Shown here: piece by piece, positions 1 to 64,000 of the stretch
Position numbering within the stretch: position 1 is the stretch's first letter
Layout: every line of letters begins with the position of its first letter
Assembly (NCBI GenBank): GCA_040954595.2
Contig: CM082589.2
Location: 7,251,186 to 7,315,185 of the forward strand
Reading direction: 5' to 3'
DNA from: Balanoglossus misakiensis
Taxonomy: Eukaryota; Animalia; Hemichordata
DNA: 64,000 nucleotides
Program-made: the position numbers and the translations under genes
Notes under the pieces: model-generated
Told to the model about the DNA's origin: nothing
What the model saw: only the letters and a program-made list of their open reading frames with translations
Database searches by the model: none

Positions 1-14
1 GTTGATTGCGGTGG

Positions 15-353
15 TTAAAGGGACAATGTCTCTCTCTCGCTGCCCTTTTTCCATTAATTATGTTTGATACAAGACACCGTTTATGTTATACAGTGAATGA
101 ACTTTCAACCACACACACCTGCCATCCCACTTATAGACACGAGAGTGAAACATCTCCCCAAAATGAATAATCAGTCTCTACCATTTATTCATTTTGGGCA
201 AGTTTTTAGTCTCATATCCTACAAACGGGATGGAAGTTGTGTGTGGTCGAATGTTGATTCACAATATATCCACATGTAGAATAACATAAACGGTGTCTTG
301 TATAAAACATTAATGCAAAAAAGGCCTGTGAGATAGAGACTTTGTCCCTTTAA
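15..353. mobile_element. MITE family A (TTAA TSD, AGGGAC termini; Kolobok-like non-autonomous DNA transposon)
   Basis: TTAA-AGGGACAA...TTGTCCCT-TTAA with long imperfect TIRs. Homologous copies at 26717, 35256, 39241 and 48537. TTAA TSD with 5'-RR termini fits Kolobok. Confidence 0.8.
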
Positions 354-364
354 TATATCCACAG

Positions 365-3300
365 GTATCGTATGGAGCCTCGAACCCCGCACTGTCCAAC
401 AGAAAACGCTATCCCTCCTTTTACCGCACCTACGCTCCCGATTCTGTGTACAACCTGGCCCGACTCGACATCGTCAAGTATTACGGCTGGACCAAAGTGG
501 CGACTTTACATGAGAACCAAGAACTTTTCTCTTTGGTAAGTGAATCTGTGATCGCAGGACAACCCCTTCCCGTCTAGAACAGGGTGACAGTCGAGCGATG
601 AGAATATAGTCCATGGGCCAGACAGGAATTTGGTATCAGAAAGATGGACAAAGCCTCATGTGGTTTTTTGGAAAGGCCTATATCTCTAGATTATGAATTG
701 GGGTGATAGCCCTGCCTATCGAGTAGCTTTCTGCATTTTTCCCCTCAAAAACTAATATAAGAACATAAAAATTTCCGACCCAAATTTTGGGGGTAGGGGA
801 ACTTTAAATTGCTGTAACTCCAGCAAAACTAAAGCCAGAACAGTCATTTACCACTCAAATTGTGTGTTTTTTAGAACTCTACCAATATAATATATTTTGG
901 TGGTAATTTGTTTTGAATTGAGGTCAGTAGAGGTCAAAAGGTCATGAAATTTGGGTCATTCTGAAAATTTGTAGTATGACTATTTCTTGAACGATTTTTT
1001 TGAACTTAAGTCTTTAAATGCCATTTACAAGATAAAATACTCTCCCAGAATCTATTTCAAACCAATAGAAAATCTTATTATTCATTTATGACCAGAAAAA
1101 CACAAATAAGGAGAAACGACAGAAAGACATCCAATTTTCCACCCAGATTTAAGGGTAGGGGAAACTTAAGTTCTTGTAACTCCGGCAAAAATAAACCCAG
1201 AACAGTCATCTACCACTCAAATTGTGTGTTTTTTAGAACTCTGCCAATATAATATATTTTGGTGGTAATTCGTTTTGAATTGAGGTCAATAGAGGTCAAA
1301 AGGTCATGAAATTTGGGTCATTCTGAACATTTGTAGTATGACTATTTCTTGAACGATTTTTTTGAACTTAAGTCTTTAAATGTCATTTAGAAGATAAAAT
1401 ACTCTCCCAGAATCTATTTCAAACCAATAAAAAACCCTATTATTCAATTACGATCAGAAAAACACAAATAGAGAGATACGGAAGAATGGCACAAGACTTC
1501 AGACCCTGATATTGGGGTAGGGGAAACTTAAGTAGTTGTAACTCCGGCAAAAATAAAGCCAGAACAGTCATCTACCTCTCAAATTGTGTGTTTTTTAGCA
1601 CTCTACCGATTGTAATATGTATTTGTTGCAATTTTATTTTGAATTTAGGTCAATGAGGTCAAAAGATCACAAGATTTGGGTAATTTCGAAAAATTATGGT
1701 ACGAACATTTCCCGCATTAATTTTTTAAACCCAAGTCTTCAAATGTCATTTATGAGATAAAATACTCTATACCATTTTTTTCCGACCAATTGAAGACCTT
1801 ATTATTCAATTAAAATCAGAAAAAAATTAGTAGAGAAACGGGATAATAACAAACAACTCCCACGGATTTTGGGGTAGGTTTGGCCATCTAACAGGTAAGT
1901 ATACACCCAACTGATCATGCACATATGGTGTTTAGGAGAACGGATGTGCAGATTTGTGAACCTTTGCATGCTGCTCATGTGCACTGTACTTGTATGATGA
2001 TTCCTAACAATACTACGAGAAGGGGCCATTATAGCATTGTAGCTCTGATTGTGTATTATTGTTGGATACCATCCTACAGTGTACAGGCACAGCAGATGAC
2101 AAGCCAAGCAAAGGTTCAAAAATCTGCTTATTTTTTTTCCTCAACACAATATGAGCATGATCTATTTATATTCAGGTCCACTATAATAAATAAAAAATGG
2201 CAAACCCATCTTCTATTCCACACTAGAGGGCTCGACGGGATTGTTTTCTCGACTGTCATGAATCCGACCATAAAGCAAGCCTCGTCACTCTACAAGATCA
2301 CGCCTTCTGGATAACTTTGCTGAATACAGCTAACATACAAAAATACAAACCAATTCAGGACCTCGCCATTGGTTTGGGCGAAGGTGAAATTCCTTAGGTG
2401 CAGTGCCATCGGAAATGCCGAAGTCTCTTTACGATGAAAAAGGCTCTTGAATCTATCCTTTCTAAAGAGCAGTCGTCATCAACTGAGGGAACCAATACAC
2501 TGGAACGTGAAAAGAGGTCGAGCATACAAGGGTCTCGGGTGTACGATCATATTTGCCTATTTTGCTCCACCACCAAGTACATGAAGGGAAGTAGGACAAG
2601 AGCTCCTTTAGTTCGTTGTCAGCAATTGCGTGCGGACAACACATTAAGGGAGGCAGCAACAAGAAAAAATGACAGTAAAATTCGTGCACTTCTCAGTCGT
2701 GAGTTGGTTGCTGCTGAGGGTCACTATCATAGAGCAGGTTCAAGTCATATGGAGGTTGATGAAAGTCAACATGATCAAGATACTAGTTATGAGGATGTCC
2801 TGCAAATTGCTCAAGAAGAGTTATTTTCTTTTATCAGAAATGATTTGTTCACAAACCCTGAGGTAGTTCCCCTGACTGATCTATCAAACAAGTTAGTTAC
2901 CAAAATGCTCCAACTTGGTGTTAAACAGGTTAACAATTCCACCAACAAAACTTGCAGCATACGCTAAATACGGAATTCAAAGGGACATTGATTTTTTTGG
3001 ATGATGTAAATGGTAGGGTGCTTGTATATCCGTCATCACTAGATATAGGTACTGTTGACCTGAAGTACAATGCTGTAAGAAAAGAACTTCTTGCAGCAGA
3101 AAAACAATCACATGAAAGTATCATCACCGCATCTGCTCTAATCCTGCTTACGCTGCTTGAATATCAGGCCTTGTATAGTCCCTATAACACTTTCTATGAT
3201 AGTGACCCTCAGCAGCAACCAACTCACGACTGAGAAGTGCACGAATTTTACTGTCATTTTTTCTTGTTGCTGCCTCCCTAAATGTGTTGTCCGTACGCAA

Positions 3301-6300
3301 TTGCTGACAACGAACTAAAGGAGCTCTTGTCCTACTTCCCTTCATGTACTTGGTGGTGGAGCAAAATAGGCAAATATGATCGTACACCCGAGACCCTTGT
3401 ATGCTCGACCTCTTTTCACGTTCCAGTGTATTTGTTCCCTCAGTTGATGACGACTGCTCTTTAGAAAGGATAGATTCAAGAGCCTTTTTCATCGTAAAGA
3501 GACTTCGGCATTTCCGATGGTACTGCACCTGAGGAATTTCACCTTCGCCCAAACCAATGGCGAGGTCCTGAATTGGTTTGTATTTTTGTATGTTAGCTGT
3601 ATTCAGCAAAGTTATCCAGGAGGCGTGATCTTGTAGAGTAACGAGGCTTGCTTTATGGTCGGATTCATGACAGTCGAGAAAACAATCCCGTCGAGCCCTC
3701 TTGTGTGGAATAGAAGATGGGCTTGCCATTTTTTATTTATTATACTGGACCTGAATATAAATAGATCATGCTCATATTGTGTTGAGGAAAAAAAATAAGC
3801 AGATTTTTGAACCTTTTCTTGGCTTGTCATCTGCTGTGCCTGTACACTGTAGGATGGTATCCAACAATAATACACAATCAGAGCTACAATGCTATAATGG
3901 CCCCTTCTCGTAGTATTGTTAGGAATCATCATACAAGTACAGTGCACATGAGCAGCATGCAAAGGTTCACAAATCTGCACATCCGTTCTCCTAAACACCA
4001 TATGTGCATGATCAGTTGGGTGTATACTTACCTGTTAGATGGCCAAACCTACCCCAAAATCCGTGGGAATTGTTTGTTATTATCCCGTTTCTCTACTAAT
4101 TTTTTTCTGATTTTAATTGAATAATAAGGTCTTCAATTGGTCCGGAAAAAAATGGTATAGAGTATTTTATCTCATAAATGACATTTGAAGACTTGGGTTT
4201 AAAAAATTAATGCGGGAAATGTTCGTACCATAATTTTTCGAAATTACCCAAATCTTGTGATCTTTTGACCTCTTTGACCTAAATTCAGAACAAAATTGCA
4301 ACAAATACATATTACAATCGGTAGTGTGCTAAAAAAACACACAATTTGAGAGGTAGATGACTGTTCTGGCTTTATTTTTGCCGGAGTTACAACTACTTAA
4401 GTTTCCCCTACCCCAATATCAGGGTCTGAAGTCTTGTGCCATTCTTCCGTATCTCTCTATTTGTGTTTTTCTGATCGTAATTGAATAATAGGGTTTTTTA
4501 TTGGTTTGAAATAGATTCTGGGAGAGTATTTTATCTTCTAAATGACATTTAAAGACTTAAGTTCAAAAAAATCGTTCAAGAAATAGTCATACTACAAATG
4601 TTCAGAATGACCCAAATTTCAAGACCTTTTGACCTCTATTGGCCTTAATTCACAACGAATTACCACCAAAATATATTATAGTGGTAGAGTTCTAAAAACA
4701 CACAATTTGAGTGGTAGATGACTGTTCTGGGTTTATTTTTGCCGGAGTTACAAGAACTTAAGTTTCCCCTACCCTTAAATCTGAGTGGAAAATTGGATGT
4801 CTTTCTGTCGTTTCTCCTTATTTGTGTTTTTCTGGTCATAAATGAATAATAAGATTTTCTATTGGTTTGAAATAGATTCTGGGAGAGTATTTTATCTTCT
4901 AAATGACATTTAAAGACTTAAGTTCAAAACTATCGTTCAAGAAATAGTCATACTACAAATTTTCAGAATGACCCAAATTTCATGACCTTTTGACCTCTAT
5001 TGACCTCAATTCAAAACGAATTACCACCAAAATATATTATATTGGTAGAGTTCTAAAAAACACACAATTTGAGTGGTAAATGACTGTTCTGGCTTTAGTT
5101 TTGCTGGAGATACAGCAATTTAAAGTTCCCCTACCCCCAAAATTTGGGTCGGAAATTTTTATGTTCTTACATTAGTTTTTGAGGGAAAAAATGCAGAAAG
5201 CTACTCGATAGGCAGGGCTATCACCCCAATTTATAATCTAGAGATATAGGCCTTTCCAAAAAACCACATGAGGCTTTGTCCATCTTTCTGATACCAATTC
5301 ATGAAAAATCGGGTCCTGGCCCATGGACTAATACTGGCATTACATAGTCTTACTACATGACATGAAGCCCTTGAGCCTGACAGTATACCGCGTTGTTTGG
5401 TCCACAGAAGTAGTAGATACAACCCAAGTTGTTCAGTGGTCTAACACAAACAGTGTTTGTTGTTACCCTATCTGCATACGCCATATCATAAAAGACATTT
5501 ATTGTAAGCTAATCTGTTACTTGAATCTGTGGAATTCTCTTCCTATCATTCGTTCGTTCATTCTGTCTTTTCAGACAATCAACGACCTGAGCTCCAGGCT
5601 GCGCGATAACGGTATCGATATCCTGACGTCAGAGAGCTTTACTGTCGATCCATCAGAGCAGGTCAAAAATTTGAAGGTAGGATGGTCTATAATCATGCTA
5701 TGCTATGCTATGCTATGATATGATATGATATATGATGATAGGATATGAAAAATACAGCACCCTTGTCTATTTTAGGAAGGATTATCTGTCGTAGTCCAGT
5801 GTGAACATGCACTGTGTGTATATCTCACAAGCTCATTAGCGGATGGCAGAACAATGTTATAACTGTAGTAGGGGCGTTTAATTGGGGGAAATGTAACCTT
5901 TACTTCCAGTCGAATAATGCCATAACCCATGACGTTAGGGTATTTGTAGTGCTATCCAAGTACCAATTAACAGCGTTCCAATTTCTCGGCGATACACAAA
6001 CTAGATTAACCGATTTGTTATGGGAGCATGAGCTTATCCGTGTCCTTCGAAAGTCGCACAGAGAGAGAGAGATTGTGTTTTCAATCCCGATTGTATTCTG
6101 TGTGATTGCGTTTCCATCCCTACACGCGATTGCTATTTTTCACATAAGACTTCCATGATTTTTCCCACTCGAAGCAGTCGTTACGTATTCGGTGATATTT
6201 CTCTCTCATTTGAATATCTCTACTTATTTTCGTGAAGTATGTTTTCACGACCCCTCACTTTATATTACATCGTTCATTCCTGGAAAACATACACCATTCT

Positions 6301-7393
6301 GTACAAGAGCAAATACTGGCATTTTCTGTTCAGATGAATGTAAATCTGGTCAGCTTAAAGGGTATAAGGTCACCTCTAATTTACATATGCCTATATATGG
6401 TCAAAAGGCGTGTCTAAGTGTTCGAATGACCATGTCATTGGCTATATTTGAATTTTCCATGGTAAATTTGTATAGGTGACTGTATTCCTTTACTTTGAAA
6501 AAAATGAATCACACTCATATTTCCGTGATGCTTTGCCCGGGTATCGACCTTTCGCACGCAACCTTCCTGTTAGAATGTCAACAACTGCAAATCTCGTTCT
6601 AATTAATGCGCTTACGTTTCTTTTTCTTGCAGGAGAAGAAGGCTAGAATTATCCTTGGAAATTTCTTCGAAGATATGGCCCGCCGTGTGTTCTGCGAGGC
6701 AAGCATCGGTAGTTTGTTATATTTCGCCCGCGGCGACCGGTTTGATAGTGTAGATGTTGCGAGGTCGTTATCGACGTCAGTTTGATATCGTATACAGAAT
6801 TTCAACGGACGAGCACCTCTTAAACCTGAGCAAAAAGCACGATTCCCGCATTTGACACCGTTCTGAATAGTCCGCTACTTCGCCGTGTTTCTGGCAGGCG
6901 TGACTATTTACAAAATGTTGGTAAAATTGACAAGGGCTTCATTTCGATAAGATGAATGTGCGCCGCGGTGTCGCTGCCGGCTGCATATCTGCCCGTGTTT
7001 GCTGCATGATTCGTGCGTGTCCATATGACGCGTGTCTTTTCATTCGTAAGCGTTTTTTTTTTAAACGATGAAAGGAGGGCTTCTCAAATATTGATACTGC
7101 GAAGGACACGTCATTGAGACGTGGTTGCAAGAGACTCAAGGAAATCAGAGAAAGGACATGCATTTTTACAATATAACTATCTTTCAAAGTCTTTCAAATT
7201 TGAATGTTTCATCTCAGCACTTATGTATGTATGTATGTATGTATGTATGTATGTATGTATGTATGTATGTATGTATGTATGTATGTATGTATGTATGTAT
7301 GTATGTATGTATGTATGTATGTATGTATGTATGTATGTATGTATGTATGTATGTATGTATGTATGTATGTATGTATGTATGTATGTATGTATG

Positions 7394-7425
<32 letters not shown>

Positions 7426-10400
7426 AGCGAAAAAGAACTCCGACTCGACTGCGACGACAAATCGTTCAGCGTGCACCGTGTGTTGACACAAGAAATCCCA
7501 ATGGCGCTCACTTTGTGTTTGCAATGTAGCCCTGTGCGTGACGTATGACTGTTTCTCCCGCCACAGGTCTACAAGCAGAACATGTACGGTAAAAACTACG
7601 CCTGGATCCTGTTGGGATGGTACAGTTACAGATGGTGGGCCGTGGAGGATGACAGCATAGACTGTACGCCGGACGAGCTCTTCCTGGCTCTCGACGGTTA
7701 CATAGCAACGGAGAATATCGACTTGAGTATCTATGGCGACCGAATGACAGCATCTGGATACGTGAGTCGCATACAATGACTCCTTTGTTGAATTACTAGC
7801 GGTGCGACTGCTGCGATACGCATAAATATTAACGATAAAAAATCACTAATAATTGTTCACAAAGGAAAAGACAATTTATGGAGACAGTAACCCTATGCTG
7901 TTAGCTCGGAAAGGAAGAGCATTTGAATAGAAGTGATACACAAGCCATGTGTTAAGTTTAAATTAATAGGTCTAATATATTACATTTTTCGCTATTACAG
8001 TCGAACACAGCGAATTCGTTATTTATCGATAACAACTCTTCGTCTCGCGCGTACAGAACTAACCTAACGTCTTATTTTGTGTAAATTCTCCCTGTTTTCT
8101 TCCTCTGTTTCAAAGTTCTCGGTCTACTCAGAAACTGAGTGGTTTACGTTTAAATCTCGTGGGTTTTCACTTCAAGTACAGGAGGAGGATTTTTCCACGT
8201 CGAACTATGGTTTAAAGCGGCAGCCCGCCCCAGGCATTGAACCCGTGACCTCAATTACAGCGATCTCCTCTTTGACCGTTATTAAAGGAGCACATTCACC
8301 TCCAATTTACATATGTCCATATCTGCCTAAAATGGCGTATCTTAGAGTTCTAAAGAACATATGGCGGCGCTATTTTTTCGCGTGTGCCACCCACTGAAAA
8401 TCTGCGATTGGCTAGATCTCAGTTTGCCATGGTAACTGTAGCTAAATTTGGACAGGTGACCGTATATACCTTTAACCAACGCGTTTTCCCAGCTCGACCT
8501 AAACTGCGAGTGATGTTGTTGTTGCTGCTGTCCGTTCCAAAGTGAAGCAAATGACGTACAACTCATGAGAAAAGTACTTGCTCTTACACATTTTCCTACC
8601 GTACTTCTTTGCAGACCCCAAACGAGTATCGGTCATTGTACGAGGAACGGTTGCGATCCCTGAATATGCCGGAGACAGCGGCCGACGCTATGGGCGCGTA
8701 CTGCTATGACGCGGTGTGGAGCATCGCCCTAACGCTGAACAAGTCCATCGAAGCCCTGGAGCAACGTAAGCCGCCACAGGACTGAGCAAAATCAAAGCGT
8801 GCTTCCGATAACCCGACCTACAATAAATTTCACCTGTCAACCATCAACGTGTTGGCGCCAAACACAAACGAGAAATATATAAAATAATTACCGTTATTGC
8901 AGTGAGAATCGACCAGAAAGTTTAATTAAACAGAGAAAAAATAACACAAGATCGTGGAAATAAGATCACCGTCTTATTAGGTGTCGTGACGGAGCTGTAT
9001 TCATATGGCGCCATAAATCGCGTGGGCGACCGGTTTTTAAAAATAAGCAGTTTTTTTCGAACTTTCTGCATTTCATTCTCTTGAGAACGCTGTCATTGGA
9101 ATCACACATAGTTTGCTTGGTCTAAATGAAAAGAATACAGATTTTGTGCAATTGTCCTGATGGCGTTTATTGTGTGTGTGCAGACTCTATGGGGCCTTGG
9201 TGTAGCCACGACAGAATGGGCGTATTCGACTACGATGACGACGACGATGATGCACGTTCACAGATATGAGCAAAATCATTCCAATGCAGATATTTGACAA
9301 TTTTAGTCCTCTGATCAATCCCTTCGGTTTTCTTTCTTTCAGATCCCAACATAACAAATCGCTCAATCGAGGATTTCACTTACGGTGACACAGCGATGAG
9401 AACTGTCTTCACGAGCATTCTTGATTATTTAGAGTTCGACGGGGTCTCGGTAAGCTAAACTAACATTTGAAAGACAAAATATTTACTGAGTTAATTAGAT
9501 TGTTTGTCTGTAGATGTAAATCTGGGATTAACAGAAAGTTTGTCCGAGTAGTATTAATCAAATCTGATATCTGCTTTACTTATTGCGCTTCATGGTTACA
9601 TTTGTGCTATCTATATGGGTTGGCATCACGCCCAGGCATTAAGCGAACCCGCGCATCGCTATATTTTCACACGGTTGTTATTGTGTGGTCGCTTCCCGAC
9701 AAATCGTTCATTGCCAACGTTTTAGAAAATGACAGTTATGGCCTGCTCTCTCGACAGGGTCCCGTCAGCTTCACAGAAACCGGCGATAGGGAAGGTCTTA
9801 TTAACATCGAACAATTGCAAGGTAGGCATTTAGTACTCGGTAGTAGGCATTCGGGGCGGGCCCCAACTAGGTAGCAGAATAAATGGAAGTAAGACTTGTA
9901 GATATAATAGGTGGGAGAAATTGGCCACATATAGCAAGTGGTAATAGATGTTCCCATTTGATTATACTGTTCAGATCATGATACAATCTGAAGGCCTACT
10001 TATACTTTCTTGGCAGTCCTAAGCCAACCTTTGAAAGAGAGACAGACATAGAGACAGACAGACAAATGGACAGGCAGACAGACAGACGACTGACTGACTG
10101 ACAGACAGACTGTCAACATACAAGCTGACGGATGGACATACTGATTGACTGACTGACTGACTGACTGACTGACTGACTGACAGAAAGACGGACAGACAGA
10201 CAGACATACGAACTGTCAGCCGCAACTGTAGCATCACAATCGCAAAATACGCCTTGCAAAATACTGATTAAATATTTCATTTTGTTGGGAACTAACTAGA
10301 TGGAGAAGAGGTTGTTGTTGGCATCTACTTCCCGCAAATGGGCACGCCGGAGACCAAGCTACGCTGGGATATGGGAACGCAATCAATTGTATGGAAAGGT

Positions 10401-11047
10401 AAAAAGATGATTTTCATATCCCCCATTGTAGATTTTCGTGACGCACGGTCGACAATGGCAACGGTATAAATCAGTATCCGTATCTCAATTCGAGTGGTGA
10501 AAAAAAGTGTATACTGGATACGGCGTCAAGTTGCTGTACAGTTCAAGGACGATAGTTATTTTTTTGCGGAAGACGATTCGGTGATATTTTCCAAGTGAAG
10601 AATCTCCTCCTACAGGCAGTGCAGAAAATTGATCTAATACGAATCAATTTTGTCGGCTTTGAAAATGAGACTATAATTGAACAACATTTGTCTCTCTGAG
10701 TGTGGTCTAATTATCGGAAGCTTCAATTCGATTTCTCCTAGCTAATATTACAGGTGCATTGTCCGTGGTTTGAAGCTGACTTATCCCTTCATATCATTAC
10801 AGGGGGAAAACCACCGAAGGACGCCACGGACATCATCGAAGAATACCAGCGAATTCCAAGACTTTACGTCATCATATTTGGCGGTTTGGCCGGCGCTGGT
10901 GTCCTTCTGGCGCTCCTCTGTCTCGCCTTCACCGCTCACTACTGGAGGAGATCGTGAGATCATTATTCTTTCTTGAAATAGAATTCTAACAGTTTTGATC
11001 TAAAGGCTTGTCGTTAAAGGTCACACTGTTGTCACTCTCTTTTGTGC

Positions 11048-11078
<31 letters not shown>

Positions 11079-11084
11079 TAGATC

Positions 11085-11157
<73 letters not shown>

Positions 11158-14100
11158 GCGTTGAAACCATACAAAACATTGCTCAACGCATGAGTAATAG
11201 ACTATATGGCTGTGACGCAGATGTACAGCCCCACGCATGCTAACTACCGGCAACTTAGCGTTACAGTAATATAAACTTCAGCTCAGTTGTATACTAGTAT
11301 TTCCCTCTTACAGATATTTGGTGTCATTTATCTAGAGTGACCTGCCCTTTGACTCGACGTGATTTTTGCCAAATTGTATTCTCTTTCAGGTGCATCAGCA
11401 AGGCTGCTCCCGGCTACCTGGTTGTCATGACACTGGGCGTCGCCATGATCTTCACCACAGTGGGACTGCTGGGATTGGACGCAGGCGTAGTTGGACGGGA
11501 TCACCTGGCAACAATGTGCACGGTGAGCGACTTTGATGCCCTACTGCGCATGTTCAGTTATCTTTAAGTTACGTCACCTAAGCGAAATAACCGCTCATAC
11601 AAATCTTGACTCTGTGATAATGTTTTCTCTAGATATAAAAATTGGGAAAAAGCAATAATATAAGGCAATGACAGCCCTTCTCGAAAACTAATTATCTCGC
11701 ACAAAGAAGCTTGTTTTTTTCCAACTTGAGTCTGAAAGAAACTGGCGAGGCAGACAAATTCTAATTATTACCTTGCGGGATTAGCTAATTTACTTTTAAG
11801 GGCTCAATATAAAATTGATATGTTTTATTACATTTTTTTTCATCAGATCAGAGCATGGAGCTTGACCATTGGGTTTACCTGCGCCTACGGCACGATATTC
11901 TCTAAAATCTACCACGCACACAAGTTATTCACTTCTAAGGCCAATCTCTGGAAACCGGTGAGTGGGCGTATAGATACTCCACCTGGAACTTTTCCAGCTA
12001 ATTATGCACATGGCAGAATTTTGCAGCTTAAATTGCGGCCATTTTTTCGATTAAAAGCGCGGTCTTAATATTGAGAATCATACTCAGGATTACCGCGCTA
12101 AACATTGAATGAGAGGGTAAAATTTGAAATTCAAAATGGCCGCCGTGTTGAATTCGATGGTTCGCTTTCCCCATTATCACGAACAACAACATTATGTCTC
12201 TCGTGTGACGTAACCCCGTCCTGGAATGTGTGCACATGCGCATGTGACATCGTGACCATCTGTTCCTGTTGCAGGGATCTCACACCGTACCCATTCTCAG
12301 CCGCTTAGCGCTTTTCCTGCTTGTCGATCTGGGAATTCTCGTCGTCTGGACAACCCGCTACCCAATGGAGTTAACTATCGAGCGATTGCAGGCTATAGTA
12401 GGTCACAACGTTAACTCAAATGTCCACACAACCTAAAACGTACATGTGGTTCGAGAAATTTTCTTGATTCTGTTATATTTTCTTTTCATTGTTTATATGT
12501 GTCACTGATATCAAAACATGCCATGACAATTATTGAATAGACCAGAAGAGGAGAAGAACGGCTGAATCTCAAAAGAATGACATATATTGATGTCATCGAG
12601 TTTGATTTATTGACAAACCAATACTCATAGGTGTGTCTTAGTGGACGAGAGAGAAACGTGTTCAATTATAACTGAACTTATGGTATTTTTACCAGTAAAT
12701 CTTATCGCCATAATTCAACACAGAGAGTCGTCGGTTATCTAGCAAAAGGAAGATCTCTTGCATTCATGAACACTCTAATCCCCCTTCAGTGAAAAAGGGG
12801 TAATCAGAATCATATACAGAAGAAGTAGATTCGAATGTAAGAAAAGACCGCGAGCGATGCAGATTCTTTTTCAAATTTGCCACCGAGCGTAAGCCGTGCC
12901 TCTGCGGCGGAGATAAAGGTTACTAGTACATCGACAAATCTTATCGTGTTCATGTGTTTTCCCCGGGGGACCAGTCATGCGATGATGGAAAATGAGCGCG
13001 CTCTTCCCCATTGTCTGCGTTTCCTTGGAAAAGAAATTATAGAAACTGAGTTGAACACAACAACTCTTCGATGCATGCGCTCCTGAAGTACATGGACCGT
13101 TTTTTTTGCAAAACAAGAAACTCGATGTCAAATGTACTCTCAAGGAAGGTCGTGCGTACCAATCATGAAAATGCTCCATGTTTTCTAAGCCACTAGCGGA
13201 GCGGCTGGTCAAATTGCCAATGCCCTGTGTTTTAAGCTGCTTTTAACAAGCCAAGCTAATGCGAAATACATGAAGCTGAAGGTTGTCAACAAACCCAGTT
13301 ATTACCATAATGTGTTGACAAGCTTGAAGCTATAATGTCTCCAAGGTTTTTCAAAAGCACATATTTCTACTAGAAAATTAGTTCACGGTTTACACTACCC
13401 CATTTTTTTTTATCTCTTACACTATTTTCTTCTGTTTTTCACATACAGATTGACGAGGACAACAATATTGAAATTAACCCTCTGATCGAATACTGTGACA
13501 AAGGCAGCTCGGTGTATTTCATAGGCGCTCTAATGGTACTTCACGGCCTACAACTCTTGCTTGGTGAGTTTAATTTGACCAGTGGTGTCTCATATGTAAA
13601 TAGGCCTTTTTATGGTAATCAGCGTTGATATTTGCATGTACATGTATTTTCATACACCCGCACCTCGCCATCTTTTTTGCAGCAAGGGTGTGAAATATCG
13701 ATCTGACTTGGTCGAAAAATCGTAATCGTTTCAGAATTACTCATTTGAGTAACTGTCTCTCTATTGACAGGTGCGTTTTTGTCCTACGAAACTCGAGAAG
13801 TGAAGATCCGATCCCTGAACGACACTTTCTTCAGCGGTGTGGCGACGTACGTCATCGTGACACTGGGCATCATTTGCGCGCCCTTGTCGTTCATCATCAA
13901 CAACAAGCCCGTCGTCTCCTTTTTGATCGAGGCGTCATTGGTGTGGACTGCCTGTACACTCACTTTACTCATCATTTTTGTTCCTAAGGTAACGTGGACT
14001 CTGAGTGATCGCAAATATTACCGCAGGTGGCGCGCTTTCGAACTGGAAACCGTTCGGGCAAATGACGTTGTATACAAGAGTTTCTGACGTATAACGTTTA

Positions 14101-15525
14101 TGTGTACCTCTCATTTTGATTACGTATATAAAGCTTGATCCTGAAACATGCCAGCTTTTTTGGCATGAAATAATGAAATATATTTTCTGTTCCTTCATTT
14201 TGCCGAAAGGGACTGTGATTAGGCCCTATGCTAACTGAAACTTATTCAAGAAACTAAAGTTTACACATCTGGACAAAAAAGGTGTTGATTGATGTTAAAA
14301 ATCGGAGCTTTTACTGCATGGAATTCCGTTAACGTTAAAAATGACCATCATTTCCCCCAGGTTCTCTATCTACGCGGATCTTACAACATCCGACGAAACT
14401 CCATGAGTAAAACAGACGAACAAGTTTATGAAGAGGAAGTGGATGAAGAAACCAAACTACGTCACAAGATAGAAGCGGTAAGTCAGCCAATCACGTGTAG
14501 GTTGACATATAAACGATGAAGAAAATTGCAACTCACGTGTCGTCTGCTCGGGCAGTGGTCGTATCATCCCTGCCTGCTCGTTGTTCTGCCTCTGTGTTAC
14601 CACGCACCTTTTACTGCCTGGGTGTCGCTGTCTGGAGTCGTGCTTGCACGTGGACAGGACCACACTTTTTCCACCTAACTGTTGTTTGCTGTTGTCCGAG
14701 GTTTTGTCTTGAACAGTTGCGAGAAATAAAGGTGACCGCCGCTCGAATTTTGGATAAAGTAAACGCCCAGTCCGATCATGTTCTTGATTAATATGAGCAT
14801 TCCATATGCCACTGATAGCTGCTGTCAATGTCAGATTGGCGTAGACCGGTCACGCGACAAATTAACAACAACAAAAAATTAACACCACCTGCGTTTCTGC
14901 GCCGTTAGCCAATTAAACTTTAGCTATATTGAAGCCCCATAAGCTATAACTTTTTAAATCGATACCGTTTTTGTTGTATATCAGCTGTATTTCGTGAACT
15001 GTGATCATCGACCACCATTTTTTCTACTTCCAGGTTGAAAAGGAAATACAACGGGTAAGGAAGGAAATCGATCGGCGAAAGAAGTTCGGTCGCTACGCCA
15101 CCATGCGTGGGTGTGGTCTCTGGTTCTTCGGGCGGCACTTCAGTTGCACCTGCAGCGACCGCAGCGAATTCGGCGACGGAGCCGGCAGCAGCATGGTCGA
15201 AGCCGACGACAACCACCACCACGCGGTCGCGTACACGAACCGGGCTCTGGATATCTCCGAGTACAGCATCTCGTCGCGGTTCCGCGAGAGCACCAGCACC
15301 GGTACCTCGGCGGCGTCCACCTCGGTCACCGCGATGGATCTGAAGTCCGAGGCCGCGGAGTTGTCGGACGTGAACTTGGACGTGGACGGACAGGAGAAAG
15401 TCGACACCGCGGCAGGAAAGCCGCGAGAATCAGTTCAGAAGACCTCAAGCGGCGGAGGGGCGCCATCTACGCTGGACGTGATAACAGAGAACGGAGACGA
15501 CCCTTCTTTAACCGTCAATATATGA
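365..15525 (+). CDS. GABA-B receptor-like class C GPCR (Venus flytrap + 7TM + coiled-coil tail); 5' exons lie outside the window
   Basis: Exons 365-535, 5575-5676, 6633-6698 (GC donor), 7567-7761, 8615-8765, 9343-9449, 9758-9821, 10300-10398, 10803-10953, 11390-11522, 11847-11957, 12275-12397, 13449-13563, 13771-13988, 14361-14477, 15034-15525 splice in frame (2415 nt). Motifs VSYGASNPALSNRKRYPSFYRT, ARIILGNF..ARRVFCEVYK, YAWILLGWY, YDAVWSIAL, GKPPKD, FLSYETREVKIRSLND and IFVPK match the GABA-B family. Confidence 0.9.
780..1880 (+). repeat. ~361-bp subterminal tandem repeat, about 3 copies (left arm)
   Basis: Unit GGGTAGGGGAA(A)CTT...GTAACTCC.GCAAAA...CCAGAACAGTCAT recurs at ~790, ~1152 and ~1514. 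Confidence 0.85.
2197..3150 (+). pseudogene. Disrupted, truncated transposase 5' fragment (left arm)
   Basis: ATG at 2197, in-frame TAG at 2224 and 2395, a 36-nt deletion relative to the right arm after HYHR, a frameshift near 2950, and truncation at the ~3150 junction. Confidence 0.7.
3148..3729 (-). pseudogene. Truncated transposase 5' fragment (right arm, open 193 aa)
   Basis: ORF MASPSSIP...HICLFC...ELVAAEGHYHRKCYRDYTRPDIQAA ends at the foldback junction. Confidence 0.7.
4045..5150 (-). repeat. ~361-bp subterminal tandem repeat, about 3 copies (right arm)
   Basis: Reverse complement of the 780-1880 array. Confidence 0.85.
6355..6492. mobile_element. MITE family D (TTAA-AGG termini), internally deleted copy
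   Basis: TTAAAGGGTATAAGGTCACCTCTAATT...GGTGACTGTATTCCTTTA, homologous to 8282, 20694 and 20923. Confidence 0.6.
7222..7422. repeat. (TATG)n microsatellite
   Basis: About 50 perfect tetranucleotide units. Confidence 0.98.
8282..8475. mobile_element. MITE family D
   Basis: TTAAAGGAGCACATTCACCTCCAATT...GGTGACCGTATATACCTTTAA, homologous to 20694-20885. Confidence 0.75.
10036..10207. repeat. Compound (GACA)n/(GACT)n microsatellite
   Basis: Seen directly. Confidence 0.9.
11047..11157. repeat. Compound (GACA)n-(GA)n-(GACA)n microsatellite
   Basis: Seen directly. Confidence 0.95.
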
Positions 15526-18471
15526 CATAGTAACCTCGCATGAACACATACCAAAATAACATATTTTAAATCCTAATAATTCATTAAACTATACTATTCA
15601 AAGTGGTCTTTATTTTTTTTATATCACAGTGATATTTTTCCCATGAGTACCCAAGCACGCCGTTGTCATGGTAACAGAAATGGCCGACGTGCCGAATTGT
15701 AGATTCTGTGTAAAGCACAGGATACAGTTTTTTCAATCAAGCAATTTTAGATGTTTTGAGACATTTTACCAAGTTTGTAGGCCTATAGTAATGCACGAAT
15801 ATATAGAAGAAGGTGGTAAATTGTACCACGCACTATTTTTGTATCACCTCATATCAATCACTTTACCTTGACAATAACAGAAACGTGTACCAAAATCGAA
15901 ATTATTTGGATCAACTTTAGCGTGCTTTTAGTAGAGTTGAGGTCGGCTTATTGTAAGAGAATATTCCGCCGGAAGTTGCGTCATGACGTTTTCCCTTTCA
16001 CCCTGGCCGCCATATTGTTTGGCTTGTCTGCCAAACGTACTACGTAGAACGGCCAAAATCTAAAATTATCACAACCTTTCAATTAGATTCCGTTTTAAGG
16101 TTTTAATAAATATATCGAACCATCTAACAGTTAGGTATGAGTGTAGAAAGGAAAAATATGTCATGGTTATGCGACATACCACAACCACATAATTTCATAT
16201 GCGCACATTTTGAAAAGACATATTTTGTAATTTTGTAGATGGTGTTGATGTTGCTATCTGACGACGTTCAACCGATTTTCACTTCAAGTATGTCATTTTT
16301 CTCCTTGATGTTTCACAAATATTTCTCTATTTTAATGTTTGGTCCTCGTCTAGTACATTTTCGCTAGATCGTATAAGTGGCAGAATGACGATCAGACACG
16401 TGACGTAAAACGTCACAGTGAAATACATTGTAATTAGTATTTTAGTAAGACGAATGTGTAACCACAAAACCAATCCATTGATCAAAACTGAATTTATCTT
16501 AGCGTCATTTGTTAGAAATGTCACACGATATTAAATTTTCCTTGCAGCACAGACAATGGTGGTTCTCAGTACTTTTATCACTATAAAATAAATTACAAAG
16601 ATTCAGACATAATCTGTATACTCAATAATATTGTCACCTAAAGTGCAAACCAACTTTTTTATAATTGGGGAATAGGGACCTGTTTATGGTCTTTATATTC
16701 TTCAGAAATATTTAAATTTTCAGATGGAAGACAATCGATGATTTAGATTGCATAGGTTGTGCTTTGCGTGACTTTTCACTTGACAAATGGTTGCACATGC
16801 CAATATCTTTTCCTGTAATATGGCATAAAACGACTGTAACAAAAATATTTAATCGTTTTTGGTATTTTGACTGTATGTTTTGATATCTCCGGTCTAGAGG
16901 AAAGGAATTTCATGAAATCTATCAGAAATTTCTCGATGGTACACGAAACTATTACAATTTTATTGTTGTTGTCATATTGACGAATTGCGACCTGTAGATG
17001 TGAATATGGCGCCCTCTGTAGATGTGAAGTATTCTTCTTCTGTCTTTATGATACCAGTGGTTTTGAAATAAAGTGTGTGGTGTCACTTACAGGAATGCGT
17101 TGTTGTGAATAATTAAACTTATACGTGAAATATTGGTGTTTATGAAATGAAGAAATATCACTCATTTGTGAGAAATAACTACAAAATTCTTTATTCAGCC
17201 GTCCCCAGTAACCCAATAACATCAGCAAGGAATGACAGGACAGGAAAGTAAATGAAATGTAATTTTGACCTTTGACCTGTATTTTCTTGCTGAGATAAGG
17301 ACATACAATGGTAAATTAAAAATTACTGTAAATGAACCACCGAAGGTACTGATGTCCTATGTCAAATCTTCATTTCGGATTGTAGTCATGAAATAACAAA
17401 GTGTACAGTGTTACACTCATACAAAAACTCATCTCGGCGAAGTCTCTTCAAATTACAATGACAACGCCTGTTATCTCAAGGTTCTCAGTTGCTGTATATT
17501 TTGCAGAAAGGCAGTTCTTCTTGTAAGATTTTAATAAAGTAACTTCCACATTCATGTGGAACATGGGCTTTTGACATCGAGTTGAATACAGTCAATAAAC
17601 TTCTTCAAACTAAAACAATCATCTAGTCATAAAAATTTCAAATAACTGCACTTTGTTGATTTAGGTGTATAATTGTGATAATCGAGTTGTTTTACGAAGA
17701 CTAAATAAAACAAGTTGAAAAAACAAACAAGTAAATCAAGCAGTGATAGAATCCATAAAGTCAAAAATATATCATATTGATAAAAAGTGTTTAAATCTGA
17801 ATAAGAATCATTCATATAATAATTTATATATTTTATGAAATATATTCATGCAATGGATGAGATGATGCACACATGAACAAAAATTAACGATACAGTATTT
17901 CAAATTATTGCAACTTTTGTTTGAATATTAAGGTGAGTTCTTTGCAGGTGCAAGGCTTAAGTCAGTACTGTAGCACACTGTGAGATGTTGGGTTGTTATT
18001 TACACGTAAATGAAAAAAGTATCAAAAACAAATCAACAGAGGGTGCCCGAACGAAAAACAACAACAATATAAACATCTATAAAACCATATCAAGAAGTCA
18101 TAGTCCCTGCAGGATTAATTGGTTATGAAAATATTTGAGATTGTTTGGAATGAAATCAGTCAAGTCCCTTGGGGACTAATAGAATCTCACACTCCCGAGG
18201 ACCTGGGATCATATTTCTCACACGAGTTGGGGATTTTCTGTCCCACACGAGTCGCAGCTCGTCATATACAGCTTTCGATTAAGCAAGAGTATGGGATCAA
18301 TTTGTTCTCACACTCTGTTCTCACACTCCCAGCGTGCCAGGAGTGTGAGAAATAAAACTCCCACACCCGAGCACGCCAATCAAATTTTTTTTTTTTTTTT
18401 TTTTTGGGGGGGGGGAAATTCCATCAAAAATGACAATATCAGCATCGAATAAAGTGTTGTCCCACAACTGC

Positions 18472-21400
18472 TCAATCCTTGTGCCATTTGAATGAAAATC
18501 GCTCTGTTAGCGCCCTGAATACATTCCCTGGAATTGTCTGATGTTGGTCGATCATTTTCTTGAGCGCAATCTCAGCCTGGTGGATGTAAGAAAAAGAGAA
18601 AGAATAAATCTGTCAACCTATGGTGTCATTCTGAAATCTCCTTTTGAGCTCAGCTCAGAGAAGTCAGTGTTTAAGTAGGAGAGATACGCAGAGAGAAAAC
18701 ACTGTCATATGCATATGCGTGAACTTGTGTTAACCCTAACGCTGCCAAGTCAGTTAAAACTGGTGAGATTTCCAGGGTGACTAGAATCCTGGCTCCCAGG
18801 CCTGTTAGACTGCCAAGTGCGTGTTTATCAGTAGGGCCTATACAAGACCCTCAGACCAATACAGTGCAAACCAGTGCGAATTGGTACATTTTACAGGGGG
18901 CTCAGACTGCCAAGTGTGTCTAAGCACATATGAGAGCCATGTCAAGACAGTCAAAATACGTTTTAGAAGAAAAAGTGGCAAATACGTACTGACACTGACA
19001 GATTTGACACCCAGTAACATTAGGGATAATTTGGATCTTGCAACAATGAAAAAAATTATAACTGACCTTCTTTGCAAGCTGCTGTGGGGTGAGATTCGGA
19101 TCATACGGAATAGGATCTCCAACAAAGGTCCTACGAACAAAACATGTACAGCCATATTACATAGTACTTCAGAGTAGAATTTTGTTGAGGATAGATTTTC
19201 AGGAAAAGGGTAATACTTTACAGATATGTCTGATACTTGGAATCATGAGTGTTTGTGGGTGCATTTACCGGTAAGTACATCTACATATGTCAGAGTTCAC
19301 TAAGCTAAAACACACCTCATTTTAACAGGAAAACCACCATATATTGGAGCACAAGGAAAACGTATTCTCTCATATATCCTCTGAAAATATTTTCTGCCAA
19401 TTGAGACCGTTCTGAACGCTTCTCGACAATTTTGAGTAAACAGTGGAATGATAGGCTGAAAAAAATAAGAAGTCTGTTATTTATTCAAAATATAGAGTGA
19501 ATATATTTCACCAATGAAATGTTTTGTATAAACTATTCATGCACAGCTAACACACATCTTTTGCATATTGATAACAGAATTTCATGACATGACTGCTATA
19601 GATACAGACCAATAAAAATACAATACTGCAAACAACAGCAACAACAACAACAAAACAATGCCAACACACAGACAAAACATGACGTTTTGAATGTCATGAT
19701 ATGTAAGTTCAGACATCTATCGATACAGAACAACAAAATTACAATATTGTAAACAACAACAACAACAATGCCAACTCACAGCTTTAGCTTCAATGGCACA
19801 TTTCGCAAATCCACATCTATTGTTCCAGAGAATTTCGTAGTACTCGTCGCTGAACTGGGCTTCTCTGACGCCCCCAGGCGACAAGATGATGAGATTGTCG
19901 TTCTTCAGCACTTTCACGCATTCTTCCACACTCCCCGGAGAGACACACATGGCTTGGAGAAGTAATTTGAACCCTGGGGGGGGGAGGGGGAGAGGGAGAG
20001 AGAGAGAGAGAGAGGGAGAGAGAAATCAGATGTCACGGTGATGTTCTTCTGAAAGTTACGCTATGTAACATATCAAGCCATTTTTTAGTCCGATAAACCC
20101 TCTTCTTCCCCCCCCCCCTTTCCTACTCAAACATATACTGTAAAACACTTTATTTTCGCGAGAAATAAATTTTCACGAAATACGCGAGAGACAAAACAGC
20201 GTGAAAATAAAAAGTCGCGTAATTTTTTTTGAAGATAACGATACAGTGAATGAAAAAAGAGAACGCGAAAATTAATACTCGCGAAACAGTGGCCTCTCTC
20301 GATATCGCAAAAATTTCAACTCGCGAAAATAAAGTGTTTTATACGGTATAACAAACACATTGAAAATGCATCTTTAGTTCCGTGGTCACGAAGTTTGAAA
20401 GCACAGAAGTGTAGCAGTGATAGAAATGGGAAGAAATGTGGCCACCTACCTGGTAGCTTGAATAAAAATTTATCCCCAATGCAGTGAGGCATTCTGTGTT
20501 TGTACAGGGCCAACTTGGCGATCACGTAGTAGGCATCGATCGGTATAGCACCATGGTAGTATATCAACACGGCCGGGCCCTCGTCCGGAATCTTCTCCAG
20601 ACCAATAATTTCATAACCTGTGGACGATGAAATTGAAAGTGTTTACATATTGTAATGAAACCTGTCTATTGAGCACACCTTCAGAAGCTATCCTTAAAGG
20701 TATACAGTCACCTCCAATTTCCATACGCCCATATGTGGCTGAATGGAGTTTTTGAGCGTTCTAAAGAACATATGGTGGCACTCGTTTTTTCGCGTGTGCC
20801 ACCCACTGAAAATCTGTGATTGGCTAGATCTCAATTTACCATGGTAACTATAGCTAAATTTGCATAGGTGGCCGTATACCTTTAACCCTTTCACCCCCAG
20901 TTCCCTCCTTAGATGTCCAACCTTAAAGGTATACGGTCACCTATGAAAAATTAGCTGTAGTTAATACCATGACAAAATGAGATCTAGCCAATCACAGATT
21001 TTCAGTGGGTGGCACACACGAAAAAAAGAGCGCCACCCATATGTTCTTTAGAACACTGAATGCTCCATTTCAGCCATATATGGGCGTATGTAAATTGGAG
21101 GTGACTGTATACCTTTAACATAGAAAACAATGGTTTTTGGACTGGCCCATGCGCAGGTGAATGGGTTAAAGGGGAAGCTCAGTCCAGCTGATTTTTACAT
21201 ATTTGGTAGCTATGGGTTCAGTTATTCAGGAAAACCAATTTCCCCACGCATAACTGTGACAATTGAAAAAAAAATGGAAAAATACATTGAGAGGTATCTC
21301 TACCAGGGCAGGTTTCACTGTACTATATAACTCTGTGTTCAAAACATAAGAGTTCAAAGGTGAATCGCGTTGTCACCTGACACACACACTGAGGTGCCAT

Positions 21401-21699
21401 GAAAGTTGCTATGGTGACTCACCATGCCAGATGTTGGCCTGAGCTTCCCAGAATGTTGCGATGCTGTGTCGGGCACCGTCCCAGAATCCCCTGGAGTAGG
21501 CGTCAACTAACTGATGCCTGGATTTGTAAATATGACAGAACACCGCGCAGCCGTACAGGAAGAGAACGATCACCGCCGGCAACACGAACATCACGATTAT
21601 CGGCGTGAACAGCCATATTAGCCATTTGATCAGATCGAAGTCCAAATGCAAGACGATGTCATGAATCCATAGGATGTAGTCAAGTATTAATTCTTTCAT
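18472..21699 (-). CDS. TMEM68: Transmembrane protein 68 (DGAT2/GPAT-like acyltransferase)
   Basis: Exons 21699-21423, 20617-20450, 19973-19780, 19455-19316, 19130-19067, 18576-18472 give 315 aa. Motifs FWDGAR, WHGYEIIGLEKIP, YYHGAIPID, SPGGVREA, PIIPLFTQNCRE, PIYGGFPVK and GDPIPYDP. The start codon could lie further upstream. Confidence 0.93.
18730..19029. mobile_element. MITE family E (TTAA-CCC termini, piggyBac-like)
   Basis: TTAACCCTAACGCTG...CAGTAACATTAGGGATAA; second copy at 45581-45898. Confidence 0.75.
20136..20348. mobile_element. MITE family B (TA TSD, CTGTAAAACACTTTATTTTCGCG TIRs; Tc1/mariner-pogo-like)
   Basis: ~210-bp element with TIRs; eight copies in the window. Confidence 0.8.
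20652..21322. mobile_element. Nested MITE cluster: pogo-like outer element containing two family D copies and a piggyBac-like MITE
   Basis: Outer TIR remnants TGAAACCTGTC and GGCAGGTTTCACTGTA. Family D copies at 20694-20885 and 20923-21118 (inverted). TTAACCC...GGGTTAA element spans 20882-21169. Confidence 0.7.
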
Positions 21700-24630
21700 A
21701 GTAACTTCATGCTGCAGAGATAGTTTGTGATGTAGTGTCCAGTTGACGCAGATGTTTCTGAAATTATGAAAAAAAAAGTTTTTTTTATAACAATATCTGA
21801 TGTCCATTCCGCCATTTTGCTGTACACATAACCTGACGACCCAAGTGAATTCTAAGTTTTAATTGTGGTCGTAGGTGGTGCTAGCACGCGACAGAGATTT
21901 CTGTTGCAATACTATGACAGGCTGGGTGCCATGCCAGAACCAGAACCCCTTGAATCCAACACACATTTAACCACCGTTACCACGGAAAGTAAGAACCCAA
22001 GTTGGGTGGCCACATGGTCAATAGAAAATTGAGACACTCATGTAGTATATGAGCATATGATATATACATGTACTCTATATATTCTTTAAAGGATTTACAG
22101 AGTAAATTAGTAGTTTTAACATTTGTATAGAAAGTGGTAACCGTGACATACATGTAAGCCATGGTCCTTGTCCTTTGCCTAATAATGTGGACCAAATCAA
22201 TTGATAAGTGTAATACTAGATATCAGCCATGTTTATCATGTTACCCATAAAAACATTAGCTTCCAAGAGGTCAATACACTTTTAACAACAACACAATACT
22301 GGAGACCACTATTCAATCTGCTATTGGAGTAATTCCTAGAGCTACAGACAAAAACTTTACTGAATAATTTCATGAGGGTCATGGTTGCATGATATCACAG
22401 TTTTCGTTCATACAACTTCATGTCATAAACAAAGAGATTTAGGTAAATTGTTTAAGTCAACATCAATACACTGATGTTGGGCAGAATACCTGTAAACAAG
22501 TCAACACCTCTTCGTCTACCACACAACACAGACAGCATCAACAGAAATTTGAAATCCCTGGTCTTATAAACCCAGGGCAGCAAAATAAAGCCAAAAACCC
22601 AGAAAAATACCTGTACGCTGGTTCAACATAATAATCTGAAAAGAGCGGGCTGGTTTCCCAAAATGTCAAGTTCTCCATGATGAGCGTGCAGTGCCTTTTA
22701 GAACAATGGCAAGAAACTTACTGACTTCACGGTCCTGATTTGGTAGTATTTACTGAGACATATGTTTATGTAACACTCCCAAGAATCTACTGATAGGGGC
22801 AAGCAGGGTGCATTGTTTGTGAAGGTGTACATCATGCAAGTGCATCGGTCTGAATGCTATCTGTGTCAGTTATCAAAATGAGAAATCCAAGTCACGGGTT
22901 CAAGGGAATACTAACCCCAACATGAGTGTGGTCCCCCAAAGGCCGATGATCGCCTTATGCGCATGTGCGTAATTTTTTTTTTTTTTCCAAATTTACATCC
23001 AATCCAAATGTACTGCAAATTTCTCATTCATTGAAATAGTGGACTGTTTCGCTTCCTACCATATTTCATGCGCACCATATATTAAAGTAGACTTTAGTTT
23101 TATCTCTTCTTTTCACTCAATTTGCCGTCTTTTCCAGATCTCTGAAACAGACTATGGTCGCCGTGATCTTGTATGTAAATTGTTGTTAGGATAACTAGCA
23201 AACTGCCTTATGGCATTGGCTGTATATAGTGTTTGTAACCAGAGTCTCTAGTTTGGCATAATCAGTGAAATTTGTTGCATAATGTGAGTGTAATCATTTT
23301 GTCTCATTTATAAGCCAAGTACATAGCTTTTCACTTTTTTCTTTTTTGAATCTCATGAGAATTGCTTTGGTTATTTCACTCAAACACACATGTATGCTGA
23401 GTTGATATGGAAGACTTTTTACCCATGATGCAACTCTCCACCCAAAATGCAGGACATAGTGTAGAATTAGGAAACTGATCATAATGAAGGGTGTGGACAA
23501 AAAACACCTGAAAGTTCCAATATACAGTGAAATAGTGAATCCACACCTCTCAGATATAAACAAGTCGAGCTAAATCCCTGTATGAAGCTGAATACGGTCT
23601 CTCCTCTACTGGACAGATTATTGATGAGTCAGTGCATGGAATTGTTTGTTCCAGACAGGTTTGAGAGGCTCAAAGTGGATTCTTGTCTCGATTTTTTGTA
23701 ATGCTGCGTCTGTGGCTGCTAATACTCTGCAAAGTAAGCTATGACATCAGAACTTCCTGAGTCACTTTCACAGCGACAATGGTGCAGCGTTAAATGGCCC
23801 GCCCATTAATGCGATTAAGGGCAGAAGTCAATTCCTATTCTTTCAATCGGACACTATTCCACAATGGGAACACGGACCTGTCCTGTATATCAGGGTCATG
23901 TGATGTTGGTGGTTATCTGGGATTTAGAATTACTCATTTCCTGATCATCTTGTTTTTTTTCGCTGACAGTGACATCCCAGGTCTGTGAGGCAGGGTTGTG
24001 AGTTAATTGTTATCAACTGTGCTTGGAGGCACATCTGTTACCATGGTTACATGTAACGCACAGCCCTGCCACACCACAGGTATACACACAATTAAATATA
24101 CATGTACAGTATATATAATATAGATATGGTTGTGTGTGTGCATATATATACATAATACATGTATAATTGCATAATTTACATATAATGTATTGTTGCTATG
24201 CAGTGGTATGTTTTATATTATTATTTGACAGTTTTGTGTTTTATTTTCAACTATTCAAAATTCATGGCATAATTTTTGAAAACTGAATAACCTGCATGTT
24301 TCCGACACACGTTTATAATTACAGATATTACCATGCGCACACTAAATTTGGCATTTGATTTTGAGTACGCTGCCTTGGGATTGTTTTGAGATGTTTATAG
24401 CTGTGCAGACTGTGCTCGATGTTACACGACGCGACGCATAGCACTGTATAAAGCACAGTGAAACGAGACCTCCGCATGATCTTACCTTATCAGATTAACA
24501 ACAGACTTTGTCTAGATCACTGCGTCTATCTACCTTGTCTTCCTACAGCTGGTAGCTCAGCTGTCCCCAGTGCAATCAGCTGATACACCGAAACTTCCTC
24601 TCGCAATGCAAGCCGGGTAAATAGCTCCAC

Positions 24631-24643
24631 CCAAGATGGCTGC
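24631..24643 (+). promoter_or_regulatory. YY1-like motif (CAAGATGGC) in the CpG-rich CCM2 5' region
   Basis: CCAAGATGGCTGC about 130 nt upstream of the CCM2 ATG. Confidence 0.4.
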
Positions 24644-24763
24644 GTCCATGAGAAGAAATCGACCGTCGCGAATATTTTCAGGAATAATTGTCCTTTTGTG
24701 AGGAATAATCTCTTTGGCAGATGGTATACAGAATGCTTAGATATAAGTCTAACAAGGGCTGGA

Positions 24764-27700
24764 ATGGATGATGATTCAAAAAGTCACGAACCGAAACGAC
24801 GGGTAAGAATAAAATCCTTAAATATTGTGGTATGCAAATTATTTAACAAGGAAGTGAGTGTCGCTTGTGCGATCGGTGTTATTTTCGCTGCTCAATCAGT
24901 AAATACTGAAATAATTTGCGCGATATTTCATAGGTGATCTGCTATGATACAGGGGAGTTTAATTCTGAAAGTCGATTGTGTGCAGGTCATCGGCGCTATT
25001 CAGAAAAGGCGACCACACCCATTGTAGTTATTGTGTGTGTGTACATTCAGCTGTTGGGACGCATCCAGCTGCGCTTGTTCTCAGTGTCAAAACAACACAA
25101 CGGCGTGACGTAAATCCGCTCGCTGGCTTCTCGGGACGGTGCTGCGTATATATGGACATAGAGATGCACGAAACGTAGCGTCGGCCAGATTCGAAAATGC
25201 ACTGCCCGCTGATATTTCACCTCGCAGAAATGGTACTACCTGCTTGTCACTTCAATACGTAATCCTGTAGTGATGGTATGTATGGTACATCTGCGTACCG
25301 GTGTACATGTAAAGACAAAGCAATTAACGCTTGGTTTTAATTATCAAAAGGCAATCCCGCTTTCACTAACAGAGATCGGGTTTTAATGCGTGTTTTTTAC
25401 GATCTCATGGATAACGTTTCATTTTCCGTGCGCAAACAGGTGTATGTGGCATTGTTTTAATCACTTACTGCTCTGAAACTGTTTGAAAGCACGTACATGT
25501 AGTCAGTGTTTGCTTTGTGTGACAACTGAGCCAGTTTACATGTAGGCAGTGAAAAGAAATGCTCATCAAAGCAAGCATTCTGGTAAATCCGTCAGATGAC
25601 TGGTTTGGGATCGAGTCTTTTTAGATGGTTGAAGCCTTTTCAGTCGTGTTTGGATGACTCACACGTTGATACAGAGACGGTTGTCAGTTTGGTTTGCGAA
25701 ATCGGCAGACAAGGTGACCTCATTTAGTTCACTCACATGGTGATCACATTGTTCATGCATGAAAAGTGGCGTACAAGTGTAAACACAAGATCTGTGTTGA
25801 TTCCGAATGCCAAGGTCACGCCAGTATTTTCTGTTACTTGTTTGGTAACCATATGCGAGTGGTACAGACAACAAACTTGGCATATTTTCTTTACGTTTGG
25901 TTACTTGCATTCTTTTGTATAAAAAGTAATATAACCTTCATTTGTCAACTCTGAAGGAGGGAGAGAGTGTTCCTCTGACGACTAAGGCATGGCATGTCCT
26001 TCAAGGCATGCTAGCCTCACCTGTCAACCGCCAATGAAGTATGGCTGCAAAGCGCATTCCATAACCCTTACATTGTAGACAATTTCCAATTTGAGTACCG
26101 TTGGCCAATTTACTGTAAAACACTTATTTTTCGCAAGTTAAAATTTTCGCGATATCGAGAGAGGCCAATGTTTCGCGAGTATTAATTTTCGCGTTCTCTT
26201 ATTTCATTCACTGCATCGTTATCTTCAAAAAAAATTTACGCGACTTTTTATTTTCACGCTATTTTGGCTCTCGCGTATTTCGCGAAAATTTATTGCTTGC
26301 GAAATTAAAGTGTTTTACAGAATTGACCAATAGCTATTTTTGGCCAGTACATTATTCTCCATTTTTTTTCTTCTCGCAGCAAAGTGGAGGAAGATTGATT
26401 CCTCGCGTTTTCTCCAGAAGCAGTGACAAAGACAAAAAGATGCCGCTGAGAGAAAGTCGTCCCATGCAAGAACAGCGGCGAGCTCTGCGCCCCTACAACA
26501 TCATAGGTCCCAACTACAAAGTAGATGCACAAGTGTTGATAGACAGCTATATTGAAAAAGAAATTAAGGTAAGCAGGGTTCTGTCCACTCTGGCTTAACC
26601 AGCACTCAAGTGAAAAAGCTATCAAAGGCTGCCTGCAGGCACTACTGTGAGCTCAATCTGGTCTTGTCTATTTCGATACATTGATGAATGGGTATGACTT
26701 GCAAGAGACATGAATATTAAAGGGACAAAGTCGCTCTCTCGCTGCCCTTTTTCCATTAATTATATTTGATACAAGACATCATTTATGTTATTCTAAATGT
26801 GGATATATAGTGAATCAATGTTCGACCACACGCAACTTCCATCCTGTTTGTAGCATATGAGAGTAAAAATCTTGAGATTTGAGACACACAATGAGTTTGG
26901 TTCCAAAGTTGATTTAAAGAAAAAAATGTATCTTTCCTCACACAGTATCTCGGACAGATACCCAAAATACCTGCAGATTTAGACCCCACCAAGAGAACTG
27001 ACATCCTGCGTGTTATAGATGAAGGAAAGGTAAGCATATAAGTTCTCAGTGTTATTTCATAAAAAGTTGGGCATAAAATCTGTGGAGAAGAATTTTTCTA
27101 ACAACTTCATTTTTATCTCCCCGGGCTTTTCTGAGCTGTTGGTACATTTACAATCTGTGTTTAACAAAAAATTAGTTACAGTACACATGAAATGTTCTTT
27201 TCTGACATGGAACAAACAATTCAATCGATTGACCTTAAATTAGCTAACAACCACTACTGTTAACATGGTTTGTACAATTTTTACGGATATTCGTAATTTT
27301 CCATGCTTATCATCCAGTGAAAGCATTCGTGCATAAAACTTAATGAGTTGCAATCAGCAAAGAAAACCTCTGTACAACTTATGAATGACAGTGACCTTTG
27401 CCCCTGAATGTCAACTCCACCCCGCCTCACAATACGTGTGCCCTTGTTTCTGTGGGCAAAACGCGACCACACCTCTGAAAGACAATGAAATTGGGGACAA
27501 AGGTCACATTTGAAGAGGGTTTTTTTTTATAGCCGATTCAGGCAGTCCACGGCTTATGCGGTCCTGGACAGTACTAAATTTTTACCTGAATCCTGCAAAG
27601 TTTAAACCAAAAGTTCTTGGAATTTCAGAAGAAAAATCCTGGAAAAAGTCACTTCCTTAGTTATCCTTGTAAAATACTTGATAAAAAGTCACGGAATTTG

Positions 27701-30700
27701 AAGTGATTACTAGTTCTGTTCATGTGTGGTAGAGATGACAAATGTTCCAGGACATCGTAGCCATATTTTGTCCGCTTTGCTTCTAAAACTAATACGGCGA
27801 GGTACTAGACTAAGGACATGCATACCTTGCATTCCTTCATGCACAATGCAGTTTTGAAACATGTTACTGTGTGTGTAATTTGACAGGTTCACAGTCTGAT
27901 ACCCTGGAAGACGGATGGACCCGAGCTGGACGCTATCTTGTCCATCTCGGCAAACAACGTGAAAGTCTTGAGGAGAGATGGAGAGGTGAGCCACAGGTCA
28001 TTTCTATACTTTTGCAAATATAACAATGGTGTAATACTGTAAAACACTTTATTTTCCCAATCAATAAATTTTCGCGAAATACGCGAGAGCCAAAATAGCA
28101 TGAAAATAAAAAGTCGTATAATTTTTTTGTGAAGATAACGATGCAGTGAATGAAATAAGAGAACGCAAAAATTAATACTCACGAAACAGTGGCCTCTCTC
28201 GATATTGCGAAAATTTCAACTCGCGAAAATAAAGTGTTTTACAGTATGCTGTGCTTTGTATGGAAGGCAGTTTTGCCAGGGTTCCCCAGTCAAGTCATCA
28301 AAGTTCCCAGATAGTTTATCAATGTTCCCCAAGATAAGGGATTAAGTACAAGGTACATTGAAGTCATCTGAAACTGAAATAAGCTAGTGTTAATCCCAAA
28401 CCCTTCCACCCCCATTTCACTGCATATGGGTTCAACCATCCCATTGAAAGCAATCGGGGCCGTACCAAAACTTGTCAGCTAGAGGGTAACTCTCGTATAT
28501 TTCCACCTACAGGAGTTACTCTACCGAGCGTCGATTCACGAAATAGCCTCTCTGAGCTACGTCAGGGATGACGGACAGCACCTCATCGGATGCAAAGTGG
28601 CGTCCAAGGAAAATGTTAACGACCTCAAACTCATCGTGTTCCAGTGCCACAGCAAGGCAGCTGCCGAGGAGGTCTGTTCATTACTCCGGCAGACGTTCGA
28701 ACTCGTGTACACAGAGCTGACCATGAGTTTTCTCGATTACAGTATTCATCAAGGTGCTGCCAGATTTCACTCACTCAGAAGTTGTAAGTGTAATATTTGT
28801 CATCATACAGCCTTTGTACCTTGAAACTCTGGTGACCTATGACCTCATTTGGATGTTTACTTCCTGGCCGAGTACAAAGGGCTTTGATAAATTATGAGAA
28901 AAAAAAAATGCCGTTGTTAAAGTTATGCACACATTACACCTTTTTCATTTCAGATGCCAGTCTAGCTAGCAGGCCAGGTCTAGATGACTGGATAGGATTG
29001 CCACCACGGTAAGTTTACAAGTATTTGCACGATTGAAAATTCTCTAACTATCCTGATATGTCCAACTTTGTTAGTTAAACTTCAGTCATTTCAGATAACC
29101 AATTTTATTGCCAAGACTTCCAAATAGTTTCATCCCTCTCCCTCAAGCCTTGTGTGTTGTAGAGTCAACCCCTGACAAGATTGTTTGTTGTGATGGTGTA
29201 AATCACTAAATGTACAACAGCACTTAAGAATGAGAGATTACTTGTTAACTTTCAGCAATCGGCCGGGACATGAAAGACGGCCGAGTGAAGGGGACCTTAG
29301 CATCTCTGCCAAACAGATGTTACAAGAATACATTGAATTGGTGAGTGCAGAATACACTGACTCTATGCAGTTTCCACAAAGCAAAATACACAAATAACAT
29401 AAGTGGCCATGGATAATAAAACCGCACATGACAAATGAAAGAAACTGTGATTTACCTTGATTACATGACATGTAACAACCACCATTGATGGATAGACAGA
29501 TAATAATGTAAATCCACAATAACAGTTGTCAGTTATATGAAAGGATGGGACAATAGCACCAAAACAATGGATTCATCAAAACAATGGATTTGGGCATCTA
29601 CTTCTGTAATATTTTAATGATAAAGAAATACAACTTAAGGATGTGTGTTCAGTAAAATTGAAAGCATTATCATTTTTTTAATTGTGGATTTTTGGATTCT
29701 CCTTTGTATGTATAATAAAAATCCGTAATAAAATATAGGGGTCACAGCGCTTGTTTTTGAAATACAGAGCCATGAATTTAGTCGATAATAGAAGAAACTG
29801 CTGACTCAGCATTTTTCACCAATGGTTTGTCTATGGGCAAAGTTTTGAACGCAATTTATCTCAAAAAAGAGCTCGGTGACCCCAATATTTTATTTGACCA
29901 GTGAATTTATATTTACTGGACTGAGCTTTGTGTGAAATTTCGTGAAAATGACAAAAGTAGAAGTTTGTTTTCTAGCGATTATCAATGTAATCCTATGGGA
30001 AAAAGACGGGTGCGCGCAGTTTTCCGGTTTATGTTCTGCGCGAACATCCTTAAAAAGGTTTTTTGTTTTTACATCTGCAGTTGAGAACCAAGCTGACGTC
30101 CGAAGAGCTCCAACGATTTGCGGTCGTTCTGAGAGAGTACAGAGAAGGTATGGCTGTGGAGCAGTTCTGTTCGCGGCTTCAACGTCTGTACGGACAAGAG
30201 AGAGTATACCTCTTCCCAGGTGAGTGACACAAACCACATTTTTCATTATCCGTGTAAACTTTACCGATGAATCATGAGGTTTTCGGAAGTTCCTTGAATG
30301 TTGAAGGGGTCCTTTCAATAGAATTAAACCAGTGAATAATCAGCCTCAAGCTTTTGCGTTTAATGCTTGTCCCAACTTGGAAAATAATTTAGAAATGTCG
30401 CAAGAAACTCTCGGCCTGAAACATGTATCATGGCAAGTGTTATTCTTTGTTGGATTTATGGAAAATGTTAGTTACTTTGGTGAGGGTCTATGTGATTTGT
30501 CGACTATATTTGCTATTTCTGAACTTGCGGCATGTATGTCCTTTGCTCTGTTTTTTTTTTTAGGACTCCTACCTTTCATCCCGGAAAAAGACGGGGACTA
30601 TTTCGACAGTTTCCTTGAACGAATGGGCATCCACGAAGGAAACGGACTAGTTCACAGCTCGGGGCGGCCGTACGCCCGCACAATGAGCGAGACGTCGTCG

Positions 30701-30829
30701 TCCACGCTCGGAGCGGCCGAGAATGGCGTCTACAGCCACTCCATCCCGTCGGAGATCGACGAGTTCGATCGCATGATGAGCGAAATCTGCAACGACATCG
30801 ACAGCCTCGAGAGCAGCATCGACAACTGA
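24764..30829 (+). CDS. CCM2: Cerebral cavernous malformations 2 (malcavernin): PTB + harmonin-homology domain
   Basis: Exons 24764-24802, 26380-26568, 26946-27029, 27887-27985, 28513-28783, 28954-29008, 29256-29340, 30081-30219, 30564-30829 give 408 aa. Motifs YIEKEIK|YLGQI, RTDILRVID, DAILSISANNVK, IHEIASLSYVRDD, AAEEVCSLLRQTFELVYTE, LRTKLTSEELQRFA and GLLPFIPEKD. Confidence 0.95.
26111..26320. mobile_element. MITE family B
   Basis: TACTGTAAAACAC...GTGTTTTACAG. Confidence 0.8.
26717..26870. mobile_element. MITE family A, truncated
   Basis: TTAAAGGGACAAAGTCGCTCTCTCGCTGCCC left end only. Confidence 0.7.
28035..28246. mobile_element. MITE family B
   Basis: TACTGTAAAACAC...GTGTTTTACAGTA. Confidence 0.85.
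29635..30053. mobile_element. MITE family C (~415 bp, TTAA-GGATGT termini; Kolobok-like)
   Basis: TTAAGGATGT...ACATCCTTAA; copies at 38025, 49457 and 61579. Confidence 0.85.
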
Positions 30830-33800
30830 ACAGGGAAGTGAGGTACTCCCTGGAACACTGATTTTCAGCTCCGTTTGCCGCGTTTGGAAAGGATTGTGTG
30901 CAATGAACAATAATGTGTAAAGGGAACCGCAGTGGTCCTATTGCTGGAGTTGAGGAGTCTCAACACTAATATTGCCAAAACTGAGGAGTAAAGATGTGCA
31001 TTTATTTGAATGTAGAGAGTCGGGCTATTAACCATACTGTTGGATCAACGGAGTTGCATTACCTGTACTGTTGGTGGAGAGATTGACATGACCTTATGTT
31101 GTTGGCTCCAGGAAGTCAGGTCAGGTTACCCATACTCGTGGACCTAGGGAGTCACATTGTCCATATACGGTAGTTGGCCCTAGGGAGTCACACGTCCGGT
31201 AGTTTTGAGTCTGGGGAGTCGCAACTTGCTGCACTGCACATGCGATGAACTTCCGAAACTCTCGAAAAAACATTTCCAAGCATCCTTGTTCAGATGTGGA
31301 GTATATACCAAACTTGGATATAGAACTCGCACCAGCGGCAATGGACTCGGTCCGAACGTGGACATTTTTTTAAAAAAAAGCTGCGCAATATAGATTGTTT
31401 GCAGTGGATTCTTGTTGACTTTTTTGCTGTTTTGAGTACCACCAAGCCACAAACTCTTCATAGAAGCTTTTTTGTCATGTTTTTTAAAACACAAAAACCT
31501 GTGTCCAGTTGTGAACAGACAAATAGACGGGCTGCTATCTGGGTACTCAACCCAGTGGGGGCACCCAAAGACATTGTACAAAACAGCCCATTCTGAAGCT
31601 TAGCTGGTCCAGCTCAGACTGTTAAACAGCATTTTGTTTCATATTATTTAAATGTCCAGAAAGTGTGTGATTACTTTTATAACAAGGAGAGTGTGTAAAA
31701 CAGATGCAAAGTACTATTGTGCTGTCCAATTTCCTATTAACTCCTTTTTTTCTGAAATTTAATTATAATAGTGGTTATCTATATTTTGCTGCAGTAAGAA
31801 GTGTTACCAGTGTTGGCAGAGAAATTATCTGCCTTTCAGCTAGATGATATTATATGCCATTAATTATTCTACATGTATGAAAATAACATACAAAATACTT
31901 GGGAACTACTGGTACAATTATTCGTGTTACTCACTCAATTAATCCTGGACAATGTGAAAAATATATGGATAAGTCACTCAGTTTTCAGAGTGATACTTGA
32001 CTCGTATGAACATGACACATTTATGAGAATTTTTGAGTCGCAGCCAAAGATATGTAATAAAGAAATTTTGAGCAAAGAGCTGCAAGTTGCAGTGTTCTCC
32101 CTGGGCCCAGAGGGAAGCAGGATGACTAATTTGCATAATTTATGTAAGCTAATTTACATAATATATTCATTTAATTTGCATAATTAGCGGTTTATTGAAT
32201 ACACCTGAGGAATGCACCTGCTCATTTACTGGGAGAGATGCTCTCTGGACCGGGCAAAGTTAAAATACCTGTATACCTCATTAGCAAGTCACTGTAGTAT
32301 GTTTAAGTCTTTTTTTTTTAGAGTAGCATGTTGTGTGCCGAGTCATGGGGTCAGATGTCAAAGGTCGCATCCCAAAATGCACCAGCTGAATGAAAATTGC
32401 CAGGGACTTGGAAGTTTGTTGGCAAAGTTAAAGTTTGAACCGTATATTGTTGCACAGTTTATTCAGATTTTACAAGAATAATTTGACCGATATTGATGCG
32501 TGCTTCTGCATTGGACCCCAGATGTGAACTTTGACAGGCCATTTCCTCGTACAATAATAACACTATTAACACATCACATCGCCCGTTCCGGTCCGCAACA
32601 CATTACATTTGTATCTGTAACATTTTGTGTGACAATACAAAACTTTCAGTGTCTTTGATTACAAAGAGGGTCATTCATGTGAGAATTTTTTTTTTTTTGG
32701 ACAGTTTCTGAGGCTTGTGTCCATGCGTCTAAATTGTACCCACTATCAAATATCAGCTTTAATACCGTGAACTGATTTTCCACCAAACGAATATTGCAGC
32801 TAGTCAGTGTTTATATGAATTGTTTTGTCTACCAGAGTTCCTTGGTGGGGTCACTTGTTGCCATGGCAATGAACTTTGACCCAATAGACAGAATAGGTAC
32901 AGTTAACTCATATGTTGTATATGGAAATTCATAACTTATTACATGTATATCAGGTAGAGTTTGTGGTGCTTGTAATTTTAAAGGTAAATGAGTGTTTGTG
33001 AATGGAGATTTTAAAGAACGAGTCAAAATGAATCTTTTGTAGAGGTAATCAGTGCACAAGAGTTGAGTTCTTTTTGACAACGAAATGATTTGAATTCTGC
33101 TCCGACTGTTTTGCCAAGTCGGGCAGTCAGGAAATCAGTGACGTAAAAGCATGCACACACACACACAACAGCATCTATGATCAGTGGTTGGTGTTTGATA
33201 TTCACCATTTCTGACGACGAGCGAGGACTTTTTTGCGTTTGAAAGAAAGTCTGACCAGGATGGGAGAGTTTCTAGTGGGTGGCACTGTTCTAGTTGTTGT
33301 GATAGATAATTTAATGTGGTGTATCAGCTAGATCAGACCGGGATTGATATCATCAGTCCATCAATGTAATGTTATCTGCAATAAAATTTAACTTTTATCA
33401 ACTTGAAAATTGCAAGAGGACCAATGGCTTCATTTTTAAGCTCCCATTAAATTTTGGTATATGTATGTATAGCTTATGGGATCAGTTGCCTGGATGTGTG
33501 TGTCTGTCTGTTCACTGCAAAAATTTGAGAATGTATCACCTTGGTATTTTGCTTGTATAATTATACATCTTGGACAATCTGCAGAGTTGAAGTTTCGACC
33601 AGTCCATTGTGGGTACACATAGAACCCACGACAAAAAAATAATTTTCACATCACAAGAATTACTGTGTATTTTATACAAAGTTTATTTCCATAAAACAAC
33701 TATTAATGATCAATAATTAATAAGACTATGAAAATTATACACCCGCTTTTAAAAAACTATCAATATAGTTGAGCTATCACAAAAATCTGTCTATATCATG

Positions 33801-35255
33801 CACTCCTCACAAAAAACATCCACAATATTCAAATTGCAGACATATATCCAAAATAAATAATGACTATTTGACGGCTTTTTTCTCAAATGCCTGAGTGGTC
33901 GTATAAAAATACTTCTATCAGTCACTGGTACAAAGTAGAATTTGCATTTTATTAATATATAAATTTCTGAAAGCAAAGTTAACTTGTGTACTCCAGTACT
34001 TACAGTTCTGCTTATGCCCTGCTGGATTGAGAGGTTAAGGGGATATTTCTAGGTACATAATTTAAGAAAAAAAATTCTGAAATTACCAAGTAATGATGTT
34101 GATTCTGTGTGGCCGAAATTGCCTTCAAAATGTTTCCTTGCATTTATTTCAATGTTACATTGTTATTCTGTAAGAAACATTTCCAATTCAATTTCCAATT
34201 CCCAAACCTTTTCAAGACCTGTATTTCTGTGACGGATATGAGCAGATGAAGTACAGAAAACATGACAATACAAAAAGCCCACTCATAGGCTTAGAAATGC
34301 AGAGCTGCAGTGCAGAGAAAAAAATCATTGAGGTCAAAGGTTAATCAGGAGGGATTCGACAACCTGTTCACATCTAAAGGAGCCTCAGTAATGCAAGATT
34401 CTTCGACACCTCTAGTTGTCACCCAATTGGTTGTTGCCATGGTATTTATATCACTGAAATTTACATAACAAAGGAAAGCTCAGCCAACCAATAGTTGGCC
34501 TCCTATTGTTACAAGAAGTACCCTTATTAGTCAATTCTAATATCAACAGAAGAAACTGAGAAGTATCGACCTTTTTCACCATCAATCAACAGAACTTGAC
34601 AGAATTCGAATAATAGAGTTCAGATTTGTTAAAAATTAAATATACATGTACATACATATACATGACACAGACATGTTACTCAACCTTTGAAAAATATGAT
34701 ACATCAACTAAATTAAGTAACACTTGATTATAAAGAAAGGAACAGAGATAGAAAAGTACCAGATGAAATACAATGTTAAAGATTAGTTGGCAGGAATAAT
34801 TATTAACATGTCTTTTGAATGCAGCTATTATCATACTTGTTCATCGCTCAGTTGTTTTGTTGTGTGGCTGTCAGTTTTTATTTTTTGAATAATTGCTGAG
34901 ATTTTACTGAATGAAATATGCAGCTTCAAGAAAATCTGTTCTAGTATAATTTTATTTCAGCTTTCTACAACACATGCAACATCTGCAGCAGGGGCAACTT
35001 TGACCTTTGACCTCGACCGACACAAATATCACCATTATCTCAATTATACGGGGAACTGGGGAGAAATGACATTTTTGTGATTCTTCGCTTTCATGAGAAT
35101 GTGTATACTGCTTGGAAAAATACATAGTATTGACAAATAACTGAATACACCAACAATACAGGAATTTCCAGAAAGCAAAATTTTCAAAAAATATTGATGA
35201 CACCTTTTTAATTTTAAACTAGTTTTCAAATTCAGACATGAATTAAATCATATAA

Positions 35256-35435
35256 TTAAAGGGACAAAGTCTTTCTCTCGCTACCCTTTTTTCATTTATT
35301 ATATTTGATTCAAGACACGTTTTTGTTATTCTACATGTGGATATAAAGTGAATCAACGTTCCACCACACACAAAGGGTGTCTTGTATCAAACATAAAGGA
35401 AAAATGACAGCGAGAGAGAGACTTTGTCCCTTTAA
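35256..35435. mobile_element. MITE family A, internally deleted
   Basis: TTAAAGGGACAAAG...CTTTGTCCCTTTAA. Confidence 0.8.
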
Positions 35436-36345
35436 ATAAAGTTGTACTGTGTATCAGGGTTAGTAAACCAAAAGGTATATTTTTGGTGGGCCTAAGTTAA
35501 ATCCACACAGTCCAGTATATATTTTCTCGGGGATGTTTTACAATTTTGTCATCTCACTGTAAAGTTATTGCTCTAATAGTAGTGAACAACTCTTTGTAAG
35601 AAAGAAAAAAACAAGTGACATGATCTATCTTGGGTATTTCATGAAACGTCCAAACCATTAAAAATGCTTAAAAATTAAATAAAAAAAATTAACGTGATAC
35701 ACGTCACTGAAATGAAAACATGGAATATTCACAAAAGTTGATTTTAAGGGAAAAGGTCAATATGGTCTGCAAGTACTGCGTTCTTCTTTGGCATCTGGGT
35801 ATAACTGTTAAGAGTCAAAACTTCAGGCAAGAAAAAAATACCTGCAGGACATGTGTTGTGTTCAAGGCTTCTTAAATTTTTTTACTACAAAATAGAGTAT
35901 TGCTTTGCATATAGTCCAACCTGTACCATATAGCGGGTGAGCAGATAGCTGCAAGATGCATTCTCTCGTCTCACCCCTGCGTTTCTTCTGCAAATGGAAC
36001 GTCCCTGCATGTAATGATAATTAGGACGTTCCAATATGCCTTAGAAAGGGGTGGTAACGGCCGAACTCTTAGTCACGCACTTTTGATCTGTTCTTCATGT
36101 AGAAACTCACTTCTCAGTTTCCTTTTCGTGTAAATGTTTCTTGCAAAACTTGACTACCTCATCGTTTCGTCCAAAATACAGCAACAGTCAGCGAGTGCCT
36201 ACATGTTTCTACGCTTCAACATGCAGAGGCTGTAAATCACATCTTTCTCCACGGCTGCTCTCGAAAAACGGCGCAGCGACATGTCTACAAACAACATGGT
36301 CCAAAGGCATGAAAAGACAACCCTGTTGGTCGTGCATCACTCGAG

Positions 36346-39300
36346 TCACAAAGTCCTGTATTTGACTGCCGGGTCGCTCTGCAAGACCTCGATCTCGCAA
36401 ATCGCGTCAAACATCTGTGTCATTTTGCCGCAAATGGTTTCTGCTTGGTCCTGAGAAAAAATGAAATCATCAAATATTTTTGAGTGAGGGCTACAAGATT
36501 GACCGTGGGGACATCAAACCAAAGAAATACAAAATTCACAAGACATCAAACCAAAGAAATACAAAATTCTAGTGAAATCTAAGACGCCTATTTTAGCAGC
36601 ACCAAAAAATGATATTTGTCTCGTACCTGATTATGACACTGAAATACAAGACAATCGTAGATGTCGTCGCCCACTTTTCCGATTTTGACGGCAAGCAGAG
36701 ACCTTTTCTGTTCGTCTTCAAAGTTGACAACCCTAATGATGTCAGACAGAGGGTATCGGTTCCTAACAACCTGTGAAATGAAGAATTTACAGACACATTG
36801 AAAAACCTTTGTAATTATATGCCTAATCCTGAATAAAATGTCGCACACAGACTGCTGCATTCCATTGAAAATAGACAGAAATTAATGATAGCAGAACTTA
36901 ATATACTGTAAAACACTTTATTTTCGCGAGTTGAAATTTTCGCGATATCGAGAGAGGCCACTGTTTCGCGAGTATTAATTTTCGCGTTCTCTTATTTCAT
37001 TCACTGCATCGTTATCTTTAAAAAAAAATTACGCGACTTGTTTTTTCACGCTATTTTGGCTCTCGTGTATTTCGCGAAAAATTTAATGCTCACAAAAATA
37101 AAGTGTTTTACAGTAAATAAATGTAGGTGAGTACTTAGGAATAATTTTATAGCTGTTTTACACACACTGTATGCACTGTAGTGCATCAAATGAAAATACG
37201 GCTTGACTTTTCCGTGAAAGAGCTCACTCATGGATAATTTCCTAATTGTTGCTATATTTGGTCTGATATACAATGTATGTGGATTGAGTGCCAACCTGCA
37301 AATTTATCAATTAATCATCAAAGTGTATGCACCACACCCATCATTACACACTACACTGAACATTACATTCTGGTAGTATGAGTAGGTTATTTATACCCAC
37401 TATTAAAGTCACTGCTGAAAGTGTTTTTTTTTTTTTCAAAAATTTCAACATTACAGCACCAATTTTTTCCAGCATTTATCATGAGTTAAAGAACACCTAC
37501 ATTGCACTACCATTAATCTAAAATGTTCTGTCATCCAAAACCAGGAAAATGTGCATTGTCAAAAATGAACAACTTTTTCTCTTTGAAACAACAAATCCCT
37601 CAAGACAACTACGTTCAAGTAGGCTATTTGTGGATAAGTTAAGCCATATTTTACAAGGAAGTAGCGTTACGCCCAAAAACAGTTAATTCTATCCACGTAC
37701 ATCACGCACGTACCCTGCAGATCGCCGACTGAGCATTGTCATGGTAACGCTACAGTTATATCGAGGACTACACAATTAGTCATTTCGTTTGGGGGCCACA
37801 CCCAGCAATACAATACTCCAAGCATACAAATTTGTAAACGAGTCCAATTTGGTGCGTTGCCATAAACAGCTCTTGTGAGATTGCTGTACAAATTTTGTAC
37901 ATTCACAGAAAGACGTGTACACATGATGTCATCACGCATACACACAGTGACTCACACACACGCACGCACGCACACACAGTAGCTTACATTTTCAAATCTA
38001 GACTCACACAGTCACTTGTTTACTTTAAGGATGTACGTTCAGTAAAACTGAAAGTATTGCCATTATTTTTTAATTGTGGATTTTTGGATTCTCCTTTGTA
38101 TGTATAATGAAAATCCGTAATAAAATATAGGGGTCACAGTGCTTGTTTTTGAAATACAGAGCCATGAATTTGGTCGATAATAGAAGAAATCTGCTGACTC
38201 AGCATTTTTCACCAATGGTTTGTCTATGGGCAAAATTTTTAACGCAATTTATTTCAAAATAGAGCGCAGTGACCCCTATATTTTATTTGACCAATGAATT
38301 TAAATTTACTGAACTGAGCTTTATGTGAAATTTCGGGAAAATGACAATAGTAGAAGTTTGTTTTCTAGCAATTTTCAATGTAATGGGAAAAAGACGGGTG
38401 CGCGCAGTTTTCCGGTTTATGTTCCGCGCGTACATCCTTAACTCACAAGATTGAAGAATTTGATGTTCTCATGAGTACAGTATACAACACAAACAGATAA
38501 ACAAGAACATAACAGCCATAATTGATTATCTTCACACTTCACTTTCAAGAACACTAACAGCTGTACAATGTGTTACTCACTTTTGGCGATGGAGGAAAGA
38601 CTTCTGTAAGCTTCACTCCGTGTTTGGACAGCGTCAGAATCACAAAATCTTCCCCGTTCATCTTCAGCGCTATTTGGCCACTAGTCTGAAAGATTTATCA
38701 AAACACAAATATTTCATTATTTGGAATAATTTATTTGGATATTACACATGACGCAAGTCACAGGCATACATGTACTTGGATGGTACCTGTTACAATCATC
38801 ATCGACCCTTTCACCACCGTGGTTTGACCCAAATCCATTGTATTCTATGGTAAAGGTGGACCTCTTAAAAGGGAACTAGGGGTGAAACGGTTAATACAGT
38901 CCTGCAAAACTAACTGTGATTTTTGTAGGACAGAAAGTTTGGCTTTGCTCCTTTCAGAACAGCACGCGATTCAGAGGTCATGGTGAGAGAATACAGACAA
39001 ACACTGGATACATGACCCTCCAACCGTAGACAGAATACATGTAGACAAATATTAATTAATAAACCTTGATCTGACAACCAAGACCTTTTCGGTGCAACAC
39101 ACCGCCACCCAGAGAGCTTACACCTACTTTGTGTATCGTATGACACGCAATGACACCAACAGTAGTTGTTCATACAAGTATTCATTCTGTGCGATAGCTA
39201 TCAAATAGCAAACATTCAGGAAAGCAATTTCATACGCCAGTTAAAGGGACAAAGTCTCTCTCTCGCTGCCCTTTTTCCATTAATTATGTTTGATACAAGA

Positions 39301-42300
39301 CGCCGTTTATGTTATTCTACATGTGGATATATAGTGAATCAATGTTCGACCACACACAACTTCCATCCCATTTGTACGACATGAGAATAAATGAATAAAT
39401 GGTAAACACCGATTATTCATTTTGGCGAGTTTTTCAATCTCGTGTCTATAAGTTGGATGGATGTTGTGTATGGTTGAACGTTGATTCACTGTATATCCAC
39501 ATCACATGTAGAATAATATAAACAGTGTCTTGACATAATTAATGGAAAAAGGGCAGCGAGAGAGAGACTTTGTCCCTTTAATCCTCCTAGCCAGGCCGGC
39601 AACCGCTGGCCAGAACAGTCCTGGCACTGCGTGGTATATGGAAATGGACGTGAGCTGGGCTTAAAATTCCCCAAACGGATTGATTACCGATTAACGATTT
39701 CCATTCATGTCGGACAATGGCAGAACCACAAAGACGCGAAAAATGCACCAGCAGTGGCAATGAACGATGTAAACACAGAAGCCATAATCTCAGTTCAAGC
39801 ATGTTCTGTATCAGTCAGTTGCACTGATTCTACATTGTAGTGAGATATGCACAAGATTTACATGTCAATACACACAATATTCTACAATGTTTAACTGATT
39901 AATACATGGTTGAATACAGTAATTCATAATTCATCAACACGGGAGATTAACAAACACAAAATTAAACACTAAAAGAAGCTAAATATTATCAAAATGATAT
40001 ATGCATTTTTTTTACACAAAAAGATGGTTTTGTTAGTTTCACTGACACACTGTCATATCATGGCTGCCTTTGATAATGTTGCCATGGCAGCGCTTAGCAA
40101 CACATTATCCCTAGGCACTGTTGAACAATAACCTTCTGACAACAAACATTTCTTGCAGAGTGGCAATTAGGTAAAATACCATGCTGACCCATTGCTAAGG
40201 CTAGCAAATCAGAAAATCTTTGATACATACATTGTACTGTAAAACAATTTATTTTCTTGAGTTGAAATTTTCGCGATAGCGAGGGGGCCACTGTTTCACG
40301 AGTATTAATTTTCGCGTTCTCTTATTTCATTCACTGCATCGTTATCCTCAAAAAAACCTTTACGCGACTTTTTATTTTGGCTCTCGCGTATTTCGCGAAA
40401 ATTTATTGCTCATGAAAATAAAGTGTTTTGCAGTATTAAACTGTGTGCACACGTCAGGGCTGTACACTGGGCACCGAGACGATCCACGACCGCATTCAAA
40501 CTTTTGTCACATGCCACTTTACACTGAAACAGCACAACGTTTCCCCTCTTTGATTTGCACTGAATAAAGCCCAGCCGAGCGTGAAGAATCGATGGGTGTT
40601 TACCTGATTTCAGAGAACCGACCTATGACCCCCACCATTCATCAAGCTTGGGTGTGGTGCCAGTTCAACCGCGTGAATTATATGGTTTTTATTTATTTTT
40701 CCGCCATGATGAAAAAAAAAAACACTGAATAGGTCCAACAATTTCAAATTTTTTTCTACTCCATGTGGATGGTTTGTTTTTTATATAAAAATTGATAAAT
40801 CAGACAAGATAGGTACATGCTTGAGACACTTGAGAATCTGATGCGCGTTGTTTTTTAACATGTATGTGTCAGAATTAACCTCACTGGTGATGTTTATTTA
40901 ACCCTGGTACTGTGTCCAGTTCAGCATTTCCGCCCAACTACGACAACTATTGTGGTTGGCCATAATAGAAGAGGCCCCTGGAAAAATAGAGCGCCTTTCT
41001 GAAAACAGCCGAGGTCTCGTTTTCCGTTGTGATGTCACGCAGCTGCAGACATTTTCCCATTTCTGTGCAAATGACAAACCTACAATGCAATCTACGTAGG
41101 AGCTGAATAGGTCTGCCAGCTCTCTTTGGTATATTGAAAAGACGCAAAATTCACAATAATGATCTTCTTATATTTTTTGCCTCAGAAATTCTGACATGAA
41201 CCAAACAGGCAAATCAGTCATTATCAATTCATATACAGCAATTTTTTTCTTGGCAGTTTCTGAATTAATTAAATAATTGAGTCAAGTTATACAGCTGATA
41301 TTAAATAAAATAAAAATCTTTTTCATATTAATAAGTTTCATATCACAGATGACAATATATATATTTAATTTTTTATGCAGTGAATCATCAGGCAGCCCAT
41401 CACTGCTCAAAAGCATAACATTAATCGAGTTACTGTAGATCGGGGTTCTGTAAATTACATAATGGATTTATTTATGTATAGCTTGACAAATTATACATTT
41501 CAATTTAGCATTGTGTAGATATTTTGATGAAGGAAAAAAATATATAAACAAAGTGGTAAGACTTTCCTCTTTTTGGAAAACCCACTTCAAACTGCATCCC
41601 GCCATTTTCAAATGAATACAAATGTCACGCGTCTCACCTTGGCATGGTCCAGAGTATTTATTAAATCAATATGATCTTCTTGAGAATGGTCAAGCCCTTG
41701 GACATTGTTGAGAATTCCAATGACCTGGACTCGGAAATCTATAGCTGTGTGTAGGATATCTTTGCCAGATACACTAAATGCATCTGAAATACAAACAAAC
41801 AAAAAACAACAGATTATTTACATGTACATGTATGTATTTATCAATCTTTTCCATATATGAAGCAAAATTATGAGAACGCCAGTAACAAAATATTCTGAGG
41901 GGTCAATTTGATTATTTTTTTTACAGCAATCCATACATAATGAAGTTTACCAAATACTAATTGTACACTAAGTCTACAAGCCTAAGCAGATAGACAAAAT
42001 TTTTCAAAACTTCTGGTTTAAATGCAAAACTCTTTCAGACAATCAGATGACTTCTGAAATACCATTTCCCTCTATAATAGCTTTTTCAAGCAGCAAAGTA
42101 GTTATCTTGGGTTACAAAACTAACTGTAAGTCACGATCTGAATACATCCGGACAGTAACAATATACCAGGGTTCTATACTTGGCATTTTGCCAACACGGA
42201 GCAAACATGACTGTATATAATGAGTATTATATCCTGTACTGCTACTACGTATCCTGTACCAATACCAGAAAAAAGACCACACTGAAACTGGTCTTACACA

Positions 42301-44370
42301 GGAAGACACTGACACAAAACCAGATTTAAAGCCAAAAATATTATTCTGATCATTTGATCATTCCAGGAAGTTTTACATACTAAAATACATGTATTACACA
42401 TCACATAAGTCATGATGCAATCAACGATGCAATAATTTGATTATTGATTGGGAAAGTTGGAAATAAGCATTGTTCTCATCAGACAATTTACGTTTGCCCT
42501 AACCAAGTGTGTTATAGTTTATTATAGTTTTACTTTGGATAAAAATAACCGAAATGGACATGATAATGTGATGGCGAACCAGAGCTGGACATGTGCATGT
42601 AAGTGTGAACACAAGACTTCAGCAAACCCTAGAAATGATTTTTCAGCTATGGCCAGACCCCGAATGGACGTGTGTCAGAGCGAACATTCCTGACACATTT
42701 CTGGTACCAGGCCAATAAAGATAGACCTCAGGACCACTTGGGGAAATCATGGCTATTTTAACATCATAAACACAGACACACTCCACTTGTTTTAAGTAAA
42801 CATCATTTCACTCTCTGCTGCCCCTGGGAAGGTCTAAGTAAACATTTTCAGTTCAAATTGATTTCCCCATCCAAACTATTTATAAGTATTTAATATTATA
42901 CCCCAATGTCTACTTAATTCTCTTGGTAATGATGCAGCTAATACATGTACCAACTCTAATTTAGATATTTTTTTCTGTTTTTTTTTTTTTTATAAACTTC
43001 ATAATTATCTATTTTTTCATTCATTAATTGACAAATGCCAACAGAAAACAAAGGATTGCAACATGAAAATACCCAGTCTTTACAACATAGTCAGGCGAAT
43101 CTGGGCTGGGCACTTCAAGTTCAACTTCAAGGTAAAGACTGATATCTTACCCTTTTCGTCAACTGATGTACTACAGTCAGGTGAGGGCTGATGAATTTCC
43201 TCCGCAATGCACTGTTCTATGACCACTTCTGTTCTTGCAATTTTATTTTGACGATTCTGGTGATCCCCACCTAGTTCGGAACACTGCAAAAAAATGTCAT
43301 GTTAGCAAACCATGACTTATCATGTGTGGTTGGTGTATTTTTTGGCATTTTTTCATTCACTGGTGCGTTATTCTTTTGTTTATTGTTCAGACTTGTTAGA
43401 CTCCGCAACATGATTTGGAAAATACATGGGTATGCAGAATGGAGTTTTCGCTATGATTTGAACGTTGTTACGTTAATTAAAATAGCAGTGACTGAGTGAG
43501 AAAACTCTGGTGGTTATACTTAATTAATTTTTTTTTCAGCAGGAAATGAGGAATTACAAATCTCCTATATATTATAATCTCTTATTTTGAAAATCTTTTA
43601 AATAAGTGTTTATAACATGTGTTTACAAATTCTCAGCCAGACTCTCAAAACTATAATTAAATGTTTTCAACAGAAAGGCAAAATTGAATGGGGCGTATTT
43701 TGGCTTTGTGACAACCAGAAAAAGCTTTAGAATTCCACGGTTTAATACCATTCTCCTGGACTATAATTCCCCGGGATTTGAAAGGATTAGGGAATCTAAT
43801 CACGGGTAGCATCGACACCGCCCTGGCTAATGCTGGCTGCTTCTTTTTATGTGCAATGAACTAACTTCTCGAAATTCTGGCACTGTTATCTTACAAACTT
43901 GGTGTTTTTTTTCTGGCATGACTGTAGGTCACCGCACGATATGGGTATAAAGTACAATGTGTGACTATGACTAGCAGTAAAGTGTAAACGCCCAATACAT
44001 GATCACAGTGTTATCACTGGAATGAACTGGATGGCTGCAAACAATCCGCAGCATGGACAGTGCGTAAGCCGTAAGTGCTGGGTGTGGTCGCTGTGTTTTG
44101 ATAAACGTAGACGTCACTGGATGGAAAAAATACTGCCTATGTGCAGTCATGCACCCGATATGTGCATTAAAATAATAAAAATCCCTGGTGCGCTTGTACT
44201 AGCGGATATTATAGCGAGTTCCTATGTGCCGGGCGACCGTCGCCAATATACAAATGGCGCGCGCTGCTACTGTGTACACTTACGTGAGAGCTCCGAAAAC
44301 TGCCCCCTTCCACGATCGCGTCAGTACTGCCATTGTGATCTCTCTTCTTGGTCTTATTGCCTTTGAACAT
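36346..44370 (-). CDS. ITGB1BP1: Integrin beta-1-binding protein 1 (ICAP1), PTB domain
   Basis: Exons 44370-44284, 43283-43151, 41783-41638, 38685-38581, 36770-36627, 36450-36346 give 239 aa. MFKGNKTKKR (cf. human MFRKGKKR), DFRVQVIG, IDLINTLD, LSKHGVKL, IIRVVNFED..RSLLAVK, VFQCHNQDQAETIC. Confidence 0.88.
36904..37115. mobile_element. MITE family B
   Basis: TIRs with TA flanks. Confidence 0.85.
38025..38441. mobile_element. MITE family C
   Basis: TTAAGGATGTAC...GTACATCCTTAA. Confidence 0.85.
38803..38894. mobile_element. Short piggyBac-like MITE (uninterrupted homolog of 20882-21169)
   Basis: ACCCTTTCACC...GGTGAAACGGTTAA; its reverse complement aligns with the interrupted element in the TMEM68 intron. 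Confidence 0.6.
39241..39581. mobile_element. MITE family A
   Basis: TTAA-AGGGACAAAGTCTCTCTCTCGCTGCCC TIRs at both ends. Confidence 0.88.
40235..40435. mobile_element. MITE family B
   Basis: TIRs with TA flanks. Confidence 0.8.
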
Positions 44371-44911
44371 CAGGGCACAGCAGCAAGTGCTCATGAATTC
44401 ATCCGTTCGTGGGCACCCCTCACCAGTCACAACATAACAGCACGCTAGATATTGTTTTGACAGACGAGCTAATGAACCTTCGGGTCGGCCATCTTGGGAA
44501 AATACCTCTGCGCAAAGGCTCATGGGTACTTCGGTACCCATGATTCATTTTCCTGGGCCACAACTATTCGTGTTGATGGGACCTCCCCAAACGTTTTGAT
44601 AAAATGCCAGAATGTCTTGTATTTCTCAAAAGTTAAACTCTTCAGAAGCATTAAATCAGTATCATTAACAAACGTTTTGTGATATTTATCCGTAGATCAA
44701 TGTAAATGTCTGGAACAACCCTCTAAATATTTCCCGCCAGTACCCACGACCGAATGGTTTGGCCCGCCGCCATATTCACAATATTCGTTTTCCCTGAGTG
44801 TGTGGCTGGTGGCAGTGTTGCAAATTTCAGTCGGTATATTTGGTGAAACTTCGCCAAAAACAATATACTTTGTCTGCATTTGCACCCTGAGCTATCCATA
44901 AGCACATCAAT
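44371..44911. promoter_or_regulatory. Probable bidirectional promoter between ITGB1BP1 and TCEA
   Basis: Only 541 bp between divergent ATGs, CpG-rich, with YY1-like motifs GGCCATCTTG (~44487) and CGCCGCCATATT (~44765). Confidence 0.6.
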
Positions 44912-47900
44912 ATGCCGGGCACAGAAGAAGAAGTTGTTCGAATCGGCAAACAACTGGAAAAAATGGCATCGAGTAGCGTGAGTGTACATGCATCATTCGC
45001 AACTGTAGTCTGTATACTAAATTCGTCTAAACGAACACATGTCAACTCATTTTACTCATAACGACTATTTTTTACCATTTGCAGGACCATGGAAATGCCC
45101 TAGATTTGTTGAAAGCGCTGAAGGATTTGCCGATTTCTTTAGAGGTCTTGCAGGTAAACATCACATTTTCTTGCGCCTTAGCTTCCGTATCAATCATCAT
45201 CATCAACACAGATGGGTCGTTTGATTTGTTTGTTGTCGTTTTCCACCAGGTCATTCAGAGGTCACGCACAATGATGACGCGTGAGAAAGTTACATTTGTT
45301 AGTTAATAATTCACGATATTCCCTGTGTTATAGGCTTTCGTGATATTGTTGAGGCCACATTTTTATCTAGACTAAAACAATTTATATTTTTTTTCTGTCC
45401 TGCAGAAAACAAGAATTGGGATGTCTGTGAATTCATTACGTAAGCAAAGCAGCAATGATGACGTCATTTCACTCTCCAAAAATTTAATAAAAAGCTGGAA
45501 GAAGCTTTTGCCAGGTTAGTACTTTTTTTTCATATAAAGCACAAAACCTGGATATAAAAACATATTATAAACACATAGAATTACCCTAACGCTGCCAAGT
45601 CAGTTGAAACTGGTTTGATTTCCAGGGTGCCTAGAATCCTGGCTCCCATGATACCTGTTAGACTGCCAAGTGCGTGTTATATCAGTAGGGCCTATACAAG
45701 ACCCTCAAACCAAACCAGTGCAAACCAGTGTGATTTGGTACATTTTACAGGGGGCTCAGACTGCCAAGTGTGTCTAAGTGCATATGAGAGTCATGCCAAG
45801 ACAGTCAAAATATGTTTTAGAAGAAAAAGTAGCAAATATGTATTTTTAAAGGGACTTGACACTCTAGCAGGTATGACACCCAGTAGCATAAGGGTTAATG
45901 GTATTTTGATTGATGTAAGAGGGTGTTGTACCTTACATGTACAGATCACACACATATCTCTCATATCATGTTTGAGACGACCCTGATCAAACTTCTTTTA
46001 TCATTATACATTTACCATACCCGCATCCTCCTCTAAATTTCACCAGGGCCTCGACCATCCCGAGACAGTCAAGACTCCTCCTCCAGGGATTCATTCACAG
46101 ACGCCAGCAACGACGGCTCCTCGCGAGATTCCGGCAACGGCAACAGTTCACAATCCAAGCTGACGGCTAATGCTAATCCACTCCCAAAGACAAACGACTC
46201 CGTCAGGGAAAAGTGTCGAGACATGCTGGCAAATGCTCTCAAAACTCCATGTAAGTTGTGCATTGTCTCCTTCCATTTTAGTAACAAAAAACCCCACACC
46301 TGTAATGGATAAAAGCATTTCATGATTGTGGAACACAGCTACAGTCAAACCTGCCTATAGTGGCCAGTCAAGGGACTTTCCTAAACTGGCCTTTATAGAC
46401 AGGTGACCTTTATACAGAGGTTATTTAATGCACATGTGAATTGCACTGGGACTGTAACAAAGTGGCCACTATATACATAATATAGGGGTGGCCACTAACA
46501 GAGGTATGACTGTTTTTGTTGCAACTCCACCATGCTGTAAATCTGAAAATTTGACTTTTGTTCTGTTTTCAGTGGAGGAGGTCGACACATCAGAATTTGC
46601 TGACCCTGAAGAACTTGCAGCGGCCATTGAAGATTATATCCTTTTAATCAAAAAGATACTGTAAAACACTTTATCTTTGCGATCAATTAATATTCGCGAA
46701 ATACGTGAGAGCCAAAAAAGCATGAAAATAAAAAGTCGCGTAAATTGTTTTTGAAGATAACGATGCAGTGAATGAAATAAGAGAATACTCGCGAAACAGT
46801 GGCCTCTCTCGATACTGCGAAAAATTTCAACTCGCGGAAAATAAAGTGTTTTACAGTAAATTGCAAAGCAATTAGCGTGAGCAAAGTCAAGAAAAATGTG
46901 AACATGCACTGCATCATGGCCATAACCTATGGGCTCTTCAGCACCTCAGTCCTGAAACAGGGACTGTGAGTTAACCAGGCCAGCGTTCTGTTTCCCCGAG
47001 GCCACATCAAAGGCAAATTCTTCACAGTGATGTAGACATGGACCCTCAATGTGACTGACGTGCGCTTGACTCCTTAACTCTGCGCACGTATATTTACCGA
47101 ATTCACCAACACAGACACAAAGTACAAGAACCGAGTGCGAAGTCGTGTGGCAAATCTCAAAGATAGCAGAAATCCAGGCTTGAGGCAAAAGGTGCTTGCA
47201 GGGGATATCTCGCCCGAGAGAATGGCTGTTATGACTGCTGATGTAAGTAAAACCATTAGTTTTTTTTTTTTTACAGAAATTGTTTGTTATGAACTTAATT
47301 TATTCACTAGAATTTTTTTAAAATATAATATGAGATTGTTGAATTGAATTGTCACTGCGGGTGATGATAGAATTGCTTTATTTCGCCACTGGTGGCAGTA
47401 TTCACGTCAGCTGTGTTATTTATAGCAGTGTTTTGCAAAGGTTGGGGAACATTGGTAATGGATTTGGGAACCTCTGAACATTTCTACAACCCCCTAATAT
47501 AACTACATTGATACACCCAGGGGAACCCCAGTTAAATGACTGGGGAACTCCAGTAGATATTACCTAGGTACCACCCTTAACAAAACCACTGTATAGGCAG
47601 TTGAACATTATCAGCCAAAATTCATTCAAAGAAAATCTATTTTTTGTTCGTGTTTTGTGAAAAAAAAATACACATCCACAGGAGATGGCGAGCGACCAAA
47701 TGAAAGAATTGAGAAAAAACTACACAAAAGAAGCTATCAGGGACCATCAAATGGCGACGACGGGCGGCACGAAGACAACCCTTCTCAAGTGTGGGAAATG
47801 TGGCAAGAGAAACTGTACATATAACCAGGTAATTGGAGGTTTTACTAGTGGTGGATGGAAATACTGTAAAACACTTTATTTTCGCGAGTTGAAATTTTCG

Positions 47901-49001
47901 CAATATCGAGAGAGGCCACTGTTTTGCGAGTATTAATTTTCGCGTTCTCTTATTTCATTCACTGCATCGTTATGTGCAAAAAAAATTTACACTCCTTTTT
48001 ATTTTCATGCTATGTTGGCTCTCGTGTATTTCGCGAAAATTTATTGCTAGCGAAAATAAAGTGTTTTACAGTATCTCTGACTGGCATTTTTTTTCTGGTG
48101 GTCAGGTGGTCATTCAATGCCCAGTGCATCTGCTAATAGTGTATAGCGAATATTCTTTGCGTCTTCACTTCAGTGCTAAACTGTGAGGAATCTCTCTGGT
48201 CTGCATTTCAGGTTCAAACTCGTAGCGCTGATGAACCCATGACGACGTTTGCATATTGTAACGAGTGCGGCAATAGATGGAAGGTAAGGTCGTTGACCTC
48301 TCACGTGGGGAATTTAGCAATTTTGAACTTGTTCAATATAGAATGATCAATCGGACAACAGATATTAATTAGTAGATTGATTGTTAAATACCTTTATCCT
48401 GAAAAGCTAACAGCCAGCAATGGTTATGTTGTGTGTGTACTGATAAGTCGCAAGATTGGCCCTAATGTCAGCCGAGAACTGACTTAGCAGCAACCTATTT
48501 GCTGTTCAAAGTCTTGTTTCCTGTCAGTGTCATGCATTAAAGGGACAAAGTCTCTCTCTCGCTGCCCTTTTTTCCATTAATTATATTTGATACAAGACAC
48601 TGTTTGTTATTCTACATGTGGATATATAGTGAATGAACGTTCAACCACACACAACTTCCATCCCTCTTATAGACAGGAGAGTGAAAAAAATCGCCAAAAT
48701 GAATAATCGTTCTTTACCATTTATTCATTTTGGGCGAGTTTTTACTCTCATATCATACAAGTGGGATGGAAGTTTTGTGAGGTTGATTATTGATTCACTA
48801 TATATCCACATGTACATTAACATAAACAGTGTCTTGTATCAAACATAATTAATGGTAAAAAGGGCAGCGAGAGAGAGACTTTGTCCCTTTAATGTATTTT
48901 GGACTAATCGCGCTTTCATATACATGTACCTATATGGTAAACCAAAGAGGCGCTTTCTAATCAATGCCCTTTTCTCTCTCTCTCTTTTTCAGTTCTGCTA
49001 A
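44912..49001 (+). CDS. TCEA1: Transcription elongation factor TFIIS (TCEA1/2/3 ortholog)
   Basis: Exons 44912-44977, 45085-45153, 45406-45514, 46047-46250, 46573-46635, 47088-47242, 47682-47828, 48212-48283, 48993-49001 give 297 aa. Motifs [33 protein letters not shown] and [23 protein letters not shown]. Confidence 0.96.
45581..45898. mobile_element. MITE family E (piggyBac-like)
   Basis: Homologous to 18730-19029; ends AGGGTTAA. Confidence 0.78.
46340..46514. mobile_element. pogo/Tigger-like MITE
   Basis: TA-CAGTCAAACCTGCCTATAGTGGCCA...TGGCCACTAACAGAGGTATGACTGT. Confidence 0.6.
46636..47087 (+). other. U12-type (minor spliceosome) AT-AC intron of TCEA
   Basis: 5' ATATCCTTT, branch point TCCTTAAC at 47071-47078, 3' CAC. 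Splicing restores IEDC-IFTEF in frame. Confidence 0.92.
46657..46858. mobile_element. MITE family B inside the U12 intron
   Basis: TACTGTAAAACAC...GTGTTTTACAGTA. Confidence 0.82.
47862..48073. mobile_element. MITE family B
   Basis: TIRs with TA flanks. Confidence 0.85.
48537..48892. mobile_element. MITE family A, full length
   Basis: TTAA TSD with long TIRs. Confidence 0.88.
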
Positions 49002-49456
49002 CACTGGTGGTTGTTTATTGGAGTTCCTTTCGAAGTATCCTGTTTTGTTGAAGTTATCTATCTTTCAAAACCGAGACGCACATACAGACAGACACACTCA
49101 CACACAGACAGACACACTCATATACAAACAGTGAGACAGACAATGCCATACGGAGTGTAGCCAGATTTGTACTTTTCATGAATGCTGATGTTAGGTCAAA
49201 AAAAGCATTTAATAGTTCTTTGTCTGCCTTTATACCGTTGCTGTGATCATAATGCATACTGTAATGTTACATGTTCTATATGTGCTTCATGATGATCCTG
49301 TGGTTCTGTGCGGTGCAACACGGATACAAAATTATCTACTGGTGTTCATTTTAAAAAAGGGTTTGCTGTTTGTTCACAGCTGTAGTCATTTTGCAGTAAA
49401 CGCTGACCTATTTCCCAATATGTAAGACTACAACTGTATTAAAAAAACAAGTCTAT

Positions 49457-49869
49457 TTAAGGATGTACGTTCAGTAAAATTGAAAGTATTGTCATTTTTT
49501 TTAATTGTGGATTTTGGATCCTCTTTTTTATGTATACTGAAATTTCGTAATAAAATATAGGGGTCTTGTTTTTGAAATACAGAGCCATGAATTTAGTCGA
49601 TAATAGAAAAAAACTGCTGACTCAGCATTTTTCACCAATGGTTTGTCTATGGGCAAAATTTTTAACGCAATTTATCTCAAAATAGAGCACGGTGACCCCT
49701 ATATTTTATTTGACCAATGAATTTAAATTTACTGAACTGAGCTTTGTGTGAAATTATGTGAAAATGACAATAGTAGAAGTTTGTTTTCTAGCAATTATCA
49801 ATGTAATCCTATGGGAAAAAGACCGGGCGCGCAGTGTTTCCGGTTTATGTTCTGCGCGTACATCCTTAA
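49457..49869. mobile_element. MITE family C
   Basis: TTAAGGATGTAC...GTACATCCTTAA. Confidence 0.85.
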
Positions 49870-51108
49870 GTTGAGGTTCCCTGCATAGATTTGACCTCTC
49901 TGGCATAAACGCCCACCTGTTGAAGAAAGCTACACTTGCGGGCAATGAACACCAAGCTGCTCTGTGATGTACTTCACCTTGACTGTCACTGTGTTAAAAT
50001 TTTCTTGTATACTGCCCTCACTCGGTGTTGTCCGGTCATTAATACTTGTAAGAATTAATTAATTCGCCAGAAGGTTATTTTGCAAAGATGTTCATACTAG
50101 TAGAAAAATAATTGGCAAAGACAATATTTCATCCACATGGACAAGTGTGCTGTATTTTAATCATGTTGGATTTTCTCACAAAATGTATACCGTTTGCAAG
50201 TACGGTACTGCCCCATTTTTTGCAGTGCTCATTTGGAGCTGTTATGGTTGGCATTAAACAAATAAAACTTATCTACAACAAAACAAGTGGTTTGCAGTGT
50301 TTTTCTGTACGCTTCCATTTGTAAAGTTGTTTTTGCAGTTAACAGGTTTGATGGGTTGCCTAAAGAATGCTGCAAACACCCTGCCTACAAAGGCATGGCT
50401 TTCAGATTCAGTTGGCCCTTACTGTATTATAGATGTTGAGGGAATTACAATAGTAAGCAGTGCTTCAACCAGGTTGCCACAGTATTAGGGGAATTATGTC
50501 CCAAGGGAAATTTAACATAACTTTCTACGTGGAAGGCTGACATATACCCGGCATGCATGTGAGAGACCTGGTACGATACGTGAATTTCGAAAATAAGTTT
50601 TGCTAAAAATGCAGATTGAGTTTCCGTTGCTGTAAGCTGCGATAGTCTGGTTCCCTGCCCCATTCCCACCGCTGGCTGCGCTACGCTAAACGAACCAGAC
50701 ACCGGCCCCAGCCATCGAGACCCAGCCATCACCTCATATTAATACCGCTGGTGGCGCAGTTGTGTGAAATCGGGGTCAGTGAAGTTTAAAGTAAAGTAAA
50801 GCAAACATGCATGACCTAATGCTGTAAACACGGTCAGCTGAAATCTTATCCAGAACATATATAGAATAATATGCTGCAGTGTAAAAGTATGTGCGGCAAA
50901 CTTCTGACCGTTTGATCATGTGATCTAATATAAGGGTCTACGCGGTTTTGATCACAGGGCTACTCCGTGGAGCTGAGCATACGTGCCCTGTGTCGACACG
51001 CCCTGGCCTGGCCTTGGTCGTACTTTGTGTTTGTTTGGTGTTGTGAAGCTGTCCAGCTAGGGATAAAGAAATTCGACCCGGAAGAGTTTTGTCTGTAGGA
51101 CTTGAATC

Positions 51109-53620
51109 ATGTCTACAAATAATCAACAACAAGGGCAGAGTTCTGCCTCTGCAGCAGCAGCAGCAGCAACAACAGGACACTGTCTAGATATTGGAGTTAC
51201 CGGATCTGATGACGGACACACTGGAATCAGTGAACAGGTTATTATCGTGAAAGACATGGGCGTTCAAACGGACATTTCTGCCTGGGACAAGAAACCGTGC
51301 ACCTGTAACTGTCACATTTATCTTCCTGCGCCTCACGCCAGCCCGCAGACCGAACTGGACACCGTAGACGGAATGCACGTCGACAAGCCAGTGCAGGCTT
51401 TCAGGTTGAAGAGACACAGCCTATCAGAGCCAGACTTAACGAAATCATTCGGCCGTGTTTCTGTCGATACAAAGCTATATGATCGCCATATCTCTGCAGA
51501 TAATGCAGCACACGCATCGGCAGAAGCAAAACCACCTATCAAACGCACACAAGAAGGCACAAGTAACGCGTTAGCTGACGTTTCTAATGGCGAGACCAGC
51601 TTTGTAGAGTCCAGCAGTCCAGATGCAGCGGATGGACCCATCACGTTCGAGGTCCCTACAGGAGACACTGGCCCATCAACAGGAAAACAGAATGCCAATG
51701 ATGATGATGATGATGATGATGATAAAAAGAGCATCTCATCGACTGAAACCGACTCGTCAAAAGCCACACCCAGTGAGCAGGTTGCAGATAAGTTATCGAC
51801 ATCTTCAGTGATGATATCTGGCAGATTCCCTGACCTGATGAAGAGTAGGAGGGTAAGCATGGACATACTGATGTCTCAAAAAGGAACCCAGAATCTCTCT
51901 GAGGAGATGATGGCCGACAAGATCGCAACTCAAGTGGGTGAGTTTTGTTTTCACTTCAAGTTTATCTTATGTGTCTCGTCCCATTACATTGAGATTGCTA
52001 GAAAACTCACTTATACTATTGTCATTTCCATGAAGTTTTACACATAGCTCATAGTCGAGTGAAACCAAATTCATTGGTCAAAATAATTCTCATTTTGATC
52101 GATTCTTTTTCTTTATTCTCCAACCAACACAACCTGTCTCTGATATGATCACAGAGAATCTGACAGCTACGATCTTGAAGGAAATTAGTGAAACCATACA
52201 AAGAACAGTTTCCAAGTGCAAGCTAGGTGATACCCATGTGCATGGAGATCTGCACCTTCAGGTTGGAGACAATAATAAAATGGTGGTGTGCAAGGGAGAA
52301 CAAGAAGATTCTGACAGGGAACAGAAGATGAAAGCTGATGGAGAAGTCTCCAAAGGGACTGATTTGGCGGTCGCACATGGAAGACCAGTCATCAATCACG
52401 GTGGCAGTTCTGGTTGGTCTCATTACTTATTTTTACTCTTTCAACCATATTTTCCTTTGTAGAGTTCAAACTTTAACATAGAAAACAACATATTTTGACC
52501 AAACCATGGTGATGTATTGTATTGTATTGTATTGTATTGTATTGTATTGTATTGTATTGTATTGTATTGTATTGTATTGTATTGTAATTCTGTACTTTGT
52601 TGCCATAAATGATTCTAGCATTCTGGGCATAACATTCATGAGGTCTGACGTCACTTTGCAGGAGTCTCAAGCGAAGTTGAAGAAGAACGGAGAAATAAGA
52701 CGTTGAAAGTGAGAGAAGAAATGACCAAGGCTATACAAGAAGATGATCTCTACAAGATGTCCGAGCTTCTGAAGACGTCAGGGTGCATGGATGATATTGA
52801 TGGTTTTACTCCGCTTCACTTGGTCGCTCTGCATGGCCGTTATAGATTAGTGGCGCCGCTGTACGCCCTGTGCGATTATCGGACATTGTACGCGATGCAA
52901 GTTGGCCCGCAGTCCGAAGAGTACTGCGGTATGACGGCTACAGAAATGGCCAAAAGGCTAAGTGGTAAGGTCATTGCCAAAAAGCCAAGCGCTAACACGG
53001 TCGCCAAGAAGCTACTTCATTCTGCGACGCTGAATATGATTGAAGTACATTACAAGTTCACAAAGGGCTTGAGCGAGCTGCATCTCGCGGCCCAGCGAGG
53101 GTACCTGTGCGTTGTGTTTTCGCTCTGCAGGAAGAGTAAGAATGTTGACGTGAAAGGCATGTACGGCAACACGCCCTTGTACATGGCGTGCGTCAGTGGC
53201 AAGCTGGAAGTGGCCAAGATCCTGGTGAAGTACGGCGCCGACATCAGACAGCAGAACGACTGGGGCGACACGCTGCTGCACAGGACCGCCCGCTGGGGGC
53301 AGTACCGCATCGTGGAGTACCTGCTCGGCACGGACCTCGTCGCCGACATCAACAAGAGGAACAGGCAGGGCTGGACTGCGCTGCACATGGCCGTGTTCTA
53401 CGGCAGCAGATCGGTGGTCAAGCTTCTGTTGGGTCGCGGCGCCACTCCCGACACCCGCGACATGTCCGATTACAGTCCCCTGGACACGGCACTAGAGGAG
53501 GGTCACAAGGAGATCGGCCGGATGCTGAAAGAAGCAGGCGCTACGCCTACGACCCCTGACCTGGGTCACTTTGACAACCAGCCTGGATTTCCGGATAGTA
53601 CACGGCAGAGAATTCCTTAG
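51109..53620 (+). CDS. Ankyrin-repeat protein with disordered N-terminus and a RHIM-like motif (paralog 1)
   Basis: Exons 51109-51937, 52155-52412, 52662-53620 (phase-1 introns) give 681 aa. Exon 2 has HLQVGDNNKMVV. Exon 3 has ANK repeats (GFTPLHLVA, GLSELHLAA, GNTPLYMAC, GDTLLHRTA, GWTALHMAV, DYSPLDTA). Confidence 0.8.
52513..52586. repeat. (TATTG)n microsatellite
   Basis: Seen directly, in intron 2 of ankyrin paralog 1. Confidence 0.95.
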
Positions 53621-54664
53621 TAAAAGCACAGGGTATAATGAATCCCGTGTCCAATTTCAGTTTTTGAATTTTGTCCAGTGACACGTTATAATAATCATGT
53701 CCAGTGACACGTTATAATAATCAGTCAGTTGCCACCTACATATGGTGGAAACTTATCAATAGTGTCCACTCTGTTGCAGTCTCTGTGCAGTTTGCATGTG
53801 CATTAGTTTACTTGTATATATAAAGCCATCTATCTAAGTATCTTGCAGATAAAGTGTAGAAAAAGTCTCTTGACTACCTCTATAATACGATCATAATGGA
53901 TTGCCGACATACGTCCAGGCATACAACATGCGAACTCAATAAAGGGAGAATTGGTTTCAATTAAGACTTAAGTTTTATTGATGAACCGTACTTTGTATTA
54001 ACTATAACGTTCACAAAAGTTTCATTATGATTTCATTTTAATAAAGCATACTTCTAACAATACGACGAAATGTGCTGGAATATTCCGACCAGTAAAAATC
54101 GAGAGAAATTAAGCAGAGGAGGCGATGACAGCGCAGACATGCACCACTGCGCACGCGTAGACTGATATCATGGAAACCCCCTCTGACCTGAAATAACCCT
54201 AGTTTCATATACGTTTACCTGGGCCCAGAGCGCTGAAGAAAAAAAAATGGCTTAATTTTCCCAAGGCTGTCAACGAAAGGAACGCACGGATCTCTTGTTA
54301 ACTTTGTATGTCGCATAAATAGACGTTTACCAGCACAGGTGAGATATATATTTCTACTGCAAAGAACGCTGTAACACATTCCTATGTTTCAGACATACAC
54401 GTATGTCGTTATTGTCAGCTTACTTCCGTCATGGCTGTGGTCCTATTGGAATGCGCCTATTACTCGATCGAACCAGGGTTGAACGATAGACCCTCGACAG
54501 TTACGAACGCGACCAACTACCGATTCTATTTTGGCATTCAAGAAAACGATCCTGCGTAGACGAACCACCATGAAATATCAATCAAAACACACCCATTTTT
54601 TCTCCGTTGACAGCGACAGCTACGAAGTGTAACTTTGCTTTGGTGTTGTCCGCACCATAGTAAC

Positions 54665-54768
54665 CACAGGCGTTTGATCCGATCGCTTCGCGATGGTCGC
54701 TGCAGTAACCGTATATGTATACGGTTACTGCAGCGACCATCGCGAAGCGATCGGATCAAACGCCTGTG
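54665..54768. mobile_element. 104-bp perfect-hairpin MITE with 8-bp TSD
   Basis: 51-bp perfect inverted arms CACAGGCG...CGCCTGTG with a 2-nt loop; ATAGTAAC duplicated at 54657-54664 and 54769-54776. Confidence 0.9.
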
Positions 54769-55120
54769 ATAGTAACCCCAGCCTTGTGTACGTGTCCCGG
54801 TTTTGCTTTTATGGTCAACTGACCTCAGGTCTACGTGCAATTCTGTACACCGGCGTAAGGCACGTGTTAGCTTCAATCACATTGGCCGCGGTTCAATTGT
54901 TATTTACATATAATGGTTATTCGCTTTATGTGCACGTCTTTGTCCTTGTCACCTGGCCTTGCACGAAATAAATAATGCGGAAGTAACAGTAATGTGTATA
55001 ACCCTATCTAGCTGACACGACACGAACAAATACTATTTCCACGACTGTTTGAGTTTATGTAAACTTTTAATTTTGTCACAGAACACGAACGAATATTGGT
55101 GAATACATTGCCACGACAAC

Positions 55121-57366
55121 ATGCGTCAATGCTCGCACTGTCTGGGAGAGTATTCGGCACAAGACAGACATGTTGTGTGTCCAAGATGCCGACAGTGCAC
55201 GGAAACTTGTGCGATATGTGGTCAAAACTCGCCCGGGCGGTGCCATCCACCAGAAGGTCCGGGGGCCAGTCCAGCACCGATCCCCTACTACGTCCCTGGA
55301 CTTGCCCCGGTACAACCCTGGCCGCAAGGTAAGATCATTTGTAAAAAGGCGTGTCCGTTCGGACGCTATAAATTTTCGCGAAATACGCGAGAGCCAAAAT
55401 AGCGTGAAAATAAAAAGTCGCGTAATTTTGTTTTGAATATAACGATGCAGTGAATGAAATAAGAGAACGTGAACATTAATACTCGCGAAACAGTAGCCTC
55501 TCTCGATATCGCGTACATTTCAACTCGCGAAAATAAAGTGTTTTACAGTATTTTTTCAGAAGTGAAAAAGACAACGAAAGATTTTGGTGTAACCCGTGAA
55601 CGTTGAACATCGTTGACCAGGCAGTGATCATGAGGTCGACCTGATAAATGGGACAGACAAAATGGCAAATATAATACAATGCAATGTGATGATATTGTAA
55701 TCGCTTTTTCTACCAGGTGCGACAAACATTTATAACATTACCGCGAATTGTGTTCAGATTGGTGACCAGGCTAAGATGGGATATCACACGACACCTTTTC
55801 CGACTTCAGACGATAGCAGACTCGAAGGGGGTAATGAGGGCGCCTGCGCGTCCACTCTCCAAAGCGACTGGTTGCCACGACAATCTGAGGAACGCGCCGG
55901 ACCATCCAAAGGGGCACGCCACCAAGACAGCGCCCCATACGGTGATGATCGAAGGGACCAAAGTCGCGGGGTCCCCCGATGTGGTTCAGGTATAGTACGT
56001 TGGCTGTATTTGCATGGCGGGACAGGGCAAAACGCGAAACTTGGTCTTAATTAACAGAGAAGTACGGTTATACAGTTTTGATATTTTAGGAAATTGGTCT
56101 TAGCTTCAGTAGTCAAAAACAACATATATAATTTGGCGGTCAGTTCTGCATATTTGTACATGTATTAATCTTTTCCATGCAAATAAATGTTGTACATTGT
56201 TTTCCAGAAGGCGACTCCTTTGGTGGGTTAATACAGATTGGGAATGATAATGAAATGCGCGTCGACAGTGGGGATGTTGTTTTGGACCCAGGGGAAGATA
56301 GTAGTGGATCGGACGACAGCAATGTATCAGAAGATGAACCGAGTGGGGAATTGCCCAGCGCAAGTACTGAATGTATGTATCTATGTAAGCCTAAATAGGC
56401 CTATGTACATGTAGGTCTATGTATCTAGACTAAATGTAAGCTAGAATCTCGTCACAAGTCCATGGGGCGTGAGAATTTCAGAAAATCGTTTCCATAACAA
56501 AATATCGTTCTCTCCATTTTGTCTCCGTAGCTGGACAAGCCACACCACAACAAAGTTTCGAACACAATGTTTTCTCGGCCATCGAAAACGACGACATTTA
56601 TCAGATGGCGGAAAACTTGAAGAAGGCAAATTATCTGGCCACGAGGGACGGTTTCACGTACTTGCACTACGTTGCTTTGCACAAAAGAAGGTTTATGGTT
56701 GCCCCTCTCTTCGCTTTGGGGAACTTCGGAAGGCTGGTGTGCGCTCGCGTCGGGTCCGAGTCGAACTATTCCGATTTCCACGGAATGACGGCTCGTGAAA
56801 TAGCCAAACAGATGAAACACGATGAGGTTTTGGAGAAAATTGAACGTCACGTAGAGTTTGAAAGGGGTATGACCGAACTCCACGTAGCAGCAAGAGACGG
56901 GGACGTCGAGAGAGTGAGGGCGCTATCTCAGCGAAACGATGAGCTTATTCACGCGAGAGGCTCGTTTGGCAACACTCCCTTGTACTGCGCTTGCGTCAGC
57001 GGCAAACTGGAGGCTGCCAAAGTCTTGATCTCGCAAGTTGCCGACATGGGATGCGCCAATCAGTGGGGCGACACAATTCTCCACCGCGCCGCAAGATGGG
57101 GACAGCACGAAGTCGTCAAGTACTTGTTGGAACGCCACGTCGTCCCCAGCGGTGTGTCCAACAAGGCGGGCACTACCCCTCTGCACATGGCTGTCCTCTA
57201 CGGCAGCGAAGAGGTGGTGAGATTACTTTTACGGCACGGAGCAGACCCCAAGGCTAAGAATCACCGATCACAAACACCACTTGACTACGCCAATGATACA
57301 GAAAGGTGTCCACGTTCTAGGCGTTCTGTTATTCTCCAAATATTAAAAAGTTGCCAAAATCGCTAA
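55121..57366 (+). CDS. Ankyrin-repeat protein with Cys-rich N-terminus and two RHIM-like motifs (paralog 2)
   Basis: Exons 55121-55328, 55717-55989, 56208-56372, 56531-57366 (all phase-1 introns) give 493 aa. Motifs NIYNITANCVQIGDQAKM and GLIQIGNDNEMRV. The ANK region is clearly homologous to paralog 1. Confidence 0.8.
55368..55550. mobile_element. MITE family B, 5'-truncated
   Basis: Internal family B sequence ending GTGTTTTACAGTA. Confidence 0.75.
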
Positions 57367-59233
57367 ATTGCATGGAGAGCCATTCGTGTCCCGTACAAAA
57401 AATTACCGTCCGATTTACAGTAGACACTTCCGTTTAAAGTCGGGTAAACCATGGTTTACCCGGGTAAATCAGGTTGACATAACCGTGCAATTAATGAATA
57501 ACGTCCATGACACGATAACTAACACAGGACGATTATAGCGTATGTTTCCGTCATCAATTGAATGTGCCAAAACCTCAGGCTGTAAAATTTAGAACTCCGT
57601 CCTTTAATTCGAGGCATTTATATCCCGCCGGGATTTTATATTACATTTATGCCACGTGTATCATTACATTTATGTAAATATTCGCTTGTGCAATCAACTA
57701 AATATCTGTAGGAGGAACTTGTACTCTATGTGTTTGTATTTAAATCTCACTACTAACTGAAAACTGCAGAATGAACATGCAGTGTACAACGCCCTCAACG
57801 TGCGCCTGAAGCTTCATTGGATCATGGAATTGGAAATGGACGTTTTGAAACGATGAAATCACTATTTCAGCAGTCAACAGTATCATCATCGACGCAAAAG
57901 TGACAGAGAGGAACTTTGATCACACGAAGATATAACACCTGGAACATCAGCATGAATAGAAATGCCGCAACCACCTGTTGATCCGGTATGACGTCACACA
58001 TTCTTTCCAGCTTTGACCAATCATTGTCTCTGACAAATCTAATTGTGGACATTGTACTTTACCTTGACTATATCAGCTAGGATACTAGAGAAACATAGCA
58101 AATACCCGTGGCGTGTCTCCTGATTTAGAGTAAAGAACGGCAAATCTACAATAATTTGAACACTCCATAAGCAGACAGTTAGAAAACGCACGTGCGTGGA
58201 ATTAACGCACGCCAGCCTTGCAACGATGCGTTCGATATCACCACCGAGATCTGTCTTTTCGCCGTGTCGGAATAACCACCTGGAGATAAAGGGTACAACT
58301 TAAAGATCGATTTTCGCTTAGGTGAGATGATATGTCAATCGACGCGCTGTTACATCAATTTAGGATCGATTATAATTTGTCAGTACCGGATTTAGTAGAA
58401 CGCTACACGCGACTGCAGTAAGTCGAGCCTGCTGTTCTTTGTGCCGTACAATTTCCTTTTCTTCGGCGATTTGTTCGCCCCATTGTTTTCGTGCTTCAAT
58501 GCCGCGGATTTACAACCCGCTAAATCAGCATTCGATACTTGTCATTTTCACCATCGATTTTTTCTTATTAAAGCATTTTTAATAACCATCACAGTATTAT
58601 CAGGTAATTTGAATTGCCTCCTAGGTTGCCTAGCAACGCACACTCGCATCATCACGGTTATTTTTCAGCGCGGGCAGACGTCGCCGCGGCCTTTCACTTC
58701 TGACGTGACGCCGACACTCGGACCATTGGAGTGACATATCTGCCGCCGCGATCAAGAAAACAAATATTTCAAGGAGTCTTAGTTCAAGCAGCTTCTTCCT
58801 CGAGGAGGAGGGTAGGCCTAGATACATCCTAGATCGGGTCATTTTTTTGGTGATGTCACGTTTTTAGGCACAGCCACGCGAGAAGCAGAGAGAAACCCGT
58901 CGATTTGACGTGTCGACAAGTGCCACTTATCGAGAATTCACAAACGCGTCGCGTAGTCGAAAGCTACAGGTACCGAGAAACAACTGTGATTGACTGTTTG
59001 AAGCCACTTAGGTCCACTCGGTGCTGTGTGTGTCGTGACGCGGCCGGCCAGGCAACGTAGTGAGGTCAGCAGCCGTAAACAGGGATTTCTAAAGACGCTG
59101 TGGTAAAGTCGAAGTACAGCGCCAACACACAAGCATATCCACATTGTACCTCGCAGTGTTAACAGCACGTAGTTCGTATACGTAGGCCTATACGTGAACG
59201 AACGTTAAGACGTAACGAGACGTAATCGCAATC

Positions 59234-62200
59234 ATGGCGGCCTGTTTTGTCAAGACGTTGTTGGTGATTATTAACTTCATTCTTTGGGTAAGTCAATTCG
59301 TGTGATTTTAGTCACTTTGAACTTTTGAGCAACGCACAGGTATGTGGGGGTGACAGTGTTACGTTTATAGCCTACGTGGTCCGTGATAAAGCCTTAAACA
59401 GGCTTCAATAACATGTTTTAGACTGGACGTGAAATCGACATCATAATGGATGTGTATGTCATCCAGTTGGTATTCGACAACTCCACGGTCAGGGCAGCCA
59501 AAACATCAAAAACGAATAAAAAGTAAATGAATGTTTTATCTGGGGTTGTTCTTGACCCACATTGAAAGTGGAAAAAAATCGCTCGAGTGTTTTGACTGGT
59601 GGTTTACTGCTGGTACATTGCTCCCCCCCCACCCCTCTCCAATACGCCTGGCCATAAATACTGACAAGATCAATAACATTCACTCGTAAAAGTCCCCGAA
59701 CATTGTCACATGCGAGGCCTATTAAAACACCAAATTGATCTCAGACAACTTCATTATTGAGGAAGACGTCAGAAAAATCGTTAAGAATTTGGCGATTACA
59801 GAAATACCTTTATAAAAATAAAATATATGTCATTTTAAATTATACCGTGTTGGTTCTTCAGATATAAAAAGCTATCGTGAAGGCCGACATTTTGATCAAA
59901 TTATGCAGAAATAAATCTCGATACGAAATGAGTGAAAGAGCTCAGCGATTACACTAATCCGGTTTTGATGGAAGTGGTGCGTACTGTTACTAGGTGCGTG
60001 ATCAAATATTGATGAGAAAATTTGGGTTACAGTGTAATGGTGACCGCAATCACGACTTGTCAAACCCCGTAAATAGACTATTGTTGTTGAGTGAGAGAGA
60101 CACGGTAGCCGAACAAACATAATTAGCCCGCGGAAAAAAACAGGAAGCAAACAATGGCAAGTTCATTTTCGTCATCCATACAGAGTCAGCTACACCGAGG
60201 GACACAAGAAACCCCGACCTTGTTCACATTGTGGATTTTCAAAGTAAACTGCTATCACCCGCAGTGGCTCACAAACACAATATGGCGGACGGATTCTGCG
60301 TAGGCAAGCTGAGACTACAGTACATACATCACGACAAGTCCTAAAATCTTTGCACGGTCTTGAACTTGCTCAAAGAAGCGGCGTATAATTCGCTTTCAAA
60401 ATCGTGAAACATAAAATTCATCGTAAAAGTCACGTGGTATCCATTGCTCAAAATGACCAATACGTCTGTGTCTTCCATTAAACAATCAAAAATATTTTGT
60501 ACAGAAAATGTTTTTGTGTTTTTGCCTGTTTGTGTGTTTTGTATGTTTGTATCAGATTTGAAACCTACTAGAGCTTTAAAAAAAACTTTTGTCGACATCT
60601 TTTCTGCGGCCAAAATGTTCCAGTCAAAATTCAACAAAACCCAGCGACAATGGACGACTTTAAGTATTTTCATTTACGTGCAGTCAGGCCGCTGGCAACA
60701 TACGACCAAAGCTCCTTTTTTCCTTTACACGCGGAGTCGAAGATTTCATTGACTGTTTCCATGAGATTTAAACCTTTCAGAAAGAGGTATTTAGTGACTT
60801 TATTATTTGCCTGGGGTTCTAAATCAACTCTGCGCAGCAAATGTACAGAAAAAAACAATGGATCCTTGTAGTCTAAGATTGTCCGTGTGGGTAACAAAAC
60901 TGTTTAAATTTAAAACTCAGATTAACAACTGAATTTCTTTTTCTGTATTCAATTTAACAAGTGAACATGGACTGAAAAAGTACCAAAAATTCTGTCGCGA
61001 GGTGATTATAGTTGAGGAAAATATTGGTCTGTTACAGACACAGTAAGGGCGCCATTGAAATCCTAAAAATGTCGAACCACATTGCAACTCCTTTGAAGCG
61101 ACACAAAATCGTGACGTCGACATCCAGCATCCGGGTATCAAAAGCCACTTCTACTTTCATTTCCTTGGTAACAAGATAAATGTTTGGGGTCAAGGATACC
61201 CCCTTCGAAGCATGACGGCATCACGAGAACCAAAATAAACATAGTAGTCAGCGAAACGCATAAACAGAGCATTTGAAATACGCATGGTGCCATTGTTCAT
61301 GTAAATTACGTTGGTGTATTTTATTAATAAGGCATATGGCCACCCCGTCGAATATATGATATGCAAATGTGGCAATCCTGACCATGCGTTGATTTGATTT
61401 GGTGACGTCACACAGGTCGACACTGCAGGGTCAAACGCACTTTGATTATCTTCATGCTATTCTTGGCCTCTGTAAAGCTTGATCGTGTGACCTTGTTGGT
61501 GTGCAAAAGCATGATTGCTTTTGTAGTACATGAGCTTGTCAATACTAGTACGCTTTAGCTGTTAAAAAATCATGAACATCGCGCAGAACGTAAACCGGAA
61601 AACTGCGCGCACCCGTCTTTTTCGAATAGGATTTCATTGATAATTGCTAGAAAACAAACTTCTACTATTGACATTTTCCCGAAATTTCACACAAAGCTTA
61701 GTCCAGTAAATATAAATTCATTGGTCAAATAAAATATAGCGGTCACCGCGCTCTATTTTGAGATAAATTGCGTTAAAAATTTGCCCATAGGCAAACCATT
61801 GGTGAAAAATGCTGAGTCAGCAGTTTTCTTCTCTTATCGACCAAATTCATGGCTCTGTATTTCAAAAACAAGCGTGGTGACCCCTATATTTTATTACGGA
61901 TTTTCATTATACATACAAAGGAGAATCCAAAAATCCACAATAAAAAAAAAAAGACAATACTTTCAATTTTACTGAACGTACATCCTTAATGCCGGTCACT
62001 CTTCTTGTTCTGTTTCCAGGCGATAGGCGGCGGGATGATCGGGGGCGCTGTTTATATTCTGGTGTCGGAACCCGGTTCTCTGCCGTACGTTGAGATGGAG
62101 CTCATTGCCAGCGCCAAGGTAAGTGGGTGGGTGGATTGGTGGTGGTGGTGAGGTCAAAGGTCAATCTAAACCTGAAAGGCAAAGCGCAGCCGAACCAGTT

Positions 62201-63956
62201 AATTTAACTGGTGTCATGGAATCATGAATAAACGCAACCAAATTAAACAAGGTTTTTTTTTCTAATCATGGATGTACTGATAGAGACACCCATACTCTTT
62301 CCTATATTTTCCCCATTAACCATTTACATAAAATCATTTTGCATCTTTTTTTTAGGCAGTGCTGTACATCTGCATAGCCCTGGGAGCTATCCTGTTCATC
62401 ATCGGTAAGCTTGACACATTTTGCTCAATCACCCTCAAAATAGTAACTTGCCGCATTCTGTTATATATTCTTTATTAATACAACATACAATCTCTTTTTA
62501 GGGTTTCTCGGATGTTGCGGAGCCCTGGCAGAAAGCAAGGCTATGCTGAAACTGGTAGGTAATATACTTTGAGGTAATACAATAGAAAGGGACTGTAATA
62601 TTTCCGAATCCTTGTTCTCACTGAATGGAAAAGCGTAATGTTGATGTGATTTACATCTCATTTACATAATTCTTTCCCACAATACATTTCTGTATCCTGT
62701 CCTGTGTTTACAGTACATGACCATACTAACCACACTTTTGATGGGGGAAATCGGCATTGCGGTCTATCTGTACTTCATGAAATCACAGGTAGGTCCATAA
62801 AGAGGCAGTGTGCCCAAATATATTATTACGCACTATTTTAGGAACTTTTTTTCCTGAGGGTGCGGTCCAAACATGCATTATGGTGCACGTGACAAGTCGG
62901 CCATTTTCGACAACACGAAGACCGTTTATGAAACGTCATATATTATGCATGTGTCGGTTCACTTCGTATGCTTATACGTTTTCAGTTCCTCAGCTACGTG
63001 CAGATCGGTTGGAATTACCTGGACCAGACGACAAAGGACCTCGTTCAGGACCAGGTAAATCATGTTGACGTCACTATCAATGTAGGGCATTTTTTTTACT
63101 GCCGTGCAATCGATTTTTATAACATTATGGTATGTTTAGTGGTCTCCCCCTTTTGCAGTTGTCGAGTTTCTCTAAGAGAAGTCTGAGATTTTCGTTTTAG
63201 TCAAGTATCCTAGCTTTCTGCATGAAATATGAAGTAACCACATGACACACTGTTCTGTGATCGTCATGACAACCCCCCCTCTCTCGTTCAAATATAGCTG
63301 AAATGCTGTGGCTTGCAGAACTACACAGAATATCAAAGCAACTGGAACAACACGTTTTCTTGTTATCAGAACATTTCAGACCCCAGTACGATGTATGAAG
63401 TAAGTAATTACACCAATTTTCAATACTCATTTGAAAGGACCCGGGCATGTGGTGGCGCTCTTTTTTCGCCTGTGCCACCCATTAAAAATATGTGATTGGC
63501 CAGATCTAAATTTGCCATGGTAACTCTATGGCTAAATTTGCCTAGGTGACCGTATGCCTTTAACATCGAGCCAGCTGTACGGTAGAATTGGGGCAGGGAA
63601 CCATACCCTGTACTGTGTTTTGTGCAAACGACATCCTGTGCTCTGAAATCACTATTATTTCCCCCAATTCCAGAACGGTTGCTACGACATGTTTGTGAGA
63701 TTTCTTCTCGACAATTTGACATACTCAGCAAGTATCGGCGGGTCGTTGGTCGGCTTAGAGGTGAGTGACGTCGTACAATATTTGACCATAGTCGATCAAA
63801 ATCACGACAAAAACCAGTTCTATAAGAGATACTTTATCGTCAACTTGAATAAAACAAAATTTATCGTATCGCCCTGTTTTTAGGTCGTCGGAATTCTCCT
63901 GTCGTGTTACGCAATGAAGGCTTTTGAGAAGGCCAGTAAAGTTGGACCGGGACAAA
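59234..63956 (+). CDS. Tetraspanin (last exon beyond the window)
   Basis: Exons 59234-59287, 62020-62118, 62356-62404, 62502-62554, 62714-62788, 62986-63054, 63298-63399, 63674-63760, 63884-63956. Motifs K.LL..INFILW, GFLGCCGALAES, LMGEIG, QDQLKCCG and GC before TM4. Confidence 0.9.
61579..61989. mobile_element. MITE family C, reverse orientation
   Basis: Reverse complement of 38025-38441; ends GTACATCCTTAA. Confidence 0.82.
63430..63563. mobile_element. MITE family D, partial
   Basis: GTGCCACCCA..GTGATTGGCCAGATCT..GGTGACCGTATGCCTTTAA. Confidence 0.6.
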
Positions 63957-64000
63957 GTAAGTTTTTCAGCGCCGAGGGCGCTACCTGACATTGTTTGCAT

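What the first reader, a model, noticed from the sequence alone, without database searches (positions are those of the whole stretch)
24764..44370. CCM2 and ICAP1, the two KRIT1-binding PTB proteins, are adjacent tail-to-tail
Seen: CCM2 (+) and ITGB1BP1 (-) are neighbours with 5.5 kb between their stop codons. Established: ICAP1 binds the first NPxY of KRIT1/CCM1, CCM2 binds the second and third, and the human genes are unlinked. Inference: this is an ancestral mini-cluster of CCM-complex genes, retained from a local duplication or kept for co-regulation.
Basis: partly seen in the sequence, partly recalled or inferred. Interest (0 to 1): 0.72.

Follow-up and report, generated by a model that had tools for sequence, protein, structure and literature searches.

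The report
Ancient neighbouring KRIT1-partner sister genes
In this acorn worm the genes CCM2 and ICAP1, whose human proteins both bind the vascular-disease scaffold KRIT1, lie tail-to-tail in a four-gene order that published tables also list for a brachiopod and, in part, for amphioxus, sea star and oyster; they appear to be sister genes, likely left side by side by a very old duplication rather than held together for joint control.

Summary
Confirmed. This enteropneust window holds intact CCM2 (+, 9 exons) and ICAP1/ITGB1BP1 (-, 6 exons; start 44394, not 44370), 5,516 nt stop to stop, in the order TMEM68<>CCM2><ICAP1<>TCEA. ICAP1 orthology holds by Pfam, fold and tree.

The adjacency is ancestral. 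Published supplementary tables list the same order in Ptychodera and Lingula, CCM2-ICAP1 consecutive in oyster and amphioxus, and both genes in one block in sea star and Saccoglossus. It dates at least to the bilaterian ancestor and is already catalogued (Robert 2022, block 3117), though I found no discussion of it.

CCM2 and ICAP1 are each other's nearest PTB family by sequence profiles and most fold searches. The split predates sponges, probably choanoflagellates. Best reading: a relic of that duplication, dispersed in vertebrates after genome doubling.

Co-regulation is not supported: each gene faces an unrelated 5' neighbour, and the CCM2-ICAP1 link is kept no more often (5 of 8 lineages) than its flanking links (4 and 5 of 8). 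No RNA data; adjacency outside bilaterians is untested. The scan's earlier notes held nothing on this locus.

The parts
24764..30829 (+). CCM2 gene, 408 aa (PTB + CCM3-binding LD-like motif + harmonin-homology domain). Exons 24764-24802, 26380-26568, 26946-27029, 27887-27985, 28513-28783, 28954-29008, 29256-29340, 30081-30219, 30564-30829
   Evidence: open frame, GT-AG; PF16545; homologues; tree
36346..44394 (-). ICAP1/ITGB1BP1 gene, 247 aa (Cys-rich and basic N-terminus + one PTB domain). Exons 44394-44284, 43283-43151, 41783-41638, 38685-38581, 36770-36627, 36450-36346
   Evidence: model; named orthologues; PDB, Pfam, fold of orthologue P0004; tree
30830..36345 (.). 5,516-nt tail-to-tail interval; presumably both 3' UTRs (not mapped). 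189 nt have a repeat copy elsewhere in the window; AATAAA occurs 5 times on + and 9 times on -
   Evidence: tiled by DNA contigs in 30 of 30 bins, no single piece spans it
18472..21699 (-). TMEM68-like acyltransferase gene, 315 aa, 6 coding exons; divergent from CCM2; member of the conserved block
   Evidence: open frame; weak Acyltransferase/DAGAT hits, below cut-off; name rests on the same position in Ptychodera and on recall
21700..24763 (.). TMEM68/CCM2 head-to-head interval (ATGs 3,065 nt apart); inferred bidirectional promoter near 24.5-24.7 kb, with a possible TMEM68 5'UTR donor near 24486
   Evidence: inferred, no transcript starts mapped
44395..44911 (.). ICAP1/TCEA head-to-head interval, only 517 nt between the ATGs; inferred shared bidirectional promoter
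   Evidence: inferred, no RNA
44912..49001 (+). TCEA/TFIIS gene, 297 aa, 9 exons, one AT-AC intron; divergent from ICAP1; member of the conserved block
   Evidence: TFIIS_M, Med26 above cut-off; model
332..15522 (+). GABA-B-receptor-like class C GPCR exons (not fully modelled); flank shared with Ptychodera and Saccoglossus only
   Evidence: 7tm_3, ANF_receptor

Best explanation
CCM2 and ICAP1 sit tail-to-tail in a four-gene order (TMEM68, CCM2, ICAP1, TCEA) that published tables also give for Ptychodera and the brachiopod Lingula, so it is inferred to come from the bilaterian ancestor; the two genes are likely sister copies of one PTB adaptor gene, likely still adjacent as a relic of an ancient inverted local duplication rather than through joint regulation. 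Shown: the gene models, orthology, and each family being the other's nearest PTB family in profile searches. Inferred: one copy kept or gained the harmonin-homology domain (CCM2, KRIT1 NPxF2/3) and the other stayed PTB-only (ICAP1, KRIT1 NPxY1 and integrin beta-1). The pair was then carried passively in a gene-dense block where each gene likely shares a promoter with an unrelated neighbour. Vertebrate genome doublings followed by reciprocal loss likely separated them.
For: Depth: block 3117 'Bilateria novel' (PMC8851819 suppl. 4) lists both genes in 5 of 8 species. Gene IDs are consecutive in Ptychodera (TCEA, ICAP1, CCM2, TMEM68, GABA-B), Lingula (g19952-55) and oyster (EKC24547-49). TMEM68, CCM2, ITGB1BP1 are consecutive rows in 5 amphioxus species, with CCM2/ITGB1BP1 IDs consecutive in 4 of 5. 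Same contig in Ptychodera, Glandiceps and Saccoglossus (242 kb). Sisterhood: ICAP1-only profile scores CCM2 64 bits vs GULP1 40; CCM2-only profile scores ICAP1 53.5 vs GULP1 23. Single sequences agree. VIA Z 17.8 for CCM2 vs 15.0 for Dab2; Foldseek ranks CCM2 next after ICAP1. Two phase-0 introns fall in identical columns. No preferential retention: 4, 5 and 5 of 8 lineages for the three links. Vertebrate dispersal: hagfish orthologue IDs fall in three separate ranges, each also holding an XKR copy (assumes IDs are positional); human CCM2L lies with XKR7.
Against: The duplication is much older than the oldest shown adjacency: sponges have both genes and the tree puts choanoflagellate-like proteins on both sides, 98/93. 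Robert 2022 dates the block to the bilaterian stem, not earlier (that method needs three or more genes, so it cannot see a lone pair). No non-bilaterian genome was shown to keep the pair. The ESM Atlas puts CCM2 only just ahead of GULP by structure (700 vs 694) and ranks a PID1 cluster first by features, with no CCM2 row shown. The trees have no outgroup PTB. The shared introns may be general to Dab-like PTB genes (recalled, untested). The retention count is small and the table has gaps (amphioxus is missing from block 3117).
Confidence: 0.62

Rival explanations
1. The pair is held by selection for co-regulation: a shared enhancer in the 3' interval or introns, or dosage coupling of two KRIT1-stabilising partners. 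This is compatible with a duplication origin.
For: Three lineages kept CCM2-ICAP1 while lacking one flank in the tables: oyster, sea star, amphioxus. Dense bilaterian blocks show higher co-expression than random blocks in general (PMC8851819). ICAP1 and KRIT1 stabilise each other, and CCM2 loss lowers ICAP1 (PMC7729028).
Against: Tail-to-tail, so no shared promoter; each ATG faces an unrelated gene. Retention of 5 of 8 equals that of ICAP1-TCEA. Capitella and Euprymna list ICAP1 with TCEA but no CCM2. C. elegans has a KRI-1/CCM-2/ICAP-1 complex with the genes on different clones, K07A9 and Y45F10D (different chromosomes recalled). The human genes are unlinked (CCM2 7p; ITGB1BP1 2p25 recalled).
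Confidence: 0.2
2. The two paralogues had long been apart and came together by chance in the bilaterian stem, then persisted as one of about 256 slowly eroding bilaterian blocks.
For: The block is classed 'Bilateria novel'. The duplication is pre-sponge. Scallop neighbours of CCM2 are labelled linkage group L (3 of 3 rows), whereas Ephydatia ICAP1 lies in a mostly J2 stretch.
Against: Landing next to one's own sister family by chance is unlikely, about 2 in several hundred even on one chromosome (my estimate). The scallop ID range mixes J2 and L, and its J2 IDs (PY_T08109-09121) bracket CCM2 (PY_T08160), so the sponge position is compatible with ancient linkage.
Confidence: 0.17
3. The adjacency is a local accident or misassembly, or the minus gene is a recent truncated CCM2 copy or another PTB gene.
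For: The two window proteins are only 21% identical, and single exons stay below the Pfam cut-off for PF10480 (12-15 bits vs 25).
Against: Full-length orthologues score 69-71 bits on PF10480. The window protein nests among animal ICAP1s (99/93) with amphioxus and vertebrate ICAP1. The same order is listed in other phyla.
Confidence: 0.01

Closest known systems
Microsyntenic block 3117 'Bilateria novel' (Robert et al. 2022, PMC8851819, suppl. file 4) and pan-cephalochordate block 4 (PMC13012124, Dataset S2)
   Same: This is the same locus: TMEM68, CCM2, ITGB1BP1, TCEA, plus GABA-B-like genes in hemichordates.
   Different: Both are automated listings. Robert's main text names CCM2, ITGB1BP1 and KRIT1 0 times, and places the two genes in separate orthogroups, so the paralogy and shared partner are not noted. 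The tables give no strand.
Human ICAP1 (ITGB1BP1; PF10480; PDB 4DX8/4DX9) and CCM2 (PF16545; PDB 4WJ7/9PVG) in the KRIT1 complex
   Same: Orthologous. 6 of 7 named ICAP1 KRIT1-contact residues and 3 of 3 CCM2 residues mutated to break KRIT1 binding are identical.
   Different: The human genes are unlinked. The acorn-worm ICAP1 has an extra Cys-rich N-terminus, and Q96 is K. Binding was not tested here.
PDCD10 (CCM3)-neuroserpin gene pair (PMC2556349)
   Same: Another CCM gene with a neighbour conserved since the echinoderm-chordate split.
   Different: That pair is head-to-head with a described bidirectional promoter, joins unrelated genes and survives in vertebrates. CCM2-ICAP1 is tail-to-tail, paralogous and broken in vertebrates.
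Ancient tandem-paralogue clusters (Hox/ParaHox type; general knowledge)
   Same: Paralogues that stay adjacent across phyla.
   Different: Only two genes, 21% identical, convergent, with no sign of shared or collinear regulation.

Membership tests
ICAP1/ITGB1BP1 orthologue | PF10480 above gathering score; single PTB, no harmonin-homology domain | tested here: met
   Orthologues at 78% and 65% identity score 70.9 and 69.3 bits vs cut-off 25; no HHD score. Window exons alone score 12-15 bits.
ICAP1/ITGB1BP1 orthologue | Groups with vertebrate ICAP1 in a tree | tested here: met
   Animal ICAP1 is one side of a branch, 99/93, 14 of 41 rows; unrooted.
ICAP1/ITGB1BP1 orthologue | NPxY-pocket and RR-site residues L135, I138, I139, C184, D146, D93, Q96 | tested here: met
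   6 of 7 identical, Q96 is K; read by hand; residue list from PMC6663315.
ICAP1/ITGB1BP1 orthologue | Binds KRIT1 NPxY1 and integrin beta-1 | not testable with these tools
   No hemichordate KRIT1 sequence was in hand; no binding assay.
CCM2 orthologue | PTB + CCM2_C domain; I136/I139/C210; LD-like motif | tested here: met
   PF16545 above cut-off; 3 of 3 residues kept; 6 of 8 LD-motif residues identical; tree 100/98.
Conserved bilaterian microsyntenic block (Robert 2022 definition) | Three or more orthologues, up to five genes apart, in protostomes and deuterostomes | tested here: met
   Taken from published tables; other genomes' DNA was not read.
Relic tandem-paralogue pair | The two genes are sister families | tested here: met
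   Reciprocal nearest family in PDB profile and single-sequence searches and two fold searches. Atlas margin is slim and its feature search disagrees (93). No outgroup in the trees.
Relic tandem-paralogue pair | Adjacency is as old as the duplication (non-bilaterians) | tested here: inconclusive
   No same-genome pair was obtained for a sponge or cnidarian. Linkage-group evidence is ambiguous.
Co-regulated gene pair | Shared bidirectional promoter | tested here: not met
   Convergent orientation; the 5' ends face TMEM68 and TCEA.
Co-regulated gene pair | Retained more often than neighbouring junctions | tested here: inconclusive
   5 of 8 vs 4 and 5 of 8 lineages: no excess, but small n and annotation gaps.
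Co-regulated gene pair | Co-expression or shared enhancer | not testable with these tools
   No RNA holder listed; no DNA of relatives for non-coding alignment.
CCM-complex gene cluster | Also contains KRIT1 or PDCD10 | tested here: not met
   Neither is named among the 40 rows of block 3117 or the 33 of amphioxus block 4 (some rows are unnamed). The two ankyrin ORFs score 20.6 and 26.3 on Ank_KRIT1 vs cut-off 80. No ORF of 40+ aa has two NPx[YF] motifs.

The most novel reading that the evidence does not exclude
CCM2 and ICAP1 arose by one inverted tandem duplication of a KRIT1-binding PTB gene before animals. The copies split KRIT1's NPxY/F motifs between them, and their tail-to-tail junction has been kept ever since by a shared regulatory element, making it one of the oldest functionally held gene pairs and the genomic fossil of the CCM complex.
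Probability: 0.12. Interest if true: 0.78.

Novelty: new member of a known kind. Interest (0 to 1): 0.45.

Why it matters
CCM2 and ICAP1 are treated in the reviews I read as unrelated partners of KRIT1, and one says CCM1 and CCM2 are mainly vertebrate (PMC6663315). The evidence here makes them sister genes present in sponges, probably in choanoflagellates, and neighbours in the bilaterian ancestor. That gives a testable origin for the CCM complex: one adaptor duplicated and the copies divided the scaffold's motifs, with CCM2 linking to MEKK3/CCM3 and ICAP1 to integrin. It predicts residual cross-binding. The synteny itself is an ordinary kind of result and is already in two supplementary tables, so the gain is in interpretation, not a new system.

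Tried and rejected
No whole genome is held for this window, so direct synteny on DNA was not possible.

Sequencing runs: no RNA holder listed. The two DNA contig sets are one sample and no piece spans the junction.

Metagenome scan: 1 locus of 421 pattern matches, a 3.1-kb contig with one ICAP1-like exon and no neighbours.

The third homologue search, with a mixed 49-sequence alignment, gave only 10 hits of 5,194 candidates; only the Saccoglossus scaffold match was useful.

Cluster look-ups of 30 proteins gave 1 same-genome pair (Ptychodera) and 1 transcriptome pair (Vazella), none for echinoderm or sponge genomes; cnidarian members were not identified.

An alignment of CCM2 exons onto ICAP1 was wrong and was dropped. 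24 of 150 representatives were too short for the tree; the second tree used 41 hand-picked rows.

The AU test does not reject an animal-only duplication (p 0.218), so 'before choanoflagellates' is probable, not shown. Only 2 of the 13 choanoflagellate-like rows carry a species name.

Shared introns were not counted as specific evidence, because other PTB genes may share them (recalled). CpG o/e does not single out the promoters. A recalled YY1-like motif occurs 13 times vs 1.35 expected, three of them near the two 5' ends, but most lie elsewhere, so it is a lead only.

Supplements of PMC4729200 and PMC10719294 gave 0 hits (one file not searchable); PMC3514665 supplements and PMC3684052 were unavailable. 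No complex was folded, since no hemichordate KRIT1 was in hand. Earlier scan notes held nothing relevant.
Full report
What is in the sequence. The window is from an enteropneust hemichordate: a CCM2 exon is 83, 68 and 71% identical to Ptychodera, Saccoglossus and Glandiceps proteins, the only 3 hits of 66 candidates. CCM2 models as 9 exons at 24764-30829 (+), 408 aa, all introns GT-AG. The minus-strand gene models as 6 exons at 44394-36346, 247 aa. The stops are 5,516 nt apart. Each gene faces an unrelated neighbour head-to-head: a TMEM68-like gene (ATGs 3,065 nt apart) and TCEA/TFIIS (517 nt between ATGs). The models rest on splice signals and homology, not on RNA.

Identity of the minus gene. 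[quoted passage not shown] The Ptychodera protein (78% identical) scores 70.9 bits on PF10480, cut-off 25. Its best PDB sequence match is human ICAP1, E 1e-14, and its predicted fold matches ICAP1 first in Foldseek. In a 41-row tree the window protein lies within animal ICAP1 (99/93), which follows the animal tree from sponges to chordates. Six of seven ICAP1 residues named as KRIT1 contacts (PMC6663315, passages) are identical, read by hand. CCM2 keeps 3 of 3 residues whose mutation breaks KRIT1 binding (PMC13013565, passages; alignment).

How old the adjacency is. Both genes share a contig in Ptychodera (48.2 Mb; XP_070555919/920 and XP_070555925), Glandiceps (24.5 Mb) and Saccoglossus (242 kb). 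Dataset S2 of PMC13012124 (supplement search and part 2 of 77) lists TMEM68, CCM2, ITGB1BP1 as consecutive rows in five amphioxus species; the CCM2 and ITGB1BP1 IDs are consecutive in 4 of 5. Within amphioxus this is ordinary: 7,972 gene groups lie in such blocks (passages). Supplement 4 of PMC8851819 (40 rows of block 3117; file cut when stored) classes the locus 'Bilateria novel' in 8 species, and 5 of the 8 list both genes. IDs run TCEA, ICAP1, CCM2, TMEM68 in Ptychodera and Lingula, the window's order, and CCM2, ICAP1, TCEA in oyster. Sea star and Saccoglossus list both, with IDs that do not show order. Euprymna and Capitella (rows mislabelled Capsaspora, prefix CAPTE) lack CCM2; scallop lacks ICAP1. 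These may be breaks or annotation gaps, and amphioxus is itself missing from the block. The tables give no strand, so tail-to-tail is shown only here. The block is one of 256 new bilaterian blocks, against 45-56 in shuffled genomes (main text part 1 of 7).

Are the two genes paralogues? A mixed profile returned 219 proteins at E<=0.001; of the best 150, the 126 long enough for a tree fell only into CCM2, ICAP1 or choanoflagellate-like groups. That set is biased by the query, so I used family-only tests against the PDB. An ICAP1 profile scores CCM2 64 bits and GULP1 40; a CCM2 profile scores ICAP1 53.5 and GULP1 23. Single sequences agree: Ptychodera ICAP1 and CCM2 hit only each other among PTB domains, and Amphimedon CCM2 gives ICAP1 45 vs GULP1 20.5. 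By fold, CCM2 has Z 17.8 (rmsd 2.6, 136 aligned) and Dab2 15.0; the ICAP1 representative there is a 106-residue partial chain at Z 14.1. Against this, the Atlas separates CCM2 from GULP only by 700 vs 694 and ranks a PID1 cluster first by features. Two phase-0 introns fall in the same columns, but may be common to related PTB genes (recalled). Sisterhood is likely, about 85% in my estimate.

When they split. Sponges have both: ICAP1 in Oscarella, Sycon, Ephydatia and Vazella; CCM2 in Vazella and Amphimedon. The choanoflagellate Mylnosiga has a MIT-PTB-CCM2_C protein and Diaphanoeca a short PTB-only protein. PMC6040629 reports ICAP-1 in most choanoflagellates (passage). The tree joins the short group with animal ICAP1 at 98/93, but an animal-only duplication is not rejected (p-AU 0.218), and the Diaphanoeca protein is tied between CCM2 and ICAP1 pairwise. 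So the split is before sponges, probably earlier. I could not test adjacency outside bilaterians. Ephydatia ICAP1 is Em0023g52a; of the first 30 of 157 places read in PMC8809688's supplement, 9 of the 13 rows numbered up to g305 are linkage group J2, and their scallop IDs bracket scallop CCM2. However, 3 of 3 nearest scallop neighbours are group L. This is ambiguous.

Why they stay together. Counting by lineage, TMEM68+CCM2 is listed in 4 of 8, CCM2+ICAP1 in 5 of 8 and ICAP1+TCEA in 5 of 8 (tallied). The CCM pair is not favoured, though n is small. A convergent pair shares no promoter. The complex exists in C. elegans with the genes on different clones (PMC6470173, passages) and in humans unlinked (CCM2 7p; ITGB1BP1 2p25 recalled). 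Co-regulation through a 3' or intronic enhancer is untested. For vertebrates, XKR genes flank the triplet in amphioxus and Lingula; hagfish orthologue IDs of TMEM68, CCM2 and ITGB1BP1 fall in three ranges that each also hold an XKR ID (assuming positional IDs); and human CCM2L clusters with XKR7 (PMC7575060, passage). This fits reciprocal loss after genome doubling (inference).

Weighing origins. Reaching one's own sister gene by chance is about 2 in several hundred on one chromosome, whereas local duplications start adjacent and a few per cent may survive (my estimates). I therefore put a passive relic at 0.62, active co-regulation at 0.2 and chance joining at 0.17.

What is known. The block is already in two automated tables; Robert's main text names none of CCM2, ITGB1BP1 or KRIT1. 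Ten full-text searches (listings read, selected papers opened) found no paper discussing the adjacency or the CCM2-ICAP1 sister relation. Subscription papers such as the CCM2 and ICAP1 structure papers and the 2005 PTB classification are outside the library and may note the structural likeness. Unseen supplements (PMC3514665; large files of PMC13012124; the cut part of PMC8851819 file 4) may list it too. The nearest precedent is PDCD10-neuroserpin (PMC2556349, passages), which is head-to-head and joins unrelated genes. Verdict: a real, bilaterian-ancestral neighbour pair of probable sister genes; a new member of a known kind; interest 0.45.

Noticed in passing
window 46636-47087 (+): TCEA intron 5 has AT-AC ends with a minor-spliceosome-type donor and branch site; the frame is open only with these ends. 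A U12 intron in TFIIS genes is recalled as known.
   Followed up: partly
window 44371-44394 (-); P0004, P0005, P0006, P0008, P0009, P0011: Hemichordate, crinoid, brittle-star and sea-urchin ICAP1 start with a Cys cluster before the basic stretch. It is absent from the sea star, amphioxus, vertebrate, sponge and protostome-like records shown. Possible S-acylation membrane anchor; untested.
   Followed up: partly
P0137, P0142, P0135, P0102: Choanoflagellate-like CCM2 relatives carry an N-terminal MIT domain before the PTB, hinting at an ESCRT-related link lost in animals.
   Followed up: partly
window 1800-4120: A transposon-like coding fragment present as two near-identical inverted copies (about 1805-2964 and 3151-4121) inside the GABA-B-like gene.
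   Followed up: no
window 52649-53617 and 56473-57363 (+): Two long single-ORF ankyrin-repeat paralogues of about 300-320 aa, not KRIT1, each downstream of unannotated low-complexity ORFs.
   Followed up: partly
window e.g. 26105-26318, 28038-28243, 36900-37110, 35255-35435: Abundant short repeat families with terminal inverted repeats (MITE-like) in most introns; depth above 250,000 in the DNA contigs, and one is absent from another haplotype at 36894-37114.
   Followed up: no
PMC8851819 suppl. file 4, rows 8219-8222: Capitella rows (prefix CAPTE) are labelled Capsaspora owczarzaki; taken at face value this would wrongly date the block to before animals.
   Followed up: yes
P0053 / P0193: An acoel (Symsagittifera) CCM2-like protein is annotated within an 846-aa 'SUN domain-containing protein 2-like' model, probably a fused gene model.
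   Followed up: no
L001 1283-1765: An ICAP1-like exon of a likely sponge host on a 3.1-kb metagenome contig appears to end at about the same position as the window's last ICAP1 intron.
   Followed up: no

What the first reader, a model, noticed from the sequence alone, without database searches (positions are those of the whole stretch)
51109..57366. Tandem pair of RHIM-ankyrin genes: candidate amyloid-based immune or cell-death signalling module
Seen: two adjacent paralogs share a C-terminal unit (AI..DD.Y.M.E.LK, DGFT.LH.VALH, VAPL.AL, GMTA.E.AK, then GNTPLY.ACVSGKLE.AK.L, WGDT.LHR.ARWGQ). Splicing joins this unit to short exons carrying LQVGDNNKM (52256), VQIGDQAKM (55752) and IQIGNDNEM (56231). 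Established: the RHIM core is (I/V)Q(I/V/L/C)G, typically followed by xxNxM/L (RIPK1 IQIGAYNYM, RIPK3 VQVGDNNYL), and it nucleates signalling amyloids. Inference: these are RHIM + ankyrin proteins with no kinase, death or TIR domain. They could act as sensors, adaptors or IkB-like decoys, possibly as a co-polymerising pair. I do not recognise this architecture as a named family.
Basis: partly seen in the sequence, partly recalled or inferred. Interest (0 to 1): 0.88.

Follow-up and report, generated by a model that had tools for sequence, protein, structure and literature searches.

The report
Acorn-worm RHIM-ankyrin gene pair
Two neighbouring genes, with close relatives found only in acorn worms, join ankyrin repeats to conserved short motifs resembling the amyloid-forming RHIM tag of cell-death signalling, and they likely act as enzyme-free adaptors in an immune pathway whose partners are still unknown.

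Summary
Observation confirmed and extended. Two paralogs splice (GT-AG, all introns phase 1) into open frames of 681 and 493 aa. Each has an acidic, low-complexity N-terminus with one or two RHIM-like motifs and a shared ankyrin unit. Ptychodera flava has orthologs of both, with motifs at matching places; Glandiceps has one too. In gene 1 the motif block is 19/26 identical to its ortholog, against 84/355 elsewhere in the N-terminus. Two P. flava proteins pass Pfam's RHIM cut-off; the window's own motifs score below it. A profile of the family motifs ranks RIPK1, M45 and RIPK3 amyloid chains as its top 6 of 9 PDB hits. No kinase, death, TIR or NACHT domain, and no IkB degron. No partner, RNA evidence or amyloid test was obtained. 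Best reading: hemichordate RHIM adaptors coupling a conserved ankyrin ligand to amyloid assembly; a decoy role is the main rival. New variant of a known kind.

The parts
51109..51937 (+). Gene 1 coding exon 1: acidic, low-complexity N-terminus
   Evidence: Open frame, GT donor at 51938, in-frame stop before the ATG; residues 1-120 align to P. flava P0243 with score 90, 0 of 1000 shuffles
51250..51354 (+). Two LC8/DYNLL-type motifs (VQTD at 51250-51273; a weaker xQTE at 51334-51354) flanking a CxCxCH motif (51298-51315)
   Evidence: Conserved in P0243 and P0304, where the second is SQTE / TQTE. The first fits the [T/V/I]Q[T/V][D/E] core in PMC3078936. A single core arises in 8% of shuffles; binding untested
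52155..52412 (+). Gene 1 exon 2 (258 nt, phase 1-1): predicted amphipathic helix followed by the RHIM-like block
   Evidence: 60% identical to P0243 over its first 53 aa
52205..52282 (+). Gene 1 RHIM-like block of 26 aa ending in LQVGDNNKM (52256-52282)
   Evidence: 19/26 identical to P0243 against 84/355 elsewhere, Fisher p 5e-7; Pfam RHIM 15.0 bits, under the cut-off of 20
52662..53620 (+). Gene 1 exon 3: whole ankyrin unit (divergent cap plus repeat stack) and stop
   Evidence: Pfam Ank_2 E 7e-44; 154/270 identical to P0243
55121..55328 (+). Gene 2 coding exon 1: Cys/His zinc-finger-like motif C-x2-C-x9-H-x2-C-x2-C-x2-C-x3-C-x2-C (55130-55219), then a Pro-rich stretch
   Evidence: 73% identical over 33 aa to the N-terminus of P. 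flava P0001; no Pfam family above cut-off; zinc binding inferred from the residue pattern
55717..55989 (+). Gene 2 exon 2 (273 nt, phase 1-1) with RHIM-like motif 1, VQIGDQAKM (55752-55778)
   Evidence: Same position and same VQIG core in P0001/P0241; not significant in an unanchored local alignment (524 of 1000 shuffles)
56208..56372 (+). Gene 2 exon 3 (165 nt, phase 1-1) with RHIM-like motif 2, IQIGNDNEM (56231-56257), and a loose degron-like string after it
   Evidence: Local alignment to the P0001 linker starts at the motif, 0 of 1000 shuffles; the degron-like match is weak
56531..57366 (+). Gene 2 exon 4: whole ankyrin unit and stop
   Evidence: Pfam Ank_4 E 3e-32; 61% identical to P0001; AlphaFold2 pLDDT 88.6

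Best explanation
These are two intact, anciently duplicated genes of an ankyrin subfamily found here only in acorn worms, whose proteins carry conserved RHIM-like motifs in a predicted disordered N-terminus and likely work as enzyme-free adaptors that would stack into an amyloid signalling scaffold in innate immunity or cell death. Shown: gene structure (predicted from splice signals), orthology, motif conservation, domain content. Inferred step 1: the ankyrin unit binds a conserved host protein rather than a variable pathogen ligand, because it stays about 60% identical across species and keeps the same residues in relatives that have no RHIM. Inferred step 2: clustering brings the RHIMs together. 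Gene 2 has two RHIMs in one chain, as ZBP1 does; gene 1 could be dimerised by LC8 and by the helix before its motif. Inferred step 3: the RHIMs assemble with each other or with other RHIM proteins, and the scaffold displays ankyrin units that recruit an effector encoded elsewhere.
For: Orthologs of both genes in P. flava keep the motifs. Motif present in 8 of 12 rows of the short-ankyrin subfamily (support 100/99) and 0 of 11 long paralog sequences. One match in 302 other stored proteins, 354,293 residues. Pfam RHIM above cut-off for P0001 (21.0 bits) and P0241 (26.9). Family-motif profile against 177,635 PDB sequences: ranks 1-6 of 9 hits are RIPK1, M45 and RIPK3 RHIM chains, E 0.025-0.47; the window's three motifs alone still rank RIPK1 first and second of 3 hits, E about 0.7. 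P0001 residues 26-204 have pLDDT under 50, fitting the unstructured flanks described in PMC4262963. LQIG, the tetrad of the gene 1 orthologs, still works in human RIPK3, more weakly for NF-kB (PMC12119088). 58 invariant columns among 9 family sequences, all in the ankyrin unit.
Against: The window's own motifs are below the Pfam cut-off (best 15.0 bits; 2 of 3 match at all), and full-length P0243 and P0242 gave no RHIM hit at E up to 1. The PDB E-values are modest, and the profile was picked for its QxG core, so that test is partly circular. Gene 2 motif 1 lacks the Asn that PMC4262963 calls conserved, and its exon is not significantly similar to P0001 without anchoring. The gene 1 and gene 2 motif regions are not significantly similar to the Glandiceps N-terminus in the same test (194 and 199 of 1000 shuffles). 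Four of 12 subfamily rows lack the motif, one apparently by decay (P0004). No partner: the motif profile returned 4 proteins among 149 candidates, all used to build it (a weak search). A table of RHIM-bearing RIPK1 proteins lists no Saccoglossus or Ptychodera entry (PMC12119088 supplementary file 4). Low pLDDT may reflect the 9-row alignment.
Confidence: 0.45

Rival explanations
1. Same RHIM chemistry, opposite sign: the proteins are decoys or caps, like insect Pirk or viral M45, that enter host RHIM amyloids and block them, perhaps as feedback inhibitors.
For: No effector domain in either protein. Pirk and M45 inhibit through RHIM-like regions (PMC13506858). Bulky ankyrin units could hinder fibril growth (inference). 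A loose degron-like string follows the last motif in gene 2, P0001, P0241 and P0002. One kB-consensus site lies about 950 bp upstream of the gene 2 ATG (54172).
Against: The loose degron arises in 26-31% of shuffles for gene 2, P0001 and P0241 (5-7% for the Glandiceps proteins), and the strict one is absent. kB sites are not clearly enriched in the window (7 found; 8 of 100 shuffles reach 7). Tandem RHIMs are proposed to favour seeding (PMC4262963).
Confidence: 0.25
2. The motifs polymerise only within the family (gene 1 with gene 2) to build a scaffold for a non-immune job, for example one tied to dynein through LC8.
For: Only family members were recovered by the motif profile. The pair appears to have stayed adjacent: P. 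flava orthologs carry consecutive accessions XP_070555913-918 on records with one contig length. LC8-type motifs in gene 1.
Against: The RHIM proteins in the papers I read act in immunity or cell death. Tandem paralogs often stay adjacent without functional reason. The partner search was insensitive.
Confidence: 0.17
3. The motifs are not amyloid-forming: they are ordinary short binding motifs or relics, and the proteins are plain ankyrin adaptors.
For: Sub-threshold Pfam scores in the window; relatives without the motif exist; charged residues follow the cores.
Against: The motif block is the most conserved part of the gene 1 N-terminus (12 of 15 identical). Motifs persist in both paralog branches and in three species. 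Two orthologs pass the Pfam cut-off.
Confidence: 0.13

Closest known systems
Mammalian RHIM proteins RIPK1, RIPK3, TRIF, ZBP1 (Pfam PF12721); ZBP1 is closest in logic
   Same: QxG tetrad followed by N-x-apolar, in a predicted unstructured region; tandem RHIMs with a long linker and no enzyme domain, as in ZBP1 (PMC4262963, PMC9444067)
   Different: No kinase, death, TIR or Z-alpha domain; ankyrin unit at the C-terminus; gene 1 tetrad is LQVG; function untested
Heterogeneous Branchiostoma floridae RHIM proteins (Kajava et al. 2014, PMC4262963)
   Same: Invertebrate deuterostome RHIMs in varied domain settings
   Different: The main text I read names NACHT- and death-domain settings and never uses the word ankyrin. 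Its Figure 1B (not visible to me) shows unspecified 'repeat domains', so a RHIM-ankyrin protein there is not excluded. No amphioxus protein was among the hits I could name
Fungal NWD2/HET-s type NLRs (amyloid motif, NACHT, WD/TPR/ANK repeats)
   Same: N-terminal amyloid motif, C-terminal repeat domain, adjacent genes sharing the motif
   Different: No NACHT switch; the neighbour is a paralog, not a pore-forming or enzymatic effector
Pirk/Rudra and viral RHIM decoys (M45, ICP6)
   Same: RHIM-like motif without a signalling effector
   Different: Inhibition is not shown; the folded domain differs
IkB family
   Same: Acidic N-terminus plus C-terminal ankyrin repeats
   Different: No DSGxxS degron; ankyrin unit split into a divergent cap and a short stack; RHIM-like motifs present

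Membership tests
RHIM proteins (PF12721) | Core tetrad (V/I)-Q-(V/I/L/C)-G (PMC9444067) | tested here: met
   Gene 2: VQIG and IQIG. Gene 1 has LQVG, off consensus at position 1; its orthologs have LQIG, a natural variant that functions in RIPK3 (PMC12119088)
RHIM proteins (PF12721) | Pfam RHIM score at or above the cut-off of 20 bits | tested here: inconclusive
   Window exons scanned singly: best 15.0 bits; the spliced proteins were not scanned against Pfam. Orthologs P0001 21.0 and P0241 26.9 pass; P0243 and P0242 give no hit, P0002 8.7
RHIM proteins (PF12721) | Conserved Asn, any residue, apolar residue after the core (PMC4262963) | tested here: met
   Met by gene 1 and gene 2 motif 2 and by all 9 motifs in 7 stored homologs; gene 2 motif 1 has Ala in place of Asn
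RHIM proteins (PF12721) | Motif flanked by unstructured sequence | tested here: met
   73-80% disorder-promoting residues; pLDDT under 50 for P0001 26-204 on a shallow alignment
RHIM proteins (PF12721) | Tetrad-dependent amyloid formation and binding to other RHIMs | not testable with these tools
RIP kinases / TRIF / NLRs | Kinase, death, TIR or NACHT domain | tested here: not met
   No such Pfam hit in 7 of 7 exon frames or in the orthologs scanned
IkB family | N-terminal DSGXXS degron (PMC6027159) | tested here: not met
   0 strict matches in both window N-termini and in P0001, P0241, P0002, P0242, P0005, P0004; P0243/P0304 were scanned only to residue 46
IkB family | Ankyrin repeats that bind Rel domains | not tested
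   No IkB chain among the rows shown by the fold searches, which does not exclude it
LC8/DYNLL clients (gene 1) | [T/V/I]-Q-[T/V]-[D/E] core in a disordered region (PMC3078936) | tested here: inconclusive
   VQTD conserved in P0243 and P0304; chance of one core is 8%; upstream D/K positions are shifted by one; binding untested

The most novel reading that the evidence does not exclude
The pair is a self-contained amyloid switch that needs neither an NLR nor a RIP kinase: gene 2 (zinc finger, two RHIMs) senses and seeds, gene 1 (LC8-dimerised, one RHIM) extends the fibril, and the displayed ankyrin units carry the output. This would be an animal counterpart of fungal and bacterial adjacent-gene amyloid pairs, in a lineage where RHIM-bearing RIP kinases are not documented in the sources I read.
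Probability: 0.15. Interest if true: 0.8.

Novelty: new variant of a known kind. Interest (0 to 1): 0.55.

Why it matters
RHIM amyloid signalling is worked out in vertebrates and insects; what RHIMs do in ambulacrarians is open, and one survey found their RIPK1 proteins lack the motif (PMC11507063). A conserved hemichordate family joining RHIMs directly to ankyrin repeats, currently named 'ankyrin-3-like' or 'uncharacterized' in RefSeq, gives small, testable proteins for asking how the motif signals without a kinase, and whether LC8 dimerisation can trigger it. The scope is so far one phylum, which limits general interest.

Tried and rejected
No whole genome is held for the window, so no genome-wide RHIM census or partner hunt was possible. 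RNA runs: none was listed; this is no evidence on expression. A search for longer homologs was swamped by generic ankyrins (best 120 of 5465 shown). ESM Atlas gave no usable hit for the zinc-finger region (best 0.77) or the helix-RHIM region. The zinc-finger motif matched nothing convincing in PDB (best per-stretch E 0.56) or Pfam; the spacing recalls LIM and DIRS-retrotransposon fingers (recalled, untested). Fold searches covered only residues 109-277 well; the cap was not folded alone, so no new fold is claimed, and its first half matches one ankyrin repeat by sequence. kB and IRF site scans showed nothing specific to these genes. Considered and rejected: a third paralog downstream in the window (tblastn finds only two ankyrin units; the downstream gene is a separate multi-pass membrane gene); pseudogenes (frames intact, orthologs conserved); recent duplication (each gene groups with its own P. 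flava orthologs; the gene 2 group has support 92/89, below the starred level; midpoint root only). Literature: searches listed no paper on a RHIM-ankyrin family in hemichordates, judged from listings; subscription journals are not covered. PMC12119088 supplements: 12 of 31 files plus file 26 were searched.
Full report
Setting. The window is intron-rich animal DNA. The two genes lie between a TFIIS gene (Pfam Zn_ribbon_TFIIS, E 6e-15) and a multi-pass membrane gene that looks like a tetraspanin (my reading of its GCCG motif, recalled; Pfam gave no hit on three short exon frames). All close homologs that I could name are from enteropneust hemichordates, so the source is likely an acorn worm (inference).

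Gene structure. GT-AG models give a 681-aa gene 1 in three coding exons and a 493-aa gene 2 in four, with all introns in phase 1. Each ATG follows a splice acceptor and an in-frame stop. Each ankyrin unit is one exon, and each RHIM-like motif sits in its own frame-preserving exon of 258, 273 or 165 nt. No RNA was laid on the locus. Support for splicing is the intact frames and the RefSeq models of P. flava, which join the same elements in the same order; those are themselves predictions.

Family. The gene 2 ankyrin exon found 805 proteins among 1899 candidates; of the 120 listed, five matched over about 90% of its length at 44-61% identity, all from P. flava or Glandiceps talaboti. A two-sequence profile of the pre-ankyrin segment against 1.84 billion representatives gave 65 hits. 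The top six were family members. I named 10 of the new hits: 9 are hemichordate, 1 is a wasp protein with a generic ankyrin array. About 50 weaker hits, mostly matching one repeat, were not named. A tree of 19 ankyrin units separates a short subfamily of 12 rows (100/99) from 7 long paralogs. Gene 1 groups with P0243, P0304, P0005 and P0004 (100/99); gene 2 with P0001 and P0241 (92/89) (midpoint root). The duplication therefore likely predates the split from P. flava. The P. flava orthologs have consecutive accessions in the order gene 1, gene 2, gene 2, gene 1. This suggests a duplicated pair or uncollapsed haplotypes; I could not see coordinates. P0004 begins with the first 67 residues of the window's downstream membrane gene, which points to the same neighbourhood.

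Are the motifs RHIMs? For: they are kept in 8 of 12 subfamily rows and 0 of 11 long paralog sequences. In gene 1 the 26-residue block is 19/26 identical to P0243 against 84/355 for the rest of the N-terminus (p 5e-7). Gene 2 motif 2 anchors a significant local alignment (0 of 1000 shuffles). P0001 and P0241 pass the Pfam cut-off. A seven-motif profile ranks RIPK1, M45 and RIPK3 chains 1-6 of 9 PDB hits. Against: the window's motifs score at most 15.0 bits; P0243 and P0242 give no Pfam RHIM hit; gene 2 motif 1 lacks the usual Asn and its exon is not significantly similar to P0001 unanchored (524 of 1000); the PDB test is partly circular. On balance the motifs are RHIM-like and, at least in gene 1, under constraint; amyloid formation is inferred.

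Other parts. Gene 2 starts with eight candidate zinc ligands, 73% identical to P0001 over 33 residues and absent from the P0241 model; no family was found. Gene 1 has two LC8-type motifs around a CxCxCH, conserved in P0243 and P0304; LC8 is described as a dimerisation hub for disordered clients (PMC3078936). An amphipathic segment precedes the motif in gene 1 and three relatives (helical moment 0.38-0.57, no control run). AlphaFold2 folds the gene 2 unit at pLDDT 88.6. Residues 109-277 match standard ankyrin stacks (Z 23.5, rmsd 1.4, 159 aligned), and the best Foldseek hits are rigid DARPin-DARPin fusions at TM about 0.5. This fits a small cap joined by a long helix to a repeat stack.

Mechanism. 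Neither protein has a catalytic or death-fold domain, so any output must come from bound partners. The ankyrin unit is conserved, with 58 invariant columns in 9 sequences including members without a RHIM, which suits a constant host ligand better than a variable microbial one (inference). I therefore read the proteins as adaptors that link that ligand to RHIM assembly (0.45). Rivals are a Pirk- or M45-like decoy (0.25), a family-only non-immune polymer (0.17) and non-amyloid motifs (0.13). No partner was found. IkB membership fails on the degron.

What is known. I read parts 1-3 of 4 of PMC4262963 and searched its supplement; its figures were not visible, and Figure 1B may show RHIM with repeat domains in amphioxus. 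For PMC9444067, PMC11507063, PMC3078936, PMC12119088, PMC13506858 and PMC6027159 I saw matched passages only, plus part of the PMC12119088 supplements. None of those passages describes a protein made of RHIM plus ankyrin repeats. PMC9444067 notes that a poxvirus ankyrin protein binds the RIPK3 RHIM, so ankyrin repeats can recognise RHIMs. Seven searches listed no paper on this family. Earlier notes of this scan held nothing on this sequence or genome.

Verdict. A real, conserved and apparently undescribed architecture of a known motif: new variant of a known kind, interest 0.55. It would rise if the pair co-assembles without a kinase or NLR.

Noticed in passing
window 54657-54776: Perfect 104-bp hairpin (51-nt arms, 54665-54715 and 54718-54768) flanked by an 8-bp direct repeat, between the two genes; looks like a small fold-back transposon insertion with a target-site duplication.
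   Followed up: partly
window 59234-62788 and P0004 (XP_070555910): The downstream tetraspanin-like gene's first three exons match the first 67 residues of P. flava P0004, which continues into a decayed RHIM-exon segment and an ankyrin unit. Either a chimeric gene model or a real membrane-anchored member of the family.
   Followed up: partly
window about 52955-53010: Gene 1 has an 18-residue basic insertion in the ankyrin cap that all other aligned family members lack; it looks like an internal duplication.
   Followed up: no
P0247, P0248, P0250, P0253, P0256, P0257, P0277: A wider hemichordate family of long ankyrin arrays begins with the same divergent cap and has no RHIM-like motif.
   Followed up: partly
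window 44914-48285: TFIIS gene upstream on the same strand.
   Followed up: partly
window 2398-2964 (+) and 3151-3732 (-): Two near-identical long frames in inverted orientation, possibly a transposon-related inverted duplication.
   Followed up: no
window about 46650-46840, 47860-48075, 55360-55550; about 49500-49830 and 61570-61985: Two dispersed repeat types recur in introns and spacers, seen as near-identical DNA and translations.
   Followed up: no
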